In this document: positions 1 to 64,000 of the stretch, piece after piece
Position numbering within the stretch: the first letter of the stretch is position 1
How the letters are laid out: each line of letters starts with the position of its first letter
From: an uncultured Bacilli bacterium
GTDB lineage: Bacteria > Bacillota_I > Bacilli_A > RF39 > UBA660
Assembly: GCA_934183165.1 (NCBI GenBank)
Contig: CAKPRZ010000001.1
Coordinates: forward strand, 54,820-118,819
Direction: 5' to 3'
DNA length: 64,000 nucleotides
Notes under the pieces: model-generated
Databases searched by the model: none
What the model was told of the DNA's origin: nothing
What the model saw: the letters and a program-made list of their open reading frames with translations, nothing else
Position numbers and translations under genes: made by a program

Positions 1-19
1 TTTTTAATAAAATTAAAAA

Positions 20-44
20 GAGTATGTCAAGTTGACATACTCTA
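20..44 (-). terminator. Rho-independent terminator downstream of CDS 52..729. A 12-bp palindrome (agagtatgtcaa/ttgacatactct) is followed by a T-run on the minus strand.
   Basis: The palindrome and T-run were read directly from the sequence. Confidence 0.5.
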
Positions 45-51
45 TAATCGC

Positions 52-729
52 TTAATAACAAATTCGATCAACTACATTAATTTGATCTATTGTCAATAAT
101 TTTTGATTTAAAGTCTCTTTCAATGATAGCTTTTTACCATCTTTAAATATAATTTGTATCTTGCTAGCATTATCTTTCAAAAGTTGTTGCTTACAATTAT
201 TAGAATCATCACACATTGTGTTTTTATTACATACCGATTCTGATTTATCTTCTCTAGAGTCATCTATTTGAAAATCATTATCTACTCTATTATCCATTAA
301 TGATTCATCCTCATTTATAATGGATTTTATCAGCAATATATCATTGTAATAAAGTCCCTCAAAATTGTAATTAAGTGTTTTTTCTTTTGTTCCATCTTCA
401 AAAATATGATTTAAAGATTCTTTAATATATTCTTTATGTTTATCACTATATGAGTATTTTTTGTTTTCTTTTGTATCTTCACAACCTGGTATTCCACAAA
501 AATGAACTGAATCAATACTTATATCATAATTGTTATCAAAAACAATAGTATAGGTCGCGCCAGGATCTTCCATATTTTCATATTTTAATGTATAATTCAC
601 TTCTTTATTTTGAGTTTTATTAGTTGGATTATCATTTCTAGCTATCACTTGAATATAAATAATACCTCCAGATAAAACTAGTACTAAAATTGATAAAATT
701 ATTATCAAAATGTTTTTTCTCTTTTCCAT
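52..729 (-). CDS. Hypothetical N-terminally membrane-anchored extracytoplasmic protein (225 aa).
   Basis: Intact ORF with a single N-terminal hydrophobic segment (ILIIILSILVLVLSGGIIYI). I recognise no conserved motif. Confidence 0.55.
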   Translation of the reverse strand: MEKRKNILIIILSILVLVLSGGIIYIQVIARNDNPTNKTQNKEVNYTLKYENMEDPGATYTIVFDNNYDISIDSVHFCGIPGCEDTKENKKYSYSDKHKEYIKESLNHIFEDGTKEKTLNYNFEGLYYNDILLIKSIINEDESLMDNRVDNDFQIDDSREDKSESVCNKNTMCDDSNNCKQQLLKDNASKIQIIFKDGKKLSLKETLNQKLLTIDQINVVDRICY

Positions 730-757
730 AGTTCACCTCTCATAATAAATACTTGTA

Positions 758-1672
758 TTATTTTGTATTTATATATTTTTCTATTATATCTTTTAATTGC
801 TCTTTATCATAAAACCAATGTATTAAATTAGTAAATTCATTAATATCACACCATTTATAATCAGTACTTTCCTCATTTAAAATGATATTTTCATCTTCTA
901 CTTCAGATATAAATAAATGCTCAATACATTTTTTTCCTAATGATTCATATTTAAATACTATTGGTATTCTTTTTATGTTCAATACTTTTAAACCGATTTC
1001 TTCTGAGATTTCTCTCTTAACAGATTGAAATAATGAAACATCTTCTTTTTCAACGGATCCTGTTACTACATACCAAAATGATTTATGAAATTGTGGATCG
1101 GTATCACTGCCTTTTAATAATAAATACTTGTTATCTTTAACAACAAATGATAATATTTTCTGAATGCAATCATCATCAATACATTTTAAATAAATATTTC
1201 TTGTACCTCTAGTAAATTTTTTCACTTCAAACAACTTAAAATCATCTTTTATGAAATTATTTATAGAATATATATTATCAGGATGAATTGTCCCTATGGC
1301 ATACTTATACCCTAATTTAGTACAGTAATTCTTTAATTCTTTTAACATCTGATATTGTAGTCCATTACCAACAAATTTAGGATTTACAAACATCGGACCA
1401 TAGTCAACTACTTTTTTATAATCTAAATCAATTTCAAATCGATCTAAATCTTGCTTAGTACTAGGTATCAACATCATAGAGCATACTGGTTCATTTCTTA
1501 AGTAATAAATCCAAATTATAGAGTTATTATTTAGCATTCTTAATAAGTCTTCTTTAGAAAAATCCCCTAACCATTCGGGATATTTCATTTCAGCTTTTAC
1601 TGATTCTCTAAACTTAATATATTCATCAATATCTATATTTTTACTAACGGATTTCAAATCAGTTAATTTCAT
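758..1672 (-). CDS. GNAT acetyltransferase / Nudix hydrolase fusion protein.
   Basis: The N-terminal half carries GNAT motif A (VNPKFVGNGLQYQML). The C-terminal half carries a Nudix box (GSVEKEDVSLFQSVKREISEEIGLKV, i.e. GX5EX7REUXEEXGU). Confidence 0.7.
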   Translation of the reverse strand: MKLTDLKSVSKNIDIDEYIKFRESVKAEMKYPEWLGDFSKEDLLRMLNNNSIIWIYYLRNEPVCSMMLIPSTKQDLDRFEIDLDYKKVVDYGPMFVNPKFVGNGLQYQMLKELKNYCTKLGYKYAIGTIHPDNIYSINNFIKDDFKLFEVKKFTRGTRNIYLKCIDDDCIQKILSFVVKDNKYLLLKGSDTDPQFHKSFWYVVTGSVEKEDVSLFQSVKREISEEIGLKVLNIKRIPIVFKYESLGKKCIEHLFISEVEDENIILNEESTDYKWCDINEFTNLIHWFYDKEQLKDIIEKYINTK

Positions 1673-1711
1673 AATTTCACCTGTAATTATTTAATTTTGT
1701 GGTATACACTG

Positions 1712-2506
1712 TTAAAATTTATTGATAGTATAGTTTATAAATTTGTAAGTATCTCCTGATTTTTCAAAATTATAAGTATAATATTGATTAACACTATCAT
1801 AAGTTAGAGATGGTCCTGCATCATCTAAGCTATCCATATTTTTTCTGTTTACAGCATCATCATAATTTGTATAAAAATGAGCGATATAATCATATTGATA
1901 ATCACTACCTTCAATTTCTTCCTTTGTTGTAAAAATCTTTTGGACATTTAATTTAATTTTATTTCCTTCTCGTTCATATGAATAAAAATAATTTACAACT
2001 TTCAATCCATTTAGAGCTCTATTTTTATAATAAGCCTCAATAGTATCCATATTTTCTTCACTACAGTTTTCGGTATAATCATACTGTGTGCCATTATATT
2101 TCATATACACTTTGCCACTTTTACATTTTAAATCATCCATTGTTTTGATGCCTAAGTCGCTTTCTAAATATTTGTTTAATGTTTCTTTAACTTTTACTCC
2201 ACCCATATTAATGTCCGCTAATTCTGCTGCAAAATTCACTTTTTCTTCTAAAGAAAGTGTTTTAAAATCATCTACTGTAGTATTTTTATTAAATTCAGGT
2301 ATTGCATCTACAATTCTCATAAGTTCTTTTAATTCTTCTCTTTTAACAATAGCCTTTTGAGTACTATTATTAGAAACCTTAGAATCTTTAGAGATAATAA
2401 ATGTTTCCTTTCCATCTGCACCTAGTTTAGTATAAACAACAAAACCAGATATAGCTACTACTACAACAACTAATATTACTACTAAAATACTTTTTTTATT
2501 TTCCAT
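1712..2506 (-). CDS. Hypothetical membrane-anchored protein. I moved the start to the internal Met (MENKKSIL) because it is preceded by AGGGAGGA.
   Basis: The ORF-track start at 2575 would overlap the thrS terminator hairpin. A strong SD sits upstream of the ATG at 2506, and an N-terminal TM (ILVVILVVVVVAISGFVVY) follows. Confidence 0.55.
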   Translation of the reverse strand: MENKKSILVVILVVVVVAISGFVVYTKLGADGKETFIISKDSKVSNNSTQKAIVKREELKELMRIVDAIPEFNKNTTVDDFKTLSLEEKVNFAAELADINMGGVKVKETLNKYLESDLGIKTMDDLKCKSGKVYMKYNGTQYDYTENCSEENMDTIEAYYKNRALNGLKVVNYFYSYEREGNKIKLNVQKIFTTKEEIEGSDYQYDYIAHFYTNYDDAVNRKNMDSLDDAGPSLTYDSVNQYYTYNFEKSGDTYKFINYTINKF

Positions 2507-2561
2507 TTTATTTCCTCCCTTATTATCTATTCCATTATATCTTCTTATAAAAGGTCTTCGC

Positions 2562-2600
2562 AATAAAAAAACCAAATAAACATTTAGAATTTATTTGGTT
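2562..2600 (-). terminator. Rho-independent terminator of thrS.
   Basis: Hairpin aaccaaataaa-N9-tttatttggtt followed by TTTTTATT on the minus strand, immediately 3' of the thrS stop. Confidence 0.6.
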
Positions 2601-2608
2601 TACGTAAA

Positions 2609-4363
2609 CTATTTTTTACTATTGATAATATCCATTATATATTCAATGAATTCTTTAAATGGTACAGTCGTTGTATTATTATCACCATGCATTCTGTAGC
2701 TAATTAATTCTTCACTTTGTTCTTTATCTCCTAAAATTAAAGTATATGGAATTTTCTTAGTTTGACTTTCTCGCATTCTATAACCAAGTTTTTCATTTCT
2801 ATCATCAAGATTTGCTCTAATATTATGATTATTTAATTCATTAAATACTTTTTTTGCATAATCATTATGAATTTCTGGATTTACTGGTATTATATTAACT
2901 TGTGTTGGAGCTAGCCAAGTTGGAAGAGCTCCTTTAGTTTCTTCTAATATATATGCCATAAATCTATCTAAAGATCCTAATATTGCTCTATGTAATACTA
3001 CTGGTGTTTTCTTAGTTCCATCTTTATCTATATATTTTAAATCAAATTTTGCTGGAAGACAGAAATCTAATTGACATGTTGATAAAGTTATTTCATTTCC
3101 TACAGCTGGTTTTACATTTACATCTAGTTTTGGTCCATAGAATGCAGCTTCGCCTATTTCTTCAGTATACTCTATACCTAATTCGTTTAAAACTTCACGA
3201 AGTTCATTTTCTGCTTTATTCCACATTTCATCATCTTGATGATATTTTTCTTTATCTTCTGGATCTCTTAATGATAATACACATCTATAATTTGTTATAT
3301 TGAAATCTTTGTATACATCAAATATTAAGTCAACAACATTTTTAAATTCTGATTTTATTTGTTCTGGTGTTACAAAAAGATGAGCATCATTTTGACAGAA
3401 ATGTCTACCGCGTTCAATTCCTTTAACCGCACCACTAGCTTCATATCTAAAATCATGAGCAATCTCACCTATTCTTATTGGTAAATCTTTATATGAATGA
3501 AGTTTATTGGAATAAATCATCATATGATGTGGACAGTTCATTGGACGAAGAACAAATGATTCTCCATCTACTTCCATAGCTGGGAACATATTTTCTTTGT
3601 AATGATCCCAGTGTCCTGAAGTTTTATATAAATTAACAGTACCAACGCAAGGAGTTAAAACATGTAAATAGTTTAACTTTCTTTCTTTATCTTTAATATA
3701 ATTTTCTAATTCTTGCCAAATAATATATCCATTTGGTAAAAACATTGGTAGTCCTCTTCCAACTAGATCATCTGACATAAAAATTTCTAAATCTTTACCT
3801 ATCTTTCTATGATCTCTTTCTTTTGCTTCTTCTATTTCTGCAAGATGTTGATTTAAATCCTCTAAGGTTTCAAAACAAACTCCATAAATTCTTTGAAGCA
3901 TTTTATTTTTGGAATCACCTTTCCAGTATGCTCCACTAACTTTTATTAATTTAAAATATTTAAGTTCCTTTGTTGTTTCAACATGTGGTCCACGGCAAAG
4001 ATCAGTAAAATCACCTTGAGTATAACAAGAAATAACAGTATCTTTTTCATCCATTCTAGAAATCAAATCAACTTTGTATGGATCATTCCTAAATTGTTCA
4101 AGGGCTTCTTCCTTACTTAGTTCATGACGAACAATCCTTTTTCCTGCCTTTGCGCATTTTTTCATTTCTTTTTCAATGCGCTCTAAATCTTCTTCTTTTA
4201 TAACTTCATCACCCAAGTCAATATCATAATAGAAACCATCTTCTATTACTGGTCCAACCCAGAAAAGGGCATTTGGATATAAGTGCTTTACTGCTTGTGC
4301 TAATAAATGCGCACATGAGTGGTTCATTATACTTAATTTTTCATTTTCTTTAATATTTATCAT
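2609..4363 (-). CDS. thrS: Threonyl-tRNA synthetase. It has no N-terminal TGS domain and begins at the editing/second additional domain.
   Basis: Class II aaRS motifs and a ThrRS-typical C-terminus (HRAILGSLDRFMAYILEE ... anticodon-binding domain). A T-box leader lies upstream. The start was placed at the ATG preceded by GGAAGGTGA; the ORF track shows a GTG three codons upstream. Confidence 0.9.
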   Translation of the reverse strand: MINIKENEKLSIMNHSCAHLLAQAVKHLYPNALFWVGPVIEDGFYYDIDLGDEVIKEEDLERIEKEMKKCAKAGKRIVRHELSKEEALEQFRNDPYKVDLISRMDEKDTVISCYTQGDFTDLCRGPHVETTKELKYFKLIKVSGAYWKGDSKNKMLQRIYGVCFETLEDLNQHLAEIEEAKERDHRKIGKDLEIFMSDDLVGRGLPMFLPNGYIIWQELENYIKDKERKLNYLHVLTPCVGTVNLYKTSGHWDHYKENMFPAMEVDGESFVLRPMNCPHHMMIYSNKLHSYKDLPIRIGEIAHDFRYEASGAVKGIERGRHFCQNDAHLFVTPEQIKSEFKNVVDLIFDVYKDFNITNYRCVLSLRDPEDKEKYHQDDEMWNKAENELREVLNELGIEYTEEIGEAAFYGPKLDVNVKPAVGNEITLSTCQLDFCLPAKFDLKYIDKDGTKKTPVVLHRAILGSLDRFMAYILEETKGALPTWLAPTQVNIIPVNPEIHNDYAKKVFNELNNHNIRANLDDRNEKLGYRMRESQTKKIPYTLILGDKEQSEELISYRMHGDNNTTTVPFKEFIEYIMDIINSKK

Positions 4364-4368
4364 ATTTA

Positions 4369-4572
4369 TCACCTTCCATATTTTTGACTATTTAATCTTC
4401 TAATTGTTCTTCTTTTTACTAATTTTCTATCTCTAGATTCTTTATTGTAAATTTGACTTTCACTTGCTAATATATCATTAATTTTTGCCATTACAACTGG
4501 TCTATAATCTGTATCACAGGTATTATAAAACTCACATAATTCTCCCATTGTATATTCTTTAACTTTTGACAT
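4369..4572 (-). CDS. Possible small ORF (67 aa, basic C-terminus) between the T-box terminator and thrS. Its stop overlaps the thrS SD.
   Basis: The ATG at 4572 follows the terminator stem, whose GGGAG could serve as its SD, by 7 nt. The stop TGA lies inside the thrS SD (GGAAGGTGA). No recognisable domain. Confidence 0.3.
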   Translation of the reverse strand: MSKVKEYTMGELCEFYNTCDTDYRPVVMAKINDILASESQIYNKESRDRKLVKRRTIRRLNSQKYGR

Positions 4573-4728
4573 AAAAAAACTCCCTTCTAATAACGGGAGT
4601 GAATTACACGGTACCATCCTTGGTTTAACTTAATTTCAATAACGGATACTCCGGGAATCTCTTTCGAGTCCTACTCTAAAGGTAGTAATTATAAATATCT
4701 TTTATTAGTTTTCACCATCCACTAACTC
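4573..4728 (-). promoter_or_regulatory. T-box riboswitch leader (threonine-specific) of thrS.
   Basis: Conserved T-box sequence AACCAAGGATGGTACCGTG (4607..4626, minus). The terminator hairpin actcccgttattagaagggagt plus T7 lies at 4573..4600. The upstream stem region contains AGAGA/AGTA elements and an ACU-ACC (Thr codon) segment. Confidence 0.75.
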
Positions 4729-4735
4729 TCTACAA

Positions 4736-4765
4736 ATCAATATTAATAATCATGTCCTTTGTCAA
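4736..4765 (-). promoter_or_regulatory. Putative sigma-A promoter of the thrS leader (TTGACA -17- TATTGAT).
   Basis: -35 TTGACA (4760..4765), 17-nt spacer, -10-like TATTGA (4736..4742), directly upstream of the T-box leader. Confidence 0.4.
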
Positions 4766-4807
4766 TGTATTTAAGTATATATTAGCACATGTGATTTTAT
4801 TTTTCAA

Positions 4808-5701
4808 TTAATTTCTTAAATTTTTACTTATTAATGAAATGTCATTAGATAATTGTTTTATTCTTTCAATTATTCTTTTTGCTTTCACTTTATCTATTCC
4901 ACTATTGGTAGTAGCAAAATGTTTTTCTAACTCATCTATAGTAAAATTAGAAGTGAAAAAAGTTGGTAATTTTTCATCCATTCGATACTGTAGAATTGGT
5001 TCTATTACTTCATCTCTTCCCCATGGAGTTAAATATTCTGCTCCTATATCATCCAAAAGTAATAAAGGTACTTTTTTTAATAAATCAAATTTAGTTCCAT
5101 AATTACTGGAAAAAGATTCTTTTAAATCTCTTAGTAGTTCAGGTACATGTACTATAACTGATTTAACATTTTGTTTAGCAAGTTCATTAAATAGTGCAGC
5201 TATAAGGTATGTTTTACCACTACCAAAGTTACCATACAAATATATACCTTTTATTTTAGTATCTAATTTATATTCTTCTATAAACTTTTTCATTTCCTTA
5301 ATAATAGGAATTCTATTTTTATCATTAGTATAAATATTTTTCATACTGGCATTTTTAATGGACTTAGGAATATCAAAAGTAGTAAGATTATCTTTATATT
5401 TTTCATTTGATAAATAATTACAAATATTATAAGAAAAATTAATAACTTTATCATTTACATTTGGTACCATACAATATCCCTTAACTGTATTTTTACAACA
5501 GTTTAAGCCTTGACATTCTTTACAATGATCTACTTCAATCGCAGAATCCATAAGTAATGATGTATATTCCATACCAAGTTTTTCTTTTATTTTAAACATA
5601 GTAATAAGATTTTTAAAGCATGGAACTTCTAAACTTTTTATATAATTTTGTTTCAATGAAATGTCATCGTTGGCTTTTATAAATTTATTAATTTTGTCCA
5701 T
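4808..5701 (-). CDS. dnaI: Primosomal protein DnaI (helicase loader, DnaC/IstB AAA+ family).
   Basis: N-terminal zinc-binding module (CKECQGLNCC), Walker A GNFGSGKTYLIAAL, and the conserved dnaI-thrS synteny. The start was moved to MDKINKF to avoid overlap with the upstream gene. Confidence 0.8.
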   Translation of the reverse strand: MDKINKFIKANDDISLKQNYIKSLEVPCFKNLITMFKIKEKLGMEYTSLLMDSAIEVDHCKECQGLNCCKNTVKGYCMVPNVNDKVINFSYNICNYLSNEKYKDNLTTFDIPKSIKNASMKNIYTNDKNRIPIIKEMKKFIEEYKLDTKIKGIYLYGNFGSGKTYLIAALFNELAKQNVKSVIVHVPELLRDLKESFSSNYGTKFDLLKKVPLLLLDDIGAEYLTPWGRDEVIEPILQYRMDEKLPTFFTSNFTIDELEKHFATTNSGIDKVKAKRIIERIKQLSNDISLISKNLRN

Positions 5702-5754
5702 ATCTACCACCACAAAAATTATATCAAATAAAAAAATAAAAGTATATACAACTT

Positions 5755-6975
5755 TTATTTTTTGGTACATTTATATTTCAAAAGACTTAATTTACAGGTT
5801 AATTTATTATTATCAAATGAATCTTTTTTCATAGTTAATGTATTTGGCGTTATTTTTTCTATTTGATTATTAGCAAAAGAATAACTTCCAATACTAATAC
5901 TACTACTCTTACTAAAATCAATCTCAGTCAATTTATTACCTTTAAAAGCATTATCTTCTATTTTTTCTACTTTTTCGCCAATTTTTATTGTTGTTATACC
6001 AGAATTTTCAAAAGCTGATTTACCTATTGTTTTAATATTAGAAACTATAAGTTCATTAATGCTTTTATTTTTAAATGTATTTCCATTAACTGATTTGATA
6101 TTCTTTAATTCTAAAGAATTTAAATTGATATTGTTACTAGTAGAATTTATTTCTTCACTTCCATTACCAATAATTGTTATATTTGATATTTTAGTTGTGT
6201 CATCTAAAATGTTATTAATATATTTATTGTAATTAGAAGCACTTATTCTCAAATTAGTTATTTTACTTCCTTTGAATGCGCCAGAGGAAATACTTGCTAT
6301 ATTATTAGTTAACTCCATATTAGTAATTCGCCTATTATTTACAGAGTTACTACCAAACGATATATCAGGATTTATTTGAAAAGTAGTAATTACATTTGGT
6401 ATTTCTTCACTTCCGTTGTAAGTATAACGGTTAACAACTGGCGTATTGTTTGCTACTGCAACTATGTTAATATCGAAATCTTCTTTTATTTCAGTATGAC
6501 GAAGTTTTATATTAATCGCACATATCTTTCTTGGTATACCATTAACTTTCATAGCTTCTTCACCTGTACCATTTATAGTATCCTGCGTAGAATAAATAAA
6601 ATCGTCTTTTAATTGAATAAATCTATTAGGATATTTATATTTGATGTTCCCATACATAATTTCAGAATTATTGGCGCATAAATCTTTTGCCGTATCATCA
6701 CCAAAAGTTATTTTTATACATTGATTGTAATCTGGATGTGCAGTTGTTACATCTATTCCTTCTATATTTTTGACTGCTTTATCTAAAAAGTCATCTTCTA
6801 TTCTTTTTATAACTTCGTTTTTATAGCTTAATATTTCCTTTTTATATAATTCGTTTTGTTGCTTTTCACGATAAGAATCTACAACCTTTAAAAGTCCTAA
6901 CGATATTACCATTACAATAGAAAAAGTTATTATTAATTCAACTACTGTAAAGGCTTTATTATTTATTTTTTTCAT
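5755..6975 (-). CDS. Prepilin-type (class III signal) minor pilin fused to a BspA-type leucine-rich-repeat domain (406 aa).
   Basis: N-terminus MKKINNKA|FTVVELI (Phe+1, Glu+5) followed by a hydrophobic helix. The C-terminal region has ~22-residue LRR_5-like repeats (NLRISASNY..., ITIIGNGSEEI..., KIGEKVEKIEDNAFKGN). Its start overlaps the stop of the upstream pilin gene by 1 nt. Confidence 0.65.
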   Translation of the reverse strand: MKKINNKAFTVVELIITFSIVMVISLGLLKVVDSYREKQQNELYKKEILSYKNEVIKRIEDDFLDKAVKNIEGIDVTTAHPDYNQCIKITFGDDTAKDLCANNSEIMYGNIKYKYPNRFIQLKDDFIYSTQDTINGTGEEAMKVNGIPRKICAINIKLRHTEIKEDFDINIVAVANNTPVVNRYTYNGSEEIPNVITTFQINPDISFGSNSVNNRRITNMELTNNIASISSGAFKGSKITNLRISASNYNKYINNILDDTTKISNITIIGNGSEEINSTSNNINLNSLELKNIKSVNGNTFKNKSINELIVSNIKTIGKSAFENSGITTIKIGEKVEKIEDNAFKGNKLTEIDFSKSSSISIGSYSFANNQIEKITPNTLTMKKDSFDNNKLTCKLSLLKYKCTKK

Positions 6976-7475
6976 TATTTAGCCTCCAAATAAGCAAACC
7001 TATTATTAGTAAATTGTACTAGATAAATTTGCTTACTACTTGTCTCAAAATCTTCTTTTTTATATATACAGTACTCCCTTAAACCACGAATGTTAATATT
7101 ACTACATTTAATATATAAACCTTTTTCAATATAAATTGACTTGATTTTCAAATAATTAAATATTAAAGTTTTATAATAATTATTAAAAAAAGTGCAGTTT
7201 CCTCCAAACTTTCCTTGACAAGTAATACTTGTACCATTACTATCATTAAAGGTATACAATCCATTTGCTACAGGAGGTTCGCCTGATAATTTAACCTCAT
7301 CATACAACGTGTTAATCAAGTATATTTCTTCAGGATTATCATAATTTATAACTTTATTATACTTAGCTAATAGTGTAAAAAAGTTTGCACCAATAAAAGT
7401 AAATATTCCTAAGATAAATACAGCTACCACGATAGCTTCAGCTAAAACGAATCCCTTTTTATTCATTTTTTTCAT
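6975..7475 (-). CDS. Prepilin-type N-terminal cleavage/methylation domain protein (ComGC/pseudopilin-like, 166 aa).
   Basis: N-terminus MKKMNKKG|FVLAEAIVVAVFILGIF matches the prepilin peptidase motif (G-1, F+1, E+5). Confidence 0.7.
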   Translation of the reverse strand: MKKMNKKGFVLAEAIVVAVFILGIFTFIGANFFTLLAKYNKVINYDNPEEIYLINTLYDEVKLSGEPPVANGLYTFNDSNGTSITCQGKFGGNCTFFNNYYKTLIFNYLKIKSIYIEKGLYIKCSNINIRGLREYCIYKKEDFETSSKQIYLVQFTNNRFAYLEAK

Positions 7476-7580
7476 GAAATATCATTCCTTTATTATTGAT
7501 TATATCTATAAATTATTATATAATAAATTATAGTAAAATACTAGAATAAAAAGATAAAAGAAGATAAAGGGGTCACAAAT

Positions 7581-9170
7581 ATGATTGAATACGATGTTGT
7601 AAACGTACCAATTGTTGATATTGTTAACCAAATTATTTTATATGCGTCAAAGAATCGTGCCAGTGATATTCACATGGACCCTAAAGAGGATTCATTGTTA
7701 ATTAGGATGCGAATTGATGGTGAATTAAAAAATCATACAGTTATTCCTAAAGCATATGAAAGAAATTTAATTACTAGGGTTAAACTAATTTCTAATATGA
7801 ATATTACTGAAACCAGATTACCTCAAGATGGTGCCATCAAAGGTAGAATTGAAGGTAGAGATTTAGATATGCGTGTTTCAGTACTACCTACAAACGAAGG
7901 CGAAAAAGTAGTTATTCGTATTCTTGATTATTCAAAAAGTTTAAGTGGAATTGAATCACTTGGCTTTTCAGAAAAAAACCTAACATTACTTAAAAAAATG
8001 TTAAGTGTACCAAATGGAATTATTTTAGTAACAGGTGCTACTGGATCTGGTAAAAGTACTACTACCTACTCCATGTTACAAGAGTTAAACAAAGAAAACG
8101 TTAATATAATAACAGTCGAAGATCCAATTGAAATGAATATTGAAGGTATCAACCAAGTACAAGTTAATAGTGAAATTGGTCTTACGTTCGCGGCTGTTTT
8201 AAGATCTATTTTAAGACAAGATCCTAATATAATATTAATAGGAGAAATTCGTGATTCTGAAACTGCGCAAATCGCAGTACGTGCATCAATAACTGGTCAC
8301 TTAGTTTTATCTACACTACATACAAATAATTCTTTAAGTACAATTGAAAGACTTTTAGATATGGATGTTGAAAGATATTTACTATCAAGTGCCTTAACCG
8401 GTATTATTTCACAGAAATTAGCGCGTAAGTTATGTCCACATTGCAGAATTCAAAGAGCTGCTACCGAGTATGAGAAAGAAGTATTTAAACTTGTACTAAA
8501 TAGAGATATTGATACAGTTTTTGATGCTGGGAAATGTGATAAATGTACAGATGGGTATTATGGAAGAATTGCAATTGAAGAAGTTTTGTATATTAATGAT
8601 GAATTAAGAAGTGTAATTGCTAATCCAAATACAACAAAAGATGAATTAAAGAAGCTTGTTTATACTAAAGATGTTACTACTCTTCTTGGAGATGGATTAG
8701 AAAAAATAATAAATGGTTATACTACATTTAATGAAATATTCAAATTAATTGAAGTCGACCTAGAGATGAAATCTCTTAGAGAAGCTGCTCAAAATAACAA
8801 TATTATAGAATCTAAAGAAGTAGCTAAGCAAGCACCAACTGAACCAGAAATAATTATTGAAGAACCACAATCAATTAAAAAGCAGGAAGTAAAGATGGAA
8901 CCTCAAGTTGATAGTAGGATTATGCCAAGTCTTGCACCAAACATGAATCCAACTTTTAACCCTAATCCAGGCCCTCCTGTATTAGAACCAAATATTAATA
9001 CTAATATACCTCAAAACAACGTCATTGATATTAATCCTAGTTATAACATTAACACTGTTCAACCAGACAAAATAACGTACAATCCTGTTGATGAATATTT
9101 TAGAGGTGAAAATGTTAAACCTATTGTAGATATATATGATTTAGATAGTGGTGATAAAAGTAACTATTAA
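7581..9170 (+). CDS. Type II secretion/type IV pilus assembly ATPase (GspE/PilB/ComGA family) with a ~130-aa Pro/Asn-rich C-terminal extension.
   Basis: Walker A LVTGATGSGKSTTTY, Asp box TVEDPIE, His box, and a tetracysteine motif (CPHC...CDKC). Divergently oriented from the pilin genes. SD AAAGGGG lies upstream. Confidence 0.85.
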   Translation: MIEYDVVNVPIVDIVNQIILYASKNRASDIHMDPKEDSLLIRMRIDGELKNHTVIPKAYERNLITRVKLISNMNITETRLPQDGAIKGRIEGRDLDMRVSVLPTNEGEKVVIRILDYSKSLSGIESLGFSEKNLTLLKKMLSVPNGIILVTGATGSGKSTTTYSMLQELNKENVNIITVEDPIEMNIEGINQVQVNSEIGLTFAAVLRSILRQDPNIILIGEIRDSETAQIAVRASITGHLVLSTLHTNNSLSTIERLLDMDVERYLLSSALTGIISQKLARKLCPHCRIQRAATEYEKEVFKLVLNRDIDTVFDAGKCDKCTDGYYGRIAIEEVLYINDELRSVIANPNTTKDELKKLVYTKDVTTLLGDGLEKIINGYTTFNEIFKLIEVDLEMKSLREAAQNNNIIESKEVAKQAPTEPEIIIEEPQSIKKQEVKMEPQVDSRIMPSLAPNMNPTFNPNPGPPVLEPNINTNIPQNNVIDINPSYNINTVQPDKITYNPVDEYFRGENVKPIVDIYDLDSGDKSNY

Positions 9171-9223
9171 AAGAGTTATGATTTTATGTTATTATAAATA
9201 TACATAACATGAGGTGATAAATA

Positions 9224-9709
9224 ATGACAGCTAAAAACGACTTAATGAAACTCAAAAATAAATTGATTGAAAAAGAAACATCAAGTAATGATTTATCAAA
9301 ATATGATGAATATCTATCTAAAGCAAGTGAAATTGGTAAAATCATTGTCAATAAATGCTTAGCTCAAGATATTTACATAAACACTCAAAAATTACAAAAA
9401 CTATTAGTACTTGTACAAATAGAATGCATAAAAGATAGTGGATTCCCCCTATTTTCACAAAACATAGAATATTGGGAATGTGGTGTTGCGATTAAAGAAG
9501 TGGACAAGGAATTTAGACAATATGCATTGGGATTTAATAAATATTTAAATGAGAAAATTGTGTTACTATATTCAGAAATGCAATATATTGATAATATTAT
9601 AAATCAATACGCTTCTCTTACACCGTATGATTTAAATGAATTATGTTTATTGAATAAAGATATTCTAATTCCATTTGCTAGTAAACAAAAATGTAAAATT
9701 TATAAATAA
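9224..9709 (+). CDS. Hypothetical cytoplasmic protein (161 aa) downstream of the pilus ATPase.
   Basis: Intact ORF with SD AGGTGA. No TM or known motif recognised. Confidence 0.45.
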   Translation: MTAKNDLMKLKNKLIEKETSSNDLSKYDEYLSKASEIGKIIVNKCLAQDIYINTQKLQKLLVLVQIECIKDSGFPLFSQNIEYWECGVAIKEVDKEFRQYALGFNKYLNEKIVLLYSEMQYIDNIINQYASLTPYDLNELCLLNKDILIPFASKQKCKIYK

Positions 9710-9715
9710 GTACAA

Positions 9716-9745
9716 AAAAGCTATTCATAGCTTTTTATTTTTTCA
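9716..9745. terminator. Bidirectional rho-independent terminator (aaaagcta-ttca-tagctttt plus T-run).
   Basis: Hairpin flanked by A-run and T-run, between convergent genes. Confidence 0.5.
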
Positions 9746-9793
9746 TAAAAAAAGAATGAATCAAAATTCATTCATAAAATCTTATAAAAACAA

Positions 9794-10465
9794 TTATTCT
9801 TTATCTAAAACAATTTTTAGAACATCATTATTAATTGATTCAATAGTTCTTATTCTATTATCTTCAATACAATTAATGTATTTCCAATTATATAATTCTT
9901 TTAGTTCTAGATAACAAGCTTCTGCATGTCTTAAATGGTTTTCATCTTTTTCATGTTCATCTAACGCAGTTCTATTCTTTTTTAATTCTTTCGCATATTC
10001 ATAAGGCATATGTAGAAAAATTGTAACATCTGGTTTTGGTAACTCCAATAGCCAATATTCTAATTTGTCAATCCATTGATACATATTAAATCTTTCATCT
10101 TTATCATTAATTTTACTACCTTGATGAGCCAAATTAGAAGTCGTATAGCGATCCAATATAACATAATAGCCTTTTTCTAAATAATCATTGACAGTTGAAA
10201 TATTATATTTTCTATCAGCTGCATAATATAACGATGCTATCTTAGGATCTACATTCACAGCTCCTTCTGTGAAATATGATTTACATATTTCTGGTTTACC
10301 TAAGTATGGTCCCCCCACTATTTTTCCTGTTGGTGTATCATATCTTGGAAAATCAATCCTAATGCATTGGTAATTAAGCGATTTTAATCTTGCTTCTAAT
10401 AACTCTGTTTGCGTTTGTTTTCCGCTACAATCAGTTCCTTCAATAACTATTAACTTACCTTTCAT
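9794..10465 (-). CDS. tmk: Thymidylate (dTMP) kinase.
   Basis: P-loop IVIEGTDCSGKQTQ and a DRY motif (ILDRYTTSNLAHQG). Confidence 0.8.
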   Translation of the reverse strand: MKGKLIVIEGTDCSGKQTQTELLEARLKSLNYQCIRIDFPRYDTPTGKIVGGPYLGKPEICKSYFTEGAVNVDPKIASLYYAADRKYNISTVNDYLEKGYYVILDRYTTSNLAHQGSKINDKDERFNMYQWIDKLEYWLLELPKPDVTIFLHMPYEYAKELKKNRTALDEHEKDENHLRHAEACYLELKELYNWKYINCIEDNRIRTIESINNDVLKIVLDKE

Positions 10466-10466
10466 A

Positions 10467-10952
10467 TTACATCACCTTTTTTGTATATTCTACATGGCTA
10501 TATTTAATTCCATCATACTCATGTGTTGAAATTATTTTTTTCTGCCAATCATTATGATTAAATTTTGGAAAGAATCTATCCGCATCATTGTATTGTTTAT
10601 CAATTTCAGTTATATACATCTTATCAACATAATTTATAAATAATTTATATATTGCTTCTCCTCCAATTATTACAATTTCCTCTTCTCTGTTAGTCAAATC
10701 ATTTAAAAGTTTATTAAAATCCTTATAGACTATAACTTCTTTAGGAAACTCATAATCATCAAGTGTTAAAACAATATGTTTTCTATTTGGTAATACCTTT
10801 GGCAAAGAATAAAATGTATTACTTCCCATAACAATTGTCTTGTTAAGTGTTTTTTCTTTAAAGAATTGCAAATCCTCGGGAATATTCCAAAGTAAACTAT
10901 TGTTTTTTCCTATTTCATTATTTTTACCTACCGCTACTATAAGTGTTAACAT
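10467..10952 (-). CDS. folA: Dihydrofolate reductase.
   Basis: MLTLIVAVGKNNEIGKNNSLLWNIPEDLQFFKEKT ... IVMG, the typical DHFR N-terminus. Adjacent to thyA. Confidence 0.85.
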   Translation of the reverse strand: MLTLIVAVGKNNEIGKNNSLLWNIPEDLQFFKEKTLNKTIVMGSNTFYSLPKVLPNRKHIVLTLDDYEFPKEVIVYKDFNKLLNDLTNREEEIVIIGGEAIYKLFINYVDKMYITEIDKQYNDADRFFPKFNHNDWQKKIISTHEYDGIKYSHVEYTKKVM

Positions 10953-10954
10953 AT

Positions 10955-11854
10955 TTACCTCGCTATATCAAAGTGAATTGGTCCCATATCTTCATAATCT
11001 TTAACTTTTATATCAAGACAATCCTTTGAATTATCAAATTCAAAGAAATCTTTAATATCTTTATTTATCCATAATGTTGGTGCTTTTAAATGACCTTTTT
11101 CATCAAATCTTTTAATTTGTTCCTCAATCCCAGAAATTTGATTTGTATATATATGAGCATCTTTAATACTCCAATCAATTGTACCTGGTTTTAGTCCAGT
11201 TACTTGTGCAATTAAACATAATAGTGTTGCATATTGAGTAACATTAAAAGGAAGTCCCAAAGGAACATCACAACTTCTTTGATGTACCCAAATATTAATC
11301 TTTCCATCCGTAACATCCCATTCACTACTCCATACACAAGAAGGCAAAACAGCAGTAGACAAATAATCGTTCTGCCAAAGAGACATTACCATTCTACGAT
11401 CACTACTATTATTTTTTAAGGTATCAATCAAGGTTTGAGTCATGTTGAACTTTTTTACAATATATCCATATGCTGTCCCTATAGTATGTGCAAATGATAT
11501 ATCAAATTTTTTCTTAACAAGTTCTTTTTTCTTTTTACCATTTTCAAAAGTTAGTTGTTCTGCTTGCCAATAACCATCTTTATCAATTTCCCATTCATCC
11601 CAAATATGTACATTTCTCTCTTGTAACCATCTAACATCATTTGATTGGGCTTGATATATCCAAAGCATTTCTAAAATTGCTTGCCTAAAATACAATCTTT
11701 TTGTAGTTAAAACCGGGAATTCTTCTGAAAGATCAAAATGTAGATGATATGATGGTATCTTAACGGAGTCAATTCCTGTTCTATTTTCTACTCTTTTTCC
11801 ATCTTTTAATATTTTCTTGCAAAGTTTTATATATTCAACATCCCATTTAGACAT
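10955..11854 (-). CDS. thyA: Thymidylate synthase (ThyA family, long-insert Gram-positive type) with an atypical active-site strand.
   Basis: HQRSCDVPLGLPFNVTQYATL matches the ThyA core and Asn of LPFN is present. The nucleophile region reads LPSCVWSSEWDV instead of the usual (L/A)PPCH(A/T)(F/L)(F/Y)QFYV. Confidence 0.75.
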   Translation of the reverse strand: MSKWDVEYIKLCKKILKDGKRVENRTGIDSVKIPSYHLHFDLSEEFPVLTTKRLYFRQAILEMLWIYQAQSNDVRWLQERNVHIWDEWEIDKDGYWQAEQLTFENGKKKKELVKKKFDISFAHTIGTAYGYIVKKFNMTQTLIDTLKNNSSDRRMVMSLWQNDYLSTAVLPSCVWSSEWDVTDGKINIWVHQRSCDVPLGLPFNVTQYATLLCLIAQVTGLKPGTIDWSIKDAHIYTNQISGIEEQIKRFDEKGHLKAPTLWINKDIKDFFEFDNSKDCLDIKVKDYEDMGPIHFDIAR

Positions 11855-11857
11855 ATT

Positions 11858-12442
11858 TTACTCCTCTACAATATTATTATTTTCATCAAAGTTTAATAAC
11901 AATACTTTTCTACTGGCTAAATAATCACACATATGAACAAAGTTCTGATATTTATTTTTTGGTATTGGTAGAACTTCATTACCATCAAAATCTTTATTCC
12001 AAACACCCATATGTGACACTATGACATTACACATAAAATCTATATTTTCATCATTCATACCTAAATTTTTTCTATTTTCTTTTACATACTGTGCTGCTAG
12101 AAGAGGATGTTCTACTTTTGTATATTTACTCTTTTCTTTTCCTGATTTTAATCCATCATGTATCATAAGAGCCATCAACATTAATTCCTTTTCTTCTTCA
12201 GTATATTTATCACCAATTAAAGGATCACTCAATAATTCATAGGCAATTCTAACTGCTGCTTTAGTATGTCTCAATAATCCACCTTCACCAGTTGCATACT
12301 TAGGGTGATATTTTCCTGTAGATGATGCCGGAACTTCAAAAAAGTAATCTGGTAATCCATCAATTAAATAACAGATGTCTGCTTTTAAGGTTTTATCTTT
12401 TATATATGACAATTCTTTTTCAAACTTTTCTACTTTATTCAT
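11858..12442 (-). CDS. HD-domain phosphohydrolase (194 aa).
   Basis: H...HD metal-binding signature (LLRHTKAAV ... LMIHDGLKSG ... VSHMG). Lies in the dTMP-synthesis gene neighbourhood. Confidence 0.65.
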   Translation of the reverse strand: MNKVEKFEKELSYIKDKTLKADICYLIDGLPDYFFEVPASSTGKYHPKYATGEGGLLRHTKAAVRIAYELLSDPLIGDKYTEEEKELMLMALMIHDGLKSGKEKSKYTKVEHPLLAAQYVKENRKNLGMNDENIDFMCNVIVSHMGVWNKDFDGNEVLPIPKNKYQNFVHMCDYLASRKVLLLNFDENNNIVEE

Positions 12443-12491
12443 ATATCCTCCACTACAACAATATTATATCATATCAAACACTTGTTTGCAA

Positions 12492-13577
12492 TTAAACAAT
12501 AATAAAATTTAACAAAATATTATTAGATACATACAATTTATCTTTTGGAATATAGATATAATCATCATCTTCCATAAGTAATTTTTGTTCTAATAATGAA
12601 TTAATATCGAATACATCTTCTACATTTTTATTAAACTTTAATTTGAACTTTGATTTCGATATACCTTCCATTTTTCTTAAACCACAAATAAGTTCTTCTT
12701 CCATCTTTGTTTTAGTATCTATGTATTCTCTATAAAGTATAGTATCACCTTTAAGATATTTAGTAATACTCCTTGTATTAGTATATCTACTACTATCTAC
12801 ATAACCAGATGCCCCAAGTCCAAAGCCATAATATTCTTCGTTATTCCAGTAATTTAAATTATGTTTAGATGCTTTTCCATCTCTACTAAAATTACTTATT
12901 TCATAGTGATCATATCCCATATTTTCCAATACATCAATTATATGATAATACATTTTATTTTCCAACTCTTCATCTATAGGATGATATTCATCAATATATA
13001 ATTTTGTATTCTTTTCAAGTATTAAAGAATAAATAGAGACATGATCAACATCTAATTTTTTTATTAAATTAAGGTCCTTATCTAAATCATCAATAGTTTC
13101 ACCATTAAAGCCATACATAAGATCAACACTAATATTACTAAAATATCTTTTGCATAAGCGAATTTTATTCATAATATCTATTTCATTATTTTTACGATTT
13201 AATAGTTTAAAATATTTATCATTTATTGTTTCTATTCCTACACTTATTCTATTTATTCCATATGATTTAATTAATTTTAATTTTTCTTCTGTTACATCTT
13301 CTATATTAAATTCCATCGTAAATTCTAAATTCTTACTTAAATTAAAATCTTTTATTATACTAAATAATTCTTTTAATTGATAAATATTGAGTGACGATGG
13401 AGTTCCCCCACCTATATAAATTGTTTCTAATTCATCTTTTTTATAATTATTTATAATTTCCTCTTTAAGTTTTTTTAAATATTTATTAACTGTATTTTCA
13501 TTATAAAAGATTTTACAAAAGTCGCAATAAGAACAAATATTTCTACAAAACGGTATATGTATATACATGCTTTTCAT
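12492..13577 (-). CDS. hemW: Radical SAM heme chaperone HemW (HemN-like, oxygen-independent coproporphyrinogen oxidase family).
   Basis: CxxxCxxC (CRNICSYCDFC), YIGGGTPS, and conserved lepA-hemW synteny. Confidence 0.85.
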   Translation of the reverse strand: MKSMYIHIPFCRNICSYCDFCKIFYNENTVNKYLKKLKEEIINNYKKDELETIYIGGGTPSSLNIYQLKELFSIIKDFNLSKNLEFTMEFNIEDVTEEKLKLIKSYGINRISVGIETINDKYFKLLNRKNNEIDIMNKIRLCKRYFSNISVDLMYGFNGETIDDLDKDLNLIKKLDVDHVSIYSLILEKNTKLYIDEYHPIDEELENKMYYHIIDVLENMGYDHYEISNFSRDGKASKHNLNYWNNEEYYGFGLGASGYVDSSRYTNTRSITKYLKGDTILYREYIDTKTKMEEELICGLRKMEGISKSKFKLKFNKNVEDVFDINSLLEQKLLMEDDDYIYIPKDKLYVSNNILLNFIIV

Positions 13578-14035
13578 TATCTTCTTTTATTTCCTGGTTT
13601 ATGTGAATCAAGTACACAAGATAATTCTTCATACAACTCGTCTCCAATTCTATCTTTTGATAGATTATCTTTTATAGTTGATTTAGGAATACCACTTTTA
13701 TGTTCTAATTGTCTAAGGCTCAAATCTTTATCAATTATATCTCTTGCTAAACTTGCTGCTGTTTCGCTATCAAAGGAAAAAGATTTTCCAATACGCACAT
13801 TACTTATGGTACTTGGTTTACCATTCATTCCACCTTTTATAGCACCTCTAATCAGGTTTTTTTCTTTTTTTTCATTTACCAATTTGTATTTATCTGGACA
13901 TATTTCTTCTAGTTTTTTCATATGTACTTGAAAACTTTTTTTGCATATTCCAAAGTGATTCGCAGCATCACTCATAGTTACATCATTATTTAAATAATAA
14001 TCCGCTTCACTTATTATATTTTCATTTTTTCTCAT
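13577..14035 (-). CDS. Small DNA-binding protein with two HTH-like repeats (SpoIIID-like).
   Basis: Two ~45-aa repeats, each with an HTH-like segment (HFGICKKSFQVHMKKL; KSGIPKSTIKDNL). Resembles SpoIIID (..SKSTVHKDL..). Confidence 0.4.
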   Translation of the reverse strand: MRKNENIISEADYYLNNDVTMSDAANHFGICKKSFQVHMKKLEEICPDKYKLVNEKKEKNLIRGAIKGGMNGKPSTISNVRIGKSFSFDSETAASLARDIIDKDLSLRQLEHKSGIPKSTIKDNLSKDRIGDELYEELSCVLDSHKPGNKRR

Positions 14036-14047
14036 AACTACCTCTAA

Positions 14048-14476
14048 TTATTTTTTGCCTGATTTTTTATTTTGTTCATAATTATTTACAACTTTGTGAT
14101 ATAGTTCACTACCTAATATGTCTTCAGTAAAATTGTTATATATAGTTGCTACTGAAACATTAGTCACCTGTTGTAAATCTCTTAGTGTATAATTGTTTTC
14201 TACCATTTCATTTGCTAATGATATGATTTCGTCTTGTTGTAGTTTTTTATTACCTAAGTTTCCACTTGTTGCTTTACTTTTATACCAGTTTTCCCTTTTC
14301 TTTTCATCAACTAATTTTTGAGCTTTTTCGCCTAATTTAATAGATTTTTCTCCATTAAAATATCTAACTAATGAAGTTTTTGATATGCCATAATCAACTG
14401 CCAACTTTGATAATGGAGTCCCCGTTTGGCAATATATCATTGCCATTTCACTTAATATTTTGTCTGTTACTTTCAT
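14048..14476 (-). CDS. Paralogous small DNA-binding protein with two HTH-like repeats (SpoIIID-like).
   Basis: Same two-repeat architecture (DYGISKTSLVRYF; VTNVSVATIYNNF) as the adjacent gene. Tandem paralogs. Confidence 0.4.
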   Translation of the reverse strand: MKVTDKILSEMAMIYCQTGTPLSKLAVDYGISKTSLVRYFNGEKSIKLGEKAQKLVDEKKRENWYKSKATSGNLGNKKLQQDEIISLANEMVENNYTLRDLQQVTNVSVATIYNNFTEDILGSELYHKVVNNYEQNKKSGKK

Positions 14477-14484
14477 AAACTCTC

Positions 14485-16287
14485 CTACTTCTCATTATCC
14501 ATACTTAATACACTCATGAATGCCTCTTGTGGCAATTCAACACTACCTATTTGTTTCATTTTCTTTTTTCCCTCTTTTTGTTTTTCAAGAAGTTTTCTTT
14601 TTCTAGTAATATCTCCACCATAGCATTTTGCTAAAACATCTTTCCTTAATGCTTTAACAGTTGATCTTGCTATGATATGTGAACCAATTGCTGCCTGTAT
14701 TGGAATTTCAAACATTTGTCTTGGAATTGATTTTTTTAATTGTTCAACAACACTTTTACCTCTTTGATAAGCAAAATCTTTATGTACAATTACACTCAAT
14801 GCATCAATAACTTCTCCATTTAACAAAATATCCATTTTAACAAGCTTACTAGGCCTATTACCAATTAGATCATAATCAAAAGATGCATATCCTTTCGTGT
14901 ATGACTTTAACTTATCAAAAAAGTCATATACTATCTCCGAAAGTGGCAATTCATAATGAATATTAACCCTAGTTGGATCAATATATTCCATACTTACATA
15001 GTTCCCTCTTTTATCTTGACAAAGTTCCATTATTGATCCAATATATTCGCTCGGTGTAAATATATTAGTTTTGATAAATGGTTCTCTAATTTCAGTTATA
15101 TAGCCTGGATCTGGCAATTTACTAGGCGCATCAACCATAACAACATCTTTATTTGTTAACACTACTTCGTATACAACAGATGGCGCTGTGGTAATTAAAT
15201 CTATATTAAATTCCCTAGTAATTCGCTCCTTTATTATATCAAGATGCAATAATCCAAGAAAGCCGCATCTAAATCCAAAGCCTAATGCTGTTGATGTTTC
15301 TGGTTCGAATACTAAAGAAGCATCATTTAATTTTAACTTTCCAAGAGCTTCTCTTAATTCTTCGAATTTTGTTGACTCTATTGGATAAAGTCCGCAAAAA
15401 ACCATTGATTTCATAGGTTTATACCCTGGAAGAGCTAAAGAAGCAGGATTGTTTTCTAGTGTTATTGTATCACCAACTTTTACATCCGAAATATTTTTAA
15501 TACTAGCAACAACAAAACCAACTTCACCAGACTCTAACATATTTTTAGAGACTTCTTTGGGTGTGTTTATTAGAAGTTCTGTAACTTCGTATGTAGCAGA
15601 TGTTTGCATAAATTTAATTTTATCTCCTACTTTTAAGTTACCATTAACAATTCTCGCTGATACTATAACACCTCTATATGCATCAAACACACTATCGAAA
15701 ATTAATGCTTGGAGTTTATCTTTATTATTTCCTTTAGGTGCCGGTACTCTTTCTACAATAGCATTAACTAATTTCTTAATACCTACTCCTGTTTTTGCAC
15801 TAGTAAGAATAATTTCATCCTCATCAAAACCAATAACATCCATAAGCTCTTTTTTTACTTTTTCTATATCAGCATTTGGCAAATCTATTTTATTAATAAC
15901 AGGAATTATGGTTAAGTTATTTTCCATGGCTAAATAAAGATTTGCTAAAGTTTGAGCCTCTATTCCCTGTGCTGCATCTACAACTAAAATAGCACCTTCA
16001 CATGCTGCCAAGCTTCTAGATACTTCATAAGAAAAATCAACATGTCCTGGAGTATCAATTAAATTAAGCAAATAATCTTCATTATTATAATTGTACTTTA
16101 ATGATGCTGTATTTAATTTTATTGTAATACCTCTTTCTCTTTCAATATCCATGCTGTCCAAGAATTGATCTTTTGCTTCTCTCTTACTAAGAGCATTAGT
16201 AACCTCTAAAATTCTATCGGCAATAGTACTTTTACCATGATCTATATGTGCTATAATACAAAAATTTCTAATATTTTCCTGTTTCAT
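14485..16287 (-). CDS. lepA: Elongation factor 4 (LepA).
   Basis: [36 protein letters not shown], and the LepA-specific C-terminal domain. Confidence 0.95.
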
Positions 16288-16330
16288 TTTACCACCTTGA
16301 TTTATTTTATCATAAATTTATAAAAGAAAA

Positions 16331-16358
16331 AAGGTTATAGAAAAAATCTATAACCTTA
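16331..16358 (-). terminator. Rho-independent terminator of the 842-aa gene (aaggttatag-N7-ctataacctt plus T-run on minus).
   Basis: Read from sequence. Confidence 0.5.
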
Positions 16359-16365
16359 ATTGAAT

Positions 16366-18894
16366 TTATTTTCTTAAAACAGGTCCTTCGTATTCTTGCT
16401 CTTGTGCTTCAAATAATTCTTTTAACGCTTCTTTTGCAAGTTCTTCATAATAACTTGTATTTACATGTGGTGTTGCATATGATTCTGATTGAGAATTAAC
16501 ACCGGATCTAGTTTCATATCCATCATAATTTTCATCATATATATCATCGCCAAAATCAGAGTCTTCTGGTCCAGCTAAATTTGGATCATCAATAACATTA
16601 TCAGATGGCTTTTCTGATTCTATTGGTGTATCATCTTTAAAATCATTTTTATTGTCGTTATTATTATTGTTGTTATTATTATTGTTGTTATTATTATTGT
16701 TGCTATTATTGTTATTACTATTGTTATTTTTATTATTATTTTTGCTTTCTGCTTGTTTTTGAGCTTCTTTATATAAGTCTTCTGCTTCTTTTCTAGTAAT
16801 AGCACCTTGACTAACTGCTGAATTTAACTTTTGATTAATACCATTTAGCCATCCACTCTTGTATGCTTCAGCCATTTCTCCAGTATAACCTCTTTTTGAT
16901 AAATCTTTCGAAAGTCTTGCTTGAATTTGAGAATCTGAAGATGTAATTCTTTCATTATTAAATGCATATGCTGCTTGAGCTATATCAGATAAAGTACCTT
17001 GTGTTGGAACCTTACTAACTGCATTTGGATTAATTCTATTATATATATCAGCATGACTATATGCACCTTTTTCTTCTGCATAATTAGTTGCATCTGTCCA
17101 TCCAGCCTTAGCTGCAGTCGCTTTATCTCCTTTGTAGGTATTCTTATCTATTTGAACTTCATTAAAATCCTTTTCTTGTTTTTCTGCTTCTTTTCTTTCG
17201 CTTGGAGTTAAATCAGATTTATTAACTTTCTTAGAAGTTGTTGTTGTTGTATTACTGATAACCTTACCGTTTTTCTTTGCAAAATCAAGCTTTTGCTCAG
17301 CACTCATCTTGTCCCATTCATCTTTTGAAACGGAAGTGCCAGTATATGTTTCTATTTTTTCTACTCCTCTAATTCTATTGTTATATAAGATATCATCTTT
17401 AACTTCAATATAAGGTCCAAGTTCTCTATCAGCAGCATTTTTAACTTGATTATATACAGGAACATTATTTTCTTTATTTTCTAATTCTACATACTCTTCA
17501 TATGTCATTTGCCCTGATAGTATCTTTTCTGATGATTTTACATCTTTTTTATCTAAAGCTGTTGATGCTAGTGCAACCTTAGTAACCATTTGTTGATTAG
17601 CTAATGGAGTAATTATATCAGAAGATATATGTTCTCTCATGGCTGCTATTGTACAACTACCTTTCTCGGCAGTGTCTAACATATCTTTTAATTTTTCACC
17701 ACTTTGAATTTGTGATGCTTTATTATCACGATACTCTTCATCTAAAGTACCAGGTTCTGAAGTTACTTTTAAATAATGACTGTATTTTTCTTCAACATTG
17801 GCATCATAATAACCTCTAACCATATTTAACATTAAATGTTTAACATATTTTTCAGTAGATTTATCCATTTTTGAATCATTGGCACCATTAATACCATGAA
17901 TATAAGAGTATCCAAATGTTCTAATTAATCTATCAGCAGCATCAGTAGTTTGATTTTTATTAAATTCTACTAACTTGCCTTCCAAATCTTCAAACCAAGT
18001 TCTGTTTTCTTTGTCTGTTATCAATGTAGAAACAGTGCTAGGCGCTTTTCCATTCATAGCATACAAACTCATTTTAGATACAAAGTTGTAATAATTTTCT
18101 TCAATAGCCTGTGCATCTAATTCTTGAAGCCCAAAGATTGAGAATAATTCTTCACCACTATAGTTATTTAATACTAACATAGCTGACGATACTTCATCAT
18201 AAGTAAATTGTAATACTGCATTATCCTTTTTATCTGCTTCTAATGCAAATACAGATTCATCTTTTGCCAACTTATTCAATTGTTCTGTAACATCATATGC
18301 AGTTTGTGAGAACTTTCTTAATTCACTATCTTCAGGTAAAGCTTTCATAAGTTCATCAAATGATGCTGTATTAAAATCTATGTTTTTATTTGTTGACTTT
18401 CCATTACGTTTAGAACATTGTGAAAGCGTTACAGCTAATGCACCGGTTACACCAGCTACAGCTGCTGTAGTAACTGCAATTGTTTTAATAGTTTTTCTCT
18501 TATTTTTATCTTTACGTATAGAATTAATGTCTTCATCATCTTTTTCTTCTTCATCATCAAATGTTGGTTCAGTATCAGGAGAAATATCAGCTATTGAATC
18601 AATATCCGAAGGGAATTTTACAATTAAACTATCCCTAGTAAATTCTGTTTCTAAATTTTCTGCTTCTTTACTGTTTTCAGGAACAATCTCTAAATGTCCC
18701 ATTGCTATTAACTGATTTAAGAAATCAGGAGATGAAGTATCAAGACCAAATTCATTTGCAAAATCTATAATCATTTGATCATGGACTTTAAAGTCATATG
18801 GTACCTTTTTTAGACCATCATCAGTATGAACATATGCATATTTTGGATTATTAGATTCATTATTTACAATTGAAATTTTATTTATTTTATCCAT
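16366..18894 (-). CDS. Large membrane protein (842 aa): ~135-aa cytoplasmic N-domain, one TM, ~700-aa extracytoplasmic region with a poly-Asn tract and an acidic C-terminus.
   Basis: TM IKTIAVTTAAVAGVTGALAVTL. Low-complexity NNNKNNNSNNNNSNNNNNNNNNNNNNNNDNKND. No known catalytic motif. Confidence 0.65.
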   Translation of the reverse strand: MDKINKISIVNNESNNPKYAYVHTDDGLKKVPYDFKVHDQMIIDFANEFGLDTSSPDFLNQLIAMGHLEIVPENSKEAENLETEFTRDSLIVKFPSDIDSIADISPDTEPTFDDEEEKDDEDINSIRKDKNKRKTIKTIAVTTAAVAGVTGALAVTLSQCSKRNGKSTNKNIDFNTASFDELMKALPEDSELRKFSQTAYDVTEQLNKLAKDESVFALEADKKDNAVLQFTYDEVSSAMLVLNNYSGEELFSIFGLQELDAQAIEENYYNFVSKMSLYAMNGKAPSTVSTLITDKENRTWFEDLEGKLVEFNKNQTTDAADRLIRTFGYSYIHGINGANDSKMDKSTEKYVKHLMLNMVRGYYDANVEEKYSHYLKVTSEPGTLDEEYRDNKASQIQSGEKLKDMLDTAEKGSCTIAAMREHISSDIITPLANQQMVTKVALASTALDKKDVKSSEKILSGQMTYEEYVELENKENNVPVYNQVKNAADRELGPYIEVKDDILYNNRIRGVEKIETYTGTSVSKDEWDKMSAEQKLDFAKKNGKVISNTTTTTSKKVNKSDLTPSERKEAEKQEKDFNEVQIDKNTYKGDKATAAKAGWTDATNYAEEKGAYSHADIYNRINPNAVSKVPTQGTLSDIAQAAYAFNNERITSSDSQIQARLSKDLSKRGYTGEMAEAYKSGWLNGINQKLNSAVSQGAITRKEAEDLYKEAQKQAESKNNNKNNNSNNNNSNNNNNNNNNNNNNNNDNKNDFKDDTPIESEKPSDNVIDDPNLAGPEDSDFGDDIYDENYDGYETRSGVNSQSESYATPHVNTSYYEELAKEALKELFEAQEQEYEGPVLRK
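16652..16742. repeat. Coding trinucleotide (AAT/AAC)n-type microsatellite (~90 nt) encoding the poly-Asn tract.
   Basis: gttattattattgttgttattattattgttgttattattattgttgctattattgttattactattgttatt (plus strand). Confidence 0.8.
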
Positions 18895-18911
18895 ATATTA
18901 TCACTTCACTC

Positions 18912-21239
18912 CTAACCTTTTACTCTTTTATTACCAGTCATTTTATATCCTTGGCTTATTAATGAAGAATCATTTTGAATTGTACTCCATTTTGTAGATG
19001 AGCCAGCTTTCTTAATTAATGTACGAGTTTTATATCTATAACTATATACATCTTTGAATTTCTCTTTTCTTGTTTCCTCATAACCGATTACCTTAGTATA
19101 AGTACTGAATGAATATGTTTTCTTTGTTTCATATCCAGTACATGTTACTTTAACACCTGTTGATAAAGTAATTGTATCAGTAGCAGTTACAGTACCAGCA
19201 GTTCTTGTATATACTTTAAATAATTTATAAGGAGTTGAATTACATTCGCTACCACATGCATTCCAATTCATTCCTGCATATACGTATTTAGTAGTTAAAG
19301 TGTCAGCTGGTTTTTCTTTTTTAGATATAGTTTTTAAATATGTCCATCCATCGTTAGATCCAACCTTAACAGCATATGTAATATTTTTGTTTGTTGTTGT
19401 ACGATAATAATTATATCCTTTACATACTTTTTCTGTTAATGATGCTGATTCTTTTATAACAGTACCATAAATTGGAGCCCCAACATTATATTCATATCCA
19501 TCGGATACTTGTTTCTTTCCTAAATCTTCTGTTATTTTAGTATCTGTTTTTCCAAACTTAGGTGGATTTGATGGATTATATGTTTTTGTTGTCCATCCAC
19601 TCCAATTACTATATTCATTATCCCAAGTTTTTAAATACTCATATTCATAAGTTATATCTTTTTTAATTACTTTAATACTACATACATTTGTATTTCCAGC
19701 ATTATCTTTTACATATCCATAGATTGTATGAGTTCCATTTGCAGTAATCTTGTATGTTGCATTATTTTTATATGTAGTTGATTTTCCAAGTCCAAACGAA
19801 TTCATTCCACTTGTTGCATCATATTTTGACTTAAAGCCAATTACTACATTACTTGTATAATGTCCATCATTATATGTACCCCTTTGAACATCCAAACTAC
19901 AATTTGGCTTTGTAGCATCTCTCTTTACTGAAATACTACATACTGCTGTATTTCCTTTCGAATCTTTTACATATCCATATACATTTTTTGATCCGTCTTG
20001 ACTTATTGTATAAGTATTTTTACCATTATAATTTGTACTAGTACCTATTCCATAAGCTGTTATCCTAGCTCCATTTGTTGTTTTCTTAGAAGCAAAGCTA
20101 ATTCCAACATTACTTACATACCAGTTATTATCACCTTTTTTACCTGATGATATTGTTAAACTACAAGATGGTTCAGAGTATTTACTTGGCTCTGTTTTTT
20201 CTTTAGTAACACTTAAGTCACATACAGCTTTATTACCAGCTCTATCTATAACATAACCATACACTTTTGTTGTTCCATTTTTAGTTACTACATAACTTGT
20301 TGATTTGTTATAAAGTGGTTTTGTTGCTGTTGTTACTCCATAATTTGAAATACCACTAGTTGCATCAACTCTACTATTAAATCCAACTTTTACATTTGAT
20401 ATATAATTGCCATTTGAATTCTTAGTTCCTGATAATACAGCTAAGCTACAACTTGGTTTTTTAGTATCTCTTTTAACTGCAACACTACATACAGCTGTTT
20501 TTCCTTTTGAATCTTTTACATATCCATATACTTTTGTCGTTCCATCAGATGTAACTTTGTAACTTGTTTTTCCATTATAATTTTTACTAGTACCTATTCC
20601 ATAAGATGTTATCTTGGCACCTTTTGTTGTTGATTTTGATTTAAATCTTACTGTTACATCACCAACATACCAACCATTTTCTCCACGTTTACCATCACTA
20701 ATTTCTAGAACACATGAAGGTCCTCCTGATGAAGTTGGTTTTGGTGTTGGATTTGATTTTCCACCACCTGTACCTTTTGAAGGTGTAGTTGGTTCTTCTT
20801 CTTTTTCACAAATTGCTGACTCACAATATGAATAGCATCCTAAGTGTACTATAATGTAATCTTCCTCTTCACTACATTTTAAATACACTTTCATCTCATA
20901 TTCATTTTCCATTTTAGTTAGTTTTACATATGAGTTTCTTGTATCACATGATTTACCATTTTTATCTTTAAATGGTAAAAGTAATTTCATATCAAGCATT
21001 TCTTGCAATGTTAAAGTAACAGAATCTCCCACATTCTGTGGTAACCTTTCTGTTGTAAAATAGCTTATTGCAGCATCTTTCATTTCTCCAACATTAGCAC
21101 TAAATATTTTACTATTTAAACCCGTTAAATCTGGTATTGGTAATAACCATACCAATAATAATACAAAGACAATTATTAAAATTAATTTTAATAAGAATTC
21201 CTTTAAAGGAAAGCTTCTTCTTTCTTCTTCTTCGTACAT
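18912..21239 (-). CDS. Large membrane-anchored cell-surface protein (775 aa) with four tandem ~90-aa Ig-like repeats.
   Basis: N-terminal TM (LILIIVFVLLLVWLL), a Pro/Thr/Gly linker, and repeats of the form PSC(V/S)L.IS.GK.G.N.WY...V...F.SK.TT.GA.IT.YGIGTS.NYNGK..Y........VYGYVKD..G..AVCS..V. Confidence 0.7.
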   Translation of the reverse strand: MYEEEERRSFPLKEFLLKLILIIVFVLLLVWLLPIPDLTGLNSKIFSANVGEMKDAAISYFTTERLPQNVGDSVTLTLQEMLDMKLLLPFKDKNGKSCDTRNSYVKLTKMENEYEMKVYLKCSEEEDYIIVHLGCYSYCESAICEKEEEPTTPSKGTGGGKSNPTPKPTSSGGPSCVLEISDGKRGENGWYVGDVTVRFKSKSTTKGAKITSYGIGTSKNYNGKTSYKVTSDGTTKVYGYVKDSKGKTAVCSVAVKRDTKKPSCSLAVLSGTKNSNGNYISNVKVGFNSRVDATSGISNYGVTTATKPLYNKSTSYVVTKNGTTKVYGYVIDRAGNKAVCDLSVTKEKTEPSKYSEPSCSLTISSGKKGDNNWYVSNVGISFASKKTTNGARITAYGIGTSTNYNGKNTYTISQDGSKNVYGYVKDSKGNTAVCSISVKRDATKPNCSLDVQRGTYNDGHYTSNVVIGFKSKYDATSGMNSFGLGKSTTYKNNATYKITANGTHTIYGYVKDNAGNTNVCSIKVIKKDITYEYEYLKTWDNEYSNWSGWTTKTYNPSNPPKFGKTDTKITEDLGKKQVSDGYEYNVGAPIYGTVIKESASLTEKVCKGYNYYRTTTNKNITYAVKVGSNDGWTYLKTISKKEKPADTLTTKYVYAGMNWNACGSECNSTPYKLFKVYTRTAGTVTATDTITLSTGVKVTCTGYETKKTYSFSTYTKVIGYEETRKEKFKDVYSYRYKTRTLIKKAGSSTKWSTIQNDSSLISQGYKMTGNKRVKG
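19607..20717. repeat. Four tandem ~280-bp intragenic direct repeats encoding the Ig-like modules (approximate bounds).
   Basis: The repeated protein modules derive from nucleotide-level repeats (e.g. recurring ...ccatatac...ttgtaccat... blocks). Confidence 0.55.
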
Positions 21240-21240
21240 A

Positions 21241-21546
21241 TCAGTATCCCCCTCTCACTTGTGGTGTATTATAACACTTTTTATTATTTTTGTCAATCGA
21301 ATTATTAATTTCAACTACTGTGCATCCTACATTAAAATTATCTAAATAAAATTTACTCACTAATCTATTTCTTTTCAATTCATTATGCACTTCCTTTTTT
21401 AATATACCTTGACCAATTCCATGAACAATAAGAACTTTTTTATTTTTCATGCGATAATTATCAGTAATAAAATCTTTTACTAATATTCTTGCAACATCTT
21501 TTGTTTCACCATGTAAATCAAGGCTAGGAATATTATCACTAAACAT
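21241..21546 (-). CDS. Smr (small MutS-related) domain protein.
   Basis: LDLHGETKDVARILVKDFI ... VLIVHGIGQGILKKEVHNELK matches the Smr LDLHG...HGKG signature. Its stop abuts the start of the 775-aa gene. Confidence 0.6.
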   Translation of the reverse strand: MFSDNIPSLDLHGETKDVARILVKDFITDNYRMKNKKVLIVHGIGQGILKKEVHNELKRNRLVSKFYLDNFNVGCTVVEINNSIDKNNKKCYNTPQVRGGY

Positions 21547-21766
21547 TATACTATTCCACCCTGTTTAATTATATCAAAAATATTAAATAGTTAAAAGATG
21601 TTTTTAGAAAAAATATAAAGGAATATAAAAAATCATATTCACTACTAAAGAATAAAAAAAGAGATGATTTTAGCAGTTAAACATTTAAAATCATTCTTAT
21701 TTTGATATTTTGCTTCTACTTTGAATCTGCTGAAAATTGTATTTTTTAACTATTTAATTTATATTA

Positions 21767-22801
21767 TTATTTATTTTTATCTTTTTTATACTTTTTATTT
21801 ATCCACTCAACAGTATCCCTTATTGTATCTTTCATATTTCTATTTTTAAATTCTAACTTTTCTTTAGCTTTTTCATTACTAAAATTAGCATTAGAAGATA
21901 ATGTATATAGTGAATACTTTGTAAAAAGTGGAGTTTGTTTCTTTAAATTATAATATACTTCAAATAAAGGTGCTATTAATTTTGCAAGACCTATTGGTAA
22001 TACAATTTTAATCTTTTTTCTTCCTTGCACATCACAAATTAAATCACATAATTCCTTAATTGTTATATATCTATTTGATAAGATATAGCATTCACCATTA
22101 GTACCATTTTTACAAGCACTAATAACACCATCTGCTACATCTCTTACATCGACAAAATCATATCCACCTTTTACACAAGCAAATAACTTGCCATTTGTAA
22201 CTTCTTTTACTAGTTGTGTTAAGTGACTATTGCCAAAATCATTTGGACCTATAATACCAGATGGATGAATTATACAAGCGTTTAAATTTTTGCTCTTTAC
22301 TGCATCAATTACATACCTTGCAGCTTTTGCTTTTGTTTTTGCATATAACCCCTCGACATTATCAGGATTAAAATTAGTTATCTCTGTTATTAATCCATTG
22401 TTAGGTTGTTCTGGGATTGCATGAACACTACTAATATAGATAAGTTTTGCTTTTGACTCTATTACCTTATCTACTATATTTTTAGTTCCATTAACATTAA
22501 CATTATAAACAAGTGGATTGTATTTTGATTTTATATATACTACTGCAGCACAATGAATTACAAAAACTTCTTTTCCATCAGTGTTTTCAAAAATTGATGA
22601 TAAAGTTTCTTTTTTAGTTACATCACCATAGTATATTTTACATTTTAATTTTTCTAGTGATTTAATAGAATCACCTTTTAATACAAAAGCCCTAATTTCA
22701 TTATCAGCATCTTGCTCTAGCTTTCTTATAATGTTATTACCTAAAAAACCATTTGCTCCTGTTATTATATAGATCTTTTTCACAATATTTATCATAACCA
22801 C
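21767..22801 (-). CDS. NAD-dependent epimerase/dehydratase (extended SDR family).
   Basis: Rossmann motif ITGANGFLGNNIIRKL and a YxxxK region (YAKTKAKAARYV). Confidence 0.8.
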   Translation of the reverse strand: MVMINIVKKIYIITGANGFLGNNIIRKLEQDADNEIRAFVLKGDSIKSLEKLKCKIYYGDVTKKETLSSIFENTDGKEVFVIHCAAVVYIKSKYNPLVYNVNVNGTKNIVDKVIESKAKLIYISSVHAIPEQPNNGLITEITNFNPDNVEGLYAKTKAKAARYVIDAVKSKNLNACIIHPSGIIGPNDFGNSHLTQLVKEVTNGKLFACVKGGYDFVDVRDVADGVISACKNGTNGECYILSNRYITIKELCDLICDVQGRKKIKIVLPIGLAKLIAPLFEVYYNLKKQTPLFTKYSLYTLSSNANFSNEKAKEKLEFKNRNMKDTIRDTVEWINKKYKKDKNK

Positions 22802-23133
22802 CCCATTCTAAAAAATAAATCTAATATCTCTTTTATATAATTATACCACAAGTTCACGATTGTTTTTTAAGAAGTATATGGATAGCAAAATAAAAAAGAT
22901 ATTTCTTTAGTTGAAATACCTTTTGGCCTTCCCATTTTATCATCTCCCTAATCTAAATTATAACAAGAAAAGTAGATCACATCTTTTTTATATGTCTACT
23001 TTTAATTTACCACTTCATCAAAATAATTTAATCCTCTTTTTTTATTTTTAACAATATAGAAGCTTAACTAATCCTGAACTTGTACATCCACATAAATTCT
23101 ACTATATAATCTTCAATACTTTTTATAAAATTA

Positions 23134-23604
23134 TTATTCTGTAAATGAACTAGGATGATATGCTGTAATTCCTAATTCTTCTGCTTTTCTCAAAACATCC
23201 AATCTATCATCTACAAATACTGTTTGTTTTATATTAATGTTATAATGTTTACAGCATTCAATTATGACTTCTGGTTTCAATAATGTAGAACATATAAAAA
23301 ACACATTTTCTCTTTTTATATTTGGATAGTATTCAGATAACCATTTATATTTTTGCTCTATTTCATTATTAGTAACAAATGAACCCAATACAAAGATTTT
23401 ATTACTATCCAAATTTTCTATAACTTTTTGCATTGTTTTTAGTGGTCTAGCTTTATAAAATAAATCATTAAACAATAAATCTTCAAGTGATTGACATCCT
23501 AGTTCAGAACATCCACCACCATATAGTCTATTTTTATATCTATACTCAGATAGTGTTCCATCAATATCAAAAAACACATATTTTTCTTTTAACTTTTCAA
23601 TCAT
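23134..23604 (-). CDS. HAD-superfamily hydrolase (small, nucleotidase-like).
   Basis: Motif I FFDIDGTL (DxDxT). Confidence 0.55.
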   Translation of the reverse strand: MIEKLKEKYVFFDIDGTLSEYRYKNRLYGGGCSELGCQSLEDLLFNDLFYKARPLKTMQKVIENLDSNKIFVLGSFVTNNEIEQKYKWLSEYYPNIKRENVFFICSTLLKPEVIIECCKHYNINIKQTVFVDDRLDVLRKAEELGITAYHPSSFTE

Positions 23605-23852
23605 ACTTACTACTCCTAACGTTATATTAAAACCAATATAGTTGTGCTACATTTTCAAAAATTTTATAAACTTTCATTGAGTAAAAATTAACAACATTAT
23701 CTTTATTACTATATAATTATTTTAATTTTAACATACATAAATTTTTATTGCAAAGGTTTCATACAAAAAGCAAAAAAGGGAAAATTATCAAAACACTTTA
23801 ATAATTTTCCACTACTTTTTTAAGGCTATCAAATATATGAAGTATTCTAATT

Positions 23853-24197
23853 TTACTTTTTACTAATTAATGATATTTCAATACCTAAAACTCCATATTC
23901 TTTTTCTTTTTCGGGAGAATAGTATTGATGCATTGCTTCAGTTTTTCTCTTTATTTCTTCTTCATTAGAAATTAACTTTCTAAACAAATTTTCAAATGTA
24001 TCTTCCCTATATAATTCAACAACATCTACCAATAATTTTTCCTTTAAATCTGGTAATTTTGAAAATTCGATTTTGTCTTCAATTTTTATTTGTTGTCTTT
24101 TTTCATCATACAATCTAAATTCGATTGTTTTTGTTCCATTTTTAATTCTTTCAAATGGGCTTTCATTCAATTTCATTTTGTGTAGCATATATACCAT
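23853..24197 (-). CDS. ASCH-domain protein.
   Basis: N-terminal pattern F..I..GTKTIEFRLYDEKR..I..GD.IEF, typical of ASCH/PUA-like domains. Confidence 0.5.
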   Translation of the reverse strand: MVYMLHKMKLNESPFERIKNGTKTIEFRLYDEKRQQIKIEDKIEFSKLPDLKEKLLVDVVELYREDTFENLFRKLISNEEEIKRKTEAMHQYYSPEKEKEYGVLGIEISLISKK

Positions 24198-24445
24198 ACC
24201 TCCTACATTTATTTACAAAATAACCTTTACTTTTAAATTTGGCAAAAAGTCAAAGCCATTAAATAATTTAGTAATTAAACCAATATAATTGTACTATAAA
24301 ATATTAAGTCATTCAATACTTCATCAAGATTCATCATTGGGTTATAAACTTATTTTCAAATGATATATCTTATGATATTATAAAAGTAATGAGGAGACAA
24401 TAAATCAAATCAGTTAAAAAATTATTGTTAAGGAGATGCTAATTT

Positions 24446-25420
24446 ATGGAAAAAAATATCGACAAAATCTATTATGATATGGAAAACTTTGAAAATAATG
24501 CAGCTATTGATACATTAAACAGAATGTATTTTGATAAAATAATTAATCCATATAAAAGCAGTGAAAAAATAATTGATATGCATACCCATACTAATTACTC
24601 AGATGGCGATTTATCACCTCAAGAATTAATAAGATTGGCAATAGACAAAAGAGTTGGAACTCTAGCTATAACTGATCATGATACTATTGAAGGAGTTAAA
24701 AAAATTAATAGAAATGAAAAGTTAATTGTAGATAGTGGAATAGAAATTATTAACGGTATTGAATTATCTACAAAAACCAATAAAGGGGTTATGCATATCT
24801 TAGGTTATGATATTGATCTAAATAGCCAAGAATTAAATAGAAAAATGATAGAATTGAAAGATAACAGCATTGATTCAGTGTTATCAATAATGGAACAAAT
24901 AAAAAGAGATTATGGAATTAGGTTTAGCTATGAAGATATAAAAGAATTAGTTAATGCTAACCATAATTTAGGTCGTCCAGATTTAGCTAAGCTTTGTGTT
25001 AAATATGGATATGCAGCAACATCACAAGAAGCATTTTCCAAATATTTAATAGAAGCTTATAACAAAACAAGGCAAATTAGTAAATATTTACAGTATCAAG
25101 AATGTTTAGAACTAATAAATAATAGTGGTGGTATCCCAGTCCTAGCCCATCCAAAATCATTAGAATTATCAGAAAAAGAATTTTTAATTACACTAAAAGA
25201 TATGATTGATTGTGGATTAAAAGGTATTGAGGTATATCACTCAAGTCATTCACAAGAAGAAATGTCTTATTATTTAGAAATAGCAAATAGATACAACCTA
25301 TTAATAAGTGGTGGTAGCGATTTTCATGGTAAAACAATTAAACCTAATATTGACCTAGGTACAGGAAAAGACAATAATATCAAAATTAAAAAATTATCAT
25401 TGCTTGATGCATTACATTAA
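24446..25420 (+). CDS. PHP-domain (polymerase/histidinol-phosphatase-like) metal-dependent phosphoesterase.
   Basis: IDMHTHTNYSDGDLSPQELIRLA ... ITDHDT ... HPKS ... GGSDFHG. Confidence 0.8.
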   Translation: MEKNIDKIYYDMENFENNAAIDTLNRMYFDKIINPYKSSEKIIDMHTHTNYSDGDLSPQELIRLAIDKRVGTLAITDHDTIEGVKKINRNEKLIVDSGIEIINGIELSTKTNKGVMHILGYDIDLNSQELNRKMIELKDNSIDSVLSIMEQIKRDYGIRFSYEDIKELVNANHNLGRPDLAKLCVKYGYAATSQEAFSKYLIEAYNKTRQISKYLQYQECLELINNSGGIPVLAHPKSLELSEKEFLITLKDMIDCGLKGIEVYHSSHSQEEMSYYLEIANRYNLLISGGSDFHGKTIKPNIDLGTGKDNNIKIKKLSLLDALH

Positions 25421-25438
25421 TAATATTTAAGAAAACAA

Positions 25439-25469
25439 AAACAATCTAAATCATAATCTTAGATTGTTT
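25439..25469. terminator. Bidirectional terminator (aaacaatctaa-N9-ttagattgttt) between the PHP gene and the Cys-rich peptide gene.
   Basis: Perfect 11-bp inverted repeat flanked by A- and T-runs. Confidence 0.5.
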
Positions 25470-25504
25470 TTTAGTGGAAAATATTTTGAGTTTACTAAAT
25501 ACTA

Positions 25505-25687
25505 TTATTTACAACATTCACATTTTGATTTGTTATCTTGACAACCGCATGTACAATCATCGTCGCAAGTGCAGTTTCCTTCTTCACATCCACAAGTACA
25601 TTTTACATCTTCACAGGTACATTCCATACCTTCTTGGCATCCGCATGTACAAGTATCCATGCAAGTATTCTTTTCTTCTTCTTTCAT
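25505..25687 (-). CDS. Cys-rich metallothionein-like peptide (60 aa, ~17 Cys) with three tandem (T/K/D)CTCGC(Q/E)(E/D) repeats.
   Basis: MKEEEKNTCMDTCTCGCQEGMECTCEDVKCTCGCEEGNCTCDDDCTCGCQDNKSKCECCK. SD AGGAGGG lies 6 nt upstream of the internal ATG at 25687. It follows the CsoR-like gene by 10 nt. Confidence 0.6.
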   Translation of the reverse strand: MKEEEKNTCMDTCTCGCQEGMECTCEDVKCTCGCEEGNCTCDDDCTCGCQDNKSKCECCK

Positions 25688-25697
25688 TATATCCCTC

Positions 25698-25982
25698 CTA
25701 ATCATTAAATCTTTTAAATAAACTTGTTAATTCATCAATGACTTCTTCATTTTTTATATCATCTGAAATACACCTATAAATATGGTTTTCAAACATAAGA
25801 TTAGCTAAACTCTTTAAAGATTTTTCACAAGCAACTATTTGAATTAATATATCATTACAATATCCATCTTCTTCTATCATTTTTTTAATTCCAGAAAGTT
25901 GCCCACTAATTCTATTAATCCTACTTAATAACTGTCTTTTTTCTTCATCATTTCTTTCAGTTTTTTTACAACCTTCACTCAT
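25698..25982 (-). CDS. csoR: CsoR/RcnR-family metal-sensing transcriptional repressor.
   Basis: RINRISGQLSGIKKMIEEDGYCNDILIQIVACEKSLKSLANLMFENHIYRCIS carries the CsoR signature (R..G..Q...M......C.D.L.Q..A) with Cys and His ligand positions. The start may be 25997 or 25982. Confidence 0.75.
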   Translation of the reverse strand: MSEGCKKTERNDEEKRQLLSRINRISGQLSGIKKMIEEDGYCNDILIQIVACEKSLKSLANLMFENHIYRCISDDIKNEEVIDELTSLFKRFND

Positions 25983-26052
25983 ATTTTCCACCACCAATCC
26001 AATTATATTTTAAAACATATTAAAAAGTAAATGAGGGGGTATATTTATTAAA

Positions 26053-26892
26053 TCATTTTAAATCCAAAGCATTTTTAGGACACTTTCTAATACAATTACA
26101 ACATAATATACATTCAGTACCATTTTTCCTTTTTCTTGAATCAGTTAACATATCAACATTCATTGGACAACTCCTTATACATTTTTTACAATTAATACAT
26201 TTATCATGATTACATTTAATGCGTAAATAAGAAAAATAACTAGCTGGTTTTAGAAAAATAGTTATAGGACAAATATATTTACAAAAAGCCCTATTATCTT
26301 TATAAATATATGCCAAGGCAATTCCTAAAACATAATATACGATATTTCCAATTATAAATGACCAAAACATTATATTATCTAAATTATCTACTTTAAATAT
26401 AAATAGTGAGATAACAAAAGTTAATGATAATAAGAATACTATATATCTAATCCACCCTAACTTTTTTCTATTAGATTTTGGTATTTTATATGGAAGTAAA
26501 TCTAGTATCATTCCAGTCCAACAAGCATACCCACACCATCCTCTACCAAAAAATAAAGGTCCAGCTATTTTAGCTACAAAATAATGTATAGTTGCCGCTT
26601 CAAACACCCCTAAAAATAGATAATACCAAAATCCTTCAATCTGCATATTTTCTCTACATATAACTCCCAAATATATAAGCATATATAATCCAACTGCAAA
26701 TTGAACAAAGCTTCTTGCATATTTTACTTTATGTGATACTAAATAAAGTCCAACTGAAACACATATTCCTATATAGTTAAAATTTAATAAATAGAAAATC
26801 TTTTTAGTTGATATGAATAACGATATTGCAACAACCTCAAATATTAACATCATTATTAAAACAATTTTATTTTCTCTAAACCATTTAAACAT
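26053..26892 (-). CDS. NapH/MauN/CcoG-superfamily membrane polyferredoxin (4 TM, two CX3CP loops, 2x[4Fe-4S] C-terminal domain).
   Basis: FFGRGWCGYACWTG and FCKYICPIT loop motifs. C-terminal CINCKKCIRSCP ... CILCCNCIRKCP ferredoxin motifs. Confidence 0.7.
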   Translation of the reverse strand: MFKWFRENKIVLIMMLIFEVVAISLFISTKKIFYLLNFNYIGICVSVGLYLVSHKVKYARSFVQFAVGLYMLIYLGVICRENMQIEGFWYYLFLGVFEAATIHYFVAKIAGPLFFGRGWCGYACWTGMILDLLPYKIPKSNRKKLGWIRYIVFLLSLTFVISLFIFKVDNLDNIMFWSFIIGNIVYYVLGIALAYIYKDNRAFCKYICPITIFLKPASYFSYLRIKCNHDKCINCKKCIRSCPMNVDMLTDSRKRKNGTECILCCNCIRKCPKNALDLK

Positions 26893-26929
26893 TTATTATT
26901 TACCTCATATAACTAATATTTTTATAATG

Positions 26930-27124
26930 TTATTTATTATTTTTTGACATATAAGTAACTGTTAGAATTATACCAATAAAGTTACATCCTATCGATAATC
27001 CTACTAACAACCCACTACTAAAATCACTAAAAGAGCTTGAACTATTACCATTAAAATACATATATGCCAAATATAACAAATTTCCTAATATAATTAATGA
27101 TATTCCTGTTTTTAATTTTTTCAT
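26930..27124 (-). CDS. Small two-TM membrane protein (64 aa).
   Basis: Two hydrophobic helices. Sits upstream, on the minus strand, of the ferredoxin gene. Confidence 0.4.
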   Translation of the reverse strand: MKKLKTGISLIILGNLLYLAYMYFNGNSSSSFSDFSSGLLVGLSIGCNFIGIILTVTYMSKNNK

Positions 27125-27217
27125 AAATTAACCTCCTTAATTATTTTAATTCTTATAATTTAGTAATTCTAATTTTAGCTTATCATATACTTTAGTTTCA
27201 AGTTTTGATTTTTTCTT

Positions 27218-28720
27218 TCATTTTTCTTTTATTAAACCATTTGGTGTTAAAATATATAAATTATTTATTACCTCACTAATATATTTTCGATCATGAGATA
27301 CACTTATAATTGTTCCTTTATATTCACTTAATACCTTTCTAATAATTGGATTAGATAAAGGACTAACATTTCTTGTAGGTTCATCCAGTATTAAAACATT
27401 GCATTTATCTAATACCAATTTAACAAGGAATAATTTTGCTTTCGTCCCATTACTCAAAGTTTTTATTTTACCTAGCATTTCTTCTTTAGTAAATTTCATG
27501 TTTCCCAAAAAAATTCTTGCTTTAGTAATTGCTTCTTTATTAGCATTTAAAGAAAGAAATTCCAATACATATTCATAATTATTTAGAATATCATCATATG
27601 TTTGAGGCATATAGCCAACTTTAATATCTGCTCTATCTTTTAGCTCATTATAAATTGCTTTTATTAATGTTGATTTCCCAACACCATTTTTGCCAATAAT
27701 ACATAGATGAGTATTACCAACTATATCTAATTTTATATTCTTAGATAAAATTTTATCATGTACTTTTAATTGATCTATATTTAAATTAATTATATTCTTT
27801 GTTTTTGGAACATCTAATTCTTCAAAAAAGAAATTAATACTTTCTTCAACATCTGGCATTTCAGTTAATTCAATACTGTCCATTTTTCTTTCTTGTGATT
27901 TTAAAGAATGCATTTTCTTTTTTAAGACCTTCGCACCATGTGGATCTTTTCTTGAAATCGTATTTTGTTGATATTCAACCTTTTGCATTATTCTTTGTAA
28001 TTTTTCTTGTTGTTTGTTTAATTCTCTTTTTTCAGTTTTTGCAATTTGCATTTGATGTTCTAATCTTCTAATTCTTTGTTCAACATATGTATCATAATCA
28101 ATTTTTAAAAGAGTATGTTTACAATCCTTTTTCTTTTTAACTTGTTCTAAATGTAAAATCATATTTGCAGTATTAGATAATAATGTCTCATCATGAGAAA
28201 CATAAATAATTGGTTTGTCCGTACTATTAATGAAGTCTTCCAACCACTCTAAAGTTTCGATATCTAAATCATTGGTAGGTTCATCTAAAAATAAAATATC
28301 ATATTCATTCAATAATAGTTTTAAAATACTGATTTTTACTTTTTCACCACCAGATAATGTTTTTATTCTCTGCTTCAATATTTCATCACTTAAATGAATT
28401 AAATTTAAATATTTATATAAATTATTAAGATTATTGTAATAATCGATTTCATTTATAAATAAAAAATCATAACCATTCTTATCCAAATCTTTTTCATTTA
28501 TTGATTGTTCTAAATAACCAATTCTATTATTTTTAAAGTTAATACTTCCACTTACTTCTATGTATTCACCCTTTCCTAGAATAGTTTTTAATAAAGTAGA
28601 CTTTCCATTTCCTTCTTCACCAATAATGGCAAGTTTATCTCCACGATTCAATACTAAATTTAAATTTTTAACTAAATATCTACCATTAATAGATATACTT
28701 AAATCTTTTATCTCTAACAT
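27218..28720 (-). CDS. ABC-F family ATPase (two ABC domains, no TMD).
   Basis: Walker A GEEGNGKSTLLK and GKNGVGKSTLIK. Signatures LSGGEKVKISI and LSNGTKAKLFL. A charged ~80-aa inter-domain linker. SD AAAGGAGG. Confidence 0.85.
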   Translation of the reverse strand: MLEIKDLSISINGRYLVKNLNLVLNRGDKLAIIGEEGNGKSTLLKTILGKGEYIEVSGSINFKNNRIGYLEQSINEKDLDKNGYDFLFINEIDYYNNLNNLYKYLNLIHLSDEILKQRIKTLSGGEKVKISILKLLLNEYDILFLDEPTNDLDIETLEWLEDFINSTDKPIIYVSHDETLLSNTANMILHLEQVKKKKDCKHTLLKIDYDTYVEQRIRRLEHQMQIAKTEKRELNKQQEKLQRIMQKVEYQQNTISRKDPHGAKVLKKKMHSLKSQERKMDSIELTEMPDVEESINFFFEELDVPKTKNIINLNIDQLKVHDKILSKNIKLDIVGNTHLCIIGKNGVGKSTLIKAIYNELKDRADIKVGYMPQTYDDILNNYEYVLEFLSLNANKEAITKARIFLGNMKFTKEEMLGKIKTLSNGTKAKLFLVKLVLDKCNVLILDEPTRNVSPLSNPIIRKVLSEYKGTIISVSHDRKYISEVINNLYILTPNGLIKEK

Positions 28721-29197
28721 ATTATGCCTCCTTTTTTGGCATAATCAAAGTTTATACCTAACTTATATCATTGATATTACCATATTATCACCTCTACAAA
28801 TATTAGTTTTCCATCATTTCTACAGATAATTATACCATACATTAATCTATATTTATTTTAAACCACAGATAATCTTAACTTTATTATCATATGAATTTTT
28901 CAAATTTTTTCAATAATGAAATTTATGAAAAATTTATATTTATAAAACATTATTGCAATAGAAAATATTCCAAAGTACAATGACCAAACTATTCATATTT
29001 TATTATTTAAATACCTATAATATTTACTTATTTATTCTTTTTAATAGTTGATCCTATCATCTCACCAAGTAACATTCCTTCAGATATATAATTTTCTTTA
29101 TTTTTTTACTATTAACAACTATAACTATAATTGAAATGCCCATAATCACAAATGGAAATGCCGCTAATATAAAATCTTTCATAATCAATCATCCTTT

Positions 29198-30112
29198 CTA
29201 CTTTTTATTTTTCATATACTCTTTTATCTTACCAAGTCTAATGCAAATTGACGTGAATTTAACTCTTTTTTTGTTTAAAATCTTATCAATTTCATTCGCA
29301 ACTGATTCAAACTTAACATTCATAAAATGTGTAAAAATATATTCAGCGTCATTTATATCTTTAGCATACTTATAACAAAATCCTCTAATAGGTGCTGAAA
29401 TGCTAAATACCCAAATCGGAGATGCAATTATTACCTTTTTATATTCTTTTAGATTAATATCAATTTTTTCTATATCCATATTCCATTTATGCATACCATA
29501 TCTACCACACCACCAAAAGCCACTGGTACCATCAACTTTTTCTTTAGCATTTATTTCAATAATATCAGCACCAATTTTGTTTGCTTTTTCATATGCTACT
29601 TTTCTTGTATATCCCATTCTTGAAAAATACACAACTACACAATTTTTACTTTTACCAATATTATTATATTTTTTAATATCAAAATCAAACTTTTCTTGTT
29701 TATAAAATACATAAGTCATATATCCAGTTATTAACTGTAGTAATCCAATGATAAAATAAAGTATTGATAATATATTAATCGGAAAAATAACAAATTGAAT
29801 AGTAATCCAAAGCATTAAAGTAAATCCAAATATAGTTCCTAATATAATACCAATTTTTTTGTTTTTTATAAGCAGATAAGCCGCTAGCAAATTTGATAAA
29901 CCATTAACAATTAGTAATGAAATTCCTGAAAATATATAATTTTGAAATAATAAATCACTAAAAGGTAAAACATCAAAATAAGGTAACATCTCATTCATTT
30001 CCAATAAATTTCCAGTGGGATCTATAAACATTCCTATACTTCCAAATATGGCACATATTCCTACAAATAAGCACAAAAAGATAAGAACTTTTCTAGTTTT
30101 TTTGTATCTCAT
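29198..30112 (-). CDS. Membrane protein (4 TM) fused to a C-terminal flavodoxin-like domain.
   Basis: Hydrophobic N-terminal half. C-terminal VVVYFSRMGYTRKVAYEKANKIGADIIEI ... IIASPIW resembles flavodoxin_4-type domains. Confidence 0.55.
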   Translation of the reverse strand: MRYKKTRKVLIFLCLFVGICAIFGSIGMFIDPTGNLLEMNEMLPYFDVLPFSDLLFQNYIFSGISLLIVNGLSNLLAAYLLIKNKKIGIILGTIFGFTLMLWITIQFVIFPINILSILYFIIGLLQLITGYMTYVFYKQEKFDFDIKKYNNIGKSKNCVVVYFSRMGYTRKVAYEKANKIGADIIEINAKEKVDGTSGFWWCGRYGMHKWNMDIEKIDINLKEYKKVIIASPIWVFSISAPIRGFCYKYAKDINDAEYIFTHFMNVKFESVANEIDKILNKKRVKFTSICIRLGKIKEYMKNKK

Positions 30113-30176
30113 TTTATACCTCTTTCAATACATATAATTCTATCAAACGAATTATCATTTAAAATCATTTTAACTA

Positions 30177-31391
30177 CTAAATCTTAAAATATTTTATTAT
30201 AAATATTGTACCCTTTTCTTTTTTCGATTCAACAACAATTTGACCATTATCTTTTTCTATAATTGCCTTTGATAAAGATAGGCCTATTCCTATACTATCT
30301 TTATCAGCATTTTTACCTTTATAAAACCTTTTAAATATATTAATTGTATCTTCTGCACTCATACCCTTACCAAAATCTTTTATTCTAAATTCAGTATATA
30401 AATTATTGTCATTACACTCAATAATTACTTTATTATCATTATATGAATATTCAATGGCATTTTTTAAAATATTAGTTAAAGCCTCAACTTGCCATTTAAA
30501 ATCACATTTAATTTTGTTTTTACATCTATTATCAACTACAATACAAATATTTTTCAAATCACTTAAATTAGATACATTACTAATTACCGCATCAATTATT
30601 TTTTGAGCAGAGACCTCTTCTGAATAAAAAGTTATAGTATTAGATTCAAATTTAGATAATTTAAGTATTGCTTGAACTAAAAAAGTTATATTAGCCATTT
30701 CCCTTTTAATATGTCTTATAAATTCTTCTCTTACTTCTAATTTCATATTAGGATCATCACTTATATTATCAAGCATTATATTAATTGATGTTAAAGGAGT
30801 CTTCAATTGATGAGAAATATCCTGTAAAGAATTCTTTAAATTTATTTTATCTTTTAAAGAATTATCCGCATTCTCTTTTAACATAATAGTTGTTTTATAT
30901 ATTTCTTCTCTTAGTATTGATAATTTATCTTCAGATAGTTCATCAATATTTAGTTCATAATCCTTATGATTAATTTTTTCTAACAACCGAATTATTTTAT
31001 CTATTTCCTTATCACTTTCTAGGTGTGAGGTAACAAACAAATATATTAAAGCCACTAAACATAATCCAATAATTACTACTTTATATATATTATACCTAAC
31101 ATTAAGCTTATCATTTTGAACAAGTAATGAATCAATTTCTACATCATAACCATATTCTTTTAAAATATTAGTTTTAGAGTTATCTGAATTTAATATTTCT
31201 ATTAAATCTTCTTTTTTTATATCAGGATATTTCTCCTGTAAAAATAGAAATATACCGTTTATTTTATAATTAAAATTCTTTTTATATTCATTATATTCTA
31301 ACTTACTAATAAATATAAAACTTGTTAAAAAGACAATCACAACAATTAAAATTTGTACTAAATACTTTTTTAAATATTCCCTATTTTTCAT
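30177..31391 (-). CDS. Sensor histidine kinase (2 TM flanking a ~70-aa loop).
   Basis: H-box SHQLKTPLTSI. N/G boxes NAIEYS, DFGKGM, GIGLSLSKAII. Confidence 0.85.
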   Translation of the reverse strand: MKNREYLKKYLVQILIVVIVFLTSFIFISKLEYNEYKKNFNYKINGIFLFLQEKYPDIKKEDLIEILNSDNSKTNILKEYGYDVEIDSLLVQNDKLNVRYNIYKVVIIGLCLVALIYLFVTSHLESDKEIDKIIRLLEKINHKDYELNIDELSEDKLSILREEIYKTTIMLKENADNSLKDKINLKNSLQDISHQLKTPLTSINIMLDNISDDPNMKLEVREEFIRHIKREMANITFLVQAILKLSKFESNTITFYSEEVSAQKIIDAVISNVSNLSDLKNICIVVDNRCKNKIKCDFKWQVEALTNILKNAIEYSYNDNKVIIECNDNNLYTEFRIKDFGKGMSAEDTINIFKRFYKGKNADKDSIGIGLSLSKAIIEKDNGQIVVESKKEKGTIFIIKYFKI

Positions 31392-32034
31392 CTATTCTAT
31401 ACCCTATACCTTTTATTGTTATAATTATATCAGTACCTAGTTTTTCCCTAATTCTTTTTAAATAAACAGTTATGGTATGATCATCAACTTCATTACCAGT
31501 CCATTCCCAAATTTTTTCTAAAATAGTATTTCTACTTACAACACTACCGATATTTATAAATAATAAATGTAGTATTTTTAATTCCAAACTCGATAATTCT
31601 ACCTTTATATTGTTCTTACTAACTACCATCTTATCTAAATCAAAGCTAATGTCCTTAACCTTAATTACTGATGATTTCTTATTTCTTAAAATAATTTTAT
31701 TTACTCTTGCTAGTAATTCTCTTGTAGAAAAAGGTTTTGTTATATAATCCTCTGCACCAAGATCAAGTCCTTTTATAATGTCATCCTCATCATCTCTAGC
31801 TGTTAAAAATATAACTGGTATTTGACTTTTTTTTATACTATCTTCATATAAGTTAAAGCCATCTCCATCAGGAAGTGAAACATCTAAAATTATAAGTTCT
31901 GGAGTATTATTATTCAAATATTCTATCGCGTCTTTCATAGTGGTTTTATAATCTAAGTGATAATTATTAATTTTAAATGTATAAACCAAGCTTTCTGCAA
32001 TACTTTCATTATCTTCAACCAATAATATATTCAT
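31381..32034 (-). CDS. OmpR-family response regulator.
   Basis: Receiver domain (LLVEDN...DVSLPDGDGF...KPF) plus a winged-helix C-terminus. SD AGGAGG 7 nt upstream of MNILLV. Confidence 0.85.
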   Translation of the reverse strand: MNILLVEDNESIAESLVYTFKINNYHLDYKTTMKDAIEYLNNNTPELIILDVSLPDGDGFNLYEDSIKKSQIPVIFLTARDDEDDIIKGLDLGAEDYITKPFSTRELLARVNKIILRNKKSSVIKVKDISFDLDKMVVSKNNIKVELSSLELKILHLLFINIGSVVSRNTILEKIWEWTGNEVDDHTITVYLKRIREKLGTDIIITIKGIGYRIDEK

Positions 32035-32101
32035 AATTTTTCCTCCTATCAATAATTATACCATAATAAACAAAGGGATATGTTAAATATCCCATAGCTT
32101 A

Positions 32102-34645
32102 CTATATATTTTCTTTTCTGATTGTTTCAATCATATTTTGCCTATTAATTTTATTTATCGAATATTTCATTATCATATAAACCACTATAAAGACAAATAA
32201 AACACAAATAAGAATTGCTTTATAAGGTAAAACAAACTGTGTATCAAGTTTGCCATCAAAAGCTCTATGAACAAAGTATGATCCAATTATACCTAGAATA
32301 CTACCATATATTAATGATTTAGAAGAATAAAATAGTGTTTCCAAATTAATCATATGATTAAACTCTTTTTTAGTCATACCAACACTTTTTAACATTGCAA
32401 ATTCTTTTTGCCTTAACTCCATATTTGAAGTAATTGTGTTAAAGATATTAGTAACACCAATTAATGTAATAACACCAATAAATCCATATAAGAATATACT
32501 AATTACAATTACAATAGATTTTTCTGCTTTTGCTTCTTCATCCATATCATAATAATTTAGTTCACTATCTATATTTAAAATATCATTAGTTAACTGCTCA
32601 GTATTTAGTGAATCTATCATTAAATCACAACCATAATAATCAATATTATTAAAGTATTTATTATTTAATACTATATAGCCACCATTTGAATAAACATTTT
32701 CAAATCCATAAGGCATTATATTACTGATCATACCAACACCAACACTTATATTATTTCCATTAAGTTTAGAAGTTATTGTGTCACCTGATTTATAAGTATA
32801 TATTCTATCTTCATATTCTTTTTTACTTTTATTATCATAAAATCTATCCATATCTGTTAAGATACCCTTATCTTTTAAATGATCATAATTTCCCTTAACT
32901 CTTTTTACATAGGACTTAAAAGTACTATCATCCAATAATATAATATTTAGACGTGCATATTTTTTAATACATTTATCATTTTTGTCATATTCACATTCCA
33001 AAGATTCTTTTGGATTAATTTTAGAAATATCATCAATTAAAATACTTGATTTAGCATAATATACTAAATAACTTGCATTTACACTATCTAAATTTCTTAT
33101 TTCATTTATTTTTTCTTTCGAATTATTCTTATTAAAAGTTATTCTATAATTGTAATCATAATCCTGATAATAATTACCAGATTGCTTAAAACCTTCATTT
33201 ATGAAAGTAAACATTGAAATAAATACAAATATACTTACTGTTAAGGAAACAACTGTTGTACGATATTTTTTCTTACTTCTTTTTAAATTTTTATACGCTA
33301 AAACTCCACCTGTTTTAAATACTTTTTTTATTAATTTGGGGTACTTAAGTTTTTTTGAGTTCATTTTAATGTCATTAGTATTTCTCAAATTATCAATTGG
33401 ACTTACTTTTGATGCTTTCTTTGCTGAAGATATTGCAGAGAAATAAATTGTAACAAAACCAAGTATTATAGAAATTATAATTGCTATAAATGATACTTTA
33501 AATACCATTCCATCAATATTATTAAATAGATACTCTCCTAAAAGTAAATTCACTATTTTTAAAAGTACAAATACAGCAATAATCCCACATATAATACCTA
33601 TTGGAATAGCAATCAAGCCTAAGATAAATCCCTCAGTTAAAACACTTTTTTTAATTTGCTTTTTAGTTGCACCTACACTAGATAACATTCCATACATTCT
33701 CATTTTCTCAGTTGTAGAAATAGCAAATGAGTTTCTTATACAAAATACACTTGTAAAAATAATAATAAATATTACAACTTCAGCAATAGATAACAACATA
33801 CTAAATGTTGAATCAGAAAACTTTAATGCTTCCCATCTTAACAATTCATTATTAAGTGTATAATCATATCGAGTATTATTAATTCCCATATTAACAACTT
33901 CATCATAATTTCTAGCACCTAATAATTCTACAAATGAATTTTTATCTCTAGGATTCTTTAAAGAAATAAAAGCACTAAAATTATCTTCATTAGTTGAAGT
34001 TGTTATTGTTGTATAAGCAGGTGCCGAAGTAGGTTCAAAACTAACATCTGGTCTTTTTATAATACCAACAATTCTATATTTTTTTGTATTAGAATTTTTA
34101 ATTATTTCATTACCTTTATCAAATGGATTACTATCATTTAATACATAGCCATCTTCAAGTGTTACTCTATCTCCCACATTAACGGTAATTTCATCGCCAA
34201 TCTTTAAATTAGCTTTACCATTTTTATTAAGATGTTCACTAATTATTATTTCACTATCATTTTTAGGAAATCTGCCTTTAATTAATTTTAATTTTAAATT
34301 ATTAAAAGCCTCTTTATTCATTCCATAAAACTTTAGATATGGTTTATACTCATTTTTAATTGTATCTAACTTTGCATATCCATCCTCAGATATTATATCA
34401 ACACTATTAATATCTTTATTTAATTTTAACTTTTTAAGTTTATCATTAGATACATGATATAATCTAACATGCCAATAACCAGATTCATTAATTGCATTTT
34501 GAATTAGCGTTTCTCTAAAACTTGATACCATATTACTAACAGCACATATTAAAGCAACTGATAGGATAATACCTATTATTGTTCCTAGGCTTCTTTTTTT
34601 ATTTAATTTCAAATTTTTTATAGTTAATTTATTAAGGATATTCAT
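32102..34645 (-). CDS. ABC transporter permease with two FtsX-like domains and two large extracytoplasmic domains (847 aa).
   Basis: TM1, ~230-aa ECD, three TM; second TM, ~220-aa ECD, three TM. The FtsX-type architecture is duplicated. Confidence 0.8.
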   Translation of the reverse strand: MNILNKLTIKNLKLNKKRSLGTIIGIILSVALICAVSNMVSSFRETLIQNAINESGYWHVRLYHVSNDKLKKLKLNKDINSVDIISEDGYAKLDTIKNEYKPYLKFYGMNKEAFNNLKLKLIKGRFPKNDSEIIISEHLNKNGKANLKIGDEITVNVGDRVTLEDGYVLNDSNPFDKGNEIIKNSNTKKYRIVGIIKRPDVSFEPTSAPAYTTITTSTNEDNFSAFISLKNPRDKNSFVELLGARNYDEVVNMGINNTRYDYTLNNELLRWEALKFSDSTFSMLLSIAEVVIFIIIFTSVFCIRNSFAISTTEKMRMYGMLSSVGATKKQIKKSVLTEGFILGLIAIPIGIICGIIAVFVLLKIVNLLLGEYLFNNIDGMVFKVSFIAIIISIILGFVTIYFSAISSAKKASKVSPIDNLRNTNDIKMNSKKLKYPKLIKKVFKTGGVLAYKNLKRSKKKYRTTVVSLTVSIFVFISMFTFINEGFKQSGNYYQDYDYNYRITFNKNNSKEKINEIRNLDSVNASYLVYYAKSSILIDDISKINPKESLECEYDKNDKCIKKYARLNIILLDDSTFKSYVKRVKGNYDHLKDKGILTDMDRFYDNKSKKEYEDRIYTYKSGDTITSKLNGNNISVGVGMISNIMPYGFENVYSNGGYIVLNNKYFNNIDYYGCDLMIDSLNTEQLTNDILNIDSELNYYDMDEEAKAEKSIVIVISIFLYGFIGVITLIGVTNIFNTITSNMELRQKEFAMLKSVGMTKKEFNHMINLETLFYSSKSLIYGSILGIIGSYFVHRAFDGKLDTQFVLPYKAILICVLFVFIVVYMIMKYSINKINRQNMIETIRKENI

Positions 34646-34648
34646 ATT

Positions 34649-35320
34649 CTACATCTCCTTAACAATTCTTCCATCTTCAATTTGAATTATTCTATCAGCA
34701 CATTTAGCAATTTCCATATTATGAGTAATCATTATAATAGTTTGTTTATACTCTTTATTAGATTTTTTAAGCAACTCTATAATTTCATCACTTGACTTTG
34801 AATCCAAATTTCCTGTTGGCTCATCCGCAAGAATGATAGTTGGATTAGTTATCAAAGCCCTACCTATTGATGTTCTTTGTTGTTGACCACCTGATAATTC
34901 ATTTGGTAAATGGTCTTTTCTATTTTCTAATCCTAGTAATTTTATTAATTGATTTAAATACTTACTATCTGGTTTTCTATTATCTAAATCAAGAGGTAAT
35001 GTAATATTTTCTACTACATTAAGTATAGGTATTAGATTATAAAATTGATAAATTAAACCTACTTGTCTTCTTCTAAATATAGCTAGTTTATCATCATCAT
35101 AATTGTAAATGTTTTTTCCATCAATAAAAACCTTACCAGAAGTTGGTCGATCTACTCCTCCAATTAAATGAAGCAATGTAGACTTTCCTGAACCGGATGT
35201 CCCAACTATTGCGACAAATTCGCCTTTTTCTACTGAAAATGATACATCATCAAGCGCAATAACTTTAGTTGTACCACTGCCATAAACTTTTGTAAGATTC
35301 TCTACTTTCAAAATTTCCAT
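34649..35320 (-). CDS. ABC transporter ATP-binding protein (MacB/LolD-like).
   Basis: GTSGSGKSTLLHLIGG, LSGGQQQRTSIGRAL, ILADEPTGNLD. Confidence 0.9.
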   Translation of the reverse strand: MEILKVENLTKVYGSGTTKVIALDDVSFSVEKGEFVAIVGTSGSGKSTLLHLIGGVDRPTSGKVFIDGKNIYNYDDDKLAIFRRRQVGLIYQFYNLIPILNVVENITLPLDLDNRKPDSKYLNQLIKLLGLENRKDHLPNELSGGQQQRTSIGRALITNPTIILADEPTGNLDSKSSDEIIELLKKSNKEYKQTIIMITHNMEIAKCADRIIQIEDGRIVKEM

Positions 35321-35482
35321 ACATATTTCTCCCTTCTTACAACTAAATTATATACTTTCAAAGTTACATCTAAGTTACAAAGGGAAAAGTTTTTAAAAGA
35401 ATTAGCCGAGTTATTAAATACGCGTGGCCCATCTTTATCTTTTTCCAAAGTATCAAGTCTTATACAATTCTATCCATATGTA

Positions 35483-35821
35483 TTAAAAGTAATCTTCATC
35501 AATTAAAGGAATAATATCTATCGCAGGTTCTTCATAAGGATGTATTTTTCTTAATACTGATACAACTTCTCTTACTTTATTAACATTACAAACTACTTCT
35601 AATTTTTCTTCATTTACAAATTCCAAATTGTCCTTTTTTCCAATATATGGATTAGCTTTATCAGTCGGTTTAAATGTTCCTATACATTTTGTAGACATTG
35701 AACAATACATATAATTGCCAATAACTCCGGCACCTGCTTCACATACAGCATTTCTTACTTCTTCTACATTTTCCAAAGGAACAGTAACAATAATTTTTAC
35801 TCTATTAACATTTATATTCAT
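35483..35821 (-). CDS. Small PII-fold protein, CutA-like (divalent cation tolerance family), tentative.
   Basis: KIIVTVPLENVEEVRNAV ... HPYEEPAIDIIPL resembles the CutA1 beta-alpha-beta pattern and C-terminal HPYEVPE motif. Confidence 0.35.
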   Translation of the reverse strand: MNINVNRVKIIVTVPLENVEEVRNAVCEAGAGVIGNYMYCSMSTKCIGTFKPTDKANPYIGKKDNLEFVNEEKLEVVCNVNKVREVVSVLRKIHPYEEPAIDIIPLIDEDYF

Positions 35822-36391
35822 TTACAATATCCTCCCATCACTTACTTTATCATTATTCTTATACAAAAAACATCCCATATCGTGTGAATAAATAAAACCA
35901 ATTGCCTGCAAATAAGAATAAATGATAGTAGATCCAACAAATTTCATACCTCTTCTAATCAAATCTTTAGAAATAGCATCGGACAAATTATTAGTGACTT
36001 TATCAAACTCATAAAGTACTTCATTATTCGTATATTGCCTTAGATAATTATAAAAGCTTCCATATTCTTTTTGAATATTTTGAAATATTTTAGCATTATT
36101 AATACTCGCTTTTATCTTTAACTTATTTCTTATAATTTTATCATTAGATAATAATTCATTTACTTTGTTTTGATCATAACCAACTATTTTATCTATATCA
36201 AAATTATCATAAGCATTTCTAAAATATTCTCTTTTATTTAAAACACATTCCCAAGATAAACCAGCTTGAAATGATTCTAATATTAACATTTCAAATAGGT
36301 ATTGATCATTAGTATTTAGTACTCCCCATTCTTTATCATGATACTCTACATATAAAGGATTATTTTCATTGCACCATTTACATCTTTTCAT
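35822..36391 (-). CDS. tag: DNA-3-methyladenine glycosylase I.
   Basis: CKWCNENNPLYVEYHDKEWGV ... ESFQAGLSW, the Tag zinc snap and HhH motifs. Confidence 0.85.
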   Translation of the reverse strand: MKRCKWCNENNPLYVEYHDKEWGVLNTNDQYLFEMLILESFQAGLSWECVLNKREYFRNAYDNFDIDKIVGYDQNKVNELLSNDKIIRNKLKIKASINNAKIFQNIQKEYGSFYNYLRQYTNNEVLYEFDKVTNNLSDAISKDLIRRGMKFVGSTIIYSYLQAIGFIYSHDMGCFLYKNNDKVSDGRIL

Positions 36392-36981
36392 AATGCTGTA
36401 CCCTTTTTCGGAACAAAGAATTTACTCATATCATTTTTTTCATGTTTTAAAAGAGCAATTTTATTTTTAAGCCCTCCACCATACCCAGTCAAACTACCAT
36501 TAGATCCCACAACTCTATGACAAGGAATTATAACACAAATAGGATTCCATCCAACAGCTCCTCCAACAGCTTGACTAGACATCTTTTTGATTTTTCTCCT
36601 TTTAGCAATAATTTTTGATATATCGTTATATGTAATTGTACTACCAAAAGGAATTGAATTCATTATATCTGATACCTCTTTTCTAAATAATGTTAAGTTT
36701 TTAATTTTATATTTAGGAATAAAGCTAGGATTTTTCCCACTAAAATATATATCTAACCATTTACTTGTTTCTTTAAATATAGGAAGTAGTTTCTCCTCAC
36801 AATTTATAATATGCTTAGAAGCATCTCTAGAACCTATAAACCATAATCCTGTTAGATATTCTTCATCACTATTCATAAGCATATCATCAAAACTATCAGG
36901 TGTTTTATATATCCATTTATAAGTCATAAAATTCCTCCAACTAGTCAATATTTTAACTTCAATCTTATAATCTTTATACAT
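36388..36981 (-). CDS. ogt: Methylated-DNA--protein-cysteine methyltransferase.
   Basis: Active site IPCHRVVGSNGSLTGYGGGL. Overlaps tag by 4 nt. Confidence 0.85.
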   Translation of the reverse strand: MYKDYKIEVKILTSWRNFMTYKWIYKTPDSFDDMLMNSDEEYLTGLWFIGSRDASKHIINCEEKLLPIFKETSKWLDIYFSGKNPSFIPKYKIKNLTLFRKEVSDIMNSIPFGSTITYNDISKIIAKRRKIKKMSSQAVGGAVGWNPICVIIPCHRVVGSNGSLTGYGGGLKNKIALLKHEKNDMSKFFVPKKGTAL

Positions 36982-37098
36982 AATTTAGTAATATTATATA
37001 TTAATTCAAGTAAATTTGAAAGGAAAATAAAAATAGCAAAAATTCAAATAAAAAATACCAAATATAAACATATATTTGGCAACAAATAATAACTTTCA

Positions 37099-37603
37099 TC
37101 ATCTTAAAACCATTTCAGCACAATCCCAGTTTTCATTGTAGAACTGATATACATTTTTATCCACACGAACTTTTTCAAATCCAACTGATTCATAACATTT
37201 ATATGCACTTTCATTATTAGTAAAAACTCCTAGATTTATTACTTTAGCACCTGGTTGTTCTTTAGCATATTTTATCCCTTCATTTATCAAAATTTTGCCA
37301 TAGTCTTTTCCTCTTATATTATTATTTACTATAATAAAACCAAGCCTTACTACATCCTTATTTTGATCTGGATTTCTTAATATTAAATGTCCTATTATTT
37401 TACCTTTATCTTCTATATGTTAACGCATAAAAATGCGATGATTTTGCACTTTCTACATAATTAGAGGTTATATCTTCAGGTTTAATTGGATAATCTTTAT
37501 ACCTATCAGCACTCCATAATCTAAATTCTCTTTCATCTTTAATCCAACTTAGTATTTCTTTAGCATCATTATTTTTATATATTCTTAAATTCATATTAAT
37601 CAA
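37099..37603 (-). pseudogene. GNAT N-acetyltransferase disrupted by a frameshift at ~37406..37421, within an (AT)n tract.
   Basis: The two ORFs 37406..37603 and 37099..37290 are in different frames (the 505-nt span is not divisible by 3). The downstream frame is open back to 37421 and reads HIEDKGKIIGHLILRNPD..., which continues the upstream ...SSHFYALTY. The junction sequence is acatatagaagat. Confidence 0.55.
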
Positions 37604-37613
37604 TACCTCTTAT

Positions 37614-38630
37614 CTATTCTTTTTTAGCTGTTACAACACTGCCATCAACACTAAAATTAAATGGATATATTATAGTTTTTTCATTAATTAAATCAGTTTG
37701 TTTTATATCAATTATTCTTTCAATAGTAGGACTGGTATTAATAGTTACTATTTTAGATTTTACTTCTTTAATAAATTTAGATGCATTTTGTGTTGATGAC
37801 GTAAATATTGCTGAACTATATCTATTACCAGTGTAATTTATTTGAGCAATCGCTTCATCAACATCACTTACTATTATAGTATTTGGAAAATTAACATCAA
37901 TATCACTATTTACATACACTTGAACATTTAAGCCTAAATTTAATATTTTATTTAAAAATTCAATATTTGAGTCATCTTCAATATACAAATCAAAATTCTC
38001 GTATCCGCTTATGATAGTTTTATTTCTTGATTTTTTTAAAATCATACTTTGTAAATTATGATCACCAATACACACAACTAAATCGATATTAGCAAAATTT
38101 GACAGTACTTCATCAAAATTTTCAGATACATATATTTGAACCAAATACTTAGATATATTAAATTGTTCTAGAACACTTTGTATTATTTTAATTATTAATT
38201 GATTAGTTCCAAACATAAACCCATTATTAGAAAATATTGCTGTATTCCCAGCCATTATATTTCTAAGTGCCATTTCAATAATAATATAAGGATTACCATC
38301 ATTTATAACGACAACATTACCACAATCTAAAATTTCTTTACCATATATTAGTTTATTTTCATTATCCTTTTGTGAAAGACTAACATTCCCATACAATATA
38401 GTTTCTTTTTCTATATTAGAAAATATATTATCAATAACATTAAAATCAATATTAAAACCATTATTATTTTTTATATCAATGATATTTGCTTGTCTTATTG
38501 TTTCTTTATTATCCTTTAAACTTTTTTCAATTTGAATAATTACTGATTTTATTTGTTTAACTAAAATACTTTTATCCATATATAACGCATTTGATATTAT
38601 TTCATTAATAGTATTTTCTTGCATAGACAA
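37614..38630 (-). CDS. Glutamate-5-semialdehyde dehydrogenase (ProA)-like protein. It is short and I could not find the catalytic Cys at the expected position.
   Basis: ALRNIMAGNTAIFSNNG aligns with ProA TLSLKTGNAVVLRGSS. YSSAIFTSSTQNASKFIKEVKSKIVTINTS aligns with ProA HSDAIVTENQETAERFLLEVDSAAVYVNAS. The region matching PSVCNAIESLL reads LGLNVQVYVNS. Confidence 0.5.
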   Translation of the reverse strand: MSMQENTINEIISNALYMDKSILVKQIKSVIIQIEKSLKDNKETIRQANIIDIKNNNGFNIDFNVIDNIFSNIEKETILYGNVSLSQKDNENKLIYGKEILDCGNVVVINDGNPYIIIEMALRNIMAGNTAIFSNNGFMFGTNQLIIKIIQSVLEQFNISKYLVQIYVSENFDEVLSNFANIDLVVCIGDHNLQSMILKKSRNKTIISGYENFDLYIEDDSNIEFLNKILNLGLNVQVYVNSDIDVNFPNTIIVSDVDEAIAQINYTGNRYSSAIFTSSTQNASKFIKEVKSKIVTINTSPTIERIIDIKQTDLINEKTIIYPFNFSVDGSVVTAKKE

Positions 38631-38693
38631 TACCTCTTTCCGTAGTATTATATAAATATATTATCATTATATTTTTACATTGTCATTACTTCA

Positions 38694-39098
38694 TCAATTA
38701 TAATTATCTAAATCAAACGAAAATTCTATAACTCCAGCATAATCTTCTGTATTAAATGTTAAATGTATAATAAATTTATTTTCTAAATATCTATTGGCTT
38801 TTATTTCAAATTGAGGATTAATAATGCTTACTCCTTTTACATTGAATTCTGTTGAACCATTAAGAATCCATTTTTTAAAATTTATAGTCTCATTAATAGG
38901 TATTTCTAATAGCTTTTCTAACCTGCAGCATAAATCAAAGGAAAATGAATAATCATCACCAGAGATAGTAAATGATAAAGTTTTATAATTATCAAAAGAT
39001 ATTTTTTTACCATCTTGATATGAAGTTTTATCTTGTTTTAATAATTGAATATTAAGTCTTTCATTACCGACGGAATTTAACTTTGCCACTTTAAACAT
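38694..39098 (-). CDS. Hypothetical protein (134 aa).
   Basis: Intact ORF, no recognised motif. Confidence 0.4.
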   Translation of the reverse strand: MFKVAKLNSVGNERLNIQLLKQDKTSYQDGKKISFDNYKTLSFTISGDDYSFSFDLCCRLEKLLEIPINETINFKKWILNGSTEFNVKGVSIINPQFEIKANRYLENKFIIHLTFNTEDYAGVIEFSFDLDNYN

Positions 39099-39543
39099 AA
39101 CAACTCACCTTTCATATTAATTTTAACACAATATTATCTATTCAAAATATAATTATTTATTTAAACATTTTATTGATTAATGCAAGTTCAAATAAAAATG
39201 GCATTACAAATCGTATCGCAGAAGAATTATTAAAATGTAAAAGTTATATTTCTTTGTTAAAAGATATAGCCCATATGAAGAAACAGAAAAATCTGTTTAT
39301 CACTTTATTCCTAAATCATCACAATATATACAAACTGATTTAAAAAAGGTTGTAACTGATAATTCAATAGGGAAAAAATACTTTCAGAAATAAATATAGA
39401 AGAATAGAAATAATGAATAAAGATGATTAAACAAACTGCAGGAAAAGATCAATTAGGAGAATTTGCTCCTAACTTTGCTCACTATAATGATATAAAAAAA
39501 TTCACAGACAATATCAAATAGTAACACAACCTTCATTTTTTTA

Positions 39544-40170
39544 TTAATTTATACATCTATCTTTTAAATCAGAGAATATATATTTAACACTTGTATCTAT
39601 AAATTTTTTTATTACTTTCATATCAAATACATATGCTTTACTCTCTTTTGTATTTTCTATTATTATACCTGTTTTATCTATTATAAGATTTATTTTATTC
39701 ATAGGTATTTCCGTTATAATCTCATCAAAAGAAGGTATTTCTTCATAAAATATACTTAAATCCAAATCATACTCATCTATAAGTTTTATATTTAAATTAG
39801 TATAGTCATTATAAAAATAATATAACTTTTTATCGTCATCAACAAACTCTTTAGTACCGTCAAGTTTATATAATGAACCATTTTCACAAAAATCAGGTAC
39901 AAAGTATTTAAACCATAAGTAATCAGTATATAAATGAATATAATAACCTAAAACGAAATCATCATCTAATCTATTTCCATACTTTTTAATAAATTTATTT
40001 AAATTAGGAATATCATTAGTGCTATCCTGAAAGTGAGATTTTACTTTATTATCTCCAAGTAATTTTGAAATATCTGGTGCAATGCTACCTATTAAAATAC
40101 TTTTTTTATCTTTTTTTAAAACTTTATTTAATTCATTTGCTACTGCAATATGTATTACAGAACTTGCCAT
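39544..40170 (-). CDS. Putative metal-dependent hydrolase with a phospholipase C/P1-nuclease-like fold (tentative).
   Basis: N-terminal SVIHIAVA ... SIAPD and a HLYTDYLWF motif, reminiscent of zinc-dependent PLC-like proteins. Confidence 0.35.
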   Translation of the reverse strand: MASSVIHIAVANELNKVLKKDKKSILIGSIAPDISKLLGDNKVKSHFQDSTNDIPNLNKFIKKYGNRLDDDFVLGYYIHLYTDYLWFKYFVPDFCENGSLYKLDGTKEFVDDDKKLYYFYNDYTNLNIKLIDEYDLDLSIFYEEIPSFDEIITEIPMNKINLIIDKTGIIIENTKESKAYVFDMKVIKKFIDTSVKYIFSDLKDRCIN

Positions 40171-40253
40171 ATATAAATTTCTCCCTATTATATTTTATTA
40201 TCTTTATAATTTTTATAAAAATGCATTATCCATTATAAGATAATGCATTTTAA

Positions 40254-41336
40254 TTATTTATTCTCAGTACAATTAATTGTTTCTGTTTTTACACATTTAC
40301 CATCTTTTTCTTTATATCCACTTGGACATGATTTTGATTTTTTTGTAGTAGATGTTGGAACACACCACATAAAAGCTCCACCCATACCATCTTCTTCAGT
40401 ATACATGTAATCAGATTTGTTTTGGCATTTCCAATTTCCATAATCGTTAGTAGCATGATATTTTTTACTATAATTCAAACATTTGCCATTTTTTAAGGTT
40501 AATCCACTTGAACATGTATTACGTGTAGTTAAATCAGTTGTAATATTTTTGGTACAAGTTTTATTATCACTACTTGGAGTACAATCTTTTGGACATACAT
40601 ACAAATCCTTCCAAATTGCAATAATTGTTACATTGCTATCTATTTTTGTATCTTTTGTTATAGTTGTACCATCACTTAATTTCCATCCACCAAAGATATA
40701 TCCTTTTTTCGTTGGATTTTGAGGCAACTTTATTTTATCACCCTTAGCAATAATAATATTATCAATAATATTTCCACCATCACTGTTAACAGTTATCGTA
40801 ATTTTTTCATCTTTCTGTGATATCCATCTTGGCTTTATAATCATTCCACTGTTGACTACATTATTACCATCAATTACCTCACCACCATCCAAAATCCAAC
40901 CAGCGAACACATATCCGCTCTTTGTAGGCGGAGAAATAAATTGTATTTTTTCTCCATCTATTTCATTTACATCAAGCTTTTTACCATTATCTAAAACAAA
41001 TGTTACATTAACTATAGTTTTTGTCTTATCTAACCATATTGCTTTTAGTTTAATATCGTTAGTTATAATCAAATCATCAGTCGCAATACTACCATCAGTT
41101 AGTTCAAAGCCTCCAAAAACATAACCATCTTTAACTGGATCTTTAGGTAATTTTAACTTACTATTCTCCGCCACCTCAAGATCACTTATACTACTACCGC
41201 CAACAGTATCAAAGCTAACTATATATTTTTTAGAATTATTCTTAAAATTTAAACCTAGCAACAATCCTATTATTAATAGTAAAAATAGAATTAATATCAA
41301 AAGCCATTTTTTCTTTTTTTTCTTACTTTCTTCCAT
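40254..41336 (-). CDS. Membrane-anchored surface protein with three Listeria-Bacteroides-type (Flg_new) repeats and a Cys-rich C-terminal domain.
   Basis: Repeats GYVFGGFELTDGS...IW, GYVFAGWILDGGE...RW, GYIFGGWKLSDGT...IW. N-terminal TM. C-terminal region with ~14 Cys. Confidence 0.7.
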   Translation of the reverse strand: MEESKKKKKKWLLILILFLLLIIGLLLGLNFKNNSKKYIVSFDTVGGSSISDLEVAENSKLKLPKDPVKDGYVFGGFELTDGSIATDDLIITNDIKLKAIWLDKTKTIVNVTFVLDNGKKLDVNEIDGEKIQFISPPTKSGYVFAGWILDGGEVIDGNNVVNSGMIIKPRWISQKDEKITITVNSDGGNIIDNIIIAKGDKIKLPQNPTKKGYIFGGWKLSDGTTITKDTKIDSNVTIIAIWKDLYVCPKDCTPSSDNKTCTKNITTDLTTRNTCSSGLTLKNGKCLNYSKKYHATNDYGNWKCQNKSDYMYTEEDGMGGAFMWCVPTSTTKKSKSCPSGYKEKDGKCVKTETINCTENK

Positions 41337-41347
41337 CGATATACCTC

Positions 41348-41713
41348 CTACCTATTATTATTATTATTGTTATTATTGTTGTTGTTATTTGATGATCCAC
41401 CACTAAATGAACTGCCACTATAACTACCACCAGATGATTCATAATGTGGAAGGATTCTAAATTCTTTGTTACTCATAATAACTCCATCTACACTACTATC
41501 AGTACACCTTGAATTTATAATAACAGCATTTGATGTATCCCTATTTACAACAAGAGAAAGATTTGAAGCTCCTATTACTTGTCCTGTTGGATTATCAACT
41601 AGAAACTTATATATTTGTTCTAAATCAGCCATAGATAATTCATAGTATTTAGTCAAATCAATACATCTTTTTTTTCTTATTAACTCTTCATATGTTTCGG
41701 GATCTTTATTCAT
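41348..41713 (-). CDS. Small protein (121 aa) with a conserved N-domain, a Gly/Ser/aromatic-rich tail and a poly-Asn C-terminus. Paralog of 47470..47868.
   Basis: TYEELIRKKRCIDLTKYYE... N-domain. Tail SSGGSYSGSSFSGGSSNNNNNNNNNNNNNR. Confidence 0.6.
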   Translation of the reverse strand: MNKDPETYEELIRKKRCIDLTKYYELSMADLEQIYKFLVDNPTGQVIGASNLSLVVNRDTSNAVIINSRCTDSSVDGVIMSNKEFRILPHYESSGGSYSGSSFSGGSSNNNNNNNNNNNNR

Positions 41714-41855
41714 AAATTCAACTCCTTATTAATCTACTACTATAAGTATCATATCACATTTTTAGTTAATAATATATACTTGTTATTCTATTCAATTAAT
41801 TATAAACTCTTGTTTTCGCTTATATATTTAATAAAAAAAGACTTTTAAAGTCTTA

Positions 41856-42623
41856 TTAATATTTAAAAGATTTACTAGAATCGTGTAAAAGCACAAGTTC
41901 TTTAGGTCTTTCATCAATAAAAAATGTTTCTTGATTTTTAAATTTATCTCCTTTAATAACAACCGGTTTGATATTAGAATTATTACTTTCTATTAAATTT
42001 CTTGCTTCTTCAGAAAATAAAGATACATCATATTTTGTATTCAACATCTGTTCAATAAACTCTTTTGATAAATATTGAGCATTGGTTGCAAAAGTAATTT
42101 GATCATCATTTGCTTGATAAGTACCATTATAAAATCTTTTATCAATAGTTCTTTTACTAAATGAAATATCACTTGGTGTTAGTGAATCAAGTCCATTTCT
42201 AATAGCGTTTTCCTTATCATTAAATACTCTAATATAGGAATAATTTAATATTTCATCTAATAGCATATTAAATTCTTCTGTATTATTTTTATCTACGTGA
42301 ACAGGGAAACTTTTTTTGCTATTACCTCTTATTACTGATATAACATAATTATTATCGGATTCTTTTTCAATAACAGCTGAATAACTATAGCGATTACTAA
42401 CTAAATGTTTTAACATTCCCATAATTGTAGATCTAGGTGTTGACTCATAAATATTTAATTGGATTTTACTACTACTTCCTACCATAAATGAAGGTTGAAC
42501 TTCATAATTATCACGATTATATGATAATAGTCTTTTTAACTTTTCTAAATCAACTGCTGATTTCAACAATTCATTTCTTAATCCAAAAACAATTTCTTTC
42601 GCAGTATATTTACTATTTTTCAT
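41856..42623 (-). CDS. Hypothetical cytoplasmic protein (start moved to MKNSKYT, preceded by AGGAGGG).
   Basis: Intact ORF, strong SD, no known motif. Confidence 0.5.
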   Translation of the reverse strand: MKNSKYTAKEIVFGLRNELLKSAVDLEKLKRLLSYNRDNYEVQPSFMVGSSSKIQLNIYESTPRSTIMGMLKHLVSNRYSYSAVIEKESDNNYVISVIRGNSKKSFPVHVDKNNTEEFNMLLDEILNYSYIRVFNDKENAIRNGLDSLTPSDISFSKRTIDKRFYNGTYQANDDQITFATNAQYLSKEFIEQMLNTKYDVSLFSEEARNLIESNNSNIKPVVIKGDKFKNQETFFIDERPKELVLLHDSSKSFKY

Positions 42624-42766
42624 ATACCATACCCTCCTAAACATTATTATATATACAAAACAAAATAAAAGCAATTATCTTTTAAGTTGCATAGTTAATA
42701 AATTATATGATATATTCAAATTGAAGTAGAACTTCAAAAGAATTTATAATTTATAAGGGAGATTTT

Positions 42767-43282
42767 ATGAAAAAGAAAATTTTGCTGTTGATTTTTATAG
42801 TAGGAACTAGTATTATTTTTACATTAACAGGCTGTGGTAAAAAACTTAAAACTATTACTTATACAGATAAGGAAAAAACAAAGGCATCAATAAATATTAA
42901 AGTACCAGAAAAATCCGATTTTACTTTGTCAGAAAACAAAAAAGATTTAAAAACATCAAGAGAAAACGCAATAATAAAAGGAGAAAAATTCGACATTGCC
43001 ATTCAATTTGATAAATTTTATACAAAAAGTAACATGGATACTTTAAAGAAAATATATAAAAATTATAATGATTTTAGAGAAGTAACCTATAATAAAACAA
43101 AAGGTTTTGTATATTATTATCCACTTTATATAAGATATGTAGTTGTATTACCTATTAATGAAAAAAGTTATGTATCGCTTCACATTTATTCAAAAGAATC
43201 AAGTACTAAAGAAGCTGGTATGAAAGAGTTATTTGATTCACAAGAAGTTCAAGATATTTTAAAAACAGTATCTTTTAACTAA
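42767..43282 (+). CDS. Lipoprotein (171 aa).
   Basis: Signal peptide with lipobox LTGC|GKK. Terminator immediately downstream. Confidence 0.65.
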   Translation: MKKKILLLIFIVGTSIIFTLTGCGKKLKTITYTDKEKTKASINIKVPEKSDFTLSENKKDLKTSRENAIIKGEKFDIAIQFDKFYTKSNMDTLKKIYKNYNDFREVTYNKTKGFVYYYPLYIRYVVVLPINEKSYVSLHIYSKESSTKEAGMKELFDSQEVQDILKTVSFN

Positions 43283-43289
43283 AGAAAGA

Positions 43290-43316
43290 GCCAAGAAATT
43301 AATTCTTGGCTTTTTT
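43290..43316. terminator. Bidirectional rho-independent terminator (gccaagaa-attaa-ttcttggc plus T6).
   Basis: Read from sequence. Lies between convergent genes. Confidence 0.5.
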
Positions 43317-43317
43317 A

Positions 43318-44028
43318 TTACATTATTTTATTTATTAAAGATGAAACATTAGCTGTATAGTTTTTAGCTACCTTTTTTATTTGAGGAAGAGCGTTATCCA
43401 TTGCATAGCCATTAAATTCTTTAATCATCTCATAATCACTGCTTCCATCCCCAACTACATAAATATCATTTTTATCCAAATTTAAATGTTTTAACAGTTT
43501 TTTTATTGCTACTGCTTTATTTGCTTTACTAGAAATAATTTCAATAGTTGTTTTACCAATACGATATAAATTTAAAAAATCACTATAATTACGTTTTACT
43601 TTACTAATTGCAGCAACAGTATATGATTCCAAACCATATTCAACATGAATCTTAGTTAATTCGGTTTGTTTAAAATTTAACCTACTCTTTAACTTACTAC
43701 AACAAAAACATTTAGTTGCTTTTTTAAGTTCCAAGGCCTCTTCTAAATTATTTAATATATCATTATTTATAAAAATATTATCAATAATATTATCATCGTT
43801 ATCTAATATTGTAGTTCCGTGATTTAAAATTGCATAATCATAAGATAGATTATATTTATCAACAATACGTTTAAAATCCAAATAGCTTCTACCAGTAGCA
43901 AATATAAAAATATTTCCCTGTTTTCTAAAGTCATCAACAGCTATTTTGTTAAGTTGAATATCTATATCATTTAGATAAAAAGTTTGATCATAATCACTTA
44001 TCAATATTTTTTTGTTCATTACTATCAC
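43318..44028 (-). CDS. Cof-type HAD-IIB phosphatase.
   Basis: MNKKILISDYDQTFY (DxD motif) ... GDGSSDYEMI (motif IV). Confidence 0.75.
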   Translation of the reverse strand: MIVMNKKILISDYDQTFYLNDIDIQLNKIAVDDFRKQGNIFIFATGRSYLDFKRIVDKYNLSYDYAILNHGTTILDNDDNIIDNIFINNDILNNLEEALELKKATKCFCCSKLKSRLNFKQTELTKIHVEYGLESYTVAAISKVKRNYSDFLNLYRIGKTTIEIISSKANKAVAIKKLLKHLNLDKNDIYVVGDGSSDYEMIKEFNGYAMDNALPQIKKVAKNYTANVSSLINKIM

Positions 44029-44090
44029 CCTTACTGCTTATACCACATCAAGTATATCAAAATCATACCAAATATACAAATATTTATGTT

Positions 44091-45212
44091 TTACTTATCT
44101 AGAGTCCAAGTTAGACCCTTATCACGACTAGTAAATGTCAATAACTTGTTTTCATAACCATCTCCTGAACTTTTAGCTTCATAAACAGAATACTGTACTT
44201 TCAAAACATCTTGATAGTAATATGGTATTTTTTCTAAAGTAATAAATTCAACATTTTTATTATCATAATTTATCTTTGATTCATCAAAAGTTAATCCTCC
44301 ATCATTAGTAACAAAAAAATAATTCGAAGTATTCTTATCTAAATATATTTTAGAAGGAACTGTAAAAGCTTGATTTTCATTTAAAAAGACAAATTTATTA
44401 TCACTTTTTACTTCTAATACATCTTTTGATACAGTATAAAAGTTTTTACCATTATCATCACTTTTCACAACATTGACAAGTATTTTCGATGCTAAAGTAC
44501 TATCTACTTTTCCAAATCTTAATATTTTATTATTAAATTTTTTTTCACATAAAACTTCTAGTTGTTCTGGCAGTACAAAATTTTCATTTTGATTGAATCT
44601 CGTAGCATTACTACTATCTTCTATAACATTTTTATCTATTACCTTTTTATTGATATCTTTAATGTACTGGATTTTTTGTTTTCTTTCTACCTTACCACTG
44701 TCGTCATAATAAGTATATTCTACTTCCTCCACATTTTCTTCATTAACAAATGGATCATATCCACCTTTACCAAAGTATCCAAAAACTTTCACCTTATTAC
44801 CCATTAATATTGGTCCATAATAATCATAATAATATACATTTACATGAAGAAATGATTCTACTCTTGCCACATACTTTTTATTATTTAATACTACAATATG
44901 TTCTGGTTGATATAAAAATGCAGATAGTAAAAATACAAAGTAAATAATTGGTAATAATATCAATATAATTAATAAAAATAAAATCATGAACACTATTCTA
45001 GCTTTCTTACTATCTTCGGTAAACTTTAATATCAATTGAATAACTCCAGAAATAAAACTAACTGCGCTAATTATAATGATACCAATGATAATCACATTTC
45101 TAAATCTAATATTAAATAAATATAAAATAAAATTAATTATAATACTAAGCACTATAAAAAAAGTACTATAAGTAAGAATATATCTTTTACTATTTGTTAA
45201 TAATTTTTTCAT
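44091..45212 (-). CDS. Membrane protein (3 TM) with an extracytoplasmic domain carrying BNR/Asp-box-like motifs.
   Basis: N-terminal hydrophobic helices. VTNDGGLTF and SRDKGLTWT resemble SxDxGxTW Asp-boxes. Confidence 0.5.
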   Translation of the reverse strand: MKKLLTNSKRYILTYSTFFIVLSIIINFILYLFNIRFRNVIIIGIIIISAVSFISGVIQLILKFTEDSKKARIVFMILFLLIILILLPIIYFVFLLSAFLYQPEHIVVLNNKKYVARVESFLHVNVYYYDYYGPILMGNKVKVFGYFGKGGYDPFVNEENVEEVEYTYYDDSGKVERKQKIQYIKDINKKVIDKNVIEDSSNATRFNQNENFVLPEQLEVLCEKKFNNKILRFGKVDSTLASKILVNVVKSDDNGKNFYTVSKDVLEVKSDNKFVFLNENQAFTVPSKIYLDKNTSNYFFVTNDGGLTFDESKINYDNKNVEFITLEKIPYYYQDVLKVQYSVYEAKSSGDGYENKLLTFTSRDKGLTWTLDK

Positions 45213-45220
45213 AAATTCAC

Positions 45221-46225
45221 CTACTTTAAGATAATACCTTTTTCGTATTTAGATAAATAGTTTTCTTTTAAAATTAACTTATTGTTTTTTATTACAAATA
45301 CTGAAACATTAGGTATATTAATATCTTTATCTTTATTGGATATTTCAGTTCTATAATAAATTAACTCATCATTTTCTATCTTAAATGTTCCTTTTGATAC
45401 TTCAAGTACTTTTGAATTATAATAAATATTCATACTAGCTTCAAATAGATAATCTTTTTGATTCTTCTTTATTTCTGGTAAGAAATGAACTACTAATTGC
45501 TTGTTTTCTGAATATAAAGTACGAAAAGTATTTAGTGTTCCTAATTTTTCTTTATATTCTTTTAAAAGCATTGTATTACAATAGTTACCCATTCTTATAT
45601 TATAAGAAATAGTATTGTATAGGAATCTATTTTTTACCTTATAATCAATTATTGTTACATCTGCATCTTTATCAAAAAAATATGTAGTATTATTACATGA
45701 TATATGCTCTAAAGAATTAAGATAATTTCTTACTTCACTAATTAGTACACTATTTCCTCTAAAATTCTTATATGAATAGCTATTTTCATTATTTTTCATA
45801 TTAAATGAAAACTTTGGCACCCCTAAACTAATCACTTTATTAGTGTTGTTATTAGTATAATGTATTGGTTTAATTATATATCCAAAAGGTAATAGTTTAA
45901 AAAGAATTATTATTATAATCAATGTAATAGGAAGTAAAATACAAATGTTTTTCTTTAACAATTGTTTTCTTATTTTTTTTCTTTCTTGTTTTAGTACTTC
46001 ACTAACATCTATTTTATTTTTGTTTTCTATCTGTAAAATTTCATATATATCTGTATCGAGTTCATTAGCTAACTTTTTTAACATAGTAACATCTGGAAGA
46101 CTTAATCCTCTTTCCCACTTACTGATAGCTTTATCTGTTATGAACAATCTATTGCCAAGTTCTTGTTGTGTTAGTTTTTTTTCTTTTCTTTTCGACGCTA
46201 TAAATTTTCCAATATTATTATTCAT
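45221..46225 (-). CDS. Membrane-anchored XRE-family HTH regulator (HTH, TM, extracytoplasmic domain).
   Basis: N-terminal KKLTQQELGNRLFITDKAISKWERGLSLPD (XRE HTH). TM LLPITLIIIIILFKLL. ~220-aa C-terminal domain. Confidence 0.7.
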   Translation of the reverse strand: MNNNIGKFIASKRKEKKLTQQELGNRLFITDKAISKWERGLSLPDVTMLKKLANELDTDIYEILQIENKNKIDVSEVLKQERKKIRKQLLKKNICILLPITLIIIIILFKLLPFGYIIKPIHYTNNNTNKVISLGVPKFSFNMKNNENSYSYKNFRGNSVLISEVRNYLNSLEHISCNNTTYFFDKDADVTIIDYKVKNRFLYNTISYNIRMGNYCNTMLLKEYKEKLGTLNTFRTLYSENKQLVVHFLPEIKKNQKDYLFEASMNIYYNSKVLEVSKGTFKIENDELIYYRTEISNKDKDINIPNVSVFVIKNNKLILKENYLSKYEKGIILK

Positions 46226-46382
46226 AATTTATCTCACCTCACACCAATCATATCACAAATTAGTTAAAATAATTCTCTACTATTAGTTTAGTTTGAATTT
46301 ATTACATTTTTTAGGCGTTACATCACAATTTTATATTTTATTAAACTATTGTGCATCAATAATTATTTTAAAAACATGATAT

Positions 46383-46409
46383 ATAAAAAAGTATGTTTTA
46401 ATCATACTC
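46383..46409 (-). terminator. Rho-independent terminator ending the rSAM operon (agtatg-ttttaat-catact plus T-run on minus).
   Basis: Read from sequence. Lies 20 nt downstream of the stop at 46429. Confidence 0.5.
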
Positions 46410-46428
46410 TTACATTAAAATTATATAT

Positions 46429-47454
46429 TTAAGAATCACTATTATTAATCATGATCCATTCTTGTAAGTATTTAATTGGTTTTCTACAATAACTACAAGA
46501 ATCCTTTGTGACATCTATTAAACCTCCACAATTATGACATTTGATCATATTTATACCATCATGAACCTCAATTGTTCCTTTTTCATGTCTTTCTAAAACA
46601 TATTTATCGTCACAATACTTAGATACAATTTTATTGTTTTTATAATAAACGATTCTTACTTCAGCTGTAACTTCAACAACTAATTTATTATTAACAGTTG
46701 ATTCCTTGAAGTCAATGTAATCAAGTACATCATAATCAATAATATCGTCCTGTTTATAATACTTTTTTCTTACTTCATAATTTAAATTATTAAAGAATAC
46801 TTTTTTATCTATTTCAGTCCTATTCCAAAATTCTATTTGTTTTTGATTTTGAGCATCTTTATATGCTTTTATAGGTCCTAAAATAATATAGGCATCCAAG
46901 ATGTAAAAGAAATAATATAGAATCAAAGATAAAATTCCACCATAAATAAATATTTTAGCTATATCATATTCATTAAATGTTCTAGATGTAGTACTTATAA
47001 AAATATATGTTAAAAATAAACTAACAATTAAATCAATAAATGCTGTAATAATTCTATAACTAGTATTTCTTAAAACCCTATCGTAATGATATTTACTACC
47101 TAAATCTTTATCAGTATAATCTATATTATATTTTGATCTACAATATGGACATCCATCTATAAAATTTTTTACTTTCCCGGGCATGCCACAATTTGGACAA
47201 GAAAAATCTTTATTTTCTTCTTCTTTAGATATAAAAGTATATTCTATTCTAGTATCAAATAATTTTTCTGTTTTTAAAAGTTTATTACCTATATAATAAT
47301 CCTTTTCACATCTTACACCATTTTTTATATCATCATTTACTATTCCATTAGTATTTCTTTCTAATATATTATTACCAACAATATACTTCGTTTTAATATT
47401 TATATTATATTTTTTTAATTTTTTATCATGAAAAGTATCCGAAACTAACGACAC
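46429..47454 (-). CDS. Membrane protein with two zinc-ribbon motifs and two TM helices (341 aa).
   Basis: CPNCG...CPYC (N-terminal region) and CHNCGG...CSYC (C-terminus). Two hydrophobic helices at ~aa 140-200. Confidence 0.6.
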   Translation of the reverse strand: MSLVSDTFHDKKLKKYNINIKTKYIVGNNILERNTNGIVNDDIKNGVRCEKDYYIGNKLLKTEKLFDTRIEYTFISKEEENKDFSCPNCGMPGKVKNFIDGCPYCRSKYNIDYTDKDLGSKYHYDRVLRNTSYRIITAFIDLIVSLFLTYIFISTTSRTFNEYDIAKIFIYGGILSLILYYFFYILDAYIILGPIKAYKDAQNQKQIEFWNRTEIDKKVFFNNLNYEVRKKYYKQDDIIDYDVLDYIDFKESTVNNKLVVEVTAEVRIVYYKNNKIVSKYCDDKYVLERHEKGTIEVHDGINMIKCHNCGGLIDVTKDSCSYCRKPIKYLQEWIMINNSDS

Positions 47455-47469
47455 AAAACCACTTCCTTT

Positions 47470-47868
47470 TTATCTATTATTATTGTTATTAGATGATCCG
47501 CCACTAAAAGAACTACCGCCAAAAAAACTACCACCAAACGATCCACCATAAAATGATGATCCACCTGAATAGGATGATCCTGAATAAGCCTTTGGTACAT
47601 AATGAGGAATAATTCTAAATTCAGTATTACTCACAATAACACCATCAATTTTTGAATCTTTTTTTCTAGCCATAATAACCGACTTAACATCATTATCAAT
47701 GATAAGTGATAGTTTAAGAAAATAACCTACAATTACTCCATTAACATTATTAGCTAGAAAATTATAAACTTCTTTCAAATCGTTATCATTAATTTCATAA
47801 TATTTAGTTAAATCAAAGCATCTTTTATTTCTAATAATTTCTGCATATGTTTGAGCATCATCTTTCAT
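47470..47868 (-). CDS. Small protein (132 aa) with a conserved N-domain, a Gly/Ser/Tyr/Phe repeat tail and poly-Asn. Immediately downstream of, and overlapping, the rSAM gene.
   Basis: TYAEIIRNKRCFDLTKYYE... N-domain. Tail AYSGSSYSGGSSFYGGSFGGSFFGGSSFSGGSSNNNNNR. The start overlaps the rSAM stop by 11 nt. Confidence 0.6.
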   Translation of the reverse strand: MKDDAQTYAEIIRNKRCFDLTKYYEINDNDLKEVYNFLANNVNGVIVGYFLKLSLIIDNDVKSVIMARKKDSKIDGVIVSNTEFRIIPHYVPKAYSGSSYSGGSSFYGGSFGGSFFGGSSFSGGSSNNNNNR

Positions 47869-49609
47869 TTTTTCCCTCCAAATTTAAATAATAAAATTCA
47901 ATATTTTGAAATGGTAAATTTATAGCTTGAATATGATAATAAGCATTATTTTTTTGTTTTAGGTAATGATAATCCCTTAAAGCTGATGTCGTAAAGAAAA
48001 TATTATTAGAATTATCGATAGAATATTGACTATGGTACTCTTTAATTAAATTAGTTATATCATATTCATAGTAATATTCATTATTTGTATTAACACTATC
48101 TAAAACTCCTTTGTAAATTTGATGAGTTACAACATGTCGCTGTTTTGTTCTTTCTTCATCACCATAAGTAACTAAATTCCCACTAAGAATCATAATGTAT
48201 AAAGAATTATTTTCAGGATAATCACATTCTTCTTTAATTAAATTCTTTTTCATACAAATAACAATCTTACTTTGAGGCGTTATGTATATAATTTCTCTTG
48301 ATTTCTTTATTATTTGAGAAGAAAGCGGATATTTGATATCATCAACCTTTAATATAAAAGAATTATCATCATATATATATTTAAGTCTAGGATCACTATC
48401 AATAATGTCTTCTAATAAGGGATATGGACTATTAGTATCTTTTTTTATATATTTAGTAGCGTCTCCTATTCTCATTTTGGTTGCATATTGATATGTGAAT
48501 TCATTAAATTTATCTTCTAAATAGTTTCTATCTTTATACATTTGTTTTTGTAAAAGACAAGTATAACTTTTGTTTTGATTATATGTATTTTTTACAAATG
48601 GGCATCCTGTTTTGCATAAATATAAATAACTACAGTTAGCGCAATCCTCATTAAATGGTAGTTTATTATGATTGATAAAAATCTTCTTATAAGCTTCTTT
48701 TAATATATCATCAACCGTATTTGTATAAATATTTCCATAGTAATAATCAGGATTTTTTTGTCCTCTTACACAAGAATAAATATCTCCATTTCTTTCTAGT
48801 AAAAAGAATTTTTCACCACAATTGTCACAATTAGAGCAATAATCCGGTCCAAATTCATCAAACCATGCACCATTAACTCCACTATCTAAATCAGTCCCAT
48901 CAAATTCTTGATGCATTTTTATGTAGAAATCGACTTGTTCTTCTTCTGCTAAATGATGTAATAATCCATTTGAATTATAATCAAAACCTATCATAAAGTT
49001 AAAATCATTCATATCTAAACATGTATTTTTATTTAAAAATTTTATATCTTCAATAATCTCATCTATGTGTGAATAATGTTCTTTGAATATGGTAGATGAA
49101 ACTTTCTTCTTGTTTGGAATATTTTCTAATAGCTTTATATTATCTAAGATTCTTTCCAATGTCTTAGCTCCACCTTTAGTAACTCTGTATTCATTATGAA
49201 GCGATAAAGGTAAATCAAGACTTCCCGATATTGAAACATTAAATTCTTTAATAGTATCAATATGTTTTTCTATATCAAATAAATTTGTCTTTATATGTGG
49301 ATTACCGATTTTAAAGCCACCTTCATTTATAACTTGTTGATTTTCTTTATAATAATCACTTATAAATTTTATAACGTCATGAAAATCATCTTTACTTAAT
49401 GTTGTAACTTCTCCTCCATGAAGTGAAATATTAAATGGTATAACATTATTCTCTTTAAATTTTGAAATAGCATATTCTAATGTATCTAATGGTTTATATT
49501 TAGTTTTTAATTCTTTTGTATTATCCTCTAAATAGCAATATTTACATCCCATATTACATGCCATTGTTGGAACATACAATAAATGAATATATTTATAATT
49601 TTTTTCCAT
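47858..49609 (-). CDS. Radical SAM / SPASM-domain enzyme with a ~230-aa C-terminal extension (583 aa).
   Basis: CNMGCKYC (Cx3Cx2C) at aa 18-25. SPASM-type clusters CSNCDNCG ... C...CANCSYLYLCKTGCP...C. Confidence 0.85.
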   Translation of the reverse strand: MEKNYKYIHLLYVPTMACNMGCKYCYLEDNTKELKTKYKPLDTLEYAISKFKENNVIPFNISLHGGEVTTLSKDDFHDVIKFISDYYKENQQVINEGGFKIGNPHIKTNLFDIEKHIDTIKEFNVSISGSLDLPLSLHNEYRVTKGGAKTLERILDNIKLLENIPNKKKVSSTIFKEHYSHIDEIIEDIKFLNKNTCLDMNDFNFMIGFDYNSNGLLHHLAEEEQVDFYIKMHQEFDGTDLDSGVNGAWFDEFGPDYCSNCDNCGEKFFLLERNGDIYSCVRGQKNPDYYYGNIYTNTVDDILKEAYKKIFINHNKLPFNEDCANCSYLYLCKTGCPFVKNTYNQNKSYTCLLQKQMYKDRNYLEDKFNEFTYQYATKMRIGDATKYIKKDTNSPYPLLEDIIDSDPRLKYIYDDNSFILKVDDIKYPLSSQIIKKSREIIYITPQSKIVICMKKNLIKEECDYPENNSLYIMILSGNLVTYGDEERTKQRHVVTHQIYKGVLDSVNTNNEYYYEYDITNLIKEYHSQYSIDNSNNIFFTTSALRDYHYLKQKNNAYYHIQAINLPFQNIEFYYLNLEGKNER

Positions 49610-49618
49610 ATTATCCCC

Positions 49619-50611
49619 CTATTTATTGAAATATACAATTGTTGTTGGGCTTTCCTTAAAAGCGTTCTCATTAATATATACATCAAATGGAATTCTTATT
49701 TCATACAAATTATCACATTTTCTAAATGCTGATGACCCGATAGTTTGTAGATTCGAATCAGGACCAATTTCAACTAATTCTAAAGATTTATTCTTATAAA
49801 ATGCACGTCCTCCTATTCTAACTACACTATCAGGAATAGTAATACTTTGTAGTGAAGTGCATCCTTCAAAAGTACTTCCTTTTATTTCTCTAAGACTCTT
49901 AGGTAATTTAATACTACCTAGACGAACATCATTTTTAAATGTTTCACCTCTTATTTCTGTAATTGTATCCGGTAAAGTTACTTCTTTTAAAAATCTCATG
50001 TTAGAAAATGTATTACCTCTTAAACTTACTATATTTTTTCCTTTATAAGTAGCTGGAATTGTTGCAGTTTTAAAATTAGTAATTCCCGATATGTAGAACC
50101 TAACACCATATCCACCTTCCATTTTCTCATACAATATTATTGGTTTATAAAAAATTACTAAAGCAATAAAAACAGAAATCAAATTTATAATTATGAATCT
50201 TAATGAAGTATTATCCTTAGTTATAGATAGTTTACAATTCATAATAATATTAGAAATCTTTTCATTTGGTCTTGACATAATTTCTTTTTTTAAATATTTA
50301 ATCAAATCATATTTTGTATAATAATTAAGAAAAAAAAGTAAAATTATTATTCCTATCACATAAGAATAAGTTGGAAAATGAAAGAAAATCATTGCAATAA
50401 AAACAAATAAAAGTAATGCAAAAATGCTAGCCAATATTGTTTTTCTCTTTAACAATTCCGATGTTATTCCCGGATTATTAATATCCCACTCTATATTTTT
50501 CATTTCCCTTTTAATAAATTCTTCTATTAATTTGTCTTCATCATTCTCATATATTGGATCGACATTATTAGAAATTACTTTGACATTATCATCTAAACTT
50601 TCATTATTCAT
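49619..50611 (-). CDS. Membrane protein with a C-terminal BspA-type leucine-rich-repeat domain (330 aa).
   Basis: Three hydrophobic helices, then LRR_5-like repeats (LKEVTLPDTITEIRGETFKN / LGSIKLPKSLREIKGSTFEGC / LQSITIPDSVVRIGGRAFYKN). Confidence 0.65.
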   Translation of the reverse strand: MNNESLDDNVKVISNNVDPIYENDEDKLIEEFIKREMKNIEWDINNPGITSELLKRKTILASIFALLLFVFIAMIFFHFPTYSYVIGIIILLFFLNYYTKYDLIKYLKKEIMSRPNEKISNIIMNCKLSITKDNTSLRFIIINLISVFIALVIFYKPIILYEKMEGGYGVRFYISGITNFKTATIPATYKGKNIVSLRGNTFSNMRFLKEVTLPDTITEIRGETFKNDVRLGSIKLPKSLREIKGSTFEGCTSLQSITIPDSVVRIGGRAFYKNKSLELVEIGPDSNLQTIGSSAFRKCDNLYEIRIPFDVYINENAFKESPTTIVYFNK

Positions 50612-50726
50612 AACACAATACCCAACTTAATACCTTTCTACTTATATAAACATTATAACATATCAGCAATAGTTTTTCGACAATATATTATGTTTACTAA
50701 CATTTTATTTTTGAATAAAAACAATT

Positions 50727-51656
50727 TCATTTTCTAAAAAGAATTGTTATCCTAGCTAAAATATATGTAAAGGTATCATTTAAATAATTTTCTACATTCG
50801 TATTAAATTCAAGTTGCTCCTTTAAGCTAATAAAAGCATTTTTTATTTTATTGTCATAAAATCCTTTATCAAAATCATTATGTAATGTATCAATATCAAT
50901 ATCAATATTGGAAACCTTCAAGCTAAATATATCTTGATTTGAATATTTTAATAGTAAAGAAACTAAAAATACTTCTTCAAAGATATTAATTGATAAATCA
51001 GTACTATTGTTATATAAGTCTTTTAATAAAGCATTAATATTTAGAGCATTAAATCTTTTACAAAATATATTTTCAAAATTAATATAATTTAAATAGTTAC
51101 TGATAAGTTCTATGCCAATGTAATTACCTTTTTTCTTTAAAGGCATATAATCAAGAGTAATTTTAATGTCTTCTGGATTATTCATCTTATATACTTTAAA
51201 AAAAGCTTCCATTCCATCTTTTAATGTAGAATTATAAAAATAATTATTTACTTTTATAAGATTATGTTTAAAAACAGTTTCATAAAAAAACTTAGTTTTA
51301 CTAAATAATTCACCTATATATTTCAAACTCAATTGATATAAATTAGTGATATTTTCTTTTAAAAGAATTTCTATTATTTCATAAGAAGAATATTTTTTCA
51401 AATAAACTCCCATTGTCCATATCATGGATTTATAAATAACTTCTACTTCTTTCACAGGAATAGTATTTATTTTGTTTTTAAATTGCTCTTTTAATTGGTC
51501 TTTTAAAGCATTAAACATTTTATAATTAATTACCACGAATTCTTCTTTTGATATAATTTGATATTGAAAAAAGCAATTTATTATTTGTTCTAAATAATAA
51601 TTATTCTTTTCAATTTTAGGAATTTTAGGAACAATACTATTCATAAAATTTATCAC
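50727..51656 (-). CDS. Hypothetical cytoplasmic protein (309 aa).
   Basis: Intact ORF. Overlaps the upstream 142-aa gene by 20 nt. Confidence 0.5.
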   Translation of the reverse strand: MINFMNSIVPKIPKIEKNNYYLEQIINCFFQYQIISKEEFVVINYKMFNALKDQLKEQFKNKINTIPVKEVEVIYKSMIWTMGVYLKKYSSYEIIEILLKENITNLYQLSLKYIGELFSKTKFFYETVFKHNLIKVNNYFYNSTLKDGMEAFFKVYKMNNPEDIKITLDYMPLKKKGNYIGIELISNYLNYINFENIFCKRFNALNINALLKDLYNNSTDLSINIFEEVFLVSLLLKYSNQDIFSLKVSNIDIDIDTLHNDFDKGFYDNKIKNAFISLKEQLEFNTNVENYLNDTFTYILARITILFRK

Positions 51657-52065
51657 TTTCTAATTTATTTTTTAATTCATTCAAGCAAAAATCCTGTAGT
51701 ATTTCAATAGATCCTTCACAAACTCCATCAAAACTATTTTTAATATAATCAATAATCTCATCATCGTTTAAAAAGTTATCAAATTCTGATTGATATAAAT
51801 AAAAGGTTTCTATCAAGGCATTGACTATCTCATAATAATTATCACAATCAATAAAAGAAGATTCATAAAAGTTTTGAATCAAATAATTTACATTATTATA
51901 TATTTCAAATCTATTTAATTGCTTTAATAAAAGATTTTTATTTTCAATTAGTTGTATAGCTTGTTTCTTTGTTAATACCAAATTTCTTTCAGAGGTAATA
52001 TCATTAACACTAAGAACTTTTTTTATCTCTAAATCTAGATTCATATTATCAATTGATTTTATCAT
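51637..52065 (-). CDS. Hypothetical acidic cytoplasmic protein (142 aa).
   Basis: SD GAAGGGAGAA upstream. Lies downstream of the sigma gene terminator. Confidence 0.5.
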   Translation of the reverse strand: MIKSIDNMNLDLEIKKVLSVNDITSERNLVLTKKQAIQLIENKNLLLKQLNRFEIYNNVNYLIQNFYESSFIDCDNYYEIVNALIETFYLYQSEFDNFLNDDEIIDYIKNSFDGVCEGSIEILQDFCLNELKNKLESDKFYE

Positions 52066-52157
52066 GTATTTTCTCCCTTCGTTATTCTTAATATAATAAT
52101 TTCATTCAAAATACAAGTCTTGTAAACTAATTAAAATTATGTTAATGTGATAATAAG

Positions 52158-52188
52158 AAAACCAGTAATTTTAACATTTACTGGTTTA
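52158..52188 (-). terminator. Rho-independent terminator of the sigma-factor gene (accagtaa-N9-ttactggt plus T-rich run on minus). It overlaps the stop codon.
   Basis: Read from sequence. Confidence 0.45.
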
Positions 52189-53344
52189 TTTTTATATCAG
52201 TACTTTTTAAATACTTCTTCAATTTTTTTAAAGCTTTTTGTTCAGAATTTCTTACCCATTCGTGAGAACAACCCATTTTTTTAGAAATACTACGATATGA
52301 TAGTTGTTCATATCCATTGAATCCAAAACGATAATTTATTATTTCTCTTTCATTATAGGGAAGTTTGTCTACAATAAAATCTATTTGATCTAAAAAAATA
52401 TTCTTAGTTGCTTCCTCTTCAACATCATCATCGGAAGGTACAATTTCATGATATGATGTATCATCATCCAGTTTAATAGATGAATCAAGCCTGATTGGGG
52501 TAATTGAAATTAAATAAGACTCATAAAATTTATATTCCTTACTAGACAAATTAAACCTAGTCATAATTTCATTTGGTGTTAATTTTCTACAAAGCTCTTG
52601 TTCTAAGTCTTCAACTTGTTTTCTTATACTATTATATTTTAAATATGCCACCATATTTTTCTTTTTTGTTTTTTCATACACAGTGACTCTTCTTAATTCT
52701 CTTACAATACCTGTAGTCGCATATGTAGAAAAACGACAATTAAAATCTTTACTATAACCATCTACAGCTTTTAATAAAACGATATTTCCTTCACCTATCA
52801 AATCTAAAATATCTACTGTACTAATACTAGCATACTTCTTCGCTAAAGATACAACTAATCTTAAATTAGAATTAACCATATTATTAAAGGCATTTTTATA
52901 TACTAAATAATTTTTTACTTGACTTAAAATCTCTTTGTCGTCTAGTTGATTAGCTAAATCACTATCAACATCAAAGTCATTTTTCAAAGTTTCTATATCA
53001 GGCGCTTTGCTGTTTTTCTTACAATAATTCTGGTATTTAACAAGTTGTTCTAAATTTTTTTTATCTAAAGACATATTACTATTTTTATAAAAATCTATTA
53101 ATAATGAAATTACATCTGAATATACTGAGGAATTTACTAAATATAAAAATAATTTTTGTAAATCGATTCCTCTTATTTGAGTAGATCCAACTTTTATATT
53201 TTTTATAAAGGAAATGTTATCAACAAGCCCTAATTCATCAGTCAATTGCTTCTCTTCATCTTCATTCAATAAAGGATAATCTTCAATTTCTTTTAAATAA
53301 AGATGTAATGCATCAATATTTTCATAATCATTATTTTTTGACAT
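52178..53344 (-). CDS. Divergent sigma-70 family sigma factor (388 aa) with a non-canonical region 2.4.
   Basis: Region 1.2-like LHLYLKEIEDYPLL. Region 2 NLRLVVSLAKKY...LIGEGNIVLLKAVDGY...FSTYATTGIVRELRRV. Region 4 LSYRSISKKMGCSHEWVRNSEQKALKKL. Confidence 0.75.
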   Translation of the reverse strand: MSKNNDYENIDALHLYLKEIEDYPLLNEDEEKQLTDELGLVDNISFIKNIKVGSTQIRGIDLQKLFLYLVNSSVYSDVISLLIDFYKNSNMSLDKKNLEQLVKYQNYCKKNSKAPDIETLKNDFDVDSDLANQLDDKEILSQVKNYLVYKNAFNNMVNSNLRLVVSLAKKYASISTVDILDLIGEGNIVLLKAVDGYSKDFNCRFSTYATTGIVRELRRVTVYEKTKKKNMVAYLKYNSIRKQVEDLEQELCRKLTPNEIMTRFNLSSKEYKFYESYLISITPIRLDSSIKLDDDTSYHEIVPSDDDVEEEATKNIFLDQIDFIVDKLPYNEREIINYRFGFNGYEQLSYRSISKKMGCSHEWVRNSEQKALKKLKKYLKSTDIKINQ

Positions 53345-53423
53345 AAAAAGCCACTCCTTTTATAGCCTAATATTATAACATAATTTTATTAAATATAAAG
53401 AAAAAGAAGAAATTAAATTCCCT

Positions 53424-55037
53424 CTATTTTAATACATATGTATATTTTTTGTTTCGAATAGTTATATCCAAGTAAATATTATCAGCTTCTGCAACATCTT
53501 CATATACTTCAATATACTTATATTCTGAATCTATAGTTGTTTCTATCTCATTTATTCTAAATGGATTTGTATATTCTTTTTTATTCTTGACATATCTTAT
53601 TTGACCAAATTTACCAATAAATCTAGTAGAAACTTTTTCATTTGAAATGTTACTAAAATTAATATTTGCTTTTAGTCTCATTACTTTTTTACCATAATAG
53701 TCACTATAATCCGGTTGAACTATACCAGTAAATTTAGTGTCTTGCTCATTTATTTTTTCTTGATATTCATACTCATAGAAATTAGCAAAGTCTATTTCAC
53801 TAATCATAAGATTAAAATTACCAGCAATAGTATCTTTCATTTCAAGTGTTTTACCTAAACTTGCTTTATCAAGCAATTTGACTTTACCAACATTTTTAGG
53901 TTTAACTCTTATTTTGGCATAATTAAATGTTGTTTCTCCATTACCACTAGTGATACTTTTTAATATCTCAAAACGTTTTCTACTTTTCTTATATTGGTTA
54001 TCAACTTTAAAGACAAATATATATGTTTCTTGTTTTGATGGTTCTATTTTTTGTTTACTATACCCAACACCAAAATCAAGAAAGCTACTATAATTATTTG
54101 TATCTATTTCATATGATGCCTCATTACCCACTACTAGTTTAATATTATTGGTATTAAAAGCCTTAGCCTTATCACTATTATTCTTTAACTGAGCTTTAAT
54201 TATATAATATGTATACTTGTTTTTTGAAATATCAACATGTTTATAATTAGTAGTAGTTTGATAACTGTCTAAAACTTTAATTGAAAAGTCCCCAAGTTTA
54301 ACATTTGAGCCTTCTGAATAAACTCTATTATATACAAAGAAATTTAAAAACAATGATATAACTATATAAGATGACAATGCGATTGCAACAATTGTAAGGA
54401 TAACTTTATTTTCGTTTATTATGTATTTTGTAATTCTTAAACCTCGTCTAAATTTAGTTTTTACATCATTAGCGTCTAATTCAACAGCCAATTCAAATTC
54501 TTCACTATCAGCCGCAGTAATATCCATATCTTTTAGATCACTTTTAAAATCGAATTTCTTTATATTAAAACCTAGGCCTCTGATTAAGCAAATAATGATA
54601 AAAGGAAATTGAGCTAAATAGACCATAAATAGTAAATCACGTACTAAATTAACCAATTTTATAGTAGATGAATTTTGAACAAGACTATATATTTGTGAAT
54701 TTACAAAAACAAAGAAAATTAATAATATAGCGTAAAATATTATTGAAAAGACATAATACTTAGTTGGTTTCTTCTTTTTGTTCATCAATACAAATATTGC
54801 AATTAAAATACCAAGAACCGCCAAAAGAGCTAAAAAAGTAATCCAACCAACAGACTTTATACTTGGTTCTACATAAATTCTTAAATATTTACTAAGTTTA
54901 ATATACTCTTTAAAAAATTTAAAAATTCTATTTGTTTCATATCCAATTAAAATCAATAAAGTTGCCAAAGCTATATGAATTGCTCTAAAATGTTTAATTA
55001 AAAAAGCATAAGGTTTTCTTAAAATCACAACTATCAC
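53424..55037 (-). CDS. Polytopic membrane protein (~6 TM) with a large C-terminal extracytoplasmic beta-rich domain.
   Basis: N-terminal 230 aa are hydrophobic. The C-terminal 300 aa are polar with alternating beta-strand-like patterns. No catalytic motif. Confidence 0.55.
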   Translation of the reverse strand: MIVVILRKPYAFLIKHFRAIHIALATLLILIGYETNRIFKFFKEYIKLSKYLRIYVEPSIKSVGWITFLALLAVLGILIAIFVLMNKKKKPTKYYVFSIIFYAILLIFFVFVNSQIYSLVQNSSTIKLVNLVRDLLFMVYLAQFPFIIICLIRGLGFNIKKFDFKSDLKDMDITAADSEEFELAVELDANDVKTKFRRGLRITKYIINENKVILTIVAIALSSYIVISLFLNFFVYNRVYSEGSNVKLGDFSIKVLDSYQTTTNYKHVDISKNKYTYYIIKAQLKNNSDKAKAFNTNNIKLVVGNEASYEIDTNNYSSFLDFGVGYSKQKIEPSKQETYIFVFKVDNQYKKSRKRFEILKSITSGNGETTFNYAKIRVKPKNVGKVKLLDKASLGKTLEMKDTIAGNFNLMISEIDFANFYEYEYQEKINEQDTKFTGIVQPDYSDYYGKKVMRLKANINFSNISNEKVSTRFIGKFGQIRYVKNKKEYTNPFRINEIETTIDSEYKYIEVYEDVAEADNIYLDITIRNKKYTYVLK

Positions 55038-55092
55038 CTATCCTATCATATACTAGATATATTATACAAAATTTTTAGCAAAAAAAAAAGAG

Positions 55093-55539
55093 TTATTGTC
55101 GATAAGATAATAACTGTTCAGGTAAAAGATAAATATTTAGGTTATCTTTAATAAATATTTCTGGTGTTGTTCCTTCTTTAATTGCAACACTTTCTAATGT
55201 ATCACCAAGTTTCGTTACATAAAATTTAACACCTGGAAGAGGAACTAACAAAATTTGATTAGGATATAAGTAATCATAAACTTTAATTCCATTAATTTCA
55301 GCAAGTAGCTCACTATCTATATCATATTTTGTTGCTATCCCATACAAAGTATCACCTTTTTTTACTTGATAATACTCAAACCTATCTGTTGCCCTTACTG
55401 GAATTTTAATAACTTGGCCATCTTTTAAACTCATCAAATCAATTGTATTAACTCTTTCAATATCACTAACATCAATATTAAACTTTTTAGCAATATCTCC
55501 TATATTTTCTCCTGAAGAAACAGTATATTCAATAATCAT
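55093..55539 (-). CDS. Protein with three LysM domains (no signal peptide).
   Basis: YTVSSGENIGDIAKKFNIDVSDIERVN; YQVKKGDTLYGIATKYDIDSELLAEIN; YVTKLGDTLESVAIKEGTTPEIFIKDN. SD AGGAGTGA. Confidence 0.75.
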   Translation of the reverse strand: MIIEYTVSSGENIGDIAKKFNIDVSDIERVNTIDLMSLKDGQVIKIPVRATDRFEYYQVKKGDTLYGIATKYDIDSELLAEINGIKVYDYLYPNQILLVPLPGVKFYVTKLGDTLESVAIKEGTTPEIFIKDNLNIYLLPEQLLSYRQ

Positions 55540-55589
55540 ATAATCACTCCTAATTAAATATATGATTTTATTTTATTTATAAAACAAAA

Positions 55590-55612
55590 AAGAGCTTCAA
55601 AATTAAGCTCTT
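55590..55612 (-). terminator. Rho-independent terminator of the thioredoxin-like gene (aagagctt-caaaatt-aagctctt plus T6).
   Basis: Read from sequence. Confidence 0.5.
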
Positions 55613-56114
55613 ATTTAATAAGTCCATTATTTGTTAGGAATGTAACGAACTCATCTGATTGCGTAAGACCAACTACAGAATCAACAATTTTGCCTTGTTT
55701 TACTATTAATGTTGTTGGAGTACCAAATTCACTACCATCTTCTCCAAACAATTTTTCATCAAGTTTGAAAATTGATGACATCTCACTGCTACTTAAATTA
55801 TCTGTATTCAAATAATGGAATACTAAATTATATTGTGTAGCTAGAGCCTGAACAATTGGCTTTTGACGTTGACAGAAAGTACATCCAGGTCTTGCAATAT
55901 AAATAATCGAAGGTTCATCTCCATTTAATAATGTTGTAAATTCTGTCATGCCTATTTCAGGTAAATCTGTAGAACTATTACTTGTTGTTTTATTACAATA
56001 TTTTAATTCAGAAGCAAAATATGCAAATCCTACAACTATAATAAGTGCTAGTACTGCTACTACAACAGTTAAAATATTTTCTTTTTTAGTTCCTTTCATA
56101 AAAAACCTCCCCAT
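55611..56114 (-). CDS. Membrane-anchored thioredoxin-family thiol-disulfide oxidoreductase.
   Basis: N-terminal TM. CxxC active site in PGCTFCQRQKP. Confidence 0.7.
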   Translation of the reverse strand: MGRFFMKGTKKENILTVVVAVLALIIVVGFAYFASELKYCNKTTSNSSTDLPEIGMTEFTTLLNGDEPSIIYIARPGCTFCQRQKPIVQALATQYNLVFHYLNTDNLSSSEMSSIFKLDEKLFGEDGSEFGTPTTLIVKQGKIVDSVVGLTQSDEFVTFLTNNGLIK

Positions 56115-56127
56115 AAATATAGTCTAA

Positions 56128-56772
56128 TTATACCATATCAGTTACAAATTTTAACAAATTTTGGACAATTTTTTCCAAAATTTCACATAAAGCATTAATT
56201 ATTTGATCAATTATACTGTCTTTGTTCTTTTTCTTTTTACTAGTTTTTGTTGATTTAGTATTTTTACTACTACTTTTATTGTCTTCTGTAGTTTGCTGTA
56301 CACTCCAAATGCCTTTTTTGCTTTCTTTAGCAATACTTTCTACTTTCTTAAGGTCATCTGTATATTGATATTTACCATAAAGATACGCAACTTTGGCATA
56401 TCCTTGTTCTATTAAATCCTCTTGTAACAACTTATTATCAACATATACCCATACTAAATGACGTTTATATTTATCTGTTTTATCACTACCGGGATCATAT
56501 TCAATCATGATTTCTTTGGCATTTTTAAGCTTATTACATGTATATTCACTAGCTTCCTTTCCAAAAGGTTGTACTTCCTTTGTAGGATGAACTGATTCTG
56601 GCGTATCTATTGCTAAAAACCTAGCCTTTATTTCTTCTTTTTTTAAAATAAATCGTGCAGTATCACCATCAACACACTTTGATAATTTAACATTATACTT
56701 TTCAGAAGCATAAATATCATTACAAGTAAAAAATAATATAATTGCCAAAATTAAATAACCAAACTTTTTCAT
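56128..56772 (-). CDS. Secreted thermonuclease (staphylococcal nuclease/SNase family) with a Lys/Ser-rich C-terminal tail.
   Basis: Signal peptide. SKCVDGDTARF ... RFLAIDTPES ... GKYQYTDD SNase motifs. Confidence 0.8.
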   Translation of the reverse strand: MKKFGYLILAIILFFTCNDIYASEKYNVKLSKCVDGDTARFILKKEEIKARFLAIDTPESVHPTKEVQPFGKEASEYTCNKLKNAKEIMIEYDPGSDKTDKYKRHLVWVYVDNKLLQEDLIEQGYAKVAYLYGKYQYTDDLKKVESIAKESKKGIWSVQQTTEDNKSSSKNTKSTKTSKKKKNKDSIIDQIINALCEILEKIVQNLLKFVTDMV

Positions 56773-56781
56773 AAAACACCT

Positions 56782-56805
56782 CTAAAAAAAGACTTATTAA
56801 GTCTT
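56782..56805 (-). terminator. Rho-independent terminator of the small zinc-ribbon gene (aagactt-att-aagtctt plus T7).
   Basis: Read from sequence. Confidence 0.5.
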
Positions 56806-56977
56806 ATTTGTTCATATTTGCGTTTCTTTCAGCTTTTCTCTTATCACGACAAGCTTTGCATCTTTTTGGTTCATTATTAAATCCTTTTTCTGCATAAAAA
56901 GCTTGATCTCTTGCTGTAAATGTAAATTCTTCGCCACAGTCGACACATTTTATTGTCTTGTCTTTATATTCGTTCAT
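56804..56977 (-). CDS. Small zinc-ribbon protein (57 aa). It is not in the supplied ORF track.
   Basis: MNEYKDKTIKCVDCGEEFTFTARDQAFYAEKGFNNEPKRCKACRDKRKAERNANMNK. A perfect SD AGGAGG lies 6 nt upstream. CxxC...CxxC motifs. Terminator downstream. Confidence 0.5.
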   Translation of the reverse strand: MNEYKDKTIKCVDCGEEFTFTARDQAFYAEKGFNNEPKRCKACRDKRKAERNANMNK

Positions 56978-57194
56978 CTTACTACCTCCTTAACTAATAT
57001 TTGGATCCATTTAGACTATTTATTTTCTTCAATATTACTTAAAGGATAATAAGTGTCAAATAAATCTGTGATATCATCACAATATAAATTGTACCATATC
57101 AATTAATCATATGCAAACAAATATAATTAATATTATTTTTTTGTTGTCATTTATAAAGATTTAGTATAATATATTTAAAAAAAGTGGTGATAAT

Positions 57195-57674
57195 ATGGAA
57201 AGTATAAATCCATACAAAACTTTTGCAGAATTTGTAAAGACAAACTTTCATAGCGAACAACAAATTTTAGATGTTGGATGTGGTTCAGGAGAATTATGCA
57301 CTATATTATATAAATATGGATATAAAGTAACAGGAATGGATAGAGAAAATTATTCAAAGATTTTTTTAGACAATAATATTACCTTTATAAATAATCAATT
57401 TACTCTTTCAACTGATATAACTCTCTATGATTTAATTATCGGTTTTCATCCTTGCGAAGCTGCAGAACTAATTATAAGAAATTCATTAAAAAATGATAAA
57501 GAATGCATAGTTACATTGTGTGAAATTCATCAAGGATTAGAAAAAAAAGATATAAGAAGTAGAAAAGAATATATTAATTATCTTATGAATATTAGTGAAA
57601 AATTAAAAATGGTTAAACTTCCAATTCACGGTGATAATGACCTTTGGAATGAAACAATTTATTATAAGAAATAA
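57195..57674 (+). CDS. Small class I SAM-dependent methyltransferase (159 aa).
   Basis: Motif I ILDVGCGSGELCTIL. An acidic residue follows the beta2-like strand (VTGMDRE). Confidence 0.6.
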   Translation: MESINPYKTFAEFVKTNFHSEQQILDVGCGSGELCTILYKYGYKVTGMDRENYSKIFLDNNITFINNQFTLSTDITLYDLIIGFHPCEAAELIIRNSLKNDKECIVTLCEIHQGLEKKDIRSRKEYINYLMNISEKLKMVKLPIHGDNDLWNETIYYKK

Positions 57675-57678
57675 AAAA

Positions 57679-57700
57679 ACTCAAGCCATATGACTTGAGT
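57679..57700 (-). terminator. Terminator hairpin downstream of tRNA-Ala (actcaag-N8-cttgagt plus T-run on minus).
   Basis: Read from sequence. Confidence 0.45.
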
Positions 57701-57711
57701 AACTTTCATTA

Positions 57712-57787
57712 TGGTGGAGCATAGCGGGATCGAACCGCTGACCTCCACGGTGCAAACGTGGCGCTCTCCCAGCTGAGCTAATGCCCC
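57712..57787 (-). tRNA. tRNA-Ala (anticodon UGC), CCA-encoded.
   Basis: The minus-strand sequence is GGGGCATTAGCTCAGCTGGGAGAGCGCCACGTTTGCACCGTGGAGGTCAGCGGTTCGATCCCGCTATGCTCCACCA. It has the G3:U70 Ala identity pair, an anticodon loop TT-TGC-AC, and a T-arm GGTTCGATCC. Confidence 0.9.
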
Positions 57788-57806
57788 AAAACAACTCAGT
57801 GAATTA

Positions 57807-57835
57807 ATAATATCACTTAGTTATTTTATTGTCAA
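57807..57835 (-). promoter_or_regulatory. Near-consensus sigma-A promoter for tRNA-Ala (TTGACA -17- TATTAT).
   Basis: -35 TTGACA at 57830..57835 and -10 TATTAT at 57807..57812 (minus-strand reading), ~19 nt upstream of the tRNA 5' end. Confidence 0.5.
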
Positions 57836-57851
57836 GCATTTTTAATCCAAT

Positions 57852-58361
57852 TTAATCCAAATTGATAAAATCTTTATCTTTGTGTGGTTCTTCAAATAAC
57901 AAATCACCATAATTTTGTTGTCTTAAAACTTCATAAAGAACAATAGCACAACAATTTGATAAATTTAATGATCTAACATTTTTAGTCATTGGAATACGCA
58001 TACATCTATCAAGATTAGGTCTTAAAATACTTTTAGGAATACCTGTTGATTCTTTTCCAAAAACTAAATATATATTTTTATCAGAATCACTATAATCAAA
58101 ACTTGAATGTGGTTTATGACCATATCTTGTAAAGAAATAAAATTCACCATCATTCTTACTCTTAAAATCTTCCCAATTTTTATAAACAGTGTATTCTAAT
58201 TTATCAATATAATTTACTCCACTTCTTTTAATACTTTTCTCATCAAGCGAGAAACCAAGCGGTTCAATCAAGTGCAACTTAGTACCTGTTGCAACACATG
58301 TACGCATAATATTCCCTGTGTTAGTAGGTATTTCCGGTTCAAACAAAACAATATTAAGCAT
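57852..58361 (-). CDS. trmL: tRNA (cytidine/uridine-2'-O)-methyltransferase TrmL (SpoU family).
   Basis: MLNIVLFEPEIPTNTGNIMRTCVATG ... SLNLSNCCAIVLYE (SPOUT knot motifs). Confidence 0.85.
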   Translation of the reverse strand: MLNIVLFEPEIPTNTGNIMRTCVATGTKLHLIEPLGFSLDEKSIKRSGVNYIDKLEYTVYKNWEDFKSKNDGEFYFFTRYGHKPHSSFDYSDSDKNIYLVFGKESTGIPKSILRPNLDRCMRIPMTKNVRSLNLSNCCAIVLYEVLRQQNYGDLLFEEPHKDKDFINLD

Positions 58362-58364
58362 CTA

Positions 58365-58916
58365 CTACTCACCTATTTCATATTCATCTAACAATTTTTC
58401 AATTGAATCTATTGTTAGCTTGTTACCAGTATCTTGTGTATAAGCGTTTATCTTTCTATCATTAAAAATTATTAATGTAGGTATTTCAACCTGCTTTTTT
58501 TGTGGATATCCATATTTAGCAAGAATATCACTTAATCTATTACTAATATCTTTTTCACCACTCATATTTAAATATATGGTGCTTCCTTTAACATTTCTTT
58601 TATTAAGAACATTTACTAAATCCTTTTCTATATTACGACATGTCTCATTGCTTGCGGTTCCAATATATAAAATAAAATTATCATGTTCTGTAACATAATC
58701 ATTAAATTCATTAATAGTTATTTCATTTACTTTTCCACTTATAACAGGAATTGTTAATTTATAATCTTGATATGATCTATACCAAGCTCTAAGACCTAAC
58801 ACAATAGCTACTGTTAATATAAACATAATTAAAACTATAATATAATTTTTTGCAGGTATCTTTTTTACTTCCTTCTTACTTAATTTTTGTGCCATGTACA
58901 CCACTCTCTCTTCCAT
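58365..58916 (-). CDS. Membrane-anchored protein, possibly with a thioredoxin-like fold and a single Cys (tentative).
   Basis: N-terminal TM (YIIVLIMFILTVAIVLGL). No CxxC motif. Overall alpha/beta pattern only. Confidence 0.35.
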   Translation of the reverse strand: MEERVVYMAQKLSKKEVKKIPAKNYIIVLIMFILTVAIVLGLRAWYRSYQDYKLTIPVISGKVNEITINEFNDYVTEHDNFILYIGTASNETCRNIEKDLVNVLNKRNVKGSTIYLNMSGEKDISNRLSDILAKYGYPQKKQVEIPTLIIFNDRKINAYTQDTGNKLTIDSIEKLLDEYEIGE

Positions 58917-58961
58917 TTTAATTATACATCAGTTTACAATAAAAATAAATTTATTTTTCCA

Positions 58962-59651
58962 TCACTTTATACTAAGTTTATCTTTAAGATGATTTATTTG
59001 ATTAAAGAAAACACTATCCTTTAATCTTGGGAAAGCATTTAATAAACGCTTTTTAAAGTAATTATTTTTAACACTAGCATTGATTTGTCTTCTTATTTCC
59101 TCCGTTGAATCTTTCCTTAATAATATTGAATTTTTTCTTAACTTATATGTTGTTGTAATGGAGATAAAAGTATCTGTTTCATATATAAGAAAGAAAAAGA
59201 TTCCTAAAACTATAATTAAAGTACTACTCATATGATTAAGTATATTAGTAAAAAATGGGTTTATAACATACATAATAATTAGACCACCAATTCCAAAAAG
59301 TGCGCCATTACTAAGACAAACTCTTCCATTAATATTGAACTTACGATTCGAATAGTCCCACCATCTTGCTTTAAATATTTTTTCCATTAAATAACTAGCA
59401 ATATATTCTAATATTATAGCTATTATTGACGCCATAATAAAAAGTGCAACTGGGTCATTTAAGTATTTTTTAAGCAAAATTATTATACAAATTGCTCCTT
59501 TACCATAAATTGGTAAATATGGTCCTACAAGGAAGCCTCTATTTAAAACTATTTTTTTATCACATATTGAACAAAAAGAGCATTCTAAAATGTATCCTAA
59601 TACACAGTACATAAAATAAAGTAAAAAATAATAACAACAAATTTTTAACAT
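58962..59651 (-). CDS. Polytopic membrane protein (229 aa, DUF-type).
   Basis: Five to six hydrophobic helices. No catalytic motif recognised. Confidence 0.5.
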   Translation of the reverse strand: MLKICCYYFLLYFMYCVLGYILECSFCSICDKKIVLNRGFLVGPYLPIYGKGAICIIILLKKYLNDPVALFIMASIIAIILEYIASYLMEKIFKARWWDYSNRKFNINGRVCLSNGALFGIGGLIIMYVINPFFTNILNHMSSTLIIVLGIFFFLIYETDTFISITTTYKLRKNSILLRKDSTEEIRRQINASVKNNYFKKRLLNAFPRLKDSVFFNQINHLKDKLSIK

Positions 59652-59747
59652 ATGATCTTCTCCTACTAATTAGTATAGCACAACTGTTAATTTAAAAAAA
59701 CAATGGAGAGTTATAAATTTAATTATTTCTACATTGTTTTACAATTT

Positions 59748-61583
59748 TTACATATTTTTAGCATCAAATTTTTTTCTTTCAACTGAATCAAGTATTTTTT
59801 TACGAAGTCTTATATTATGTGGTGTTACTTCAACTAGTTCATCACTATTTATATAATCAAGTGCATATTCAAGTGTTATAGGTCTAGGCCTTTTTAACAC
59901 AACTGTATGATCTGAACCAGAAGCTCTTACATTAGTTAAGTTTTTGCCCTTAACAACATTAACAGCAAGATCATTTCCTCTAGTATGTTCTCCCACTATC
60001 ATACCTTCATAAACCTCAACACCAGGTTCAATAAACATAATACCTCTATCTTCAAGACCACCTAATGCATAGGCTGTTGCTTTACCATTTTCCATTGAAA
60101 CAAGGACTCCTAATGGGCGTTCTCCAACATCAACTGTTGCCATTGGACAATATTCTTTAAATGAATGGTTTATAATTCCATATCCTTTAGTTAATGTCAT
60201 AAAATTTGTTGTGAATCCAATTAATCCACGAGATGGAATAGTATAAATTAACTTTGTTTGACCATTAAGATTTGACATAGATTCCATTATAGCCCCACGA
60301 GTTCCTAATTGTTCTATGACATTACCTACTGTGTCATCAGGACACTCTATTTGTAATTCTTCATATGGCTCCATTTTTACATTATTTATTTCTTTAATTA
60401 TAACAGCTGGTTTACTTACTTGAAGTTCAAAACCTTCGCGACGCATATTTTCTATTAATATAGATAAATGAAGCTCACCACGACCTGACACAATCCAAGA
60501 TTCACTATCATTAGGTTCAACTCTTAAACTAACATCTTTTTGTAATTCTTTATTTAATCTTTCTTCTATTTTTCTAGCAGTAAGAAGTTTACCATCTTTT
60601 CCTACAAACGGAGAAGTATTAACACCAATTGTCATTTGTAGAGTTGGTTCATCAACATGTAAAATTGGAAGTGGTTCTCTCTTGTTAGGATTACATAAAG
60701 TTTCACCTACTGATATATCAGCAAGACCAGCAACTGCGCAAATATCTCCGGCTTCTGCTTCTTCTATTTCAATTCTCTTAAGTCCAAGGTATCCAAATAA
60801 TTTTTGTACTCTAAATTGTTTTACAGATCCATCTAATCTTATACAATCAACCATTTGTCCAACTTTTATTTTTCCATTATGTACACGGCCAACACCAATT
60901 CTACCAACGTACTCGTTATAATCTAACAAAGCAGGTTGAAATTGTAGATCAGCATTAGGATCTCCGCTAGGTGCTGGTATTTCATCTATTATTAAATCTA
61001 ACAAGCCTTTAAATCCTTTTGTTTGAGTTGAAAGATCAGGATCAAGACTTGAAGTACCATTAAGTGCTGATGCATAAACAACCTTAAAATCTAGCCAGTC
61101 TTCTTCAGCTCCAAGTTCAATAAACAAATCAAGAACTTCATCCACTACTTCTAAACATCTTGCACTTGGTTTATCAACTTTGTTAACAACGACAATTGGC
61201 TTTACATGAGCTTCTAGCGCTTTTTTTAATACAAATCTAGTTTGAGGCATAGTTCCCTCATAAGCATCAACAACAAGTAAAACACCATCAACCATATTCA
61301 TAATTCTTTCTACTTCCCCACCGAAATCGGCATGTCCTGGAGTATCAAGAATATTTATTCTATAACCATTATAATTAATAGCCGTAGTCTTAGCTAAAAT
61401 GGTAATTCCTCTTTCTTTTTCAAGTTGGTTAGAATCCATTGATACATTGCTTACATCTTCATTTTCTCTAAATGTTCCACTTGATTTTAATATTTCATCA
61501 ACCAAAGTTGTTTTACCATGGTCTACATGTGCAATAATTGCAATATTTCTTTTTTTCATAAAATACGTCACTTCCTTAAACAA
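59748..61583 (-). CDS. typA: Translational GTPase TypA/BipA.
   Basis: [32 protein letters not shown], and the BipA-specific C-terminal domain. Confidence 0.95.
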
Positions 61584-61619
61584 ACTTCATAATTATACCA
61601 CATTTTGATATAAACTCAA

Positions 61620-62525
61620 TTACTTTTTACGTAAATATTCAAAAACTTTATAACTTCCTCTTCCAATATCATCGGGTATTTCATCTATAAAATTCATAGG
61701 ATTGGTATTATCTTCATTAGAATATAATCTATTAAAAGATTCTAGTAAGTTTAAACCAACTCCACATTTTTTCAAATATTCTAAATAATTATAAAATTCT
61801 TTTGTTGATAAATCATATACTTCACAATTTGCAATATAATTTAAAATCATCATATGATAACACAACAAATCAGTATTTTCACTTGGCATAGTAATATCAT
61901 TGTTTTCTTCATATACAGGATATTTGTCAGGCATATTCCAAATTTCCTTGTTCAAAAACAGGAACTTAGATTGGCATGGTTTATTATCCAATAGTTTTGA
62001 GCTATCTAAATCAACTACCCTAACTAAATCACTACTATCTTCTACAATAAAGTTTTTCTCATGCATATCTCCTAAGAAAAAATCACCATTTAAGTTTTCT
62101 CTAGCAGTTTTCATTTTTCTCAAAATATTACCTACTTGCTTTAAATAAGATTTTTTGACAGTTGAAGATGTATTAAAATCGTTTAAAACAGAATCTAATC
62201 TTTTACCATTTATTACTTCAGATATAAATCCAACTGGTATTGTGTCAATAGAAAAAGTATCAACTGGCATTACCAGTTCTGGTATATTTATTATAGATTT
62301 ATTTTTCATTAATAGATTTACTGTATGAAAAAAATTATCATTCTCTTCACTCTCAAGTTCATATTCACTATCAGGATAAGTAAAATGAAATTTTTTTAAG
62401 GCATAATTTTCTCCATTTAATCCACGATATAAATAAATTGTTCCACCAGCATAATATTCACTATTATTATTTAGCTTTTCTAAGTTAAAAAAATCATTAC
62501 TAGTAATATCAACCACACAACCCAC
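61620..62525 (-). CDS. Protein-kinase-like fold protein (APH/choline-kinase-like phosphotransferase), tentative.
   Basis: Lys-containing YALKKF strand, catalytic-loop-like GDMHEKNFIV (D..H..N), and a DFG-like VVDLDSS. Confidence 0.4.
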   Translation of the reverse strand: MGCVVDITSNDFFNLEKLNNNSEYYAGGTIYLYRGLNGENYALKKFHFTYPDSEYELESEENDNFFHTVNLLMKNKSIINIPELVMPVDTFSIDTIPVGFISEVINGKRLDSVLNDFNTSSTVKKSYLKQVGNILRKMKTARENLNGDFFLGDMHEKNFIVEDSSDLVRVVDLDSSKLLDNKPCQSKFLFLNKEIWNMPDKYPVYEENNDITMPSENTDLLCYHMMILNYIANCEVYDLSTKEFYNYLEYLKKCGVGLNLLESFNRLYSNEDNTNPMNFIDEIPDDIGRGSYKVFEYLRKK

Positions 62526-62729
62526 CTCTTTGTTTTCGGTGGTATTATACTACATTTTTACAAATTTTGCAATTGTTTTGTAAACTGCTTTATAAAACAG
62601 CACTCGTTATAAAGATACTTATTATTTATTAAAGACCACTTTTATGACTATTATTCTGACTATTTACAATAAACATTCAATAAGTTGTTTAAAAATAACT
62701 ATTATTTTTCATAATATAATGGTGATATA

Positions 62730-64000
62730 ATGATAAACAAAAGCATATGGCTTAAAGGAATAAAATGGAAAAAAAGTAATCAGTTAAAAGAAAATATTAA
62801 TACTGATGTTTTAATAATCGGAGGCGGTATAACAGGAATAACTACTGCTTATTTTTTAAAAGAGTCAAATTTAAACGTTACATTAGTAGATCAAAATAAG
62901 ATAGCATCAGGGCAAAGTTCACTTGCAACTGGAAAATTAACATATCTTCAGGGGCTAATTAGTAATAAAATAGCAAACATATATGATAAAGAAACTGCAA
63001 CAAAATATATTGAATCTCAAAAAGACGCAATTGAAATAGTTAAAGATATTATTATTGATAATAACATAAAGTGTGATTTTGAAAGTAATAATTCTTACGT
63101 TTTTACTAATAAAAATTTCAATATCTATAAATTAGTCAAGCTAGAGGAAATATTAAAATTAAGTAATTGTTCATATAAAACAGTCAAATCATTACCTATT
63201 AAATTTCCAACCACCTATGCTGTAAAAATAAGTGATTCAGCTGTTTTTAACCCCGTAAAATATCTATTAGAATTAGAGAGGATAATTGAAAAAAACATTT
63301 CAATATATGAAAATACAAAAATTATATCATTAGAGAAAGGGAAAGATTGTTACATTGCCAAAACAGACAGGTATCAAATATCAGCTAAAAAGGTGGTTTT
63401 AGCTTGTCACTATCCATTCTTTTTAAATCCATACTTTTTTCCCTTTAAAACATCTATAAAAAAAGGCTATTTATGTGCTGGAATAGTTGAAAAAAGCAAA
63501 AGATTCAATGCTATCAATGAAGAAGATAATGTACATTCTATAAGATATCATTCAGACTATAAAAGTTATATTATCTATGCTAGTGAAGAAAGAAATATAG
63601 GTAGTAATATTGATAATGAAAAAAACTATAATAATCTATTTTGGAAAATGAAGGCAAATTTAAGTGATGACATTAAATATCATTGGTTTAACTTTGATAT
63701 AGTAACAAACGATTCGTTACCTATAATTGGATATTTAGAAAAAGACAACCCAGATCTTTTGATAGGAACTGGTTATAATTTATGGGGAATGACTAATGGC
63801 ACAATAGCTGGAAAAATAATAAGTGATTTAATACTTGGAATTAATAATAAATATGCTACACTTTTTGATCCTAATAGACTCTTTAACATTAATAAATTGA
63901 TTAATTATTTTAATTTCAATATGCGAAATGGTTATAACTTCTTATCATCAAAAATAAACAATAATTATTCTTTTTATAAAGATAAAGTAACCGTTAAAAA
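62730..64000 (+). CDS. FAD-dependent oxidoreductase (DAO/glycine-oxidase-like), 3'-truncated by the window end.
   Basis: DVLIIGGGITGITTAYFL (GxGxxG) beginning 15 aa after the ATG at 62730. The frame stays open to position 64000. It is not in the ORF track because no stop lies within the window. Confidence 0.7.
   Translation, partial: MINKSIWLKGIKWKKSNQLKENINTDVLIIGGGITGITTAYFLKESNLNVTLVDQNKIASGQSSLATGKLTYLQGLISNKIANIYDKETATKYIESQKDAIEIVKDIIIDNNIKCDFESNNSYVFTNKNFNIYKLVKLEEILKLSNCSYKTVKSLPIKFPTTYAVKISDSAVFNPVKYLLELERIIEKNISIYENTKIISLEKGKDCYIAKTDRYQISAKKVVLACHYPFFLNPYFFPFKTSIKKGYLCAGIVEKSKRFNAINEEDNVHSIRYHSDYKSYIIYASEERNIGSNIDNEKNYNNLFWKMKANLSDDIKYHWFNFDIVTNDSLPIIGYLEKDNPDLLIGTGYNLWGMTNGTIAGKIISDLILGINNKYATLFDPNRLFNINKLINYFNFNMRNGYNFLSSKINNNYSFYKDKVTVK

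Follow-up and report, generated by a model that had tools for sequence, protein, structure and literature searches.

The window, meaning the whole 64-kb stretch of DNA that was analysed, comes from an uncultured lineage of gut Bacilli, probably of the order RF39, with a GC content of roughly 25%. It contains a gene for a PilB/GspE-type ATPase and, divergent from it, two genes for prepilin-like proteins, here called pilin1 and pilin2, and all three open reading frames were confirmed as real, intact, and positioned as first noted (Table 1). The stop codon of pilin1 overlaps the start codon of pilin2 (TAATG), and a GGAGG motif lies 8 nt upstream of the pilin2 start. The region between pilin1 and the ATPase gene holds an AAAGGGG ribosome-binding site and a promoter-like site, which is only suggestive as the ATPase promoter, because such sites were no commoner in this AT-rich region than in shuffled sequence. 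Directly downstream of pilin2 is dnaI (PRK08939, 268.6 bits against a cut-off of 228), a linkage that the first-pass annotation had pointed out. The linkage is lineage-specific and incidental; most related loci carry ylbJ-like, ylbL, and mutS genes in place of dnaI. As that annotation had stated, the gene order fits neither a comG operon nor a canonical type IV pilus (T4P) operon, the ATPase gene being divergent from two pilin genes and having no adjacent platform gene.

Table 1 Features of the ATPase and pilin locus (window coordinates).
Feature	Position (nt)	Strand	Residues (aa)	Description
pilin2 ORF	5755..6975	-	406 aa	modular prepilin-like, intact
pilin2 C-terminal tail		-	393-406	Cys-flanked
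pilin2 LRR_5 solenoid	5800-6447	-	~177-392	
pilin2 pilin module	6448-6951	-	9-176	
pilin2 leader	6952-6975	-	1-8	
pilin1 ORF	6975..7475	-	166 aa	prepilin-like, intact
pilin1 variable head	6978-7286	-	64-166	
pilin1 N-terminal helix	7287-7451	-	9-63	
pilin1 leader	7452-7475	-	1-8	
pilin1/ATPase intergenic region	7476..7580	.		divergent, 105 bp
promoter-like site	7496-7524			TTGATT-17-TATAAT, candidate for ATPase
ATPase ORF	7581..9170	+	529 aa	PilB/GspE-type, intact, divergent from both pilins
ATPase core	7581..8762	+	1-394	N2 and C-terminal ATPase domain, without N1
ATPase motifs		+	152-159, 180-184, 217-225, 238-242, 285-322	Walker A, Asp box, Walker B, His box, CxxC...CxxC
ATPase C-terminal tail	8763..9170	+	395-529	135 aa, N/P/I/E-rich, low-complexity, ends ...IVDIYDLDSGDKSNY

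The ATPase was matched by Pfam T2SSE (PF00437) over residues 10–387 (E = 7e-121, 403.8 bits against a cut-off of 24.9), and its Walker A, Asp box, Walker B, His box, and tetracysteine motifs are all intact, in line with the earlier description of a complete extension-type core that lacks N1 and ends in a low-complexity tail. GspE, PilB, and PilF structures in the PDB matched residues 8–390 with E values of ~1e-96 to 1e-99, compared with 1e-35 for PilT. Like the T4aP and type II secretion (T2SS) motors PilB, GspE, and PilF (PDB 4pht, 3jc8, 5tsg, 6ejf), the protein has N2 and C-terminal domains with all catalytic and zinc-motif residues; unlike them, it has no N1/GSPII domain, carries a variable disordered tail, and falls below every NCBIfam equivalog cut-off (GspE 484.5 of 630 bits, PilB 447.1 of 676, TfpB 399.4 of 850, ComGA 269.3 of 300). 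The label ‘ComGA-type’ that it had been given suits the domain architecture only, and the scores favour GspE/PilB over ComGA. The tail (13% N, 13% P, 11% I) had been singled out as a special feature. Relatives have tails anywhere between about 10 and about 370 aa long, with no conservation overall, and many of these finish in an acidic-hydrophobic motif (..TEILDLG.., ..DLI, ..EII). The tail is probably non-essential and fast-evolving, and its conserved end may bind a partner.

Both pilins are prepilin-like, as had been proposed. In each, a short basic leader ends in G or A (position −1), F follows at +1 and E at +5, and a hydrophobic stretch comes next, as in class III signal peptides. They are the only two open reading frames with such N-termini in the window. 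The N-terminus of pilin1 reads MKKMNKKG-FVLAE (extended, MKKMNKKG-FVLAEAIVVAVFILGIFTFIG) and that of pilin2 MKKINNKA-FTVVE (extended, MKKINNKA-FTVVELIITFSIVMVISLGLL), with hyphens between positions −1 and +1. No family match to pilin1 was found, PF07963 included, nor any match to TIGR02532 at E ≤ 0.1; its fold search gave no significant match, and four of five AlphaFold2 models were poor. For pilin2, the N_methyl model PF07963 scored 17.1 bits, under its cut-off of 21.2, TIGR02532 gave no match at E ≤ 0.1, and a weak ComGE-like match was found at the N-terminus.

The C-terminal half of pilin2 was matched by Pfam LRR_5, which we take to be IPR026906, over residues 282–392 (E = 8.9e-18, 64.8 bits against a cut-off of 27.7). 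The AlphaFold2 model (pLDDT 81.5) predicted a helix at residues 7–66, a beta-sheet at 68–176, and, after a short linker, a solenoid at 180–382. The protein had been described as consisting in its bulk of BspA-type leucine-rich repeats; the repeats are present, but they occupy about half of it (residues ~180–392). Its best PDB fold matches were LRR surface proteins, of which none reached E ≤ 1e-3 (best E = 2.4e-3). These weak structural neighbours, Bacteroides ovatus BACOVA_01565 and BACOVA_04585 and pneumococcal PcpA, are BspA-type LRR_5 proteins anchored as lipoproteins, choline-binding or cell-surface proteins, not via a pilin stem as pilin2 is. The same LRR pilin, 402–409 aa long, occurs in at least 12 independent intact variants with 87–100% identity, and a fusion caused by a frameshift, which had been raised as a possibility, was therefore rejected. 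Apparently shortened pilins in two assemblies (L004 and L006) are due to scaffold gaps, seen as runs of N in L004 and X residues in L006.

Three related proteins, two with LRRs (P0014, P0015) and one with a dockerin (P0016), have the N-terminal 176 aa of pilin2 in common, and the dockerin pilin is located at a locus syntenic to the window (L013). At E ≤ 1e-3 the stem family has 449 representatives, and the 150 of them that were listed span 72 to 776 aa. Pfam searches of 41 enlarged pilins found ALK_LTK_GRD in eight, Laminin_G_3 in three, LRR_5 and DUF6273 in two each, and Dockerin_1 in one. One pilin stem thus bears interchangeable C-terminal modules in different species, and in the window the module is a BspA-type LRR solenoid. 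Given the LRR_5 match, the modelled solenoid, and the sharing of its stem with a dockerin or other LRRs, pilin2 is a modular type IV pilin with an extra domain in the sense of Raynaud et al. (2021, PMC8179133). Adhesion is a known role of modular pilins, and the same study already catalogued the pilin–LRR_5 architecture (IPR012902–IPR026906, 18 proteins). The view of pilin2 as a pilin fused to an LRR module and plausibly displayed as an adhesin was supported. The type of module and its hypervariability within the species suggest that the LRR module may mediate adhesion.

The arrangement is conserved among relatives. The ATPase family was found in 88 loci, pilin1 in 73, and pilin2 in 63. Related gut genomes and metagenomes supplied 116 informative loci, meaning those in which the ATPase is intact and preceded by 1.5 kb or more of sequence. 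In 97 of them exactly two divergent pilin-like open reading frames lie beside the ATPase, and in 18 there is one. The leader form (K/R-rich...G-F/MxxxE) is kept, mostly with G at −1. Within the species of the window, a comparison of the window strain with L002 found no amino-acid change in the ATPase (dN 0, dS 0.009), and the neighbouring genes thrS, thyA, folA, dnaI, and tmk had dN of 0–0.0025. The pilins are the fastest-evolving genes of their neighbourhood (pilin1, dN 0.088, dS 0.11; pilin2, dN 0.064, dS 0.082). Their divergence, ~25–60 times that of neighbouring genes, is limited to the parts outside the N-terminal helix, with 2–5% variable alignment columns in the helices versus 25–37% in the heads and the LRR. 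Pilin dN/dS is about 0.78, below 1, and dS is raised too. The divergence could stem from relaxed constraint or from imported alleles, with no need for positive selection. Strong purifying selection acts on the ATPase, which is an intact motor of the extension type.

No T2SSF or Peptidase_A24 gene was found in the window using Pfam tables and phmmer with E. coli seeds and lineage-type PilC and PilD, which agrees with the first-pass annotation that no platform protein or prepilin peptidase adjoins the pilins. Neither pilC nor pilD was found in the window genome within the 64 kb plus about 10 kb, or within 10 kb of the ATPase at about 160 related loci, save L132, the only locus with these genes near a typical cassette, which looks chimeric. 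Relatives encode a pilC–pilD pair, further pilins, and comEA–comEC at other loci. The gene order in L176 is yqfQ, pilC, pilD. In L178–L182, pilC and pilD are followed about 5 kb downstream by comEA–comEC and then directly by a gene for a 549-aa pilin. In the related MAG contig L185, pilC, pilD, a 118-aa pilin gene, queH, bacA, and an ATPase gene divergent from a pilin1-type gene all lie within 8 kb; this ATPase is 63% identical to that of the window, and pilC–pilD is about 2 kb away. In all of these loci, the gene directly downstream of pilC encodes 252–254 aa with A24_N_bact and Peptidase_A24 domains. Lineage PilC was matched by PF00482 at 183.7 bits, has an N-terminal extension of roughly 238 aa, and scored 294 bits on GspF/PilC-type models versus 137 bits on ComGB (cut-off 240). 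It has 6,584 homologues at E ≤ 1e-30, of which the best 120 are 69–99% identical to the query. A third pilin gene lies on the window’s own contig (L183), about 7.7 kb beyond the left edge of the window. The protein is 1,116 aa long, begins MKDKKG-FTITE, and carries Flg_new repeats; it and the L185 small pilin pass the cut-offs of both PF07963 and TIGR02532.

Taken together, we consider that the three genes make up a conserved cassette, an ATPase with two pilins, within a type IV filament (T4F) system that is spread over several loci and displays variable adhesins, a reading to which we assign a probability of about 0.65. Weighing against it are the missing family and fold matches of pilin1, the sub-threshold N_methyl score of pilin2 and its Ala in place of Gly at −1, and the failure to find pilC, pilD, or a small major pilin in the 64 kb plus about 10 kb. 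A PilD-type peptidase encoded elsewhere in the genome would cleave after G8 of pilin1 and A8 of pilin2, and the hexameric ATPase would dock on a PilC-type platform and drive pilins from the membrane into the filament. Pilin1 and pilin2 are unlikely to be shaft subunits, because in some relatives both exceed 300 aa and would be too bulky for the shaft; by analogy with PilB and PilC of Streptococcus sanguinis, they are probably low-abundance subunits at the tip. The LRR module would therefore be presented at the filament end, where it may serve in adhesion to a ligand on the surface of the host or of a microbe. By diversifying alleles and exchanging modules, the bacteria could alter binding specificity or evade antibodies or phages.

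The S. sanguinis pilins offer a close pattern for such subunits, PilB being a pilin with a vWA domain and PilC a pilin with a ConA-like lectin (Raynaud et al. 2021, PMC8179133; Shahin et al. 2023, PMC9934059). Both combine a small N-terminal pilin module, a short linker, and a bulky binding module, as pilin2 does, and Laminin_G_3/ConA-like lectin modules like that of PilC also occur on pilins of the window lineage. In contrast to S. sanguinis, the module here is a BspA-type LRR whose pilin-borne role is only predicted, at least five different modules are found on a single stem family in different species, the N_methyl score of pilin2 is below the Pfam cut-off, and instead of a single pil locus there is a two-pilin cassette divergent from the ATPase and apart from pilC and pilD.

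A competence pilus, which consists of the ComGA ATPase, ComGB platform, ComC peptidase, and ComGC–GG pilins, is the likeliest of the alternatives. Under it, the filament would capture and take up DNA for transformation or nucleotide scavenging, with the bulky modules secondary. We regard it as unlikely, although the host is a monoderm of the Bacilli, the ATPase resembles ComGA in lacking N1 and scores 269 bits on the ComGA model (cut-off 300), and the N-termini of pilin2 and the L185 small pilin have weak ComGE, ComGC, and ComGD matches. The lineage also has comEA–comEC, near pilC–pilD in one species (L178–L182), and RF39 is reported to be missing nucleic-acid biosynthesis genes (PMC13155120). 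Against these points, GspE/PilB and GspF/PilC models outscore ComGA and ComGB (484 vs 269 and 294 vs 137 bits), and both Com equivalog cut-offs are missed. There is no contiguous comGA-comGB-comGC-GD-GE-GF-GG operon, the C-terminal region of the ATPase is that of GspE/PilB in full, tetracysteine motif included, PilC carries its long extension, and the pilins are large and modular. The LRR, dockerin, and lectin modules are of protein- or glycan-binding rather than DNA-binding types, and neither comEA nor comEC was seen within the window or the 10 kb to its left. A Com-like pilus would, moreover, be compatible with adhesion.

It is quite improbable that the genes encode a short T2SS-like pseudopilus, which would form no long pili and would push or anchor modular pilins or other cargo through the thin monoderm wall. 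Among the HMMs, the ATPase and PilC match best to GspE and GspF, both of which belong to T2SS, no small major pilin was seen in the window genome (64 kb plus about 10 kb), and both cassette pilins exceed 300 aa in six relatives. At such sub-threshold scores, however, these models cannot tell T2SS from T4P, and in L185 a pilin of major-pilin size (118 aa) adjoins pilC–pilD; a secretin or other T2SS-specific parts are not to be expected in a monoderm. The first-pass annotation had spoken of a minimal pilus-like module, which in its strong form would be a self-contained machine working without a PilC-type platform or dedicated prepilin peptidase, and the absence of both from the window and from within 10 kb of the ATPase at nearly all related loci would agree with that. 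The conserved pilC–pilD pairs in the lineage, including the one close to the orthologous ATPase in L185, make it very doubtful, as does the conserved G/A-1, F+1, E+5 leader, which implies processing by an A24 peptidase. To our knowledge, every characterised T4F requires a platform protein. The window system is best seen as an interesting example of known machinery, not as a new platform-less type. The least credible possibility, parts of which the first-pass annotation had also named, is that a pilus or competence system was lost and left these genes behind as decaying remnants, or that they are a product of faulty assembly or a frameshift. Fast pilin divergence, the missing family match of pilin1, and the pilins shortened in two assemblies could be read in that way, but many independent assemblies and over 100 related loci have the open reading frames intact, the ATPase keeps every catalytic motif with dN of 0, the pilin helices are preserved, and what looked like truncation reflects scaffold gaps filled with N.

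RF39-like Bacilli are uncultured, prevalent in human and animal guts, and linked to host traits. For this lineage, a filament system with adhesin-swapping surface subunits is a concrete candidate for the interface with the host or neighbouring microbes. Tentatively, these genome-reduced bacteria might attach to host or microbes by a filament whose tip acts as a ‘socket’ for swappable modules, and might import DNA with it. If so, the socket would accept rapidly diversifying LRR, dockerin, lectin, ALK-type glycine-rich, and Listeria-type repeat modules; a dockerin at the tip would link the pilus to the cohesin-bearing scaffolds of neighbours that degrade fibre; and the filament, ComEA, and ComEC would import DNA and cover the lineage’s nucleotide auxotrophy. 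Such a way of life would resemble that of an epibiont, in analogy to what has been proposed for Saccharibacteria. The LRR and dockerin modules, the ATPase, and pilC–pilD are targets for binding assays, strain typing, and enrichment or cultivation. Pilus biology gains a natural series of modular pilins on one stem, and a case in which a T4F is divided between a cassette of ATPase and minor pilins and, at another locus, a platform–peptidase pair.

A comparable case is the uncultured gut clade TANB77, which has an order-wide conserved pilus cluster and whose abundance co-varies with that of RF39 (Nat Commun 2024, PMC11680825). In both, pilus genes including several pilin-like genes are conserved across an uncultured, genome-reduced gut clade. 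The TANB77 cluster is of the Tad/CpaF type and occupies a single locus, whereas the window system is of the PilB/PilC type, split across loci, and equipped with modular pilins.

Two prepilin-like genes (pilin1 and pilin2) were found beside dnaI and a divergently transcribed T2SSE-type ATPase gene, an arrangement already reported in the first-pass annotation and borne out here by ORFs, motifs and profile matches. The window has a GC content of ~25%, and most of its genes lie on the minus strand. In both pilins a short basic leader ends in G or A (position -1), position +1 is F, position +5 is E, and a hydrophobic segment follows; a six-frame scan of the 64 kb found this prepilin-type motif only in these two proteins. 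Since the start of pilin2 overlaps the pilin1 stop codon (TAATG) and GGAGG lies 8 nt upstream, the two genes are probably translationally coupled, judging from the nucleotide sequence. dnaI adjoins pilin2 on its downstream side. A promoter and terminator scan yielded counts not above those in shuffled sequence.

Coordinates of the genes and segments discussed, in window numbering unless the contig of a related or neighbouring locus (L-number) is named
Feature	Position	Strand	Product
dnaI	4808-5770	-	
pilin2	5755-6975	-	406 aa
pilin1	6975-7475	-	166 aa
ATPase	7581-9170	+	529 aa
ATPase tail	8763-9167	+	residues 395-529
SocA/Panacea-domain gene	9224-9709	+	161 aa
Two large adjacent ORFs and a third ORF	16366-21546	-	842, 775 and 101 aa
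Flg_new-repeat protein	40254-41336	-	360 aa
Radical-SAM/LRR_5 cluster	47470-52065	-	
Second LRR_5 protein	49619-50611	-	330 aa
Third prepilin (window's contig)	L183:17709-20678		1,116 aa
PilC of a relative	L185:4201-6132		
PilC of a relative	L176:10001-11908		
comEA-comEC and pilin segment of a relative	L178:9326-13311		549 aa (pilin)

Pfam searches placed LRR_5, which we take to be the same family as IPR026906, in pilin2 with E=8.9e-18; N_methyl scored 17.1 bits, under the cut-off of 21.2, and a profile search found a weak resemblance to ComGE at the pilin2 N-terminus. No match to pilin1 was found in Pfam or NCBIfam. T2SSE covered residues 10-387 of the ATPase (E=7e-121), which retains every catalytic box and the CxxC...CxxC motif. 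GspE and PilB models ranked top for this protein, followed by ComGA, with all curated equivalog cut-offs missed, and structures of GspE, PilB and PilF aligned with it at E~1e-96 to 1e-99, compared to only 1e-35 for PilT. The N/P/I/E-rich tail of the ATPase was rejected as a conserved domain, as neither its length nor its sequence was kept across relatives. In the related loci L014-L093 the tails were unrelated, of low complexity and from 10 to about 370 aa long, and many of these ATPases nevertheless close with a short acidic-hydrophobic motif (..TEILDLG.., ..VDLI, ..EEII). The window's ATPase ends in ..IVDIYDLDSGDKSNY, and, judged by its sequence, this terminal motif may act as a short linear motif on a tether. 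Directly 3' of the ATPase is an antitoxin-like SocA/Panacea-domain gene that was confined to the window's species, where 7 loci had it, and was missing from the syntenic locus L013 and other relatives.

Independent human-gut assemblies yielded 21 contigs with the exact ATPase, whose neighbours were identical each time, and pilin2 had no fewer than 12 intact variants, 402-409 aa long and with 87-100% identity. Two seemingly truncated pilin versions were runs of N at scaffold gaps. When one genome was scanned for each species, at least 80 loci encoded an ATPase with 60-83% identity to that of the window; almost all of them lay in MAGs titled 'uncultured Bacilli bacterium', joined by Clostridium sp. 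CAG:710, CAG:417 and 'Tenericutes' UMGS bins. A metagenome scan added at least 80 further ATPase loci (57-87% identity). ORF clustering showed that the ATPase, pilin1 and pilin2 families co-occur and that the two pilin genes are transcribed away from the ATPase gene. An intact ATPase with sufficient sequence upstream of it was available for 116 loci; 97 of these had exactly two divergent pilin-like ORFs, 18 had one and one had none. The outer flanks were usually formed by mutS, ylbL and a ylbJ-like gene at one end and by tmk at the opposite end, while adjacency to dnaI was restricted to the window's subclade. This cassette, the ATPase gene with its two divergent pilin genes, is thus a lineage-wide feature. 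The genomes of its bearers presumably all belong to the GTDB order RF39. NCBI files 'Candidatus Scybalousia' under Bacteroidales incertae sedis, which says little about this placement, and literature searches brought up neither a paper connecting CAG-710 with RF39 nor an account of type IV pili in that order.

To compare evolutionary rates within the species, we calculated dN and dS between the window strain and the same-species contig L002. The ATPase had a dN of 0 and a dS of 0.009, and five housekeeping neighbours had dN values of 0-0.0025, whereas dN and dS were 0.088 and 0.11 for pilin1 and 0.064 and 0.082 for pilin2. Variable columns made up 2-5% of the pilin helices but 25-37% of the heads and the LRR, a substitution pattern that is classic for surface-exposed pilins. 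The pilin dN/dS of about 0.78 and the raised dS are compatible with diversifying selection, import of alleles by recombination, or relaxed constraint. The neighbouring dnaI had a normal dN and a dS of 0.06, against 0.009-0.02 for the ATPase, thrS and thyA, which is consistent with a recombination tract reaching out of the pilin genes.

The adhesin-like part of pilin2 also varied as a module. Three related proteins, namely P0014 and P0015 (both 500 aa, with other LRRs) and P0016 (238 aa, with a dockerin), had the N-terminal ~176 aa of pilin2 in common and were wholly divergent beyond it, and the P0016 locus was syntenic (thyA-folA-tmk, ATPase, pilin1, pilin2-dockerin, dnaI). In the AlphaFold2 model of pilin2 (pLDDT 81.5), a 60-residue helix and a beta-sheet (aa 68-176) are predicted to be followed directly by an LRR solenoid (aa 180-382); the nearest PDB folds were BspA-type LRR surface proteins and PcpA, none of them significant. 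Used as a query, the pilin2 stem matched 449 cluster representatives at E<=1e-3; the 150 of these that were listed ranged in length from 72 to 776 aa. Across 97 loci, both pilins were about 160-260 aa in 63, one was at least 300 aa in 28 and both were in 6, the enlarged member being pilin1 or pilin2 depending on the locus. Pfam domains in 41 enlarged cassette pilins were ALK_LTK_GRD (8, best E=5e-47), Laminin_G_3 (3), LRR_5 (2), DUF6273 (2) and Dockerin_1 (1), and many of the 41 had no known domain.

Genes for a platform protein (PilC, T2SSF) or an A24 prepilin peptidase (PilD) were absent from the window and, with few exceptions among the related loci, from the ATPase's surroundings out to 10 kb, according to Pfam tables and phmmer; neither pilC nor pilD was found in the 10 kb beyond the window's left edge. 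E. coli HofC, GspF, GspO, GspL and GspM and the Tad T2SSF proteins from L011 had no phmmer match at E<=10 among the ORFs in all six frames of the window and of L001-L093, a negative result that is weak for PilD because E. coli GspO finds the lineage's PilD only at E=9e-5. Lineage-type PilC and PilD also had no phmmer match in the window. One metagenome contig, L132 (OGWY01003128.1), carried a cassette-like locus with pilD-pilC 3.5 kb away. It was not relied on as evidence for a combined locus, since its collinearity with L052 and L131 (same species, 98.4% identity) ends at nt 8706, before the pilD-pilC segment, and its PilC shares 98% identity with the L185 protein, which comes from another species. 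L132 is probably a chimeric contig, or alternatively may carry a recombination junction at 8706.

With the L132 PilC as a lineage-type query, 6,584 homologues were recovered at E<=1e-30; the best 120 were 69-99% identical, all with PF00482, and mostly about 600-660 aa long (full range 419-769 aa). PilC in this lineage has a full GspF/PilC-type part preceded by an N-terminal extension of roughly 238 aa, which is unusual among platform proteins. In L185 and L176 this extension is 230-240 aa long, with several hydrophobic helices and a Lys/Glu-rich stretch. In relatives, pilC-pilD is a conserved pair adjoining yqfQ: the order is bipA, yqfQ, pilC, pilD, lspA on a 365-kb contig (L176), and yqfQ, pilC, pilD, murG, murB, ftsQAZ, comEA, comEC and a 549-aa pilin gene (MKKG|FTLAELL start) in L178-L182. 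L185 (GCA_965315465.1, 25% GC) has dnaG, sigA, yqfQ, pilC, pilD, a 118-aa pilin above the N_methyl and TIGR02532 cut-offs, queH, bacA, an ATPase 63% identical to the window's and a divergent 520-aa pilin1-type gene, and therefore holds the complete set on a single contig. The earlier inference that a platform protein is lacking thus stands locally but not for the lineage.

We consider it probable (about 0.65) that the three genes form the ATPase-plus-minor-pilin cassette of a PilB/PilC/PilD-type filament system split over several loci, with an LRR adhesin on pilin2. The 8-residue pilin leaders would be removed by a peptidase encoded elsewhere, and the ATPase would act on the PilC platform to extrude pilins into a filament. 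Pilin1 and pilin2 would be a low-abundance pair, probably at the filament tip, where the LRR solenoid could serve as an exchangeable, diversifying adhesin. A truly platform-less machine is very improbable, being contradicted by the lineage's pilC-pilD. Least credible of all is a remnant or artefact: the first-pass annotation had allowed for degenerate remnants or an LRR ORF fused by a frameshift, and these are contradicted by the conserved cassette with its exact ATPase on 21 contigs and by the intact pilin2 variants, respectively. A monoderm pseudopilus is favoured by GspE and GspF being the top HMM matches, but we regard it as unlikely.

The most serious competitor, though still a doubtful one, is a Com-like DNA-uptake pilus, which is not mutually exclusive with adhesion. 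By gene location, filament genes are linked with DNA-uptake genes in at least one species (L178-L181). The window's system differs from the comG operon in gene order and equivalog scores, and its ATPase resembles ComGA in domain architecture but is nearer to GspE and PilB in sequence. For the split filament system, the closest concept is the modular type IV pilins of Streptococcus sanguinis, in which PilB bears a vWA module and PilC a lectin module; in the survey of that study, pilin-IPR026906 was the seventh commonest architecture, with 18 proteins (PMC8179133). The TANB77 gut clade also has an order-wide conserved pilus cluster, but of the Tad type (PMC11680825). The present case is probably a split type IV filament system in a gut lineage that has not been cultured, and its hypervariable pilins offer a natural series of exchangeable adhesin carriers. 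Its mechanism is not surprising, and its value is for microbiome and pilus specialists.

Several further loci carried related proteins. In L178-L181, the 549-aa pilin carries DUF6273 and lies directly after comEA-comEC, just past the murG-ftsZ genes and about 5 kb downstream of pilC-pilD. A third prepilin is encoded on the window's own Hadza contig after topA, about 7.7 kb outside the left edge of the window, so the genome has at least three pilin genes. It starts with MKDKKG|FTITEVLATLVILG, exceeds the cut-offs of both N_methyl and TIGR02532, and contains Listeria-Bacteroides (Flg_new) repeats together with a domain of the OmpL47 type. The same repeat type occurs in the window's Flg_new protein, in which the motif scan found no pilin-like N-terminus. 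The two large neighbouring ORFs of 842 and 775 aa and the 101-aa ORF with them (16366-21546) have no Pfam match on record, and the 842-aa family was present in only 7 of the fetched loci. The second LRR_5 protein of the window has hydrophobic segments at its N-terminus, and its gene adjoins a radical-SAM/SPASM gene (583 aa), DUF6323 and DUF6179 downstream of a sigma-70 gene, in what may be a peptide-maturation or surface-protein cluster.

Follow-up and report, generated by a model that had tools for sequence, protein, structure and literature searches.

A CsoR-family repressor gene paired with a metallothionein-like peptide gene: a putative copper sequestration cassette of uncultured gut bacteria

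Closest described systems

Copper from the diet and the host confronts gut bacteria, and metallothioneins are rare in bacteria. The bacterial metallothioneins named in reviews are SmtA/BmtA and the mycobacterial MymT, which are treated alongside the Csp storage proteins (PMC11672702, PMC7558416). In Mycobacterium tuberculosis, the CsoR paralogue RicR represses the copper metallothionein gene mymT and is itself autoregulated (PMC3944814, PMC11672702). The locus described here lies in a 64-kb stretch of DNA, the whole of which was analyzed and is called the window below. Like RicR-MymT, it combines a CsoR-family copper sensor with a small cytoplasmic Cys-rich peptide and with autoregulation, although here the copper sensing, the copper buffering and the autoregulation are predicted. 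The two systems differ in several respects. Whereas mymT lies apart from ricR within a multilocus regulon, the peptide gene of the window follows 10 nt behind csoR, and the operators are palindromic in M. tuberculosis, whereas the putative operator here contains a single C tract. The window peptide is also longer than MymT, which binds up to six Cu(I), and has 17 Cys residues and CTCGC repeats. Furthermore, the host is a low-GC, Firmicute-like gut organism, and no sequence relationship between the two systems was detected. The carrier, a gut bacterium, has a GC content of 25.8%.

SmtB-SmtA and BmtA (Pfam Metallothio_Pro) resemble the locus in that a small Cys-rich protein is encoded beside a metal-sensing repressor. 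However, SmtA is a protein for Zn and Cd that has His ligands and folds like a zinc finger, and its sensor belongs to the ArsR family (PMC7558416). In addition, the window peptide has no significant match to a Pfam metallothionein; its best match was Metallothio_5 (E 1.4), which was also nonsignificant for a homologue of the peptide (E 0.32, 11.6 bits against a cutoff of 25). The csoR-copZ-copA and copZA operons of Firmicutes share the regulator family and the ligand set with the locus, and it is this organization that is found among CsoR relatives of 40 to 62% identity. Those relatives carry the full palindrome ATACCC-N4-5-GGGTAT as their operator, whereas the cassette has no type 2 palindrome, and the cassette has a metallothionein-like peptide gene in the copZ/copA slot. 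The sequence-only reading of this DNA had rightly set the arrangement apart from canonical copZA.

From the comparisons below, we consider it fairly probable that the unit is a self-contained, autoregulated, copper-inducible sequestration cassette of about 600 bp, to which the adjacent polyferredoxin gene is only a neighbor (Table 1).

Table 1. Positions of the cassette, its control elements, and the neighboring genes in the window
Feature	Position	Strand	Details
AT-rich hairpin and U tract, cassette terminator shared with the convergent PHP gene	25437..25471	(-)	RNA fold
Metallothionein-like peptide gene, 60 aa, 17 Cys	25505..25687	(-)	10 nt after csoR stop, GAGGG ribosome-binding site
csoR, 94-aa CsoR-family repressor	25698..25982	(-)	ATG 25982-25980, TAG stop 25700-25698; PF02583
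Ribosome-binding site GGTGGTGG of csoR	25988..25995	(-)	GGTGGTG invariant in 12 loci
Sigma-70-type promoter TTTACT-18 nt-TATAAT of the csoR-peptide operon	26002..26031	(-)	Promoter scan, 10/12 matches
Conserved box ATATACCCCCTCATTTAC, putative CsoR operator, runs into -35	26027..26044	(-)	Conservation in 12 loci
NapH/YccM-like membrane polyferredoxin, 279 aa, adjacent, outside the conserved cassette	26053..26892	(-)	Fer4_5 and 2x[4Fe-4S]
64-aa small membrane protein, recurrent polyferredoxin neighbor in close relatives	26930..27124	(-)	Homologues in L022, L030, L184

A conserved two-gene operon and its regulator

The three minus-strand open reading frames, those of the polyferredoxin, CsoR, and the Cys-rich peptide, are all real genes. 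Their arrangement, with the exact polyferredoxin sequence, was present in 15 contigs from independent metagenome assemblies and is therefore not an assembly artifact. Within this arrangement, csoR and the peptide gene make up a conserved bicistron (gap, 10 to 12 nt), which recurs in at least 13 further loci with unrelated flanking genes. The order csoR and then peptide gene was seen in the window, L009, L011/12, L014-17, L182/183, and L102-L110, and the flanks varied each time. Among the CsoR relatives checked, all of those with at least 76% identity are followed by a Cys-rich peptide gene. The relatives at 40 to 62% identity are instead followed by an HMA chaperone gene (copZ) and/or a P-type ATPase gene (copA), and two of these loci, L115 and L117, have the order csoR-copZ-copA. 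Neither an HMA protein nor a P-type ATPase is encoded in the flanks of the 23 other peptide loci, 16 of which have csoR, and the 64-kb window has no copA or copZ.

The 10-nt spacer between csoR and the peptide gene was given correctly in the sequence-only reading. Its 55-nt spacer upstream of csoR, counted from a TTG at 25997, has to be lengthened: homologues and gene calls place the start at the ATG at 25982 (MSxCCKK, 94 aa), the TTG being a mechanical call, and the real spacer is therefore 70 nt. In this region, ATATACCCCC and ATTTAC are invariant across 12 independent csoR-peptide loci, and the sequence farther upstream is unrelated. Over the 12 loci, the -35 and -10 elements keep their positions, the -10 element itself is invariant, and the GGTGGTG ribosome-binding site lies 5 to 8 nt before the ATG of csoR. 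The intergenic spacer behind the csoR stop, GAGGGATATA, is likewise a ribosome-binding site. At the far end of the cassette, the terminator hairpin has a 14-bp stem and a folding energy of -12.8 kcal/mol (z = -2.4 versus shuffles); with so few G-C pairs in its stem, it escaped a scan for consensus terminators.

The G5 block that had been likened to a CsoR operator half-site proved to belong to an element that is conserved close to the promoter and agrees with canonical CsoR operators in their left half. The box is the only good match to ATATACCCCCTCATTTAC in the 64-kb window, and its left half is that of the Streptomyces lividans CsoR consensus ATATACCCCTNAGGGGTATAT. It has one C5 tract and reads TAC-N9-TAC, which is type-1-like, and it differs from the type 2 pseudopalindrome, which reads TAC-N9-GTA and has two G/C tracts (definitions from PMC3902906). 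Characterized CsoR operators are type 2 palindromes, a type 2 half-site is not bound by S. lividans CsoR, and tandem sites that combine types 1 and 2 have been described (PMC3902906). In the csoR-copZ-copA loci, the C5 box is accompanied by an ATACC-N6-GGTAT site. The invariance of the cassette box could partly just mirror the -35 element. As a putative operator with a single tract, the box would offer a natural case in which to compare CsoR recognition of type 1 and type 2 operators. Other C5 and G5 runs in the window were considered as CsoR boxes and set aside, because they look like ordinary Shine-Dalgarno sequences (checked at 49615; the others were judged from their flanks).

The assignment of the regulator to the CsoR/RcnR family was confirmed by a match to PF02583 that spans profile positions 1 to 78 of 78 (E 9.4e-26, 90.5 bits against a cutoff of 22.8). 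Residues C42, H67, and C71 align with the residues that ligate Cu(I) in the CsoR structures 4M1P, 4ADZ, and 2HH7, and the protein thus has the Cys-His-Cys fingerprint (Cys36/His61/Cys65 in M. tuberculosis numbering). E84 aligns with the Glu at +20 from the ligand His in 4M1P. In 30 members of the subclade, Y41, C42, H67, C71, E84, R21, and R24 are all invariant. Work on M. tuberculosis and Bacillus subtilis has established the role in CsoR of the second-shell Tyr, which precedes the first Cys, and of the Glu. The RxxR DNA-binding motif, here R21/R24, is of the CsoR type (PMC3902906). Together, these residues support a copper-type CsoR rather than an FrmR-, RcnR-, or CstR-like protein; in particular, the Cys-His-Cys ligands keep it out of the FrmR-like non-metal sensors, a grouping that the sequence-only reading had allowed for. 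We infer from the sequence that the regulator senses Cu(I), and we predict that it releases DNA in a Cu(I)-dependent manner and that its targets are copper inducible.

It is unlikely that the cassette senses or buffers another thiophilic metal, such as Ni(II), Zn(II), Cd(II), or Ag(I), through an InrS-like regulator with an N-terminal Cys as its fourth ligand. The Ni sensor InrS (5FMN) has the identical Cys-His-Cys set and was also a significant match in the PDB search (E 9.5e-11), so this set is necessary but not sufficient for copper sensing. Conservation of an N-terminal Cys-Cys is nearly complete across the subclade (the window has Gly-Cys), and such a Cys or Cys-Cys could be a fourth metal ligand. 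Furthermore, all-Cys metallothioneins also bind Zn and Cd. However, the best PDB matches are Cu-CsoRs, and the best NCBIfam match is the copper sensor RicR. CsoR relatives that control copZ/copA have N-terminal Cys motifs as well, and the invariant second-shell Tyr and Glu are typical of Cu-CsoRs.

The adjacent polyferredoxin

Profile assignment, which the sequence-only reading had proposed for all three proteins, gave a clear result for CsoR, placed the polyferredoxin in Fer4_5 but under the NapH cutoff, and returned no Pfam or NCBIfam family for the peptide. The NapH/MauN/CcoG architecture claimed for the polyferredoxin holds for its parts: the loops are GWCGYACW and FCKYICP, the Pfam matches are Fer4_5 (E 4.5e-10) and 4Fe-4S dicluster domains, and there are two CxxCxxCxxxCP motifs, CINCKKCIRSCP and CILCCNCIRKCP. 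Like NapH, MauN, YccM, and CcoG, the protein is thus a polytopic membrane polyferredoxin that has a pair of CX3C(P) motifs and carries a 2x[4Fe-4S] ferredoxin domain at its C terminus. Membership in a named family did not hold. The best NCBIfam match, NapH/MauN TIGR02163, reached 57.8 bits against a cutoff of 213 (residues 113 to 278 aligned), and no nap-like neighbors occur in 80 homologue loci; unlike the named proteins, the polyferredoxin has no nap, mau, or cco context and no conserved neighborhood. Unlike CcoG, it lacks Fer4_18 and the Ig-like FixG_C domain, neither of which was among the Pfam matches at E <= 0.01, and no CcoG model was among its 25 best NCBIfam matches. The four transmembrane segments claimed earlier should be taken as a minimum, as a hydropathy scan gave four strong segments and perhaps two more. 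A PDB sequence search matched only generic 2x[4Fe-4S] domains, and the AlphaFold model was poor (pLDDT 51, pTM 0.40, from a 19-sequence alignment).

The homologues of the polyferredoxin come from gut and rumen anaerobes and make up a tightly conserved family (63 to 87% identity across orders), the closest members of which are labeled as metagenome-assembled genomes of uncultured Bacilli, Clostridia, Mollicutes, or Tenericutes. Those at 80 to 87% identity adjoin either PadR or a small membrane protein, beyond which lie Fur and rubrerythrin. In L022, L030, and L184, the gene immediately downstream of the polyferredoxin encodes a homologue of the 64-aa small membrane protein, which is 80% identical in L184. 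PadR was rejected as a general partner because it is confined to one lineage and absent from the other 80 loci. In the closest species, we found neither an "empty site" nor conserved synteny around the polyferredoxin gene.

The sequence-only reading had joined the three genes into one copper module of a reductase, a sensor, and a sink, in which the polyferredoxin, as a cupric reductase like CcoG, would generate Cu(I), CsoR would sense it, and the peptide would trap it. We regard this module as very unlikely. The genes are adjacent on one strand, the arrangement is stable over the contigs read for the species, and no terminator was found in the 70-nt spacer between the polyferredoxin gene and csoR; therefore, read-through from the polyferredoxin gene into the cassette may occur in this one species. 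The CX3C(P) pairs and the two [4Fe-4S] motifs are as in the NapH/YccM/CcoG superfamily, and CcoG is a proven Cu(II) reductase with shorter homologues such as YccM (PMC7558416). However, genes for CsoR, for a Cys-rich peptide, for an HMA chaperone, and for a P1B ATPase are all absent within 4 kb of the polyferredoxin in the 80 homologue loci (80 species, 63 to 87% identity). The neighbors in these loci look random, and the homologues at 80 to 87% identity have PadR or Fur and rubrerythrin beside them instead. Conversely, the 23 other peptide loci (131 kb) have no polyferredoxin. The cassette also has a conserved promoter and box of its own, downstream from the polyferredoxin gene; no box precedes the polyferredoxin gene itself, and the missing Fer4_18 and FixG_C domains speak against a CcoG-like enzyme. 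Sitting beside a NapH/CcoG-like gene should therefore not count as evidence for a cupric reductase. If the unit is the two-gene sequestration cassette that we favor, the polyferredoxin would be a stand-alone redox membrane protein that abuts the cassette by chance in this species.

The Cys-rich peptide and a proposed sequestration circuit

The earlier estimate of about 17 Cys in a 60-aa peptide was accurate. The peptide has exactly 17 Cys residues (28%), no Phe, Trp, or Tyr, and no His, and it holds three CTCGC(Q/E)(E/D)(G/N) repeats. Across the peptide family, the Cys columns are invariant, and the number of repeats varies by indels of whole repeats. The pN/pS ratio was 0.06 to 0.12 among three equal-length homologues, which indicates purifying selection; an ungapped comparison of the window gene with that of L011 was dropped as invalid because of an indel. 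The ribosome-binding site is conserved, at a conserved distance. The reading frame is therefore a genuine coding gene that is under selection and linked to the regulator. A PDB search returned nothing better than E 0.42, and the AF2 model (pLDDT 48) has no predicted fold, which is compatible with what is expected of an apo-metallothionein. Judged by its composition, the peptide fits the operational definition of a metallothionein, being small, Cys-rich, and nonaromatic with CxC/CxxC motifs, and it probably soaks up copper.

That the reading frame is no metal sink but a modified-peptide precursor (SCIFF-/ranthipeptide-like), a buffer of redox state or persulfide, or a spurious product of a repeat stretch is extremely improbable: its low-complexity sequence, the out-of-frame open reading frames on the opposite strand, and the lack of a family annotation and a predicted fold would fit such origins, but the in-frame purifying selection is strong, the indels are whole repeats, the ribosome-binding site is kept in sequence and distance, no radical-SAM or other maturase recurs beside the gene, its sole recurrent partner is a copper-type CsoR, and that regulator retains His67, the equivalent of which is missing from the persulfide sensor CstR.

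A copper sequestration cassette would work as follows. It is read in the order promoter with C5 box, csoR, metallothionein-like peptide gene, and terminator. At low copper, apo-CsoR would sit on the ATATACCCCC box, directly beside the -35 element, and keep its own operon repressed. Once Cu(I) builds up in the cytoplasm, it would occupy Cys42, His67, and Cys71, and CsoR would come off the DNA. Both csoR and the peptide gene would then be transcribed, with a separate ribosome-binding site, 10 nt past csoR, serving translation of the peptide. The 17 thiolates of the peptide, arranged in CxCxC and CxC motifs, could hold several Cu(I) ions in thiolate clusters. As free Cu(I) falls, fresh apo-CsoR would restore repression. 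In this circuit, the peptide would fill the operon slot that is held by copZ (and copA) behind related CsoRs.

A broader proposal is possible, but we hold it to be doubtful. The CxCGC(Q/E)EG-repeat peptide may represent an undescribed, modular family of Cu(I) metallothioneins that has displaced CopZ (and CopA) behind CsoR, such that some small-genome gut anaerobes would rely mainly on inducible sequestration rather than efflux, under a single-tract (type-1-like) operator. If true, this would be a third sequence-unrelated family of bacterial metallothioneins and would widen the strategy of sequestering rather than exporting copper. The peptide family occurs in uncultured gut bacteria and is wired to a copper-type CsoR where copZ normally is. 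As a small, self-contained unit, the cassette may also be of use as a copper-inducible part or a chelator.

Some of the peptide genes are solitary, with neither csoR nor the C5 box (L010, L018-21); therefore, copper control is not universal in the peptide family. A scan of viral contigs found no relative of the peptide, so the prophage-like neighbors at L010 do not generalize. Under the broader proposal, the same Cys module also occurs attached to GrpE and to secreted proteins, which would suggest that it is a more general metal-buffering building block.

Linkage of the sensor and the Cys-rich peptide

All three minus-strand genes that the sequence-only reading had combined into a putative copper module of reductase, sensor and sink are present in the region (25.8% GC across the window), and 15 contigs from independent metagenome assemblies carry the same three-gene order with an identical polyferredoxin sequence. 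Homologues of the window csoR begin MSxCCKK, matching an ATG start. The spacer between csoR and the polyferredoxin gene had been put at 55 nt from a mechanical TTG start; because the repressor starts at the ATG, it is 70 nt.

Features of the region and of comparison loci, each in the coordinates of the sequence named
Feature	Sequence	Position	Strand	Description
Polyferredoxin	window	26053-26892	minus	279 aa; GWCGYACW, FCKYICP, two CxxCxxCxxxCP motifs
Box (putative operator)	window	26027-26044	minus	C5-tract element
csoR regulator	window	25698-25982	minus	94 aa; ATG at 25982; PF02583, E 9.4e-26
csoR codon 52	window	25829-25831	minus	Cys (VACEK)
Cys-rich peptide	window	25505-25687	minus	60 residues; ATG 25687 behind GAGGG ribosome-binding site
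Two-helix membrane protein	window	26930-27124		64-aa ORF
csoR with in-frame TGA	L011	4706-4990
PadR gene and polyferredoxin	L005	5460-6840
Polyferredoxin to rubrerythrin	L184	5282-6197

Relatives of the peptide are few: 15 in a word-indexed database, and, in a full profile search, 24 of 1.84 billion cluster representatives at E <= 1e-3. In L009, L011/12, L014-17 and L182/183 (homologue loci used for comparison), csoR lies 10 to 12 nt upstream of the peptide gene, with unrelated flanks each time; a few peptide genes (L010, L018-21) stand alone without csoR. In a metagenome scan, every CsoR relative of >= 76% identity that was checked precedes a Cys-rich peptide of 38 to 61 residues. Relatives at 40 to 62% identity precede a CopZ-like HMA protein or a CopA-like ATPase, in the order csoR-copZ-copA in L115 and L117. 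No HMA protein, P-type ATPase or polyferredoxin turned up in the 131 kb of the 23 peptide loci that lie outside this species. The sensor-plus-sink part of the proposed module is conserved, and the supposed reductase has no detectable link to it.

The ordinary csoR-copZ-copA operon is the closest evolutionary relative of this csoR-peptide cassette, which departs from it, as had been proposed, in that the peptide holds the place of copZ and copA behind csoR. The closest functional analogue is RicR-MymT of Mycobacterium tuberculosis, in which a CsoR paralogue acts as the repressor of a Cu(I) metallothionein; however, that system has separate loci, palindromic operators and an unrelated, shorter peptide, and belongs to a different phylum. 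SmtB-SmtA is a looser analogue. We found no published description of a CsoR-metallothionein pair in Clostridia or Firmicutes in a literature search of incomplete coverage. The pairing is real and conserved, and it apparently represents a variant of predicted copper sequestration under CsoR control that had not been described.

In L014 and L017, the peptide gene is followed after about 250 nt by IS110-family transposase and resolvase fragments, which lie beside the cassette. Together with the variable flanks elsewhere, these fragments suggest that the cassette moves between genomes.

Properties of the peptide and the sensor

Cys accounts for exactly 17 residues of the window peptide, which lacks both aromatics and His. 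Under an operational definition that asks for small size, a Cys content of about 30%, CxC motifs and absence of aromatics, it is metallothionein-like, and metal binding is predicted. No Pfam metallothionein family matched significantly (best Metallothio_5, E 0.32), and NCBIfam and PDB gave no match. AlphaFold predicted no fold (pLDDT 48), which is compatible with an apo-metallothionein and proves nothing. In the family alignment, CTCGCQEG and CTCGCEEG units are invariant and whole repeats are gained or lost. Three equal-length genes gave a pN/pS of 0.06 to 0.12; the peptide frame is therefore under purifying selection.

Among otherwise similar cassettes (L102-L110), peptide length ranges from about 38 to 61 residues (8 to 17 Cys) by whole CxCGC repeats; truncated alleles may account for some of the short forms. 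The GrpE-domain proteins P0305, P0316 and P0308 bear the same repeat module, CxCGC(Q/K)EGKEC, as an N-terminal fusion (Pfam GrpE E 1.8e-30, 8.6e-17 and 1.3e-4, the last below Pfam's cutoff), so that a chaperone co-factor gains a metallothionein-like extension. In the longer proteins P0312 and P0318, several copies of the Cys module follow what looks like a signal peptide (e.g. MKKLLTGILIIGAFLSTTSSTFASC); these may be secreted or lipoprotein versions.

In the sensor, C42, H67 and C71 fall on the Cu(I) ligands of the solved CsoRs of Geobacillus (4M1P), Streptomyces lividans (4ADZ) and M. tuberculosis (2HH7). These residues are invariant in 30 subclade members, as are Y41 preceding C42, E84 (whose counterpart in 4M1P is the Glu 20 residues beyond the ligand His) and, at R21/R24, the RxxR motif. 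An RLXR DNA-binding signature marks the CsoR type, and RcnR has RASK (PMC3902906). This fingerprint rules out an FrmR-, RcnR- or CstR-type regulator and bears out the earlier copper-type assignment; RicR, a copper sensor, heads the NCBIfam matches. The copper-specific reading carries a caveat because the nickel sensor InrS, among the structure matches, also has Cys-His-Cys, and because an N-terminal Cys-Cys is nearly conserved in the subclade (Gly-Cys in the window).

At codon 52, the window Cys stands against Ala, Thr or Ile in 29 of 29 other aligned subclade members. In L011 and L012, two independent samples of the same gene, codon 10 of csoR is an in-frame TGA (AGA in the window). Either a nonsense mutation, with translation re-initiating from a later start, or recoding may account for it; the contig's other genes read normally under the standard code.

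Promoter, box and proposed regulation

We aligned the promoters of 12 independent csoR-peptide loci. In all 12, an invariant ATATACCCCC is followed by two variable bases and an invariant ATTTAC that merges into the -35 hexamer; the -10 element comes 17 to 18 nt beyond, and a GGTGGTG ribosome-binding site is shared as well. Sequence upstream of the box is unrelated. The window promoter is TTTACT-18-TATAAT, and nothing else in the 64 kb matches the box well. The box is missing from solo peptide genes. The peptide gene has an AT-rich hairpin carrying a U tract on its 3' side.

The sequence-only reading had likened the G5 block to a CsoR operator half-site. The block is conserved, and the left half of the S. 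lividans consensus ATATACCCCTNAGGGGTATAT is common to it. [quoted passage not shown] Because of this, we infer the box only as a putative, if well-motivated, operator.

More distant csoR-copA and csoR-copZ loci have canonical palindromes over the -10, e.g. ATACCCCCCAGGGGTAT. [quoted passage not shown]

In the mechanism we propose, apo-CsoR on the box at the -35 element would repress its own two-gene operon until Cu(I) at Cys42/His67/Cys71 released it from DNA. The peptide would then be produced and its thiolate clusters would buffer Cu(I), allowing apo-CsoR to repress again afterwards.

Gene context of the polyferredoxin

The polyferredoxin matches Fer4_5 (E 4.5e-10) and 4Fe-4S dicluster domains in Pfam and has four strong transmembrane segments, perhaps two more, by hydropathy scan. 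Its proposed NapH/MauN/CcoG architecture holds for the broad class, shared with NapH, YccM and CcoG, but not beyond it: the top NCBIfam model, NapH/MauN TIGR02163, reached 57.8 bits, short of its curated cutoff of 213, over residues 113-278 only, and CcoG-specific domains are absent.

Homologues number in the thousands. Taking one genome per species gave 80 loci (63 to 87% identity) from gut and rumen Clostridia, 'Bacilli/Mollicutes' MAGs, Coriobacteriia and others. None of the 80 had a CsoR-family ORF or peptide homologue within 4 kb, or an HMA-motif chaperone, P1B-type ATPase or credible Cys-rich peptide around the gene. Pfam scans found no recurrent family among immediate neighbours (commonest, GNAT acetyltransferase, 8/73), and not even the closest species shared synteny with the window. 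On these results the polyferredoxin gene stands alone, without detectable link to copper genes, and the supposed reductase component is a coincidental neighbour.

In L005-L008, a PadR-family regulator gene and the start of an 80%-identical polyferredoxin gene share 17 nt, which hints at PadR control in that lineage; no PadR partner was seen in the other 80 loci. In the closest relative (L184-L188, 87% identity), a small membrane protein, a Fur-family regulator and rubrerythrin follow, a context of oxidative stress, not copper. A two-helix membrane protein of 64 to 67 aa directly adjoins the polyferredoxin in the window, L022, L030 and L184 (the last 80% identical to the window ORF), upstream in the window and downstream in the relatives, and may be a small subunit.

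Follow-up and report, generated by a model that had tools for sequence, protein, structure and literature searches.

What is the function of a 60-residue peptide in which more than one residue in four is a cysteine? The gene in question lies within a 64-kb stretch of DNA, referred to below as the window. To our knowledge, the families of bacterial metallothionein described so far are few: SmtA/BmtA, MymT and some isolated cases. Is the peptide a further example and, if so, what controls its production and which metal would it bind? The features of the locus are collected in Table 1.

Table 1. Features of the locus encoding the cysteine-rich peptide. Positions are those of the window.
Feature	Position	Strand	Details
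Candidate CsoR operator box, ATATACCCCCTCATTTAC	26027..26044	minus	Single C5 tract with AT-rich flanks; overlaps the −35 element
σ70-like promoter	26002..26031	minus	−35 TTTACT (26031..26026), 18-nt spacer, −10 TATAAT (26007..26002)
Gene for CsoR-family metal-sensor repressor, 94 aa	25698..25982	minus	ATG at 25982, stop codon included; Pfam PF02583
Shine-Dalgarno sequence of the peptide cistron, AGGAGGG	25693..25699	minus	Read from the sequence; 5 nt before the ATG at 25687
Gene for 60-aa cysteine-rich, metallothionein-like peptide	25505..25687	minus	Stop codon TAA (25505..25507) included
Probable bidirectional intrinsic terminator	25437..25471		AU-rich 14-bp hairpin and U tract; RNA fold

A cysteine-rich peptide with metallothionein-like composition

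The minus-strand ORF at exactly 25505..25687 encodes MKEEEKNTCMDTCTCGCQEGMECTCEDVKCTCGCEEGNCTCDDDCTCGCQDNKSKCECCK. The initial annotation, which had described a 60-residue peptide with three CTCGC repeats and about 28% cysteine, was correct on each of these points (17 of the 60 residues, or 28.3%). That annotation gave no strand and missed the csoR gene immediately upstream. The CTCGC motifs begin at residues 13, 30 and 45, with start-to-start distances of 17 and 15. Twelve and 10 residues lie between consecutive motifs, and so the earlier figure of about 12 was roughly right. Taken as a whole, the peptide comprises three diverged C-x-C-x-C-x(4-6)-C-x-C units, together with Cys9 and a terminal CC (cysteine spacing 3-1-1-5-1-4-1-1-4-1-3-1-1-6-1-0). 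The units share only 70–83% identity at the DNA level. Hence, the internal repeat is of old origin rather than an assembly artefact. Among ORFs of at least 50 amino acids in the window, this is the only one with at least 12% cysteine.

Three properties by which metallothioneins are recognised are evident in the peptide. These are a mass below 10 kDa (6564 Da, or 6.56 kDa), a high content of cysteine arranged in CxC, CxxC or CC motifs (17 of 60 residues) and few or no aromatic residues (there is no Phe, Trp or Tyr). Histidine is also absent. The predicted pI is 4.1, and there are 15 acidic residues against 6 basic ones.

No family was matched when the peptide was scanned against Pfam (PF02069, the SmtA/BmtA family, included) or against NCBIfam (SCIFF models included), in each case with E-values of up to 1. 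A sequence search of the PDB returned just a Bowman-Birk inhibitor, at a noise-level E-value of 9.7. AlphaFold2, run with a family alignment of 21 sequences, gave a mean pLDDT of 49 and a pTM of 0.27, with no usable model. Such a low-confidence outcome is to be expected of an apo-metallothionein, yet it is not positive evidence for one.

With SmtA and BmtA (PF02069) the peptide shares a bacterial origin, a length of about 56–60 residues, a wealth of cysteine and, by prediction, a role in metal buffering. SmtA has about 16% cysteine supplemented by histidine ligands, adopts a zinc-finger-like Zn4 fold and is subject to SmtB/ArsR control. Conversely, the peptide has no match to PF02069, 28% cysteine, no histidine and a regulator of the CsoR type. 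The proposal, made in the initial annotation, that the peptide is a metallothionein unlike SmtA is consistent with its composition, with the Pfam result and with the pairing to a Cu(I)-type csoR gene described below.

The copper metallothionein of Neurospora crassa (fungal family 8) is also similar. The arrangement C-G-C-x5-C-x-C aligns in register and ungapped. Neither protein contains aromatic residues, and Cu(I)-thiolate chemistry is at work in the fungal one. However, the N. crassa protein is eukaryotic and has a single 7-Cys unit, whereas the window peptide has three 5-Cys units. The BLASTP E-value for the pair was 0.18 and not significant. Convergence is almost certainly the source of the resemblance, which is a lead rather than a test.

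Selection acts on the sense reading frame

The Shine-Dalgarno sequence upstream of the ORF is strong, as first noted, and AGGAGG-type sequences precede all eight homologues for which upstream DNA was read. Ten homologous genes provided 45 pairwise codon comparisons. In these, codon positions 1, 2 and 3 carried 525, 394 and 1136 substitutions respectively, and dN/dS ranged from 0.04 to 0.37 with synonymous sites close to saturation. Because dN/dS lies in this range, and substitutions are mostly at the third position, it is nearly certain that the ORF is a real gene under selection. A longer reading of 66 residues, starting from the ATG at 25705, was rejected; it is not conserved, and the homologues begin at the MKEEE/MEEKK position.

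A different possibility, raised in the initial annotation, is that the true gene is on the opposite strand (25474..25701) and that the peptide ORF has arisen by chance or as a shadow. This antisense ORF, of 75 amino acids, is indeed open, and antisense frames are open in most of the peptide homologues. They are open because codons for Cys, Glu, Asp, Gly and Thr have no stop-codon reverse complements. Open antisense frames thus follow from the codon composition of the sense strand. Furthermore, the dominance of third-position substitutions, the low dN/dS and the Shine-Dalgarno sequences all belong to the sense frame, and the motifs that it encodes are conserved at the protein level across phyla and within fusion proteins. 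The antisense ORF was ruled out on the basis of codon composition and sense-frame selection. It is a compositional shadow, and we consider the chance that it is the true gene to be negligible.

The peptide gene follows csoR in a compact, recurring cassette

The upstream gene encodes a CsoR-family protein for which gene callers give the same length, 94 residues, in contigs of the same species. The match to PF02583 has an E-value of 9.4e-26 and covers model positions 1–78 of 78. The csoR gene ends 10 nt upstream of the peptide gene, on the same strand, and its stop codon (TAG, 25698..25700) is overlapped by the Shine-Dalgarno sequence of the peptide. The best solved relatives of the window CsoR are the Cu(I)-CsoRs 4m1p, 4adz and 2hh7 (from Geobacillus, Streptomyces lividans and M. 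tuberculosis), and the C/H/C columns line up. InrS (5fmn) is also among the solved relatives. In the window protein the ligand residues are Cys42, His67 and Cys71, which fall in the ligand columns of 2hh7 and 4m1p, with Tyr41 and Glu84 in the second shell. Four of these (C42, H67, C71 and E84) are invariant in the CsoR alignment and Y41 is found in eight of nine sequences. As judged from this alignment, the repressor carries a Cu(I)-type x-Cys-His-Cys ligand set. Its DNA-binding motif is R-I-N-R. The N-terminus of the subfamily is conserved as MSxCCKK and the window protein begins MSEGCKK, with a single cysteine. The N-terminal Cys motif could add a fourth ligand and so shift metal specificity.

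Upstream of csoR, a consensus scan identified a promoter with 10 of 12 matches, and the positions of the hexamers are conserved in alignments of homologous upstream regions. The candidate operator overlaps the −35 element. Across nine csoR upstream regions, ATATACCCCC-NN-ATTTAC is invariant whereas the surrounding spacer and synonymous sites have diverged. The exact 18-nt box pattern is present in 12 of the loci fetched. In the window, allowing up to 3 mismatches, there is one copy. The box reads TAC-N9-TAC, contains one C5 tract and shows no clear dyad. Those Cu-CsoR operators that have been characterised are pseudopalindromes of type 2 (classification quoted in PMC3902906). The cassette box does not match this type, which has two G/C tracts and the arrangement TAC-N9-GTA. 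Hence, we infer a type-1-like operator under the same classification. Alternatively, the box could be a promoter element rather than an operator.

At the other end of the locus, the terminator hairpin folds with −12.8 kcal/mol (z = −2.1 against shuffles). A scan for GC-rich terminators flagged nothing at the cassette end. The hairpin separates the cassette from a convergent gene encoding a PHP-domain protein (24446..25420, plus strand) and is common to both. The cassette thus runs in the order box/promoter, csoR, peptide and terminator, in a total of approximately 650 bp. In the window, the neighbours of the peptide gene are those for CsoR, a NapH-like polyferredoxin and the PHP protein. The NapH-like polyferredoxin gene (26053..26892) was considered as a third member and rejected, since it accompanies the cassette in same-species contigs only.

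The csoR-peptide pair recurs, with a gap of 10–12 nt, in contigs of four relatives (P0009, P0008, P0011 and P0003). The other neighbours of these four cassettes all differ: pyrophosphatase/HD, ABC exporter/VanZ, peptidase C1 and nitroreductase/short-chain dehydrogenase. In a metagenome scan, nine CsoRs were at least 76% identical to the window CsoR, and a gene for a family peptide came directly after each. The box was 59–69 nt upstream in all nine loci. Control of the peptide gene by CsoR is predicted with high confidence.

Sister operons and a fusion protein point to copper

The next CsoR clade, with 52–62% identity to the window protein, consists mostly of csoR-copZ-copA loci, several of them in contigs labelled human gut. 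A short CopZ-like gene occupies the position of the peptide gene at most loci of this clade. Where the downstream DNA was read further, the CopZ-like gene is followed by one with an N-terminal HMA-type motif. Pfam identifies an HMA chaperone in all of L090, L091 and L094; in L091 and L094 it also identifies an HMA-bearing E1-E2 ATPase. The exact box core, TATACCCCC, occurs at four copZA-clade loci (L092–L096); L090 and L099 have a one-base variant and L091 is without a box. In the sister clade, the location of the box relative to the −35 element, the −10 element and the start codon is the same as in the cassette. The box/−35/−10 architecture is common to L090, L092, L094, L099 and the cassette.

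The cassette is therefore like the csoR-copZ-copA operons of Firmicutes in its regulator family and ligand set. Operons of the closest clade, such as L092–L096, additionally share the TATACCCCCTTATTTAC box, the −35/−10 layout and the short intercistronic gap. The differences are that a single 60-residue peptide replaces the HMA chaperone and the P1B ATPase, leaving no efflux component, and that an extra ATACCATATATGGTAT palindrome of copZA promoters is absent from the cassette. A search for copA and copZ found neither in the 64-kb window. The peptide thus takes the exact place of the copper chaperone, under a like sensor and promoter.

A second connection is found in an actinobacterial MAG, assigned to Propioniciclava (L058). 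Here, two copies of the peptide module are fused to an HMA/CopZ-like domain. The fusion is located between csoR and an HMA-bearing P1B ATPase of the copper type. The L058 csoR has a classical ATACCCCT...AGGGGTA-type site.

These observations bear on the identity of the metal. The same cassette logic could operate with a repressor responsive to Zn(II), Cd(II), Ni(II) or Co(II), in which case the peptide would be a thionein of the Zn/Cd type. A cysteine of the MSxCCKK motif conserved in the subfamily, together with C42, H67 and C71, could give a four-coordinate site. An N-terminal histidine has an analogous role in RcnR and InrS, and InrS is one of the solved relatives. In addition, CDF genes are found beside two loci of the wider peptide family, and CxC-rich thioneins take Zn and Cd equally readily in vitro. 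Conversely, the top solved relatives are Cu(I)-CsoRs and the window protein has just one N-terminal cysteine. The sister clade, with the same box, controls copZ-copA (encoding an HMA chaperone and an HMA-bearing P1B ATPase), and the L058 module is fused to a CopZ-like domain. Sensing of a metal other than copper is, in our view, unlikely.

Alternatively, the peptide could be a replacement for CopZ. It would then act as a high-capacity chaperone that relays Cu(I) to an exporter or to CsoR, and not as a storage sink. The place that it occupies is exactly that of copZ in the closest related operons, and in L058 the module and a CopZ-like HMA domain form one polypeptide, encoded upstream of CopA. 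However, neither the cassette nor the 64-kb window contains an exporter. Furthermore, 17 thiolates far exceed what a chaperone needs, and the cassette moves among genomes without a partner gene. We doubt that relay, rather than storage, is the principal role.

The peptide module is widespread and is found in fusion proteins

Database searches for CTCGC-repeat peptides, the check suggested by the initial annotation, revealed a conserved family. A search of 5.8 billion proteins identified 20 relatives, all of them unnamed and none with a Pfam domain. In the family alignment, the core C-T-C-G-C-Q-E-G-x-x-C-T-C shows almost no variation, if any. When 1.84 billion cluster representatives were searched with a profile, only 30 clusters had E-values of up to 1e-3. 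Hence, the family is either small or under-called. Scanning one genome per species for CTCGCQEG located 60 MAG loci, all in uncultured bacteria and mostly of gut or rumen origin. The bacteria include Bacilli, Erysipelotrichaceae, 'Tenericutes', Clostridia, gut Alphaproteobacteria, Akkermansia and others. The closest titled relatives are from MAGs of uncultured Bacilli, Erysipelotrichaceae, 'Tenericutes' and Clostridia. The exact window peptide is encoded on at least 46 public contigs, Hadza human-gut assemblies among them. Some of these contigs, of up to 289 kb and 586 kb, belong to near-complete MAGs.

The family has no name in Pfam, in NCBIfam, in the source annotations or in the literature searched. 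Full-text searches for CTCGCQEG, CTCGCQ and CGPDCTCG found nothing relevant, and searches of the literature on CsoR and metallothionein turned up only MymT/RicR and reviews. A 'TrxMt' chimera described in 2026 was considered as a relative and set aside; it is SmtA-like and unrelated to the peptide.

Within the 60-locus set, PF02583 is the most frequent neighbour family of the peptides. Approximately 50 of the 60 loci have no adjacent csoR. A C-tract box within 250 nt upstream was absent at all 61 peptide starts scanned, csoR-less loci included. Thus, control by CsoR is not general to the peptide family. Cation-efflux (CDF) genes flank two loci of the wider family.

The module also occurs fused to GrpE, SIMPL, the HMA/CopZ-like domain, an aminoacyl-tRNA-synthetase-like C-terminus and other proteins. 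Given the fusions to GrpE, SIMPL and others, the cysteine-rich module is a general device and not one dedicated to copper alone.

The fusion to GrpE hints at a role in stress or redox chemistry. It might then be supposed that the peptide is a buffer of thiol redox state, persulfides or electrophiles, under a CstR- or FrmR-type member of the CsoR family that does not respond to metal. Sensors of persulfide and of formaldehyde do exist in the CsoR family, and a peptide with 28% cysteine is an obvious sacrificial thiol. Set against this, His67, a metal ligand, and Glu84 are invariant, and Tyr41 is present in eight of nine sequences. CstR is without the ligand histidine and FrmR requires Pro2. In addition, copZA of the sister clade is found under the same box. 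A non-metal sensor with a redox-buffering peptide is quite improbable.

The initial annotation had also suggested that the peptide might be a substrate for a radical-SAM enzyme, of the SCIFF type. More broadly, the peptide could be the precursor of a modified peptide (a SCIFF/ranthipeptide-like product or another RiPP). It is certainly short and rich in cysteine, and the window does encode a radical-SAM/SPASM protein (47858..49609). As the same annotation had recognised, no such gene is adjacent; this nearest example lies 22 kb from the peptide gene, a span of about 20 genes. The NCBIfam scan, including the SCIFF models, gave zero matches. Gene tables covering approximately 3–6 kb around the cassette in five unrelated contexts list no radical-SAM enzyme, protease or exporter, and none is among the families common to the immediate neighbours of the other loci. 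The peptide lacks a leader/core organisation. Moreover, the module is an in-frame domain of GrpE, HMA and SIMPL proteins. The SCIFF/RiPP reading is already largely refuted, and the likelihood that it is correct is very small indeed.

A model for the cassette

The composition of the peptide, its conservation and the company that it keeps would together suggest, with good probability, a metal-thiolate function. We lean, with rather less assurance, towards a more specific proposal: that the peptide is a copper-derepressed, metallothionein-like sink or buffer for Cu(I), and the effector of an autoregulated two-gene cassette.

At low copper concentrations, a tetramer of apo-CsoR bound to the C5 box over the −35 element would repress its own bicistronic operon. 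Rising cytosolic Cu(I) would be bound by Cys42, His67 and Cys71 of CsoR, the ligand set being the part of this step that is visible here, and the affinity of CsoR for DNA would fall. In the CsoR family, Cu(I) bound to Cys-His-Cys reduces DNA affinity (PMC3944814, PMC3902906). Both cistrons would then be transcribed and translated, with the 10-nt gap, and the Shine-Dalgarno sequence over the csoR stop codon, providing the geometry for coupling. The 17 thiolates, in three CxCxC-x(4-6)-CxC units, would build Cu(I)-thiolate clusters. In this way, the peptide would buffer or sequester the cytoplasmic copper of an anaerobe. If the stoichiometries of known metallothioneins are a guide, the capacity might be roughly 8–12 Cu(I) or 5–6 divalent ions. 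Since the peptide sits where the most closely related operons have CopZ, it may also pass copper to an exporter whose gene is elsewhere. Counting against a copper cassette are the atypical box, the N-terminal cysteine of CsoR, the loci without csoR, the fusions unconnected with copper and the lack of copA and copZ in the window.

Relationship to known copper sinks

In a review from 2024, the cytoplasmic sinks for Cu(I) in bacteria are only MymT, CutC, CopZ and the Csp proteins (PMC11672702). MymT of M. tuberculosis is a copper-binding metallothionein with a role in copper tolerance, and is repressed by RicR, a paralogue of CsoR (PMC3944814). The window peptide would be similar in being a small, cytoplasmic, cysteine-rich peptide whose gene is repressed, through a promoter motif, by a Cu(I) sensor of the CsoR family. 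By this analogy, MymT under RicR would be the closest functional precedent for the cassette. There are also clear differences. The mymT gene has a locus of its own, and no transcript is shared with the gene for its repressor; the window peptide gene is directly behind csoR. MymT is confined to pathogenic mycobacteria, whereas the window peptide family is found in uncultured bacteria, mostly of the gut and rumen. Finally, MymT has fewer cysteines than the window peptide and makes use of histidine. Pairwise BLASTP gave an E-value of 0.019 over 32 residues with 3 gaps, a match driven by composition; the two sequences are not meaningfully similar.

The Csp proteins fill the niche that we propose for the peptide. 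They are thiolate-lined stores for Cu(I), cytosolic or periplasmic, and are sometimes controlled by a copper sensor (PMC11672702). Conversely, each Csp is a tetramer of folded four-helix bundles with chains of about 120 residues or more, and the peptide has 60 residues and no confident predicted fold.

Implications

Judged by its sequence and setting, the peptide is most likely a bacterial metallothionein of a kind not described before, which takes up surplus copper. What seems to be new is a metallothionein-like bacterial family and a type of CsoR operon, the cassette being probably copper-responsive. The peptide family is found under a recognisable copper sensor and trades places with copZ-copA in sister lineages.

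Beyond the cassette, we tentatively suggest that CxC(G/S)PDCTCGCQEGKECTC is the signature of an unrecognised and phylogenetically wide prokaryotic metallothionein module, carried by bacteria that come mostly from animal guts, a generalisation that could easily prove wrong. The module would serve both as a free-standing effector of copper cassettes and as a plug-in domain for metal or redox sensing in GrpE, CopZ, SIMPL-family membrane proteins and others. If so, the free peptide would be the sole effector of a portable CsoR cassette, and a third solution beside efflux (CopA) and chaperoning (CopZ). As a plug-in domain on GrpE, the module could give metal stress a direct link to the chaperone cycle of Hsp70. 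The GrpE fusions thus pose a separate question, that of metal or redox control over the chaperone cycle.

The cassette is self-contained and, at approximately 650 bp, a possible compact part for copper-inducible sequestration. Copper is added to diets and to feed, and hosts use it as an antimicrobial. A new, previously unannotated family of this kind would fill a gap in our understanding of how copper is handled by abundant uncultured anaerobes of the gut.

The CsoR repressor linked to the peptide gene

CsoR proteins encoded beside the Cys-rich peptide gene share a start motif. In alignment A4, an M-S-x-C-C-K-K N-terminus is conserved in the peptide-linked subfamily, the window version being MSEGCKK. 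Conversely, CsoR proteins of the copZA-linked sister clade have M-D-(E/K)-C-H-K in its place. The M-S-x-C-C-K-K motif may provide an extra metal ligand or transfer site. The sister operons, of the copZA type (loci L090-L099), also carry a perfect palindrome, ATACCATATATGGTAT, between the −35 and −10 elements. It lies ~30-60 nt upstream of csoR, in addition to the C5 box common to both groups, and is absent from the peptide cassettes.

The N-terminus of the peptide-linked csoR looks damaged in two lineages. In L001/L015 there is a frameshift within an A-run; in L003-L005, representing three independent assemblies, codon 10 is an in-frame TGA. The peptide gene is nevertheless intact in both lineages. 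Hence, expression may be constitutive there, or the apparent lesions may reflect assembly or recoding issues. Coordinates are listed in the table.

Positions of the features described
Feature	Location	Strand	Remarks
CsoR N-terminal motif MSEGCKK	window 25967-25982	(-)	alignment A4
Apparent csoR N-terminal lesions	L001:5690-5745; L003:4700-4760		5' of peptide gene
NapH/MauN-like membrane polyferredoxin, 279 aa	window 26053-26892	(-)	Fer4_5 and dicluster domain
Radical-SAM/SPASM protein, 583 aa	window 47858-49609	(-)
132-aa ORF, no family	window 47470-47868	(-)	overlaps 3' end of radical-SAM/SPASM gene
121-aa paralogue of 132-aa ORF	window 41348-41713	(-)	6 kb away
csoR, 172-aa fusion, HMA-bearing P1B ATPase	L058:3464-6739		gene order in Propioniciclava MAG
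Further module architectures	L023:3962-4885; L032:3857-4885; L028:3884-4309; L050:3707-4222

Other genes in the window

The polyferredoxin gene precedes csoR on its strand, stopping 70 nt short of it, and read-through transcription may occur here. We did not count it as part of the cassette because the two keep company in same-species contigs only. A distance of 22 kb separates the radical-SAM/SPASM gene from the gene for the Cys-rich peptide, and there is no linkage between them. The 132-aa ORF and its paralogue share the sequence ...TYEE(L/I)IR(K/N)KRC(I/F)DLTKYYE... and, with the radical-SAM/SPASM gene, may form a separate peptide-maturation system.

The module in other proteins

The Cys-rich module also occurs in larger proteins. 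In gut Alphaproteobacteria MAGs it is fused to SIMPL/DUF541 membrane proteins. One form, of 141 aa, begins with a hydrophobic stretch resembling a signal peptide; in another, a class-II aaRS anticodon-binding domain precedes the module. Akkermansia MAG variants (L036, L043, L045, L065, L066, L073) have CCGKH-rich tails and measure 71-95 aa from the nearest ATG, though the ORFs are possibly longer. Sulfatase genes adjoin them and TACCCCC occurs at −376 in four of the six loci.

In the Propioniciclava locus (L058), the 172-aa protein combines two module copies with an HMA (CopZ-like) domain, and a classical CsoR-type palindrome sits upstream.

At L026, L034, L035, L042, L053, L062 and L074, each with a module match at ~4001, CxCxxxCTCGCQEGKECTC forms an N-terminal extension of GrpE (Pfam-confirmed for L042 only). 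Extensions contain one to several copies, often followed by extra Cys/His-rich repeats. Neighbour families recorded over these loci are HrcA (seven loci) and Hsp70 (five loci). This points to a nucleotide-exchange factor that may be sensitive to metal or redox state.

Follow-up and report, generated by a model that had tools for sequence, protein, structure and literature searches.

A conserved gene cassette of gut bacteria pairs a radical SAM/SPASM enzyme with a small poly-asparagine-tailed protein, its probable substrate

We describe a four-gene co-directional cassette, found in 75 species genomes, that encodes in this order a membrane protein with leucine-rich repeats (C1), a radical SAM (rSAM)/SPASM enzyme, a small protein and a membrane protein with two zinc ribbons (C3). 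The window analyzed, a 64,000-nt stretch from an uncultured Bacilli bacterium (contig CAKPRZ010000001.1), contains two copies of the small protein, A and B. An initial annotation had assigned both to a dedicated module with an uncharacterised family, which our analysis supports; the family is previously undescribed and has no relative in Pfam, NCBIfam or the PDB. Since the small protein is encoded almost always right after the rSAM enzyme, it is probably the dedicated substrate of this enzyme, with the modification placed in its tail. A highly conserved enzyme is thereby tied to a substrate-like protein that is marked by a conserved stretch of about eleven asparagines. No rSAM system with a motif of this kind is known to us, and literature searches targeted at rSAM systems with poly-Asn motifs did not turn one up. 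The rSAM/SPASM enzymes have been a repeated source of new peptide chemistry and cofactors. If, as we suggest only tentatively, the tail carries a new kind of protein-borne modification, both the rSAM chemistry and the functional class of poly-Asn tail would be new, and limited to uncultured gut Bacilli plus a few Lachnospiraceae. Gut metagenomes of humans and animals contain the cassette widely: C3 alone accounts for 924 family clusters at 90% identity, none of them named except for one “rubrerythrin” label. Because its hosts, gut Bacilli and a few Lachnospiraceae, are almost entirely uncultured lineages, the cassette offers a rare way into their cell biology.

Cassette organization and the two copies in the window

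The rSAM gene lies directly upstream of the small gene in all 75 species loci, as well as in the window. The two genes overlap by 4-8 nt (median 4 nt), and a median of 11 nt separates the small gene from C3. Only four gene clusters, namely C1, rSAM, small protein and C3, are common across the loci, while the flanks are variable, and the 75 share no leader peptidase, protease, ABC exporter or immunity gene. The rSAM-small protein pair is kept in remote relatives (L080-L082), with N-domains 20-30% and rSAM enzymes 53-58% identical; in one of these, L080, no co-directional gene follows the small gene.

All nucleotide coordinates in this section refer to the minus strand. C1 (49619..50611) has three hydrophobic segments (residues 59-77, 79-97 and 136-154) and a C-terminal BspA-type leucine-rich repeat domain (Pfam LRR_5 at 2.6e-28); most species have a longer form with one more N-terminal TM segment plus a zinc ribbon, and in 73 of 76 sources the gene just before the rSAM gene encodes a homologue. 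The enzyme gene (47858..49609) encodes 583 residues, close to the ~580 aa seen family-wide. C3 (46429..47454, 341 aa), likewise a conserved cassette member (73/76 sources), has two TM segments (hydrophobic stretches at ~135-153 and 165-193) with a zinc ribbon on either side and eight invariant Cys; its Pfam matches are to zinc-ribbon models only, with DZR in 34/34 orthologues. Both zinc ribbons lie outside the TM segments and are probably cytoplasmic, so that C3 would be a membrane-anchored rather than a surface protein.

Both annotated small-protein ORFs are present, copy A at 41348..41713 (121 aa), outside the cassette, and copy B at 47470..47868 (132 aa), inside it. Their proposed paralogy is supported by BLASTP (49% identity over 92 aa, E=7e-32), the alignment being limited to the N-domains (41441-41713 in A, 47599-47868 in B). 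Both tails are rich in Ser, Gly, Tyr and Phe and end in an Asn run followed by Arg, as had been described. The count of five Asn in copy B is correct (47476-47490, terminal Arg at 47473-47475), but direct counting gives 12 Asn in copy A (41354-41389, terminal Arg at 41351-41353) and not 13. Neither protein contains a hydrophobic segment, in agreement with the reported lack of TM segments. The suggested likeness to TPM/YgcG-like proteins finds no support: Pfam gives no TPM match for either copy, and no TM segment precedes the tail.

The start of copy B overlaps the end of the rSAM gene by 11 nt. Its disordered tail (47473-47598) is atypical, with GGSF-type repeats and just five Asn; imperfect 15- and 18-nt tandem repeats (47501..47580) encode the expanded GGS(F/Y) units, resolved by Tandem Repeats Finder into a period-15 repeat (47501-47538, 2.5 copies, 82% matches) and a period-18 repeat (47540-47580, 2.3 copies, 82% matches). 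Comparable GGSF expansions are seen sporadically among distant relatives (P0204, P0126 and P0139). Copy A has the canonical tail, with a mix of AAT and AAC codons in its Asn run, and its N-domain is nearer than that of copy B to the cassette copies of other species in 63 of 67 comparisons; no remnants of rSAM, C1 or C3 are found near it. The cassette copy B has a diverged, repeat-expanded tail, and copy A is an extra orphan with a canonical one. The observation that an rSAM gene adjoins only one copy is true of B versus A, but across the family such linkage is the rule (75/75 loci), to which copy A, a rare orphan, is an exception.

Each copy is followed by a membrane or surface protein gene within 15 nt, as claimed (11 nt after A, 15 nt after B), although the zinc-ribbon neighbor of B is probably no surface protein. 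Downstream of A is a Flg_new surface protein (40254..41336) with an N-terminal TM anchor (its one TM segment, residues 11-29), three Listeria-Bacteroides repeats (Pfam Flg_new at 6.5e-30) and a Cys-rich end. The two downstream genes are not equivalent: C3 is conserved in the cassette, whereas Flg_new after A is specific to the window's species. The A-Flg_new pair is retained in a divergent strain lineage; other species yielded no orthologous arrangement. Separately, Flg_new proteins come after C3 in two loci (L004 and L034).

Fold of the small protein and conservation of its asparagine tract

Members of the family combine a confidently folded N-domain of 90 aa, made of two helices and five strands, with a disordered tail of consensus GSSS-Asn(~11)-Arg. 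In the AF2 model of copy B, pLDDT is >90 at ~residues 10-90 and <50 at residues 99-126. The first helix of the N-domain (ETYEELIRKKRC.DL) is nearly invariant. Similarity to RRE/PqqD-like peptide chaperones (winged helix, strands before helices) was found neither in sequence nor in fold, NHLP and Nif11 gave no match in Pfam or NCBIfam, and no NCBIfam model at all matched A, B or the scanned family members.

Tail statistics were collected from 216 distinct family sequences of 100-145 aa, 181 of which carry the Asn tract at the C-terminus (median 11 Asn), preceded in 152 by GSSS or GGSS and followed in 120 by Arg; the tract together with these flanks is the most conserved part of the family. It is retained in genomes of 43-50% GC and survives in relatives whose N-domains are only 20-30% identical. 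The share of AAC codons within the tract exceeds the background in 65/65 loci (in low-GC genomes 0.36 versus 0.14, Wilcoxon p = 2e-12), and the median length of the longest same-codon run is 3. Tract length is nearly constant among strains: within the window's species, all ten full-length copy B variants that were read have five Asn and 132 aa, and the tail DNA of copy A is identical in three other strains, with 11 instead of 12 Asn in one divergent lineage. The length comparison among strains that had been called for thus gives constancy for B and a difference of a single residue for A. With an Asn frequency of 0.083, 0.07 runs of at least five and ~2e-9 runs of at least twelve Asn would be expected in the window by chance. 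Because the window also contains an unrelated run of 15 Asn, which lies within an 842-aa protein (16366..18894), the case for the tract rests on family-wide conservation and not on the window alone.

In cassette and orphan copies alike, the tract ends just before the stop codon, 6-15 nt from the start of the next gene. This position would suit a tail without a chemical role, acting as an Asn-tRNA-sensing ribosome pause that gates the downstream gene or as a C-terminal degron, or reflecting AT-rich drift with slippage. The unrelated run in the window, the one-Asn difference of copy A between strain lineages and three assemblies frameshifted within the tract (P0011, P0078 and P0084) point the same way. 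We nevertheless regard a chemically idle tail as very unlikely, since drift and slippage are countered by persistence of the tract at 43-50% GC, by the AAC enrichment and short same-codon runs, by the narrow length range between a fixed GSSS and a fixed terminal Arg, and by stability among strains, whereas a purely translational device is at odds with the attachment of the tract to a conserved folded domain and with L080, where a downstream co-directional gene is missing. Slippage, which the initial annotation had proposed from the different tract lengths, is therefore not the main force: the Asn tract is under selection and is not slippage noise. It is a clear case of a homopolymeric Asn tract under purifying selection and encoded to resist slippage, contrary to what is usually assumed of such tracts in AT-rich genomes.

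The radical SAM/SPASM enzyme and a phage relative

Judged by its motifs, the window enzyme belongs to the SPASM subgroup of the radical SAM superfamily. The cluster motif CX3CX2C is present as CNMGCKYC at residues 18-25, followed by the SAM-binding motif GGE at 65-67, and PF04055 matches with 43.7 bits (cut-off 29.5). The seven-Cys SPASM motif (CX9-15GX4C, gap, CX2CX5CX3C, gap, C) occupies residues 261-280, 323-336 and C351, its cysteines are invariant in 28 orthologues, and both SPASM models score above their cut-offs (PF13186, 24.9 versus 21.5; TIGR04085, 42.3 versus 27). A family-specific beta-sandwich domain forms the C-terminus (~residues 361-583), and a separate RRE domain is lacking. 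Enzymes of the family are 58-77% identical.

Nearly all top NCBIfam models for the enzyme describe SPASM maturases that modify peptides or proteins (anSME, DynA, PapB, DarE, cyclophane formers and QhpD), and all score below cut-off. DarE and DynA reach 60.9 and 86.5 bits against cut-offs of 650 and 450, and the cyclophane formers GrrM/OscB (51.4), XyeB (26.7), FxsB (20.4), YhhB (52.5) and AmcB (56.8 bits; cut-offs 310-450) match only the N-terminal half. The best-scoring model is that of anSME (TIGR03942), which aligns residues 15-360 with model positions 8-352 of 363 and shares the direct succession of rSAM core and full SPASM domain; anSMEs target Ser or Cys in leaderless protein substrates. 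The enzyme is not an anSME, however, scoring 93.7 bits versus a cut-off of 349.45. Identity to plasmid-borne anSMEs is ~25%, the small-protein tail lacks the sulfatase motif (C/S)-x-(P/A)-x-R, and the 220-aa beta-sandwich is additional.

A full-length homologue including the C-terminal domain (33.5% identity, 97% coverage) is encoded by the Campylobacter phage CAM-P21 (MW462221.2, 28053-29810), in a tail module between tail-fibre and tail-sheath genes, and the rSAM matches the corresponding phrog_1802 over its full length (E = 1.4e-39). The phage locus resembles the cassette in that a small gene overlaps the rSAM gene by 8 nt and is followed by a 337-aa gene, but these neighbors are non-homologous: the small gene encodes a 128-aa protein with an FKTDGASIP motif, which we take to be DUF1353, the 337-aa protein lacks zinc ribbons, and no poly-Asn protein is present. 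The wider enzyme family is thus not bound to a poly-Asn substrate. These relationships raise the question of a phage-related or anti-phage module, for example in receptor masking or abortive infection, with the small protein as effector or decoy. The LRR domain of C1 matches two PHROGs, the Lachnospiraceae cassettes lie near AAA-ATPase-like genes (one further gene there presumably resembles DUF2397), and one IMG/VR contig carries the cassette. That contig is, however, the only one among 2.9 million viral contigs, no phage or plasmid record contains the small protein or the cassette, and most flanks are ordinary chromosomal genes, e.g., pyrB/pyrI and mutS2. PADLOC returned no known anti-phage system; its only hits were a weak, generic viperin-like similarity of the rSAM core (26 bits) and, for copy B, a marginal score with the candidate model PDC-M62B (14.4 bits). 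A role in phage biology therefore appears highly improbable.

Known maturation systems and a proposed role

One of the closest known systems is the cyanobacterial GrrA/GrrM (TIGR04260/TIGR04261), in which the rSAM-associated Gly-rich repeat protein GrrA is paired with GrrM, an rSAM/SPASM maturase that forms cyclophanes. GrrA is, like the small proteins, ~125 aa long, about half N-terminal domain and half Gly-rich low-complexity sequence with scattered aromatics, and adjoins a SPASM enzyme; the likeness is greatest for the GGS(F/Y) repeats of copy B. Nevertheless, the GrrA model matches neither A nor B at E up to 0.1, nor 74 family members at E up to 0.01, and with the GrrM model the window enzyme reaches 51.4 bits where 310 are required. 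The small-protein family is defined by the Asn tract with GSSS and not by Gly repeats, the tail aromatics are not invariant, the hosts are gut Firmicutes rather than cyanobacteria, and there are two extra membrane partners.

A second precedent comes from quinohemoprotein amine dehydrogenase, whose small gamma subunit is cross-linked by the rSAM/SPASM enzyme QhpD; in the qhp operon, qhpD lies immediately before qhpC, which encodes this substrate. The cassette shares this gene order and a SPASM-type enzyme without RRE, and QhpC is modified as a protein, not released as a peptide. The enzyme is nonetheless no QhpD (TIGR03906, 40.7 bits versus a cut-off of 453), the tail lacks the Cys/Asp/Glu thioether motif, and the cassette encodes no dehydrogenase subunit, protease or exporter.

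Proteusins such as polytheonamide (PoyA/PoyD) combine NHLP-leader precursors with rSAM epimerases that act iteratively on many Asn. They recall the small protein in that a long N-terminal region (~90 aa) precedes a C-terminal one rich in Gly, Asn and Ser, on which an rSAM enzyme acts; besides the missing NHLP/Nif11 matches, methyltransferase, protease and exporter genes are absent nearby, and to our knowledge PoyD-type epimerases are not SPASM enzymes. By this analogy the small protein could be a classical RiPP precursor, with the N-domain as a long leader (cf. the NHLP/Nif11 leaders of proteusins) and the Ser/Gly/Asn tail as a core that is cleaved and exported after modification, e.g., as an epimerised or cross-linked poly-Asn peptide. 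The candidate precursor adjoins a maturase in 75/75 loci, the nearest models of that enzyme are RiPP maturases, the long N-terminal region precedes a C-terminal tail, and the first helix is as strongly conserved as a recognition element would be. Against this, none of the 75 loci conserves the leader peptidase or exporter of a classical RiPP cluster, the flanks vary, and the N-domain is a compact alpha2-beta5 fold (pLDDT >90), which is untypical of a leader. The low-complexity, nearly invariant “core” is also unlike typical RiPP cores, which usually vary. We consider a RiPP precursor unlikely.

An enzyme-first gene order with translational coupling would be equally expected for a substrate and for a stoichiometric partner or subunit. 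The small protein might accordingly be an accessory chaperone or adaptor, functionally like PqqD or MftB, the true substrate being C1, C3 or an unlinked protein and the tail serving as a tether, for solubility or in regulation. The gene overlap suggests 1:1 co-translation, the enzyme has no RRE of its own, C3 has eight invariant Cys, and the phage enzyme works without a poly-Asn protein. We judge such an accessory role rather unlikely.

For the small protein as substrate, we envisage that the four genes form an operon and that the folded N-domain docks on the enzyme, plausibly on the C-terminal beta-sandwich, with the nearly invariant first helix making the contact. The disordered tail would then be fed into the rSAM active site, where the enzyme would abstract hydrogen from at least one residue of the GSSS-Asn(n)-Arg end, yielding possibly a cross-link, an epimerisation or an oxidation. 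As no protease or exporter is conserved beside the cassette, the modified protein probably stays whole and works alongside C1 and C3, either in the cytoplasm or at the membrane. Only tentatively do we extend this to a new protein-borne modification on the C-terminal Ser-Ser-poly-Asn segment, in which iterative epimerisation or C-C/C-heteroatom cross-linking could turn the disordered Asn tract into a rigid or membrane-active element or a protein-derived cofactor used by the two membrane proteins. Copy A presumably serves the same enzyme in trans. A second orphan, P0221, occurs in L076 and L077 with no rSAM gene in the 650 nt of contig upstream, and together the two orphans indicate that the small protein can persist without an adjacent enzyme.

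Two paralogous small proteins with a shared N-domain

In the window, which has a GC content of ~25% and carries nearly all of its genes on the minus strand, the two small ORFs that the initial annotation had described as paralogues, copy A (41348..41713, minus strand, 121 aa) and copy B (47470..47868, minus strand, 132 aa), are both real, and pairwise protein alignment confirms their relationship with 49% identity across the first 92 residues (E = 7e-32). Both tails are, as described there, rich in Ser, Gly, Tyr, and Phe and close with an Asn run followed by Arg; the count of 5 Asn in copy B holds, while that of 13 in copy A has to be corrected to 12. The neighbourhoods ascribed to the two copies were also recovered: a TM-anchored Listeria-Bacteroides-repeat (Flg_new) protein starts 11 nt after copy A, a protein with two TM segments and two zinc ribbons starts 15 nt after copy B, and a radical-SAM (rSAM) gene lies next to copy B only, its radical-SAM/SPASM stop being overlapped by copy B by 11 nt. 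The duplication is limited to the small ORF, and fragments of neighbouring genes are absent near copy A. A second-cassette remnant beside copy A was rejected, as tblastn and blastn gave no fragments of the rSAM gene or of C1 and C3, the two membrane protein genes found with it around copy B. A 272-aa protein upstream of copy A was likewise dismissed as a cassette relative, having no similarity and homologues in no locus.

The duplicated family had been read as a sign of a dedicated but uncharacterized module. Pfam, NCBIfam, PADLOC, and PHROGs returned nothing significant for both small proteins and the family alignments, so that the small protein matches no curated family. A PDB sequence search using profiles of the N-domain, the rSAM enzyme, and C3 found either no match or zinc-ribbon noise only. 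By word-indexed search, we collected 77 family clusters of 107-177 aa (mostly 110-125 aa), none of which has a Pfam domain or an informative name, and a full HMM search of 1.84 billion representatives with the N-domain profile found only 161 proteins. All members follow a common plan, in which a ~90-aa N-domain leads through a short Ser/Gly-rich linker into an Asn tract, after which there is usually a single last residue. Among 216 distinct family members measuring 100-145 aa, 181 end in the tract, which comprises 4-17 Asn (median 11); out of the same 216, GSSS or GGSS precedes it in 152 and Arg follows it in 120. Even relatives so remote that their N-domain can barely be aligned still end in GGSS-N(8-12)-G/H/S. 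AlphaFold2, run on a 74-sequence alignment, predicts a helix at residues 8-23, a second at 28-40, and five strands, with pLDDT >90 at about residues 10-90 and a disordered tail.

Among the metagenome proteins P0011, P0012, P0078, P0084, and P0087, several read through or shift frame within the Asn tract, giving database products such as '…NNNNTIITTITT…', and the family gene of locus L065 (10001-10381) has an in-frame stop inside the N-domain. These frameshifts and the stop are assembly errors or real pseudogenes, and the Asn tract is a hotspot of miscalled proteins.

A four-gene cassette of constant order

Of all results, the genomic context matters most. A scan with the conserved helix 1 motif of the family, covering a single genome for each of 185,579 species, yielded 75 loci. 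Their sources are gut MAGs under the labels uncultured Bacilli, Tenericutes, or Mollicutes, the genomes 'Clostridium sp. CAG:417/465/524/921/1219' and 'Mycoplasma sp. CAG:956', and a small number of Lachnospiraceae (Waltera, Acetatifactor, Roseburia). With ORF calling and clustering of all 1433 locus products by simple, home-made procedures, exactly four clusters are common to nearly all loci, and their order is constant and always co-directional. The first gene encodes C1, a membrane protein of 300-775 aa with a BspA-type LRR domain (49619-50611 in the window), the second the rSAM/SPASM enzyme of ~580 aa (47858-49609), the third the small protein, here copy B (47470-47868), and the fourth C3, a zinc-ribbon membrane protein of ~337 aa (46429-47454). 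Packing is tight, with a median overlap of 4 nt between the rSAM gene and the small gene and median gaps of 8 nt between C1 and the rSAM gene and 11 nt between the small gene and C3. By tblastn, the rSAM gene is found in 76/76 sources and C1 and C3 in 73/76 each, the misses being contig ends; the flanks of the cassette vary from lineage to lineage. The pair of rSAM and small gene is kept in remote relatives (L078, L080, L081/82), where C3 is sometimes absent; the rSAM enzyme retains 53-65% identity there, even with N-domain identity down at 20-30%. Scans of the AT-rich window DNA for promoters and terminators were uninformative, with 117 promoter-like sites vs 101 expected, and Rfam found one tRNA only, far from the locus. 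Hydrophobicity alone would place the LRR domain of C1 outside the cell and both ends of C3 in the cytoplasm.

At 330 aa, the window C1 is a short form, the protein having 530-680 aa in most species (compared in L001, L002, L009, L011, L012, and other loci). Ahead of the conserved FDPIY..SED.L.EEFIKREM segment, long C1 has one more hydrophobic segment at the N-terminus and a zinc ribbon (CxxC...CxxC), so that in these species both membrane partners carry zinc ribbons. Directly upstream of the cassette lie an overlapping DUF6323 and DUF6179 pair and a sigma-70-family gene (50727..52065, 52178..53344, minus strand). A related sigma-like gene stands 2-3 genes upstream of C1 in loci L017 and L031, and the sigma-like cluster is represented in five sources, the window among them; its linkage to the cassette is not general. 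Directly downstream of C3 (45221..46225, 44091..45212, minus strand) are genes for an HTH_3 protein of the XRE type that has one TM segment and for a 373-aa protein that has three, together with weak BNR-like matches. Every strain of the window's species retains both genes, but they do not belong to the cassette in other species.

The radical-SAM/SPASM enzyme and its candidate substrate

The enzyme contains CX3CX2C (residues 18-25), GGE (65-67), and a full SPASM motif (261-280, 323-336, C351), and its rSAM and SPASM cysteines are invariant across 28 orthologues. Pfam Radical_SAM, Pfam SPASM, and TIGR04085 score above cut-off, and all named maturase models far under it, the best being anSME (93.7 vs 349 bits) and DynA (86.5 vs 450), followed by PapB, DarE, HxsB, the cyclophane formers, CbpB, and QhpD. 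The C-terminal domain (residues ~361-583), a predicted beta-sandwich (pLDDT 80) with generic structural neighbours only, was seen in this enzyme family only; a search with it gave 183 matches, of which those listed are fragments of 126-391 aa and apparently pieces of the same enzymes, as many carry a SPASM domain. Cross-species identity is 75-77% for the enzyme vs 37-62% for the small-protein N-domain.

The operon couples a SPASM enzyme of the peptide/protein type with a small protein whose head is folded and whose tail is disordered, and the enzyme, the first helix, and the tail end are strongly conserved. We lean, with modest confidence, towards the small protein being the substrate of the co-encoded rSAM enzyme; the alternative that it serves as an accessory subunit appears unlikely to us. 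As a plausible mechanism for a substrate, the head would dock on the enzyme via helix 1, perhaps onto the family-specific beta-sandwich, and the tail would enter the active site to be modified in or beside the GSSS-Asn(n)-Arg segment. Candidate chemistries, each with a precedent in the closest enzyme families, are cross-linking, epimerization, and oxidation of Ser or Asn. A protease or exporter is not conserved, and the modified product would therefore probably remain a protein, working with C1 and C3. A classical exported RiPP would likewise pair such an enzyme with a small substrate, but the cassette has neither the exporter nor the leader peptidase that such clusters classically contain, which makes this reading quite improbable. 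With the small protein as enzyme substrate, copy A would be a second one, served in trans. By analogy, the system would resemble an rSAM/SPASM maturase that acts on a small protein of its own; GrrA/GrrM, QhpC/QhpD, and anSME are closest, although it is a member of none and misses the curated cut-offs widely. A full-text literature search returned no description of an rSAM/SPASM plus poly-Asn (or LRR plus zinc ribbon) system.

A full-length homologue of the enzyme (33.5% identity, phrog_1802) is encoded among the tail genes of Campylobacter phage CAM-P21 (L097; MW462221.2, 4986-6743), between tail-fibre and tail-sheath genes, and on a C. coli plasmid (NZ_CP082878.1, 166062-167786). Despite this homologue, the cassette being a phage-related module is highly improbable, as collections of phages and plasmids are all but free of it (one viral contig only, 0 plasmid records). 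The phage enzyme retains the C-terminal beta-sandwich and is followed by a 128-aa protein (8-nt overlap) with an FKTDGASIP motif, which we take to be DUF1353, and then by a 337-aa protein; as candidate relatives of the small protein or C3, these neighbours were rejected for want of homology. Literature on Campylobacter prophage rSAM genes yielded nothing beyond an unrelated CP220 paper.

There are hints that the cassette was horizontally transferred into Lachnospiraceae. In that family (L005-L007, L010, Waltera and others; 41-50% GC), copies of an AAA-ATPase-like gene of 406-476 aa border the cassette, and downstream lies a protein that presumably resembles DUF2397. The cassette of L098, an IMG/VR contig, lies on a contig classed as viral.

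The Asn tract and the two copies

The Asn tract is under selection and not drifting. The initial annotation had taken the length differences to suggest repeat slippage, which is opposed by AAC enrichment in the tract and by its strain-stable length. Tract codons are a mix of AAT and AAC with a median longest single-codon run of 3, and the AAC share exceeds that of the surrounding genes in 65/65 loci (Wilcoxon p = 2e-12), at 0.36 vs 0.14 in low-GC and 0.55 vs 0.40 in mid-GC genomes; this mixed-codon pattern counteracts slippage. The tract is present in the Lachnospiraceae loci at 41-50% GC, with 14-16 Asn. Ten full-length B variants from strains of this species all have 132 aa and 5 Asn, and their tails differ by no more than point changes; the tail DNA of copy A is identical in three further strains, a divergent lineage having 11 vs 12 Asn. 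A translational, degron, or drift role of the tract is given very little weight here. Long Asn runs can arise in this genome, because an unrelated protein has one, and the case for selection therefore rests on comparative data. This 842-aa protein (16366..18894, minus strand; one TM segment) contains an internal Asn-rich stretch (…NNNKNNNSNNNNSN15DNKN…) whose 15-Asn run is the only other run of at least 8 Asn among window proteins. In 392,000 non-family residues of related loci, there is no other run of at least 8 Asn bar one frameshifted family member.

Copy B, the cassette copy, is the odd one of the pair. Its tail owes its extra length to imperfect tandem repeats of 15 and 18 nt that encode GGS(F/Y) units, its run of 5 Asn marks the low end of what the family shows, and its N-domain is on a longer branch; copy A has a canonical tail, and its N-domain is nearer to other species' cassette copies in 63/67 comparisons. 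In a neighbour-joining tree built on only 90 residues, copy A groups with locus L004 and copy B with L001/L022/L032, and this separate grouping tentatively suggests an origin other than by recent duplication in place. In L004 and L034, the gene after C3 encodes a TM-anchored Flg_new protein; speculatively, copy A and its Flg_new neighbour could be the leftover of a second, L004-like cassette. The arrangement in the window is unusual, since the 75 species loci showed no orphan in the helix 1 motif scan, which divergent orphans would escape because the motif comes from that helix. An orphan state like that of copy A also occurs in P0221, a remote relative. One divergent lineage among the strains of the window's species has a 1628-aa gene without a Pfam match (L086, 14165 onward; L094, 1935-6821; L095, 1078-5964) inserted between a 255-aa gene and copy A, and the pair of copy A and Flg_new is intact there.
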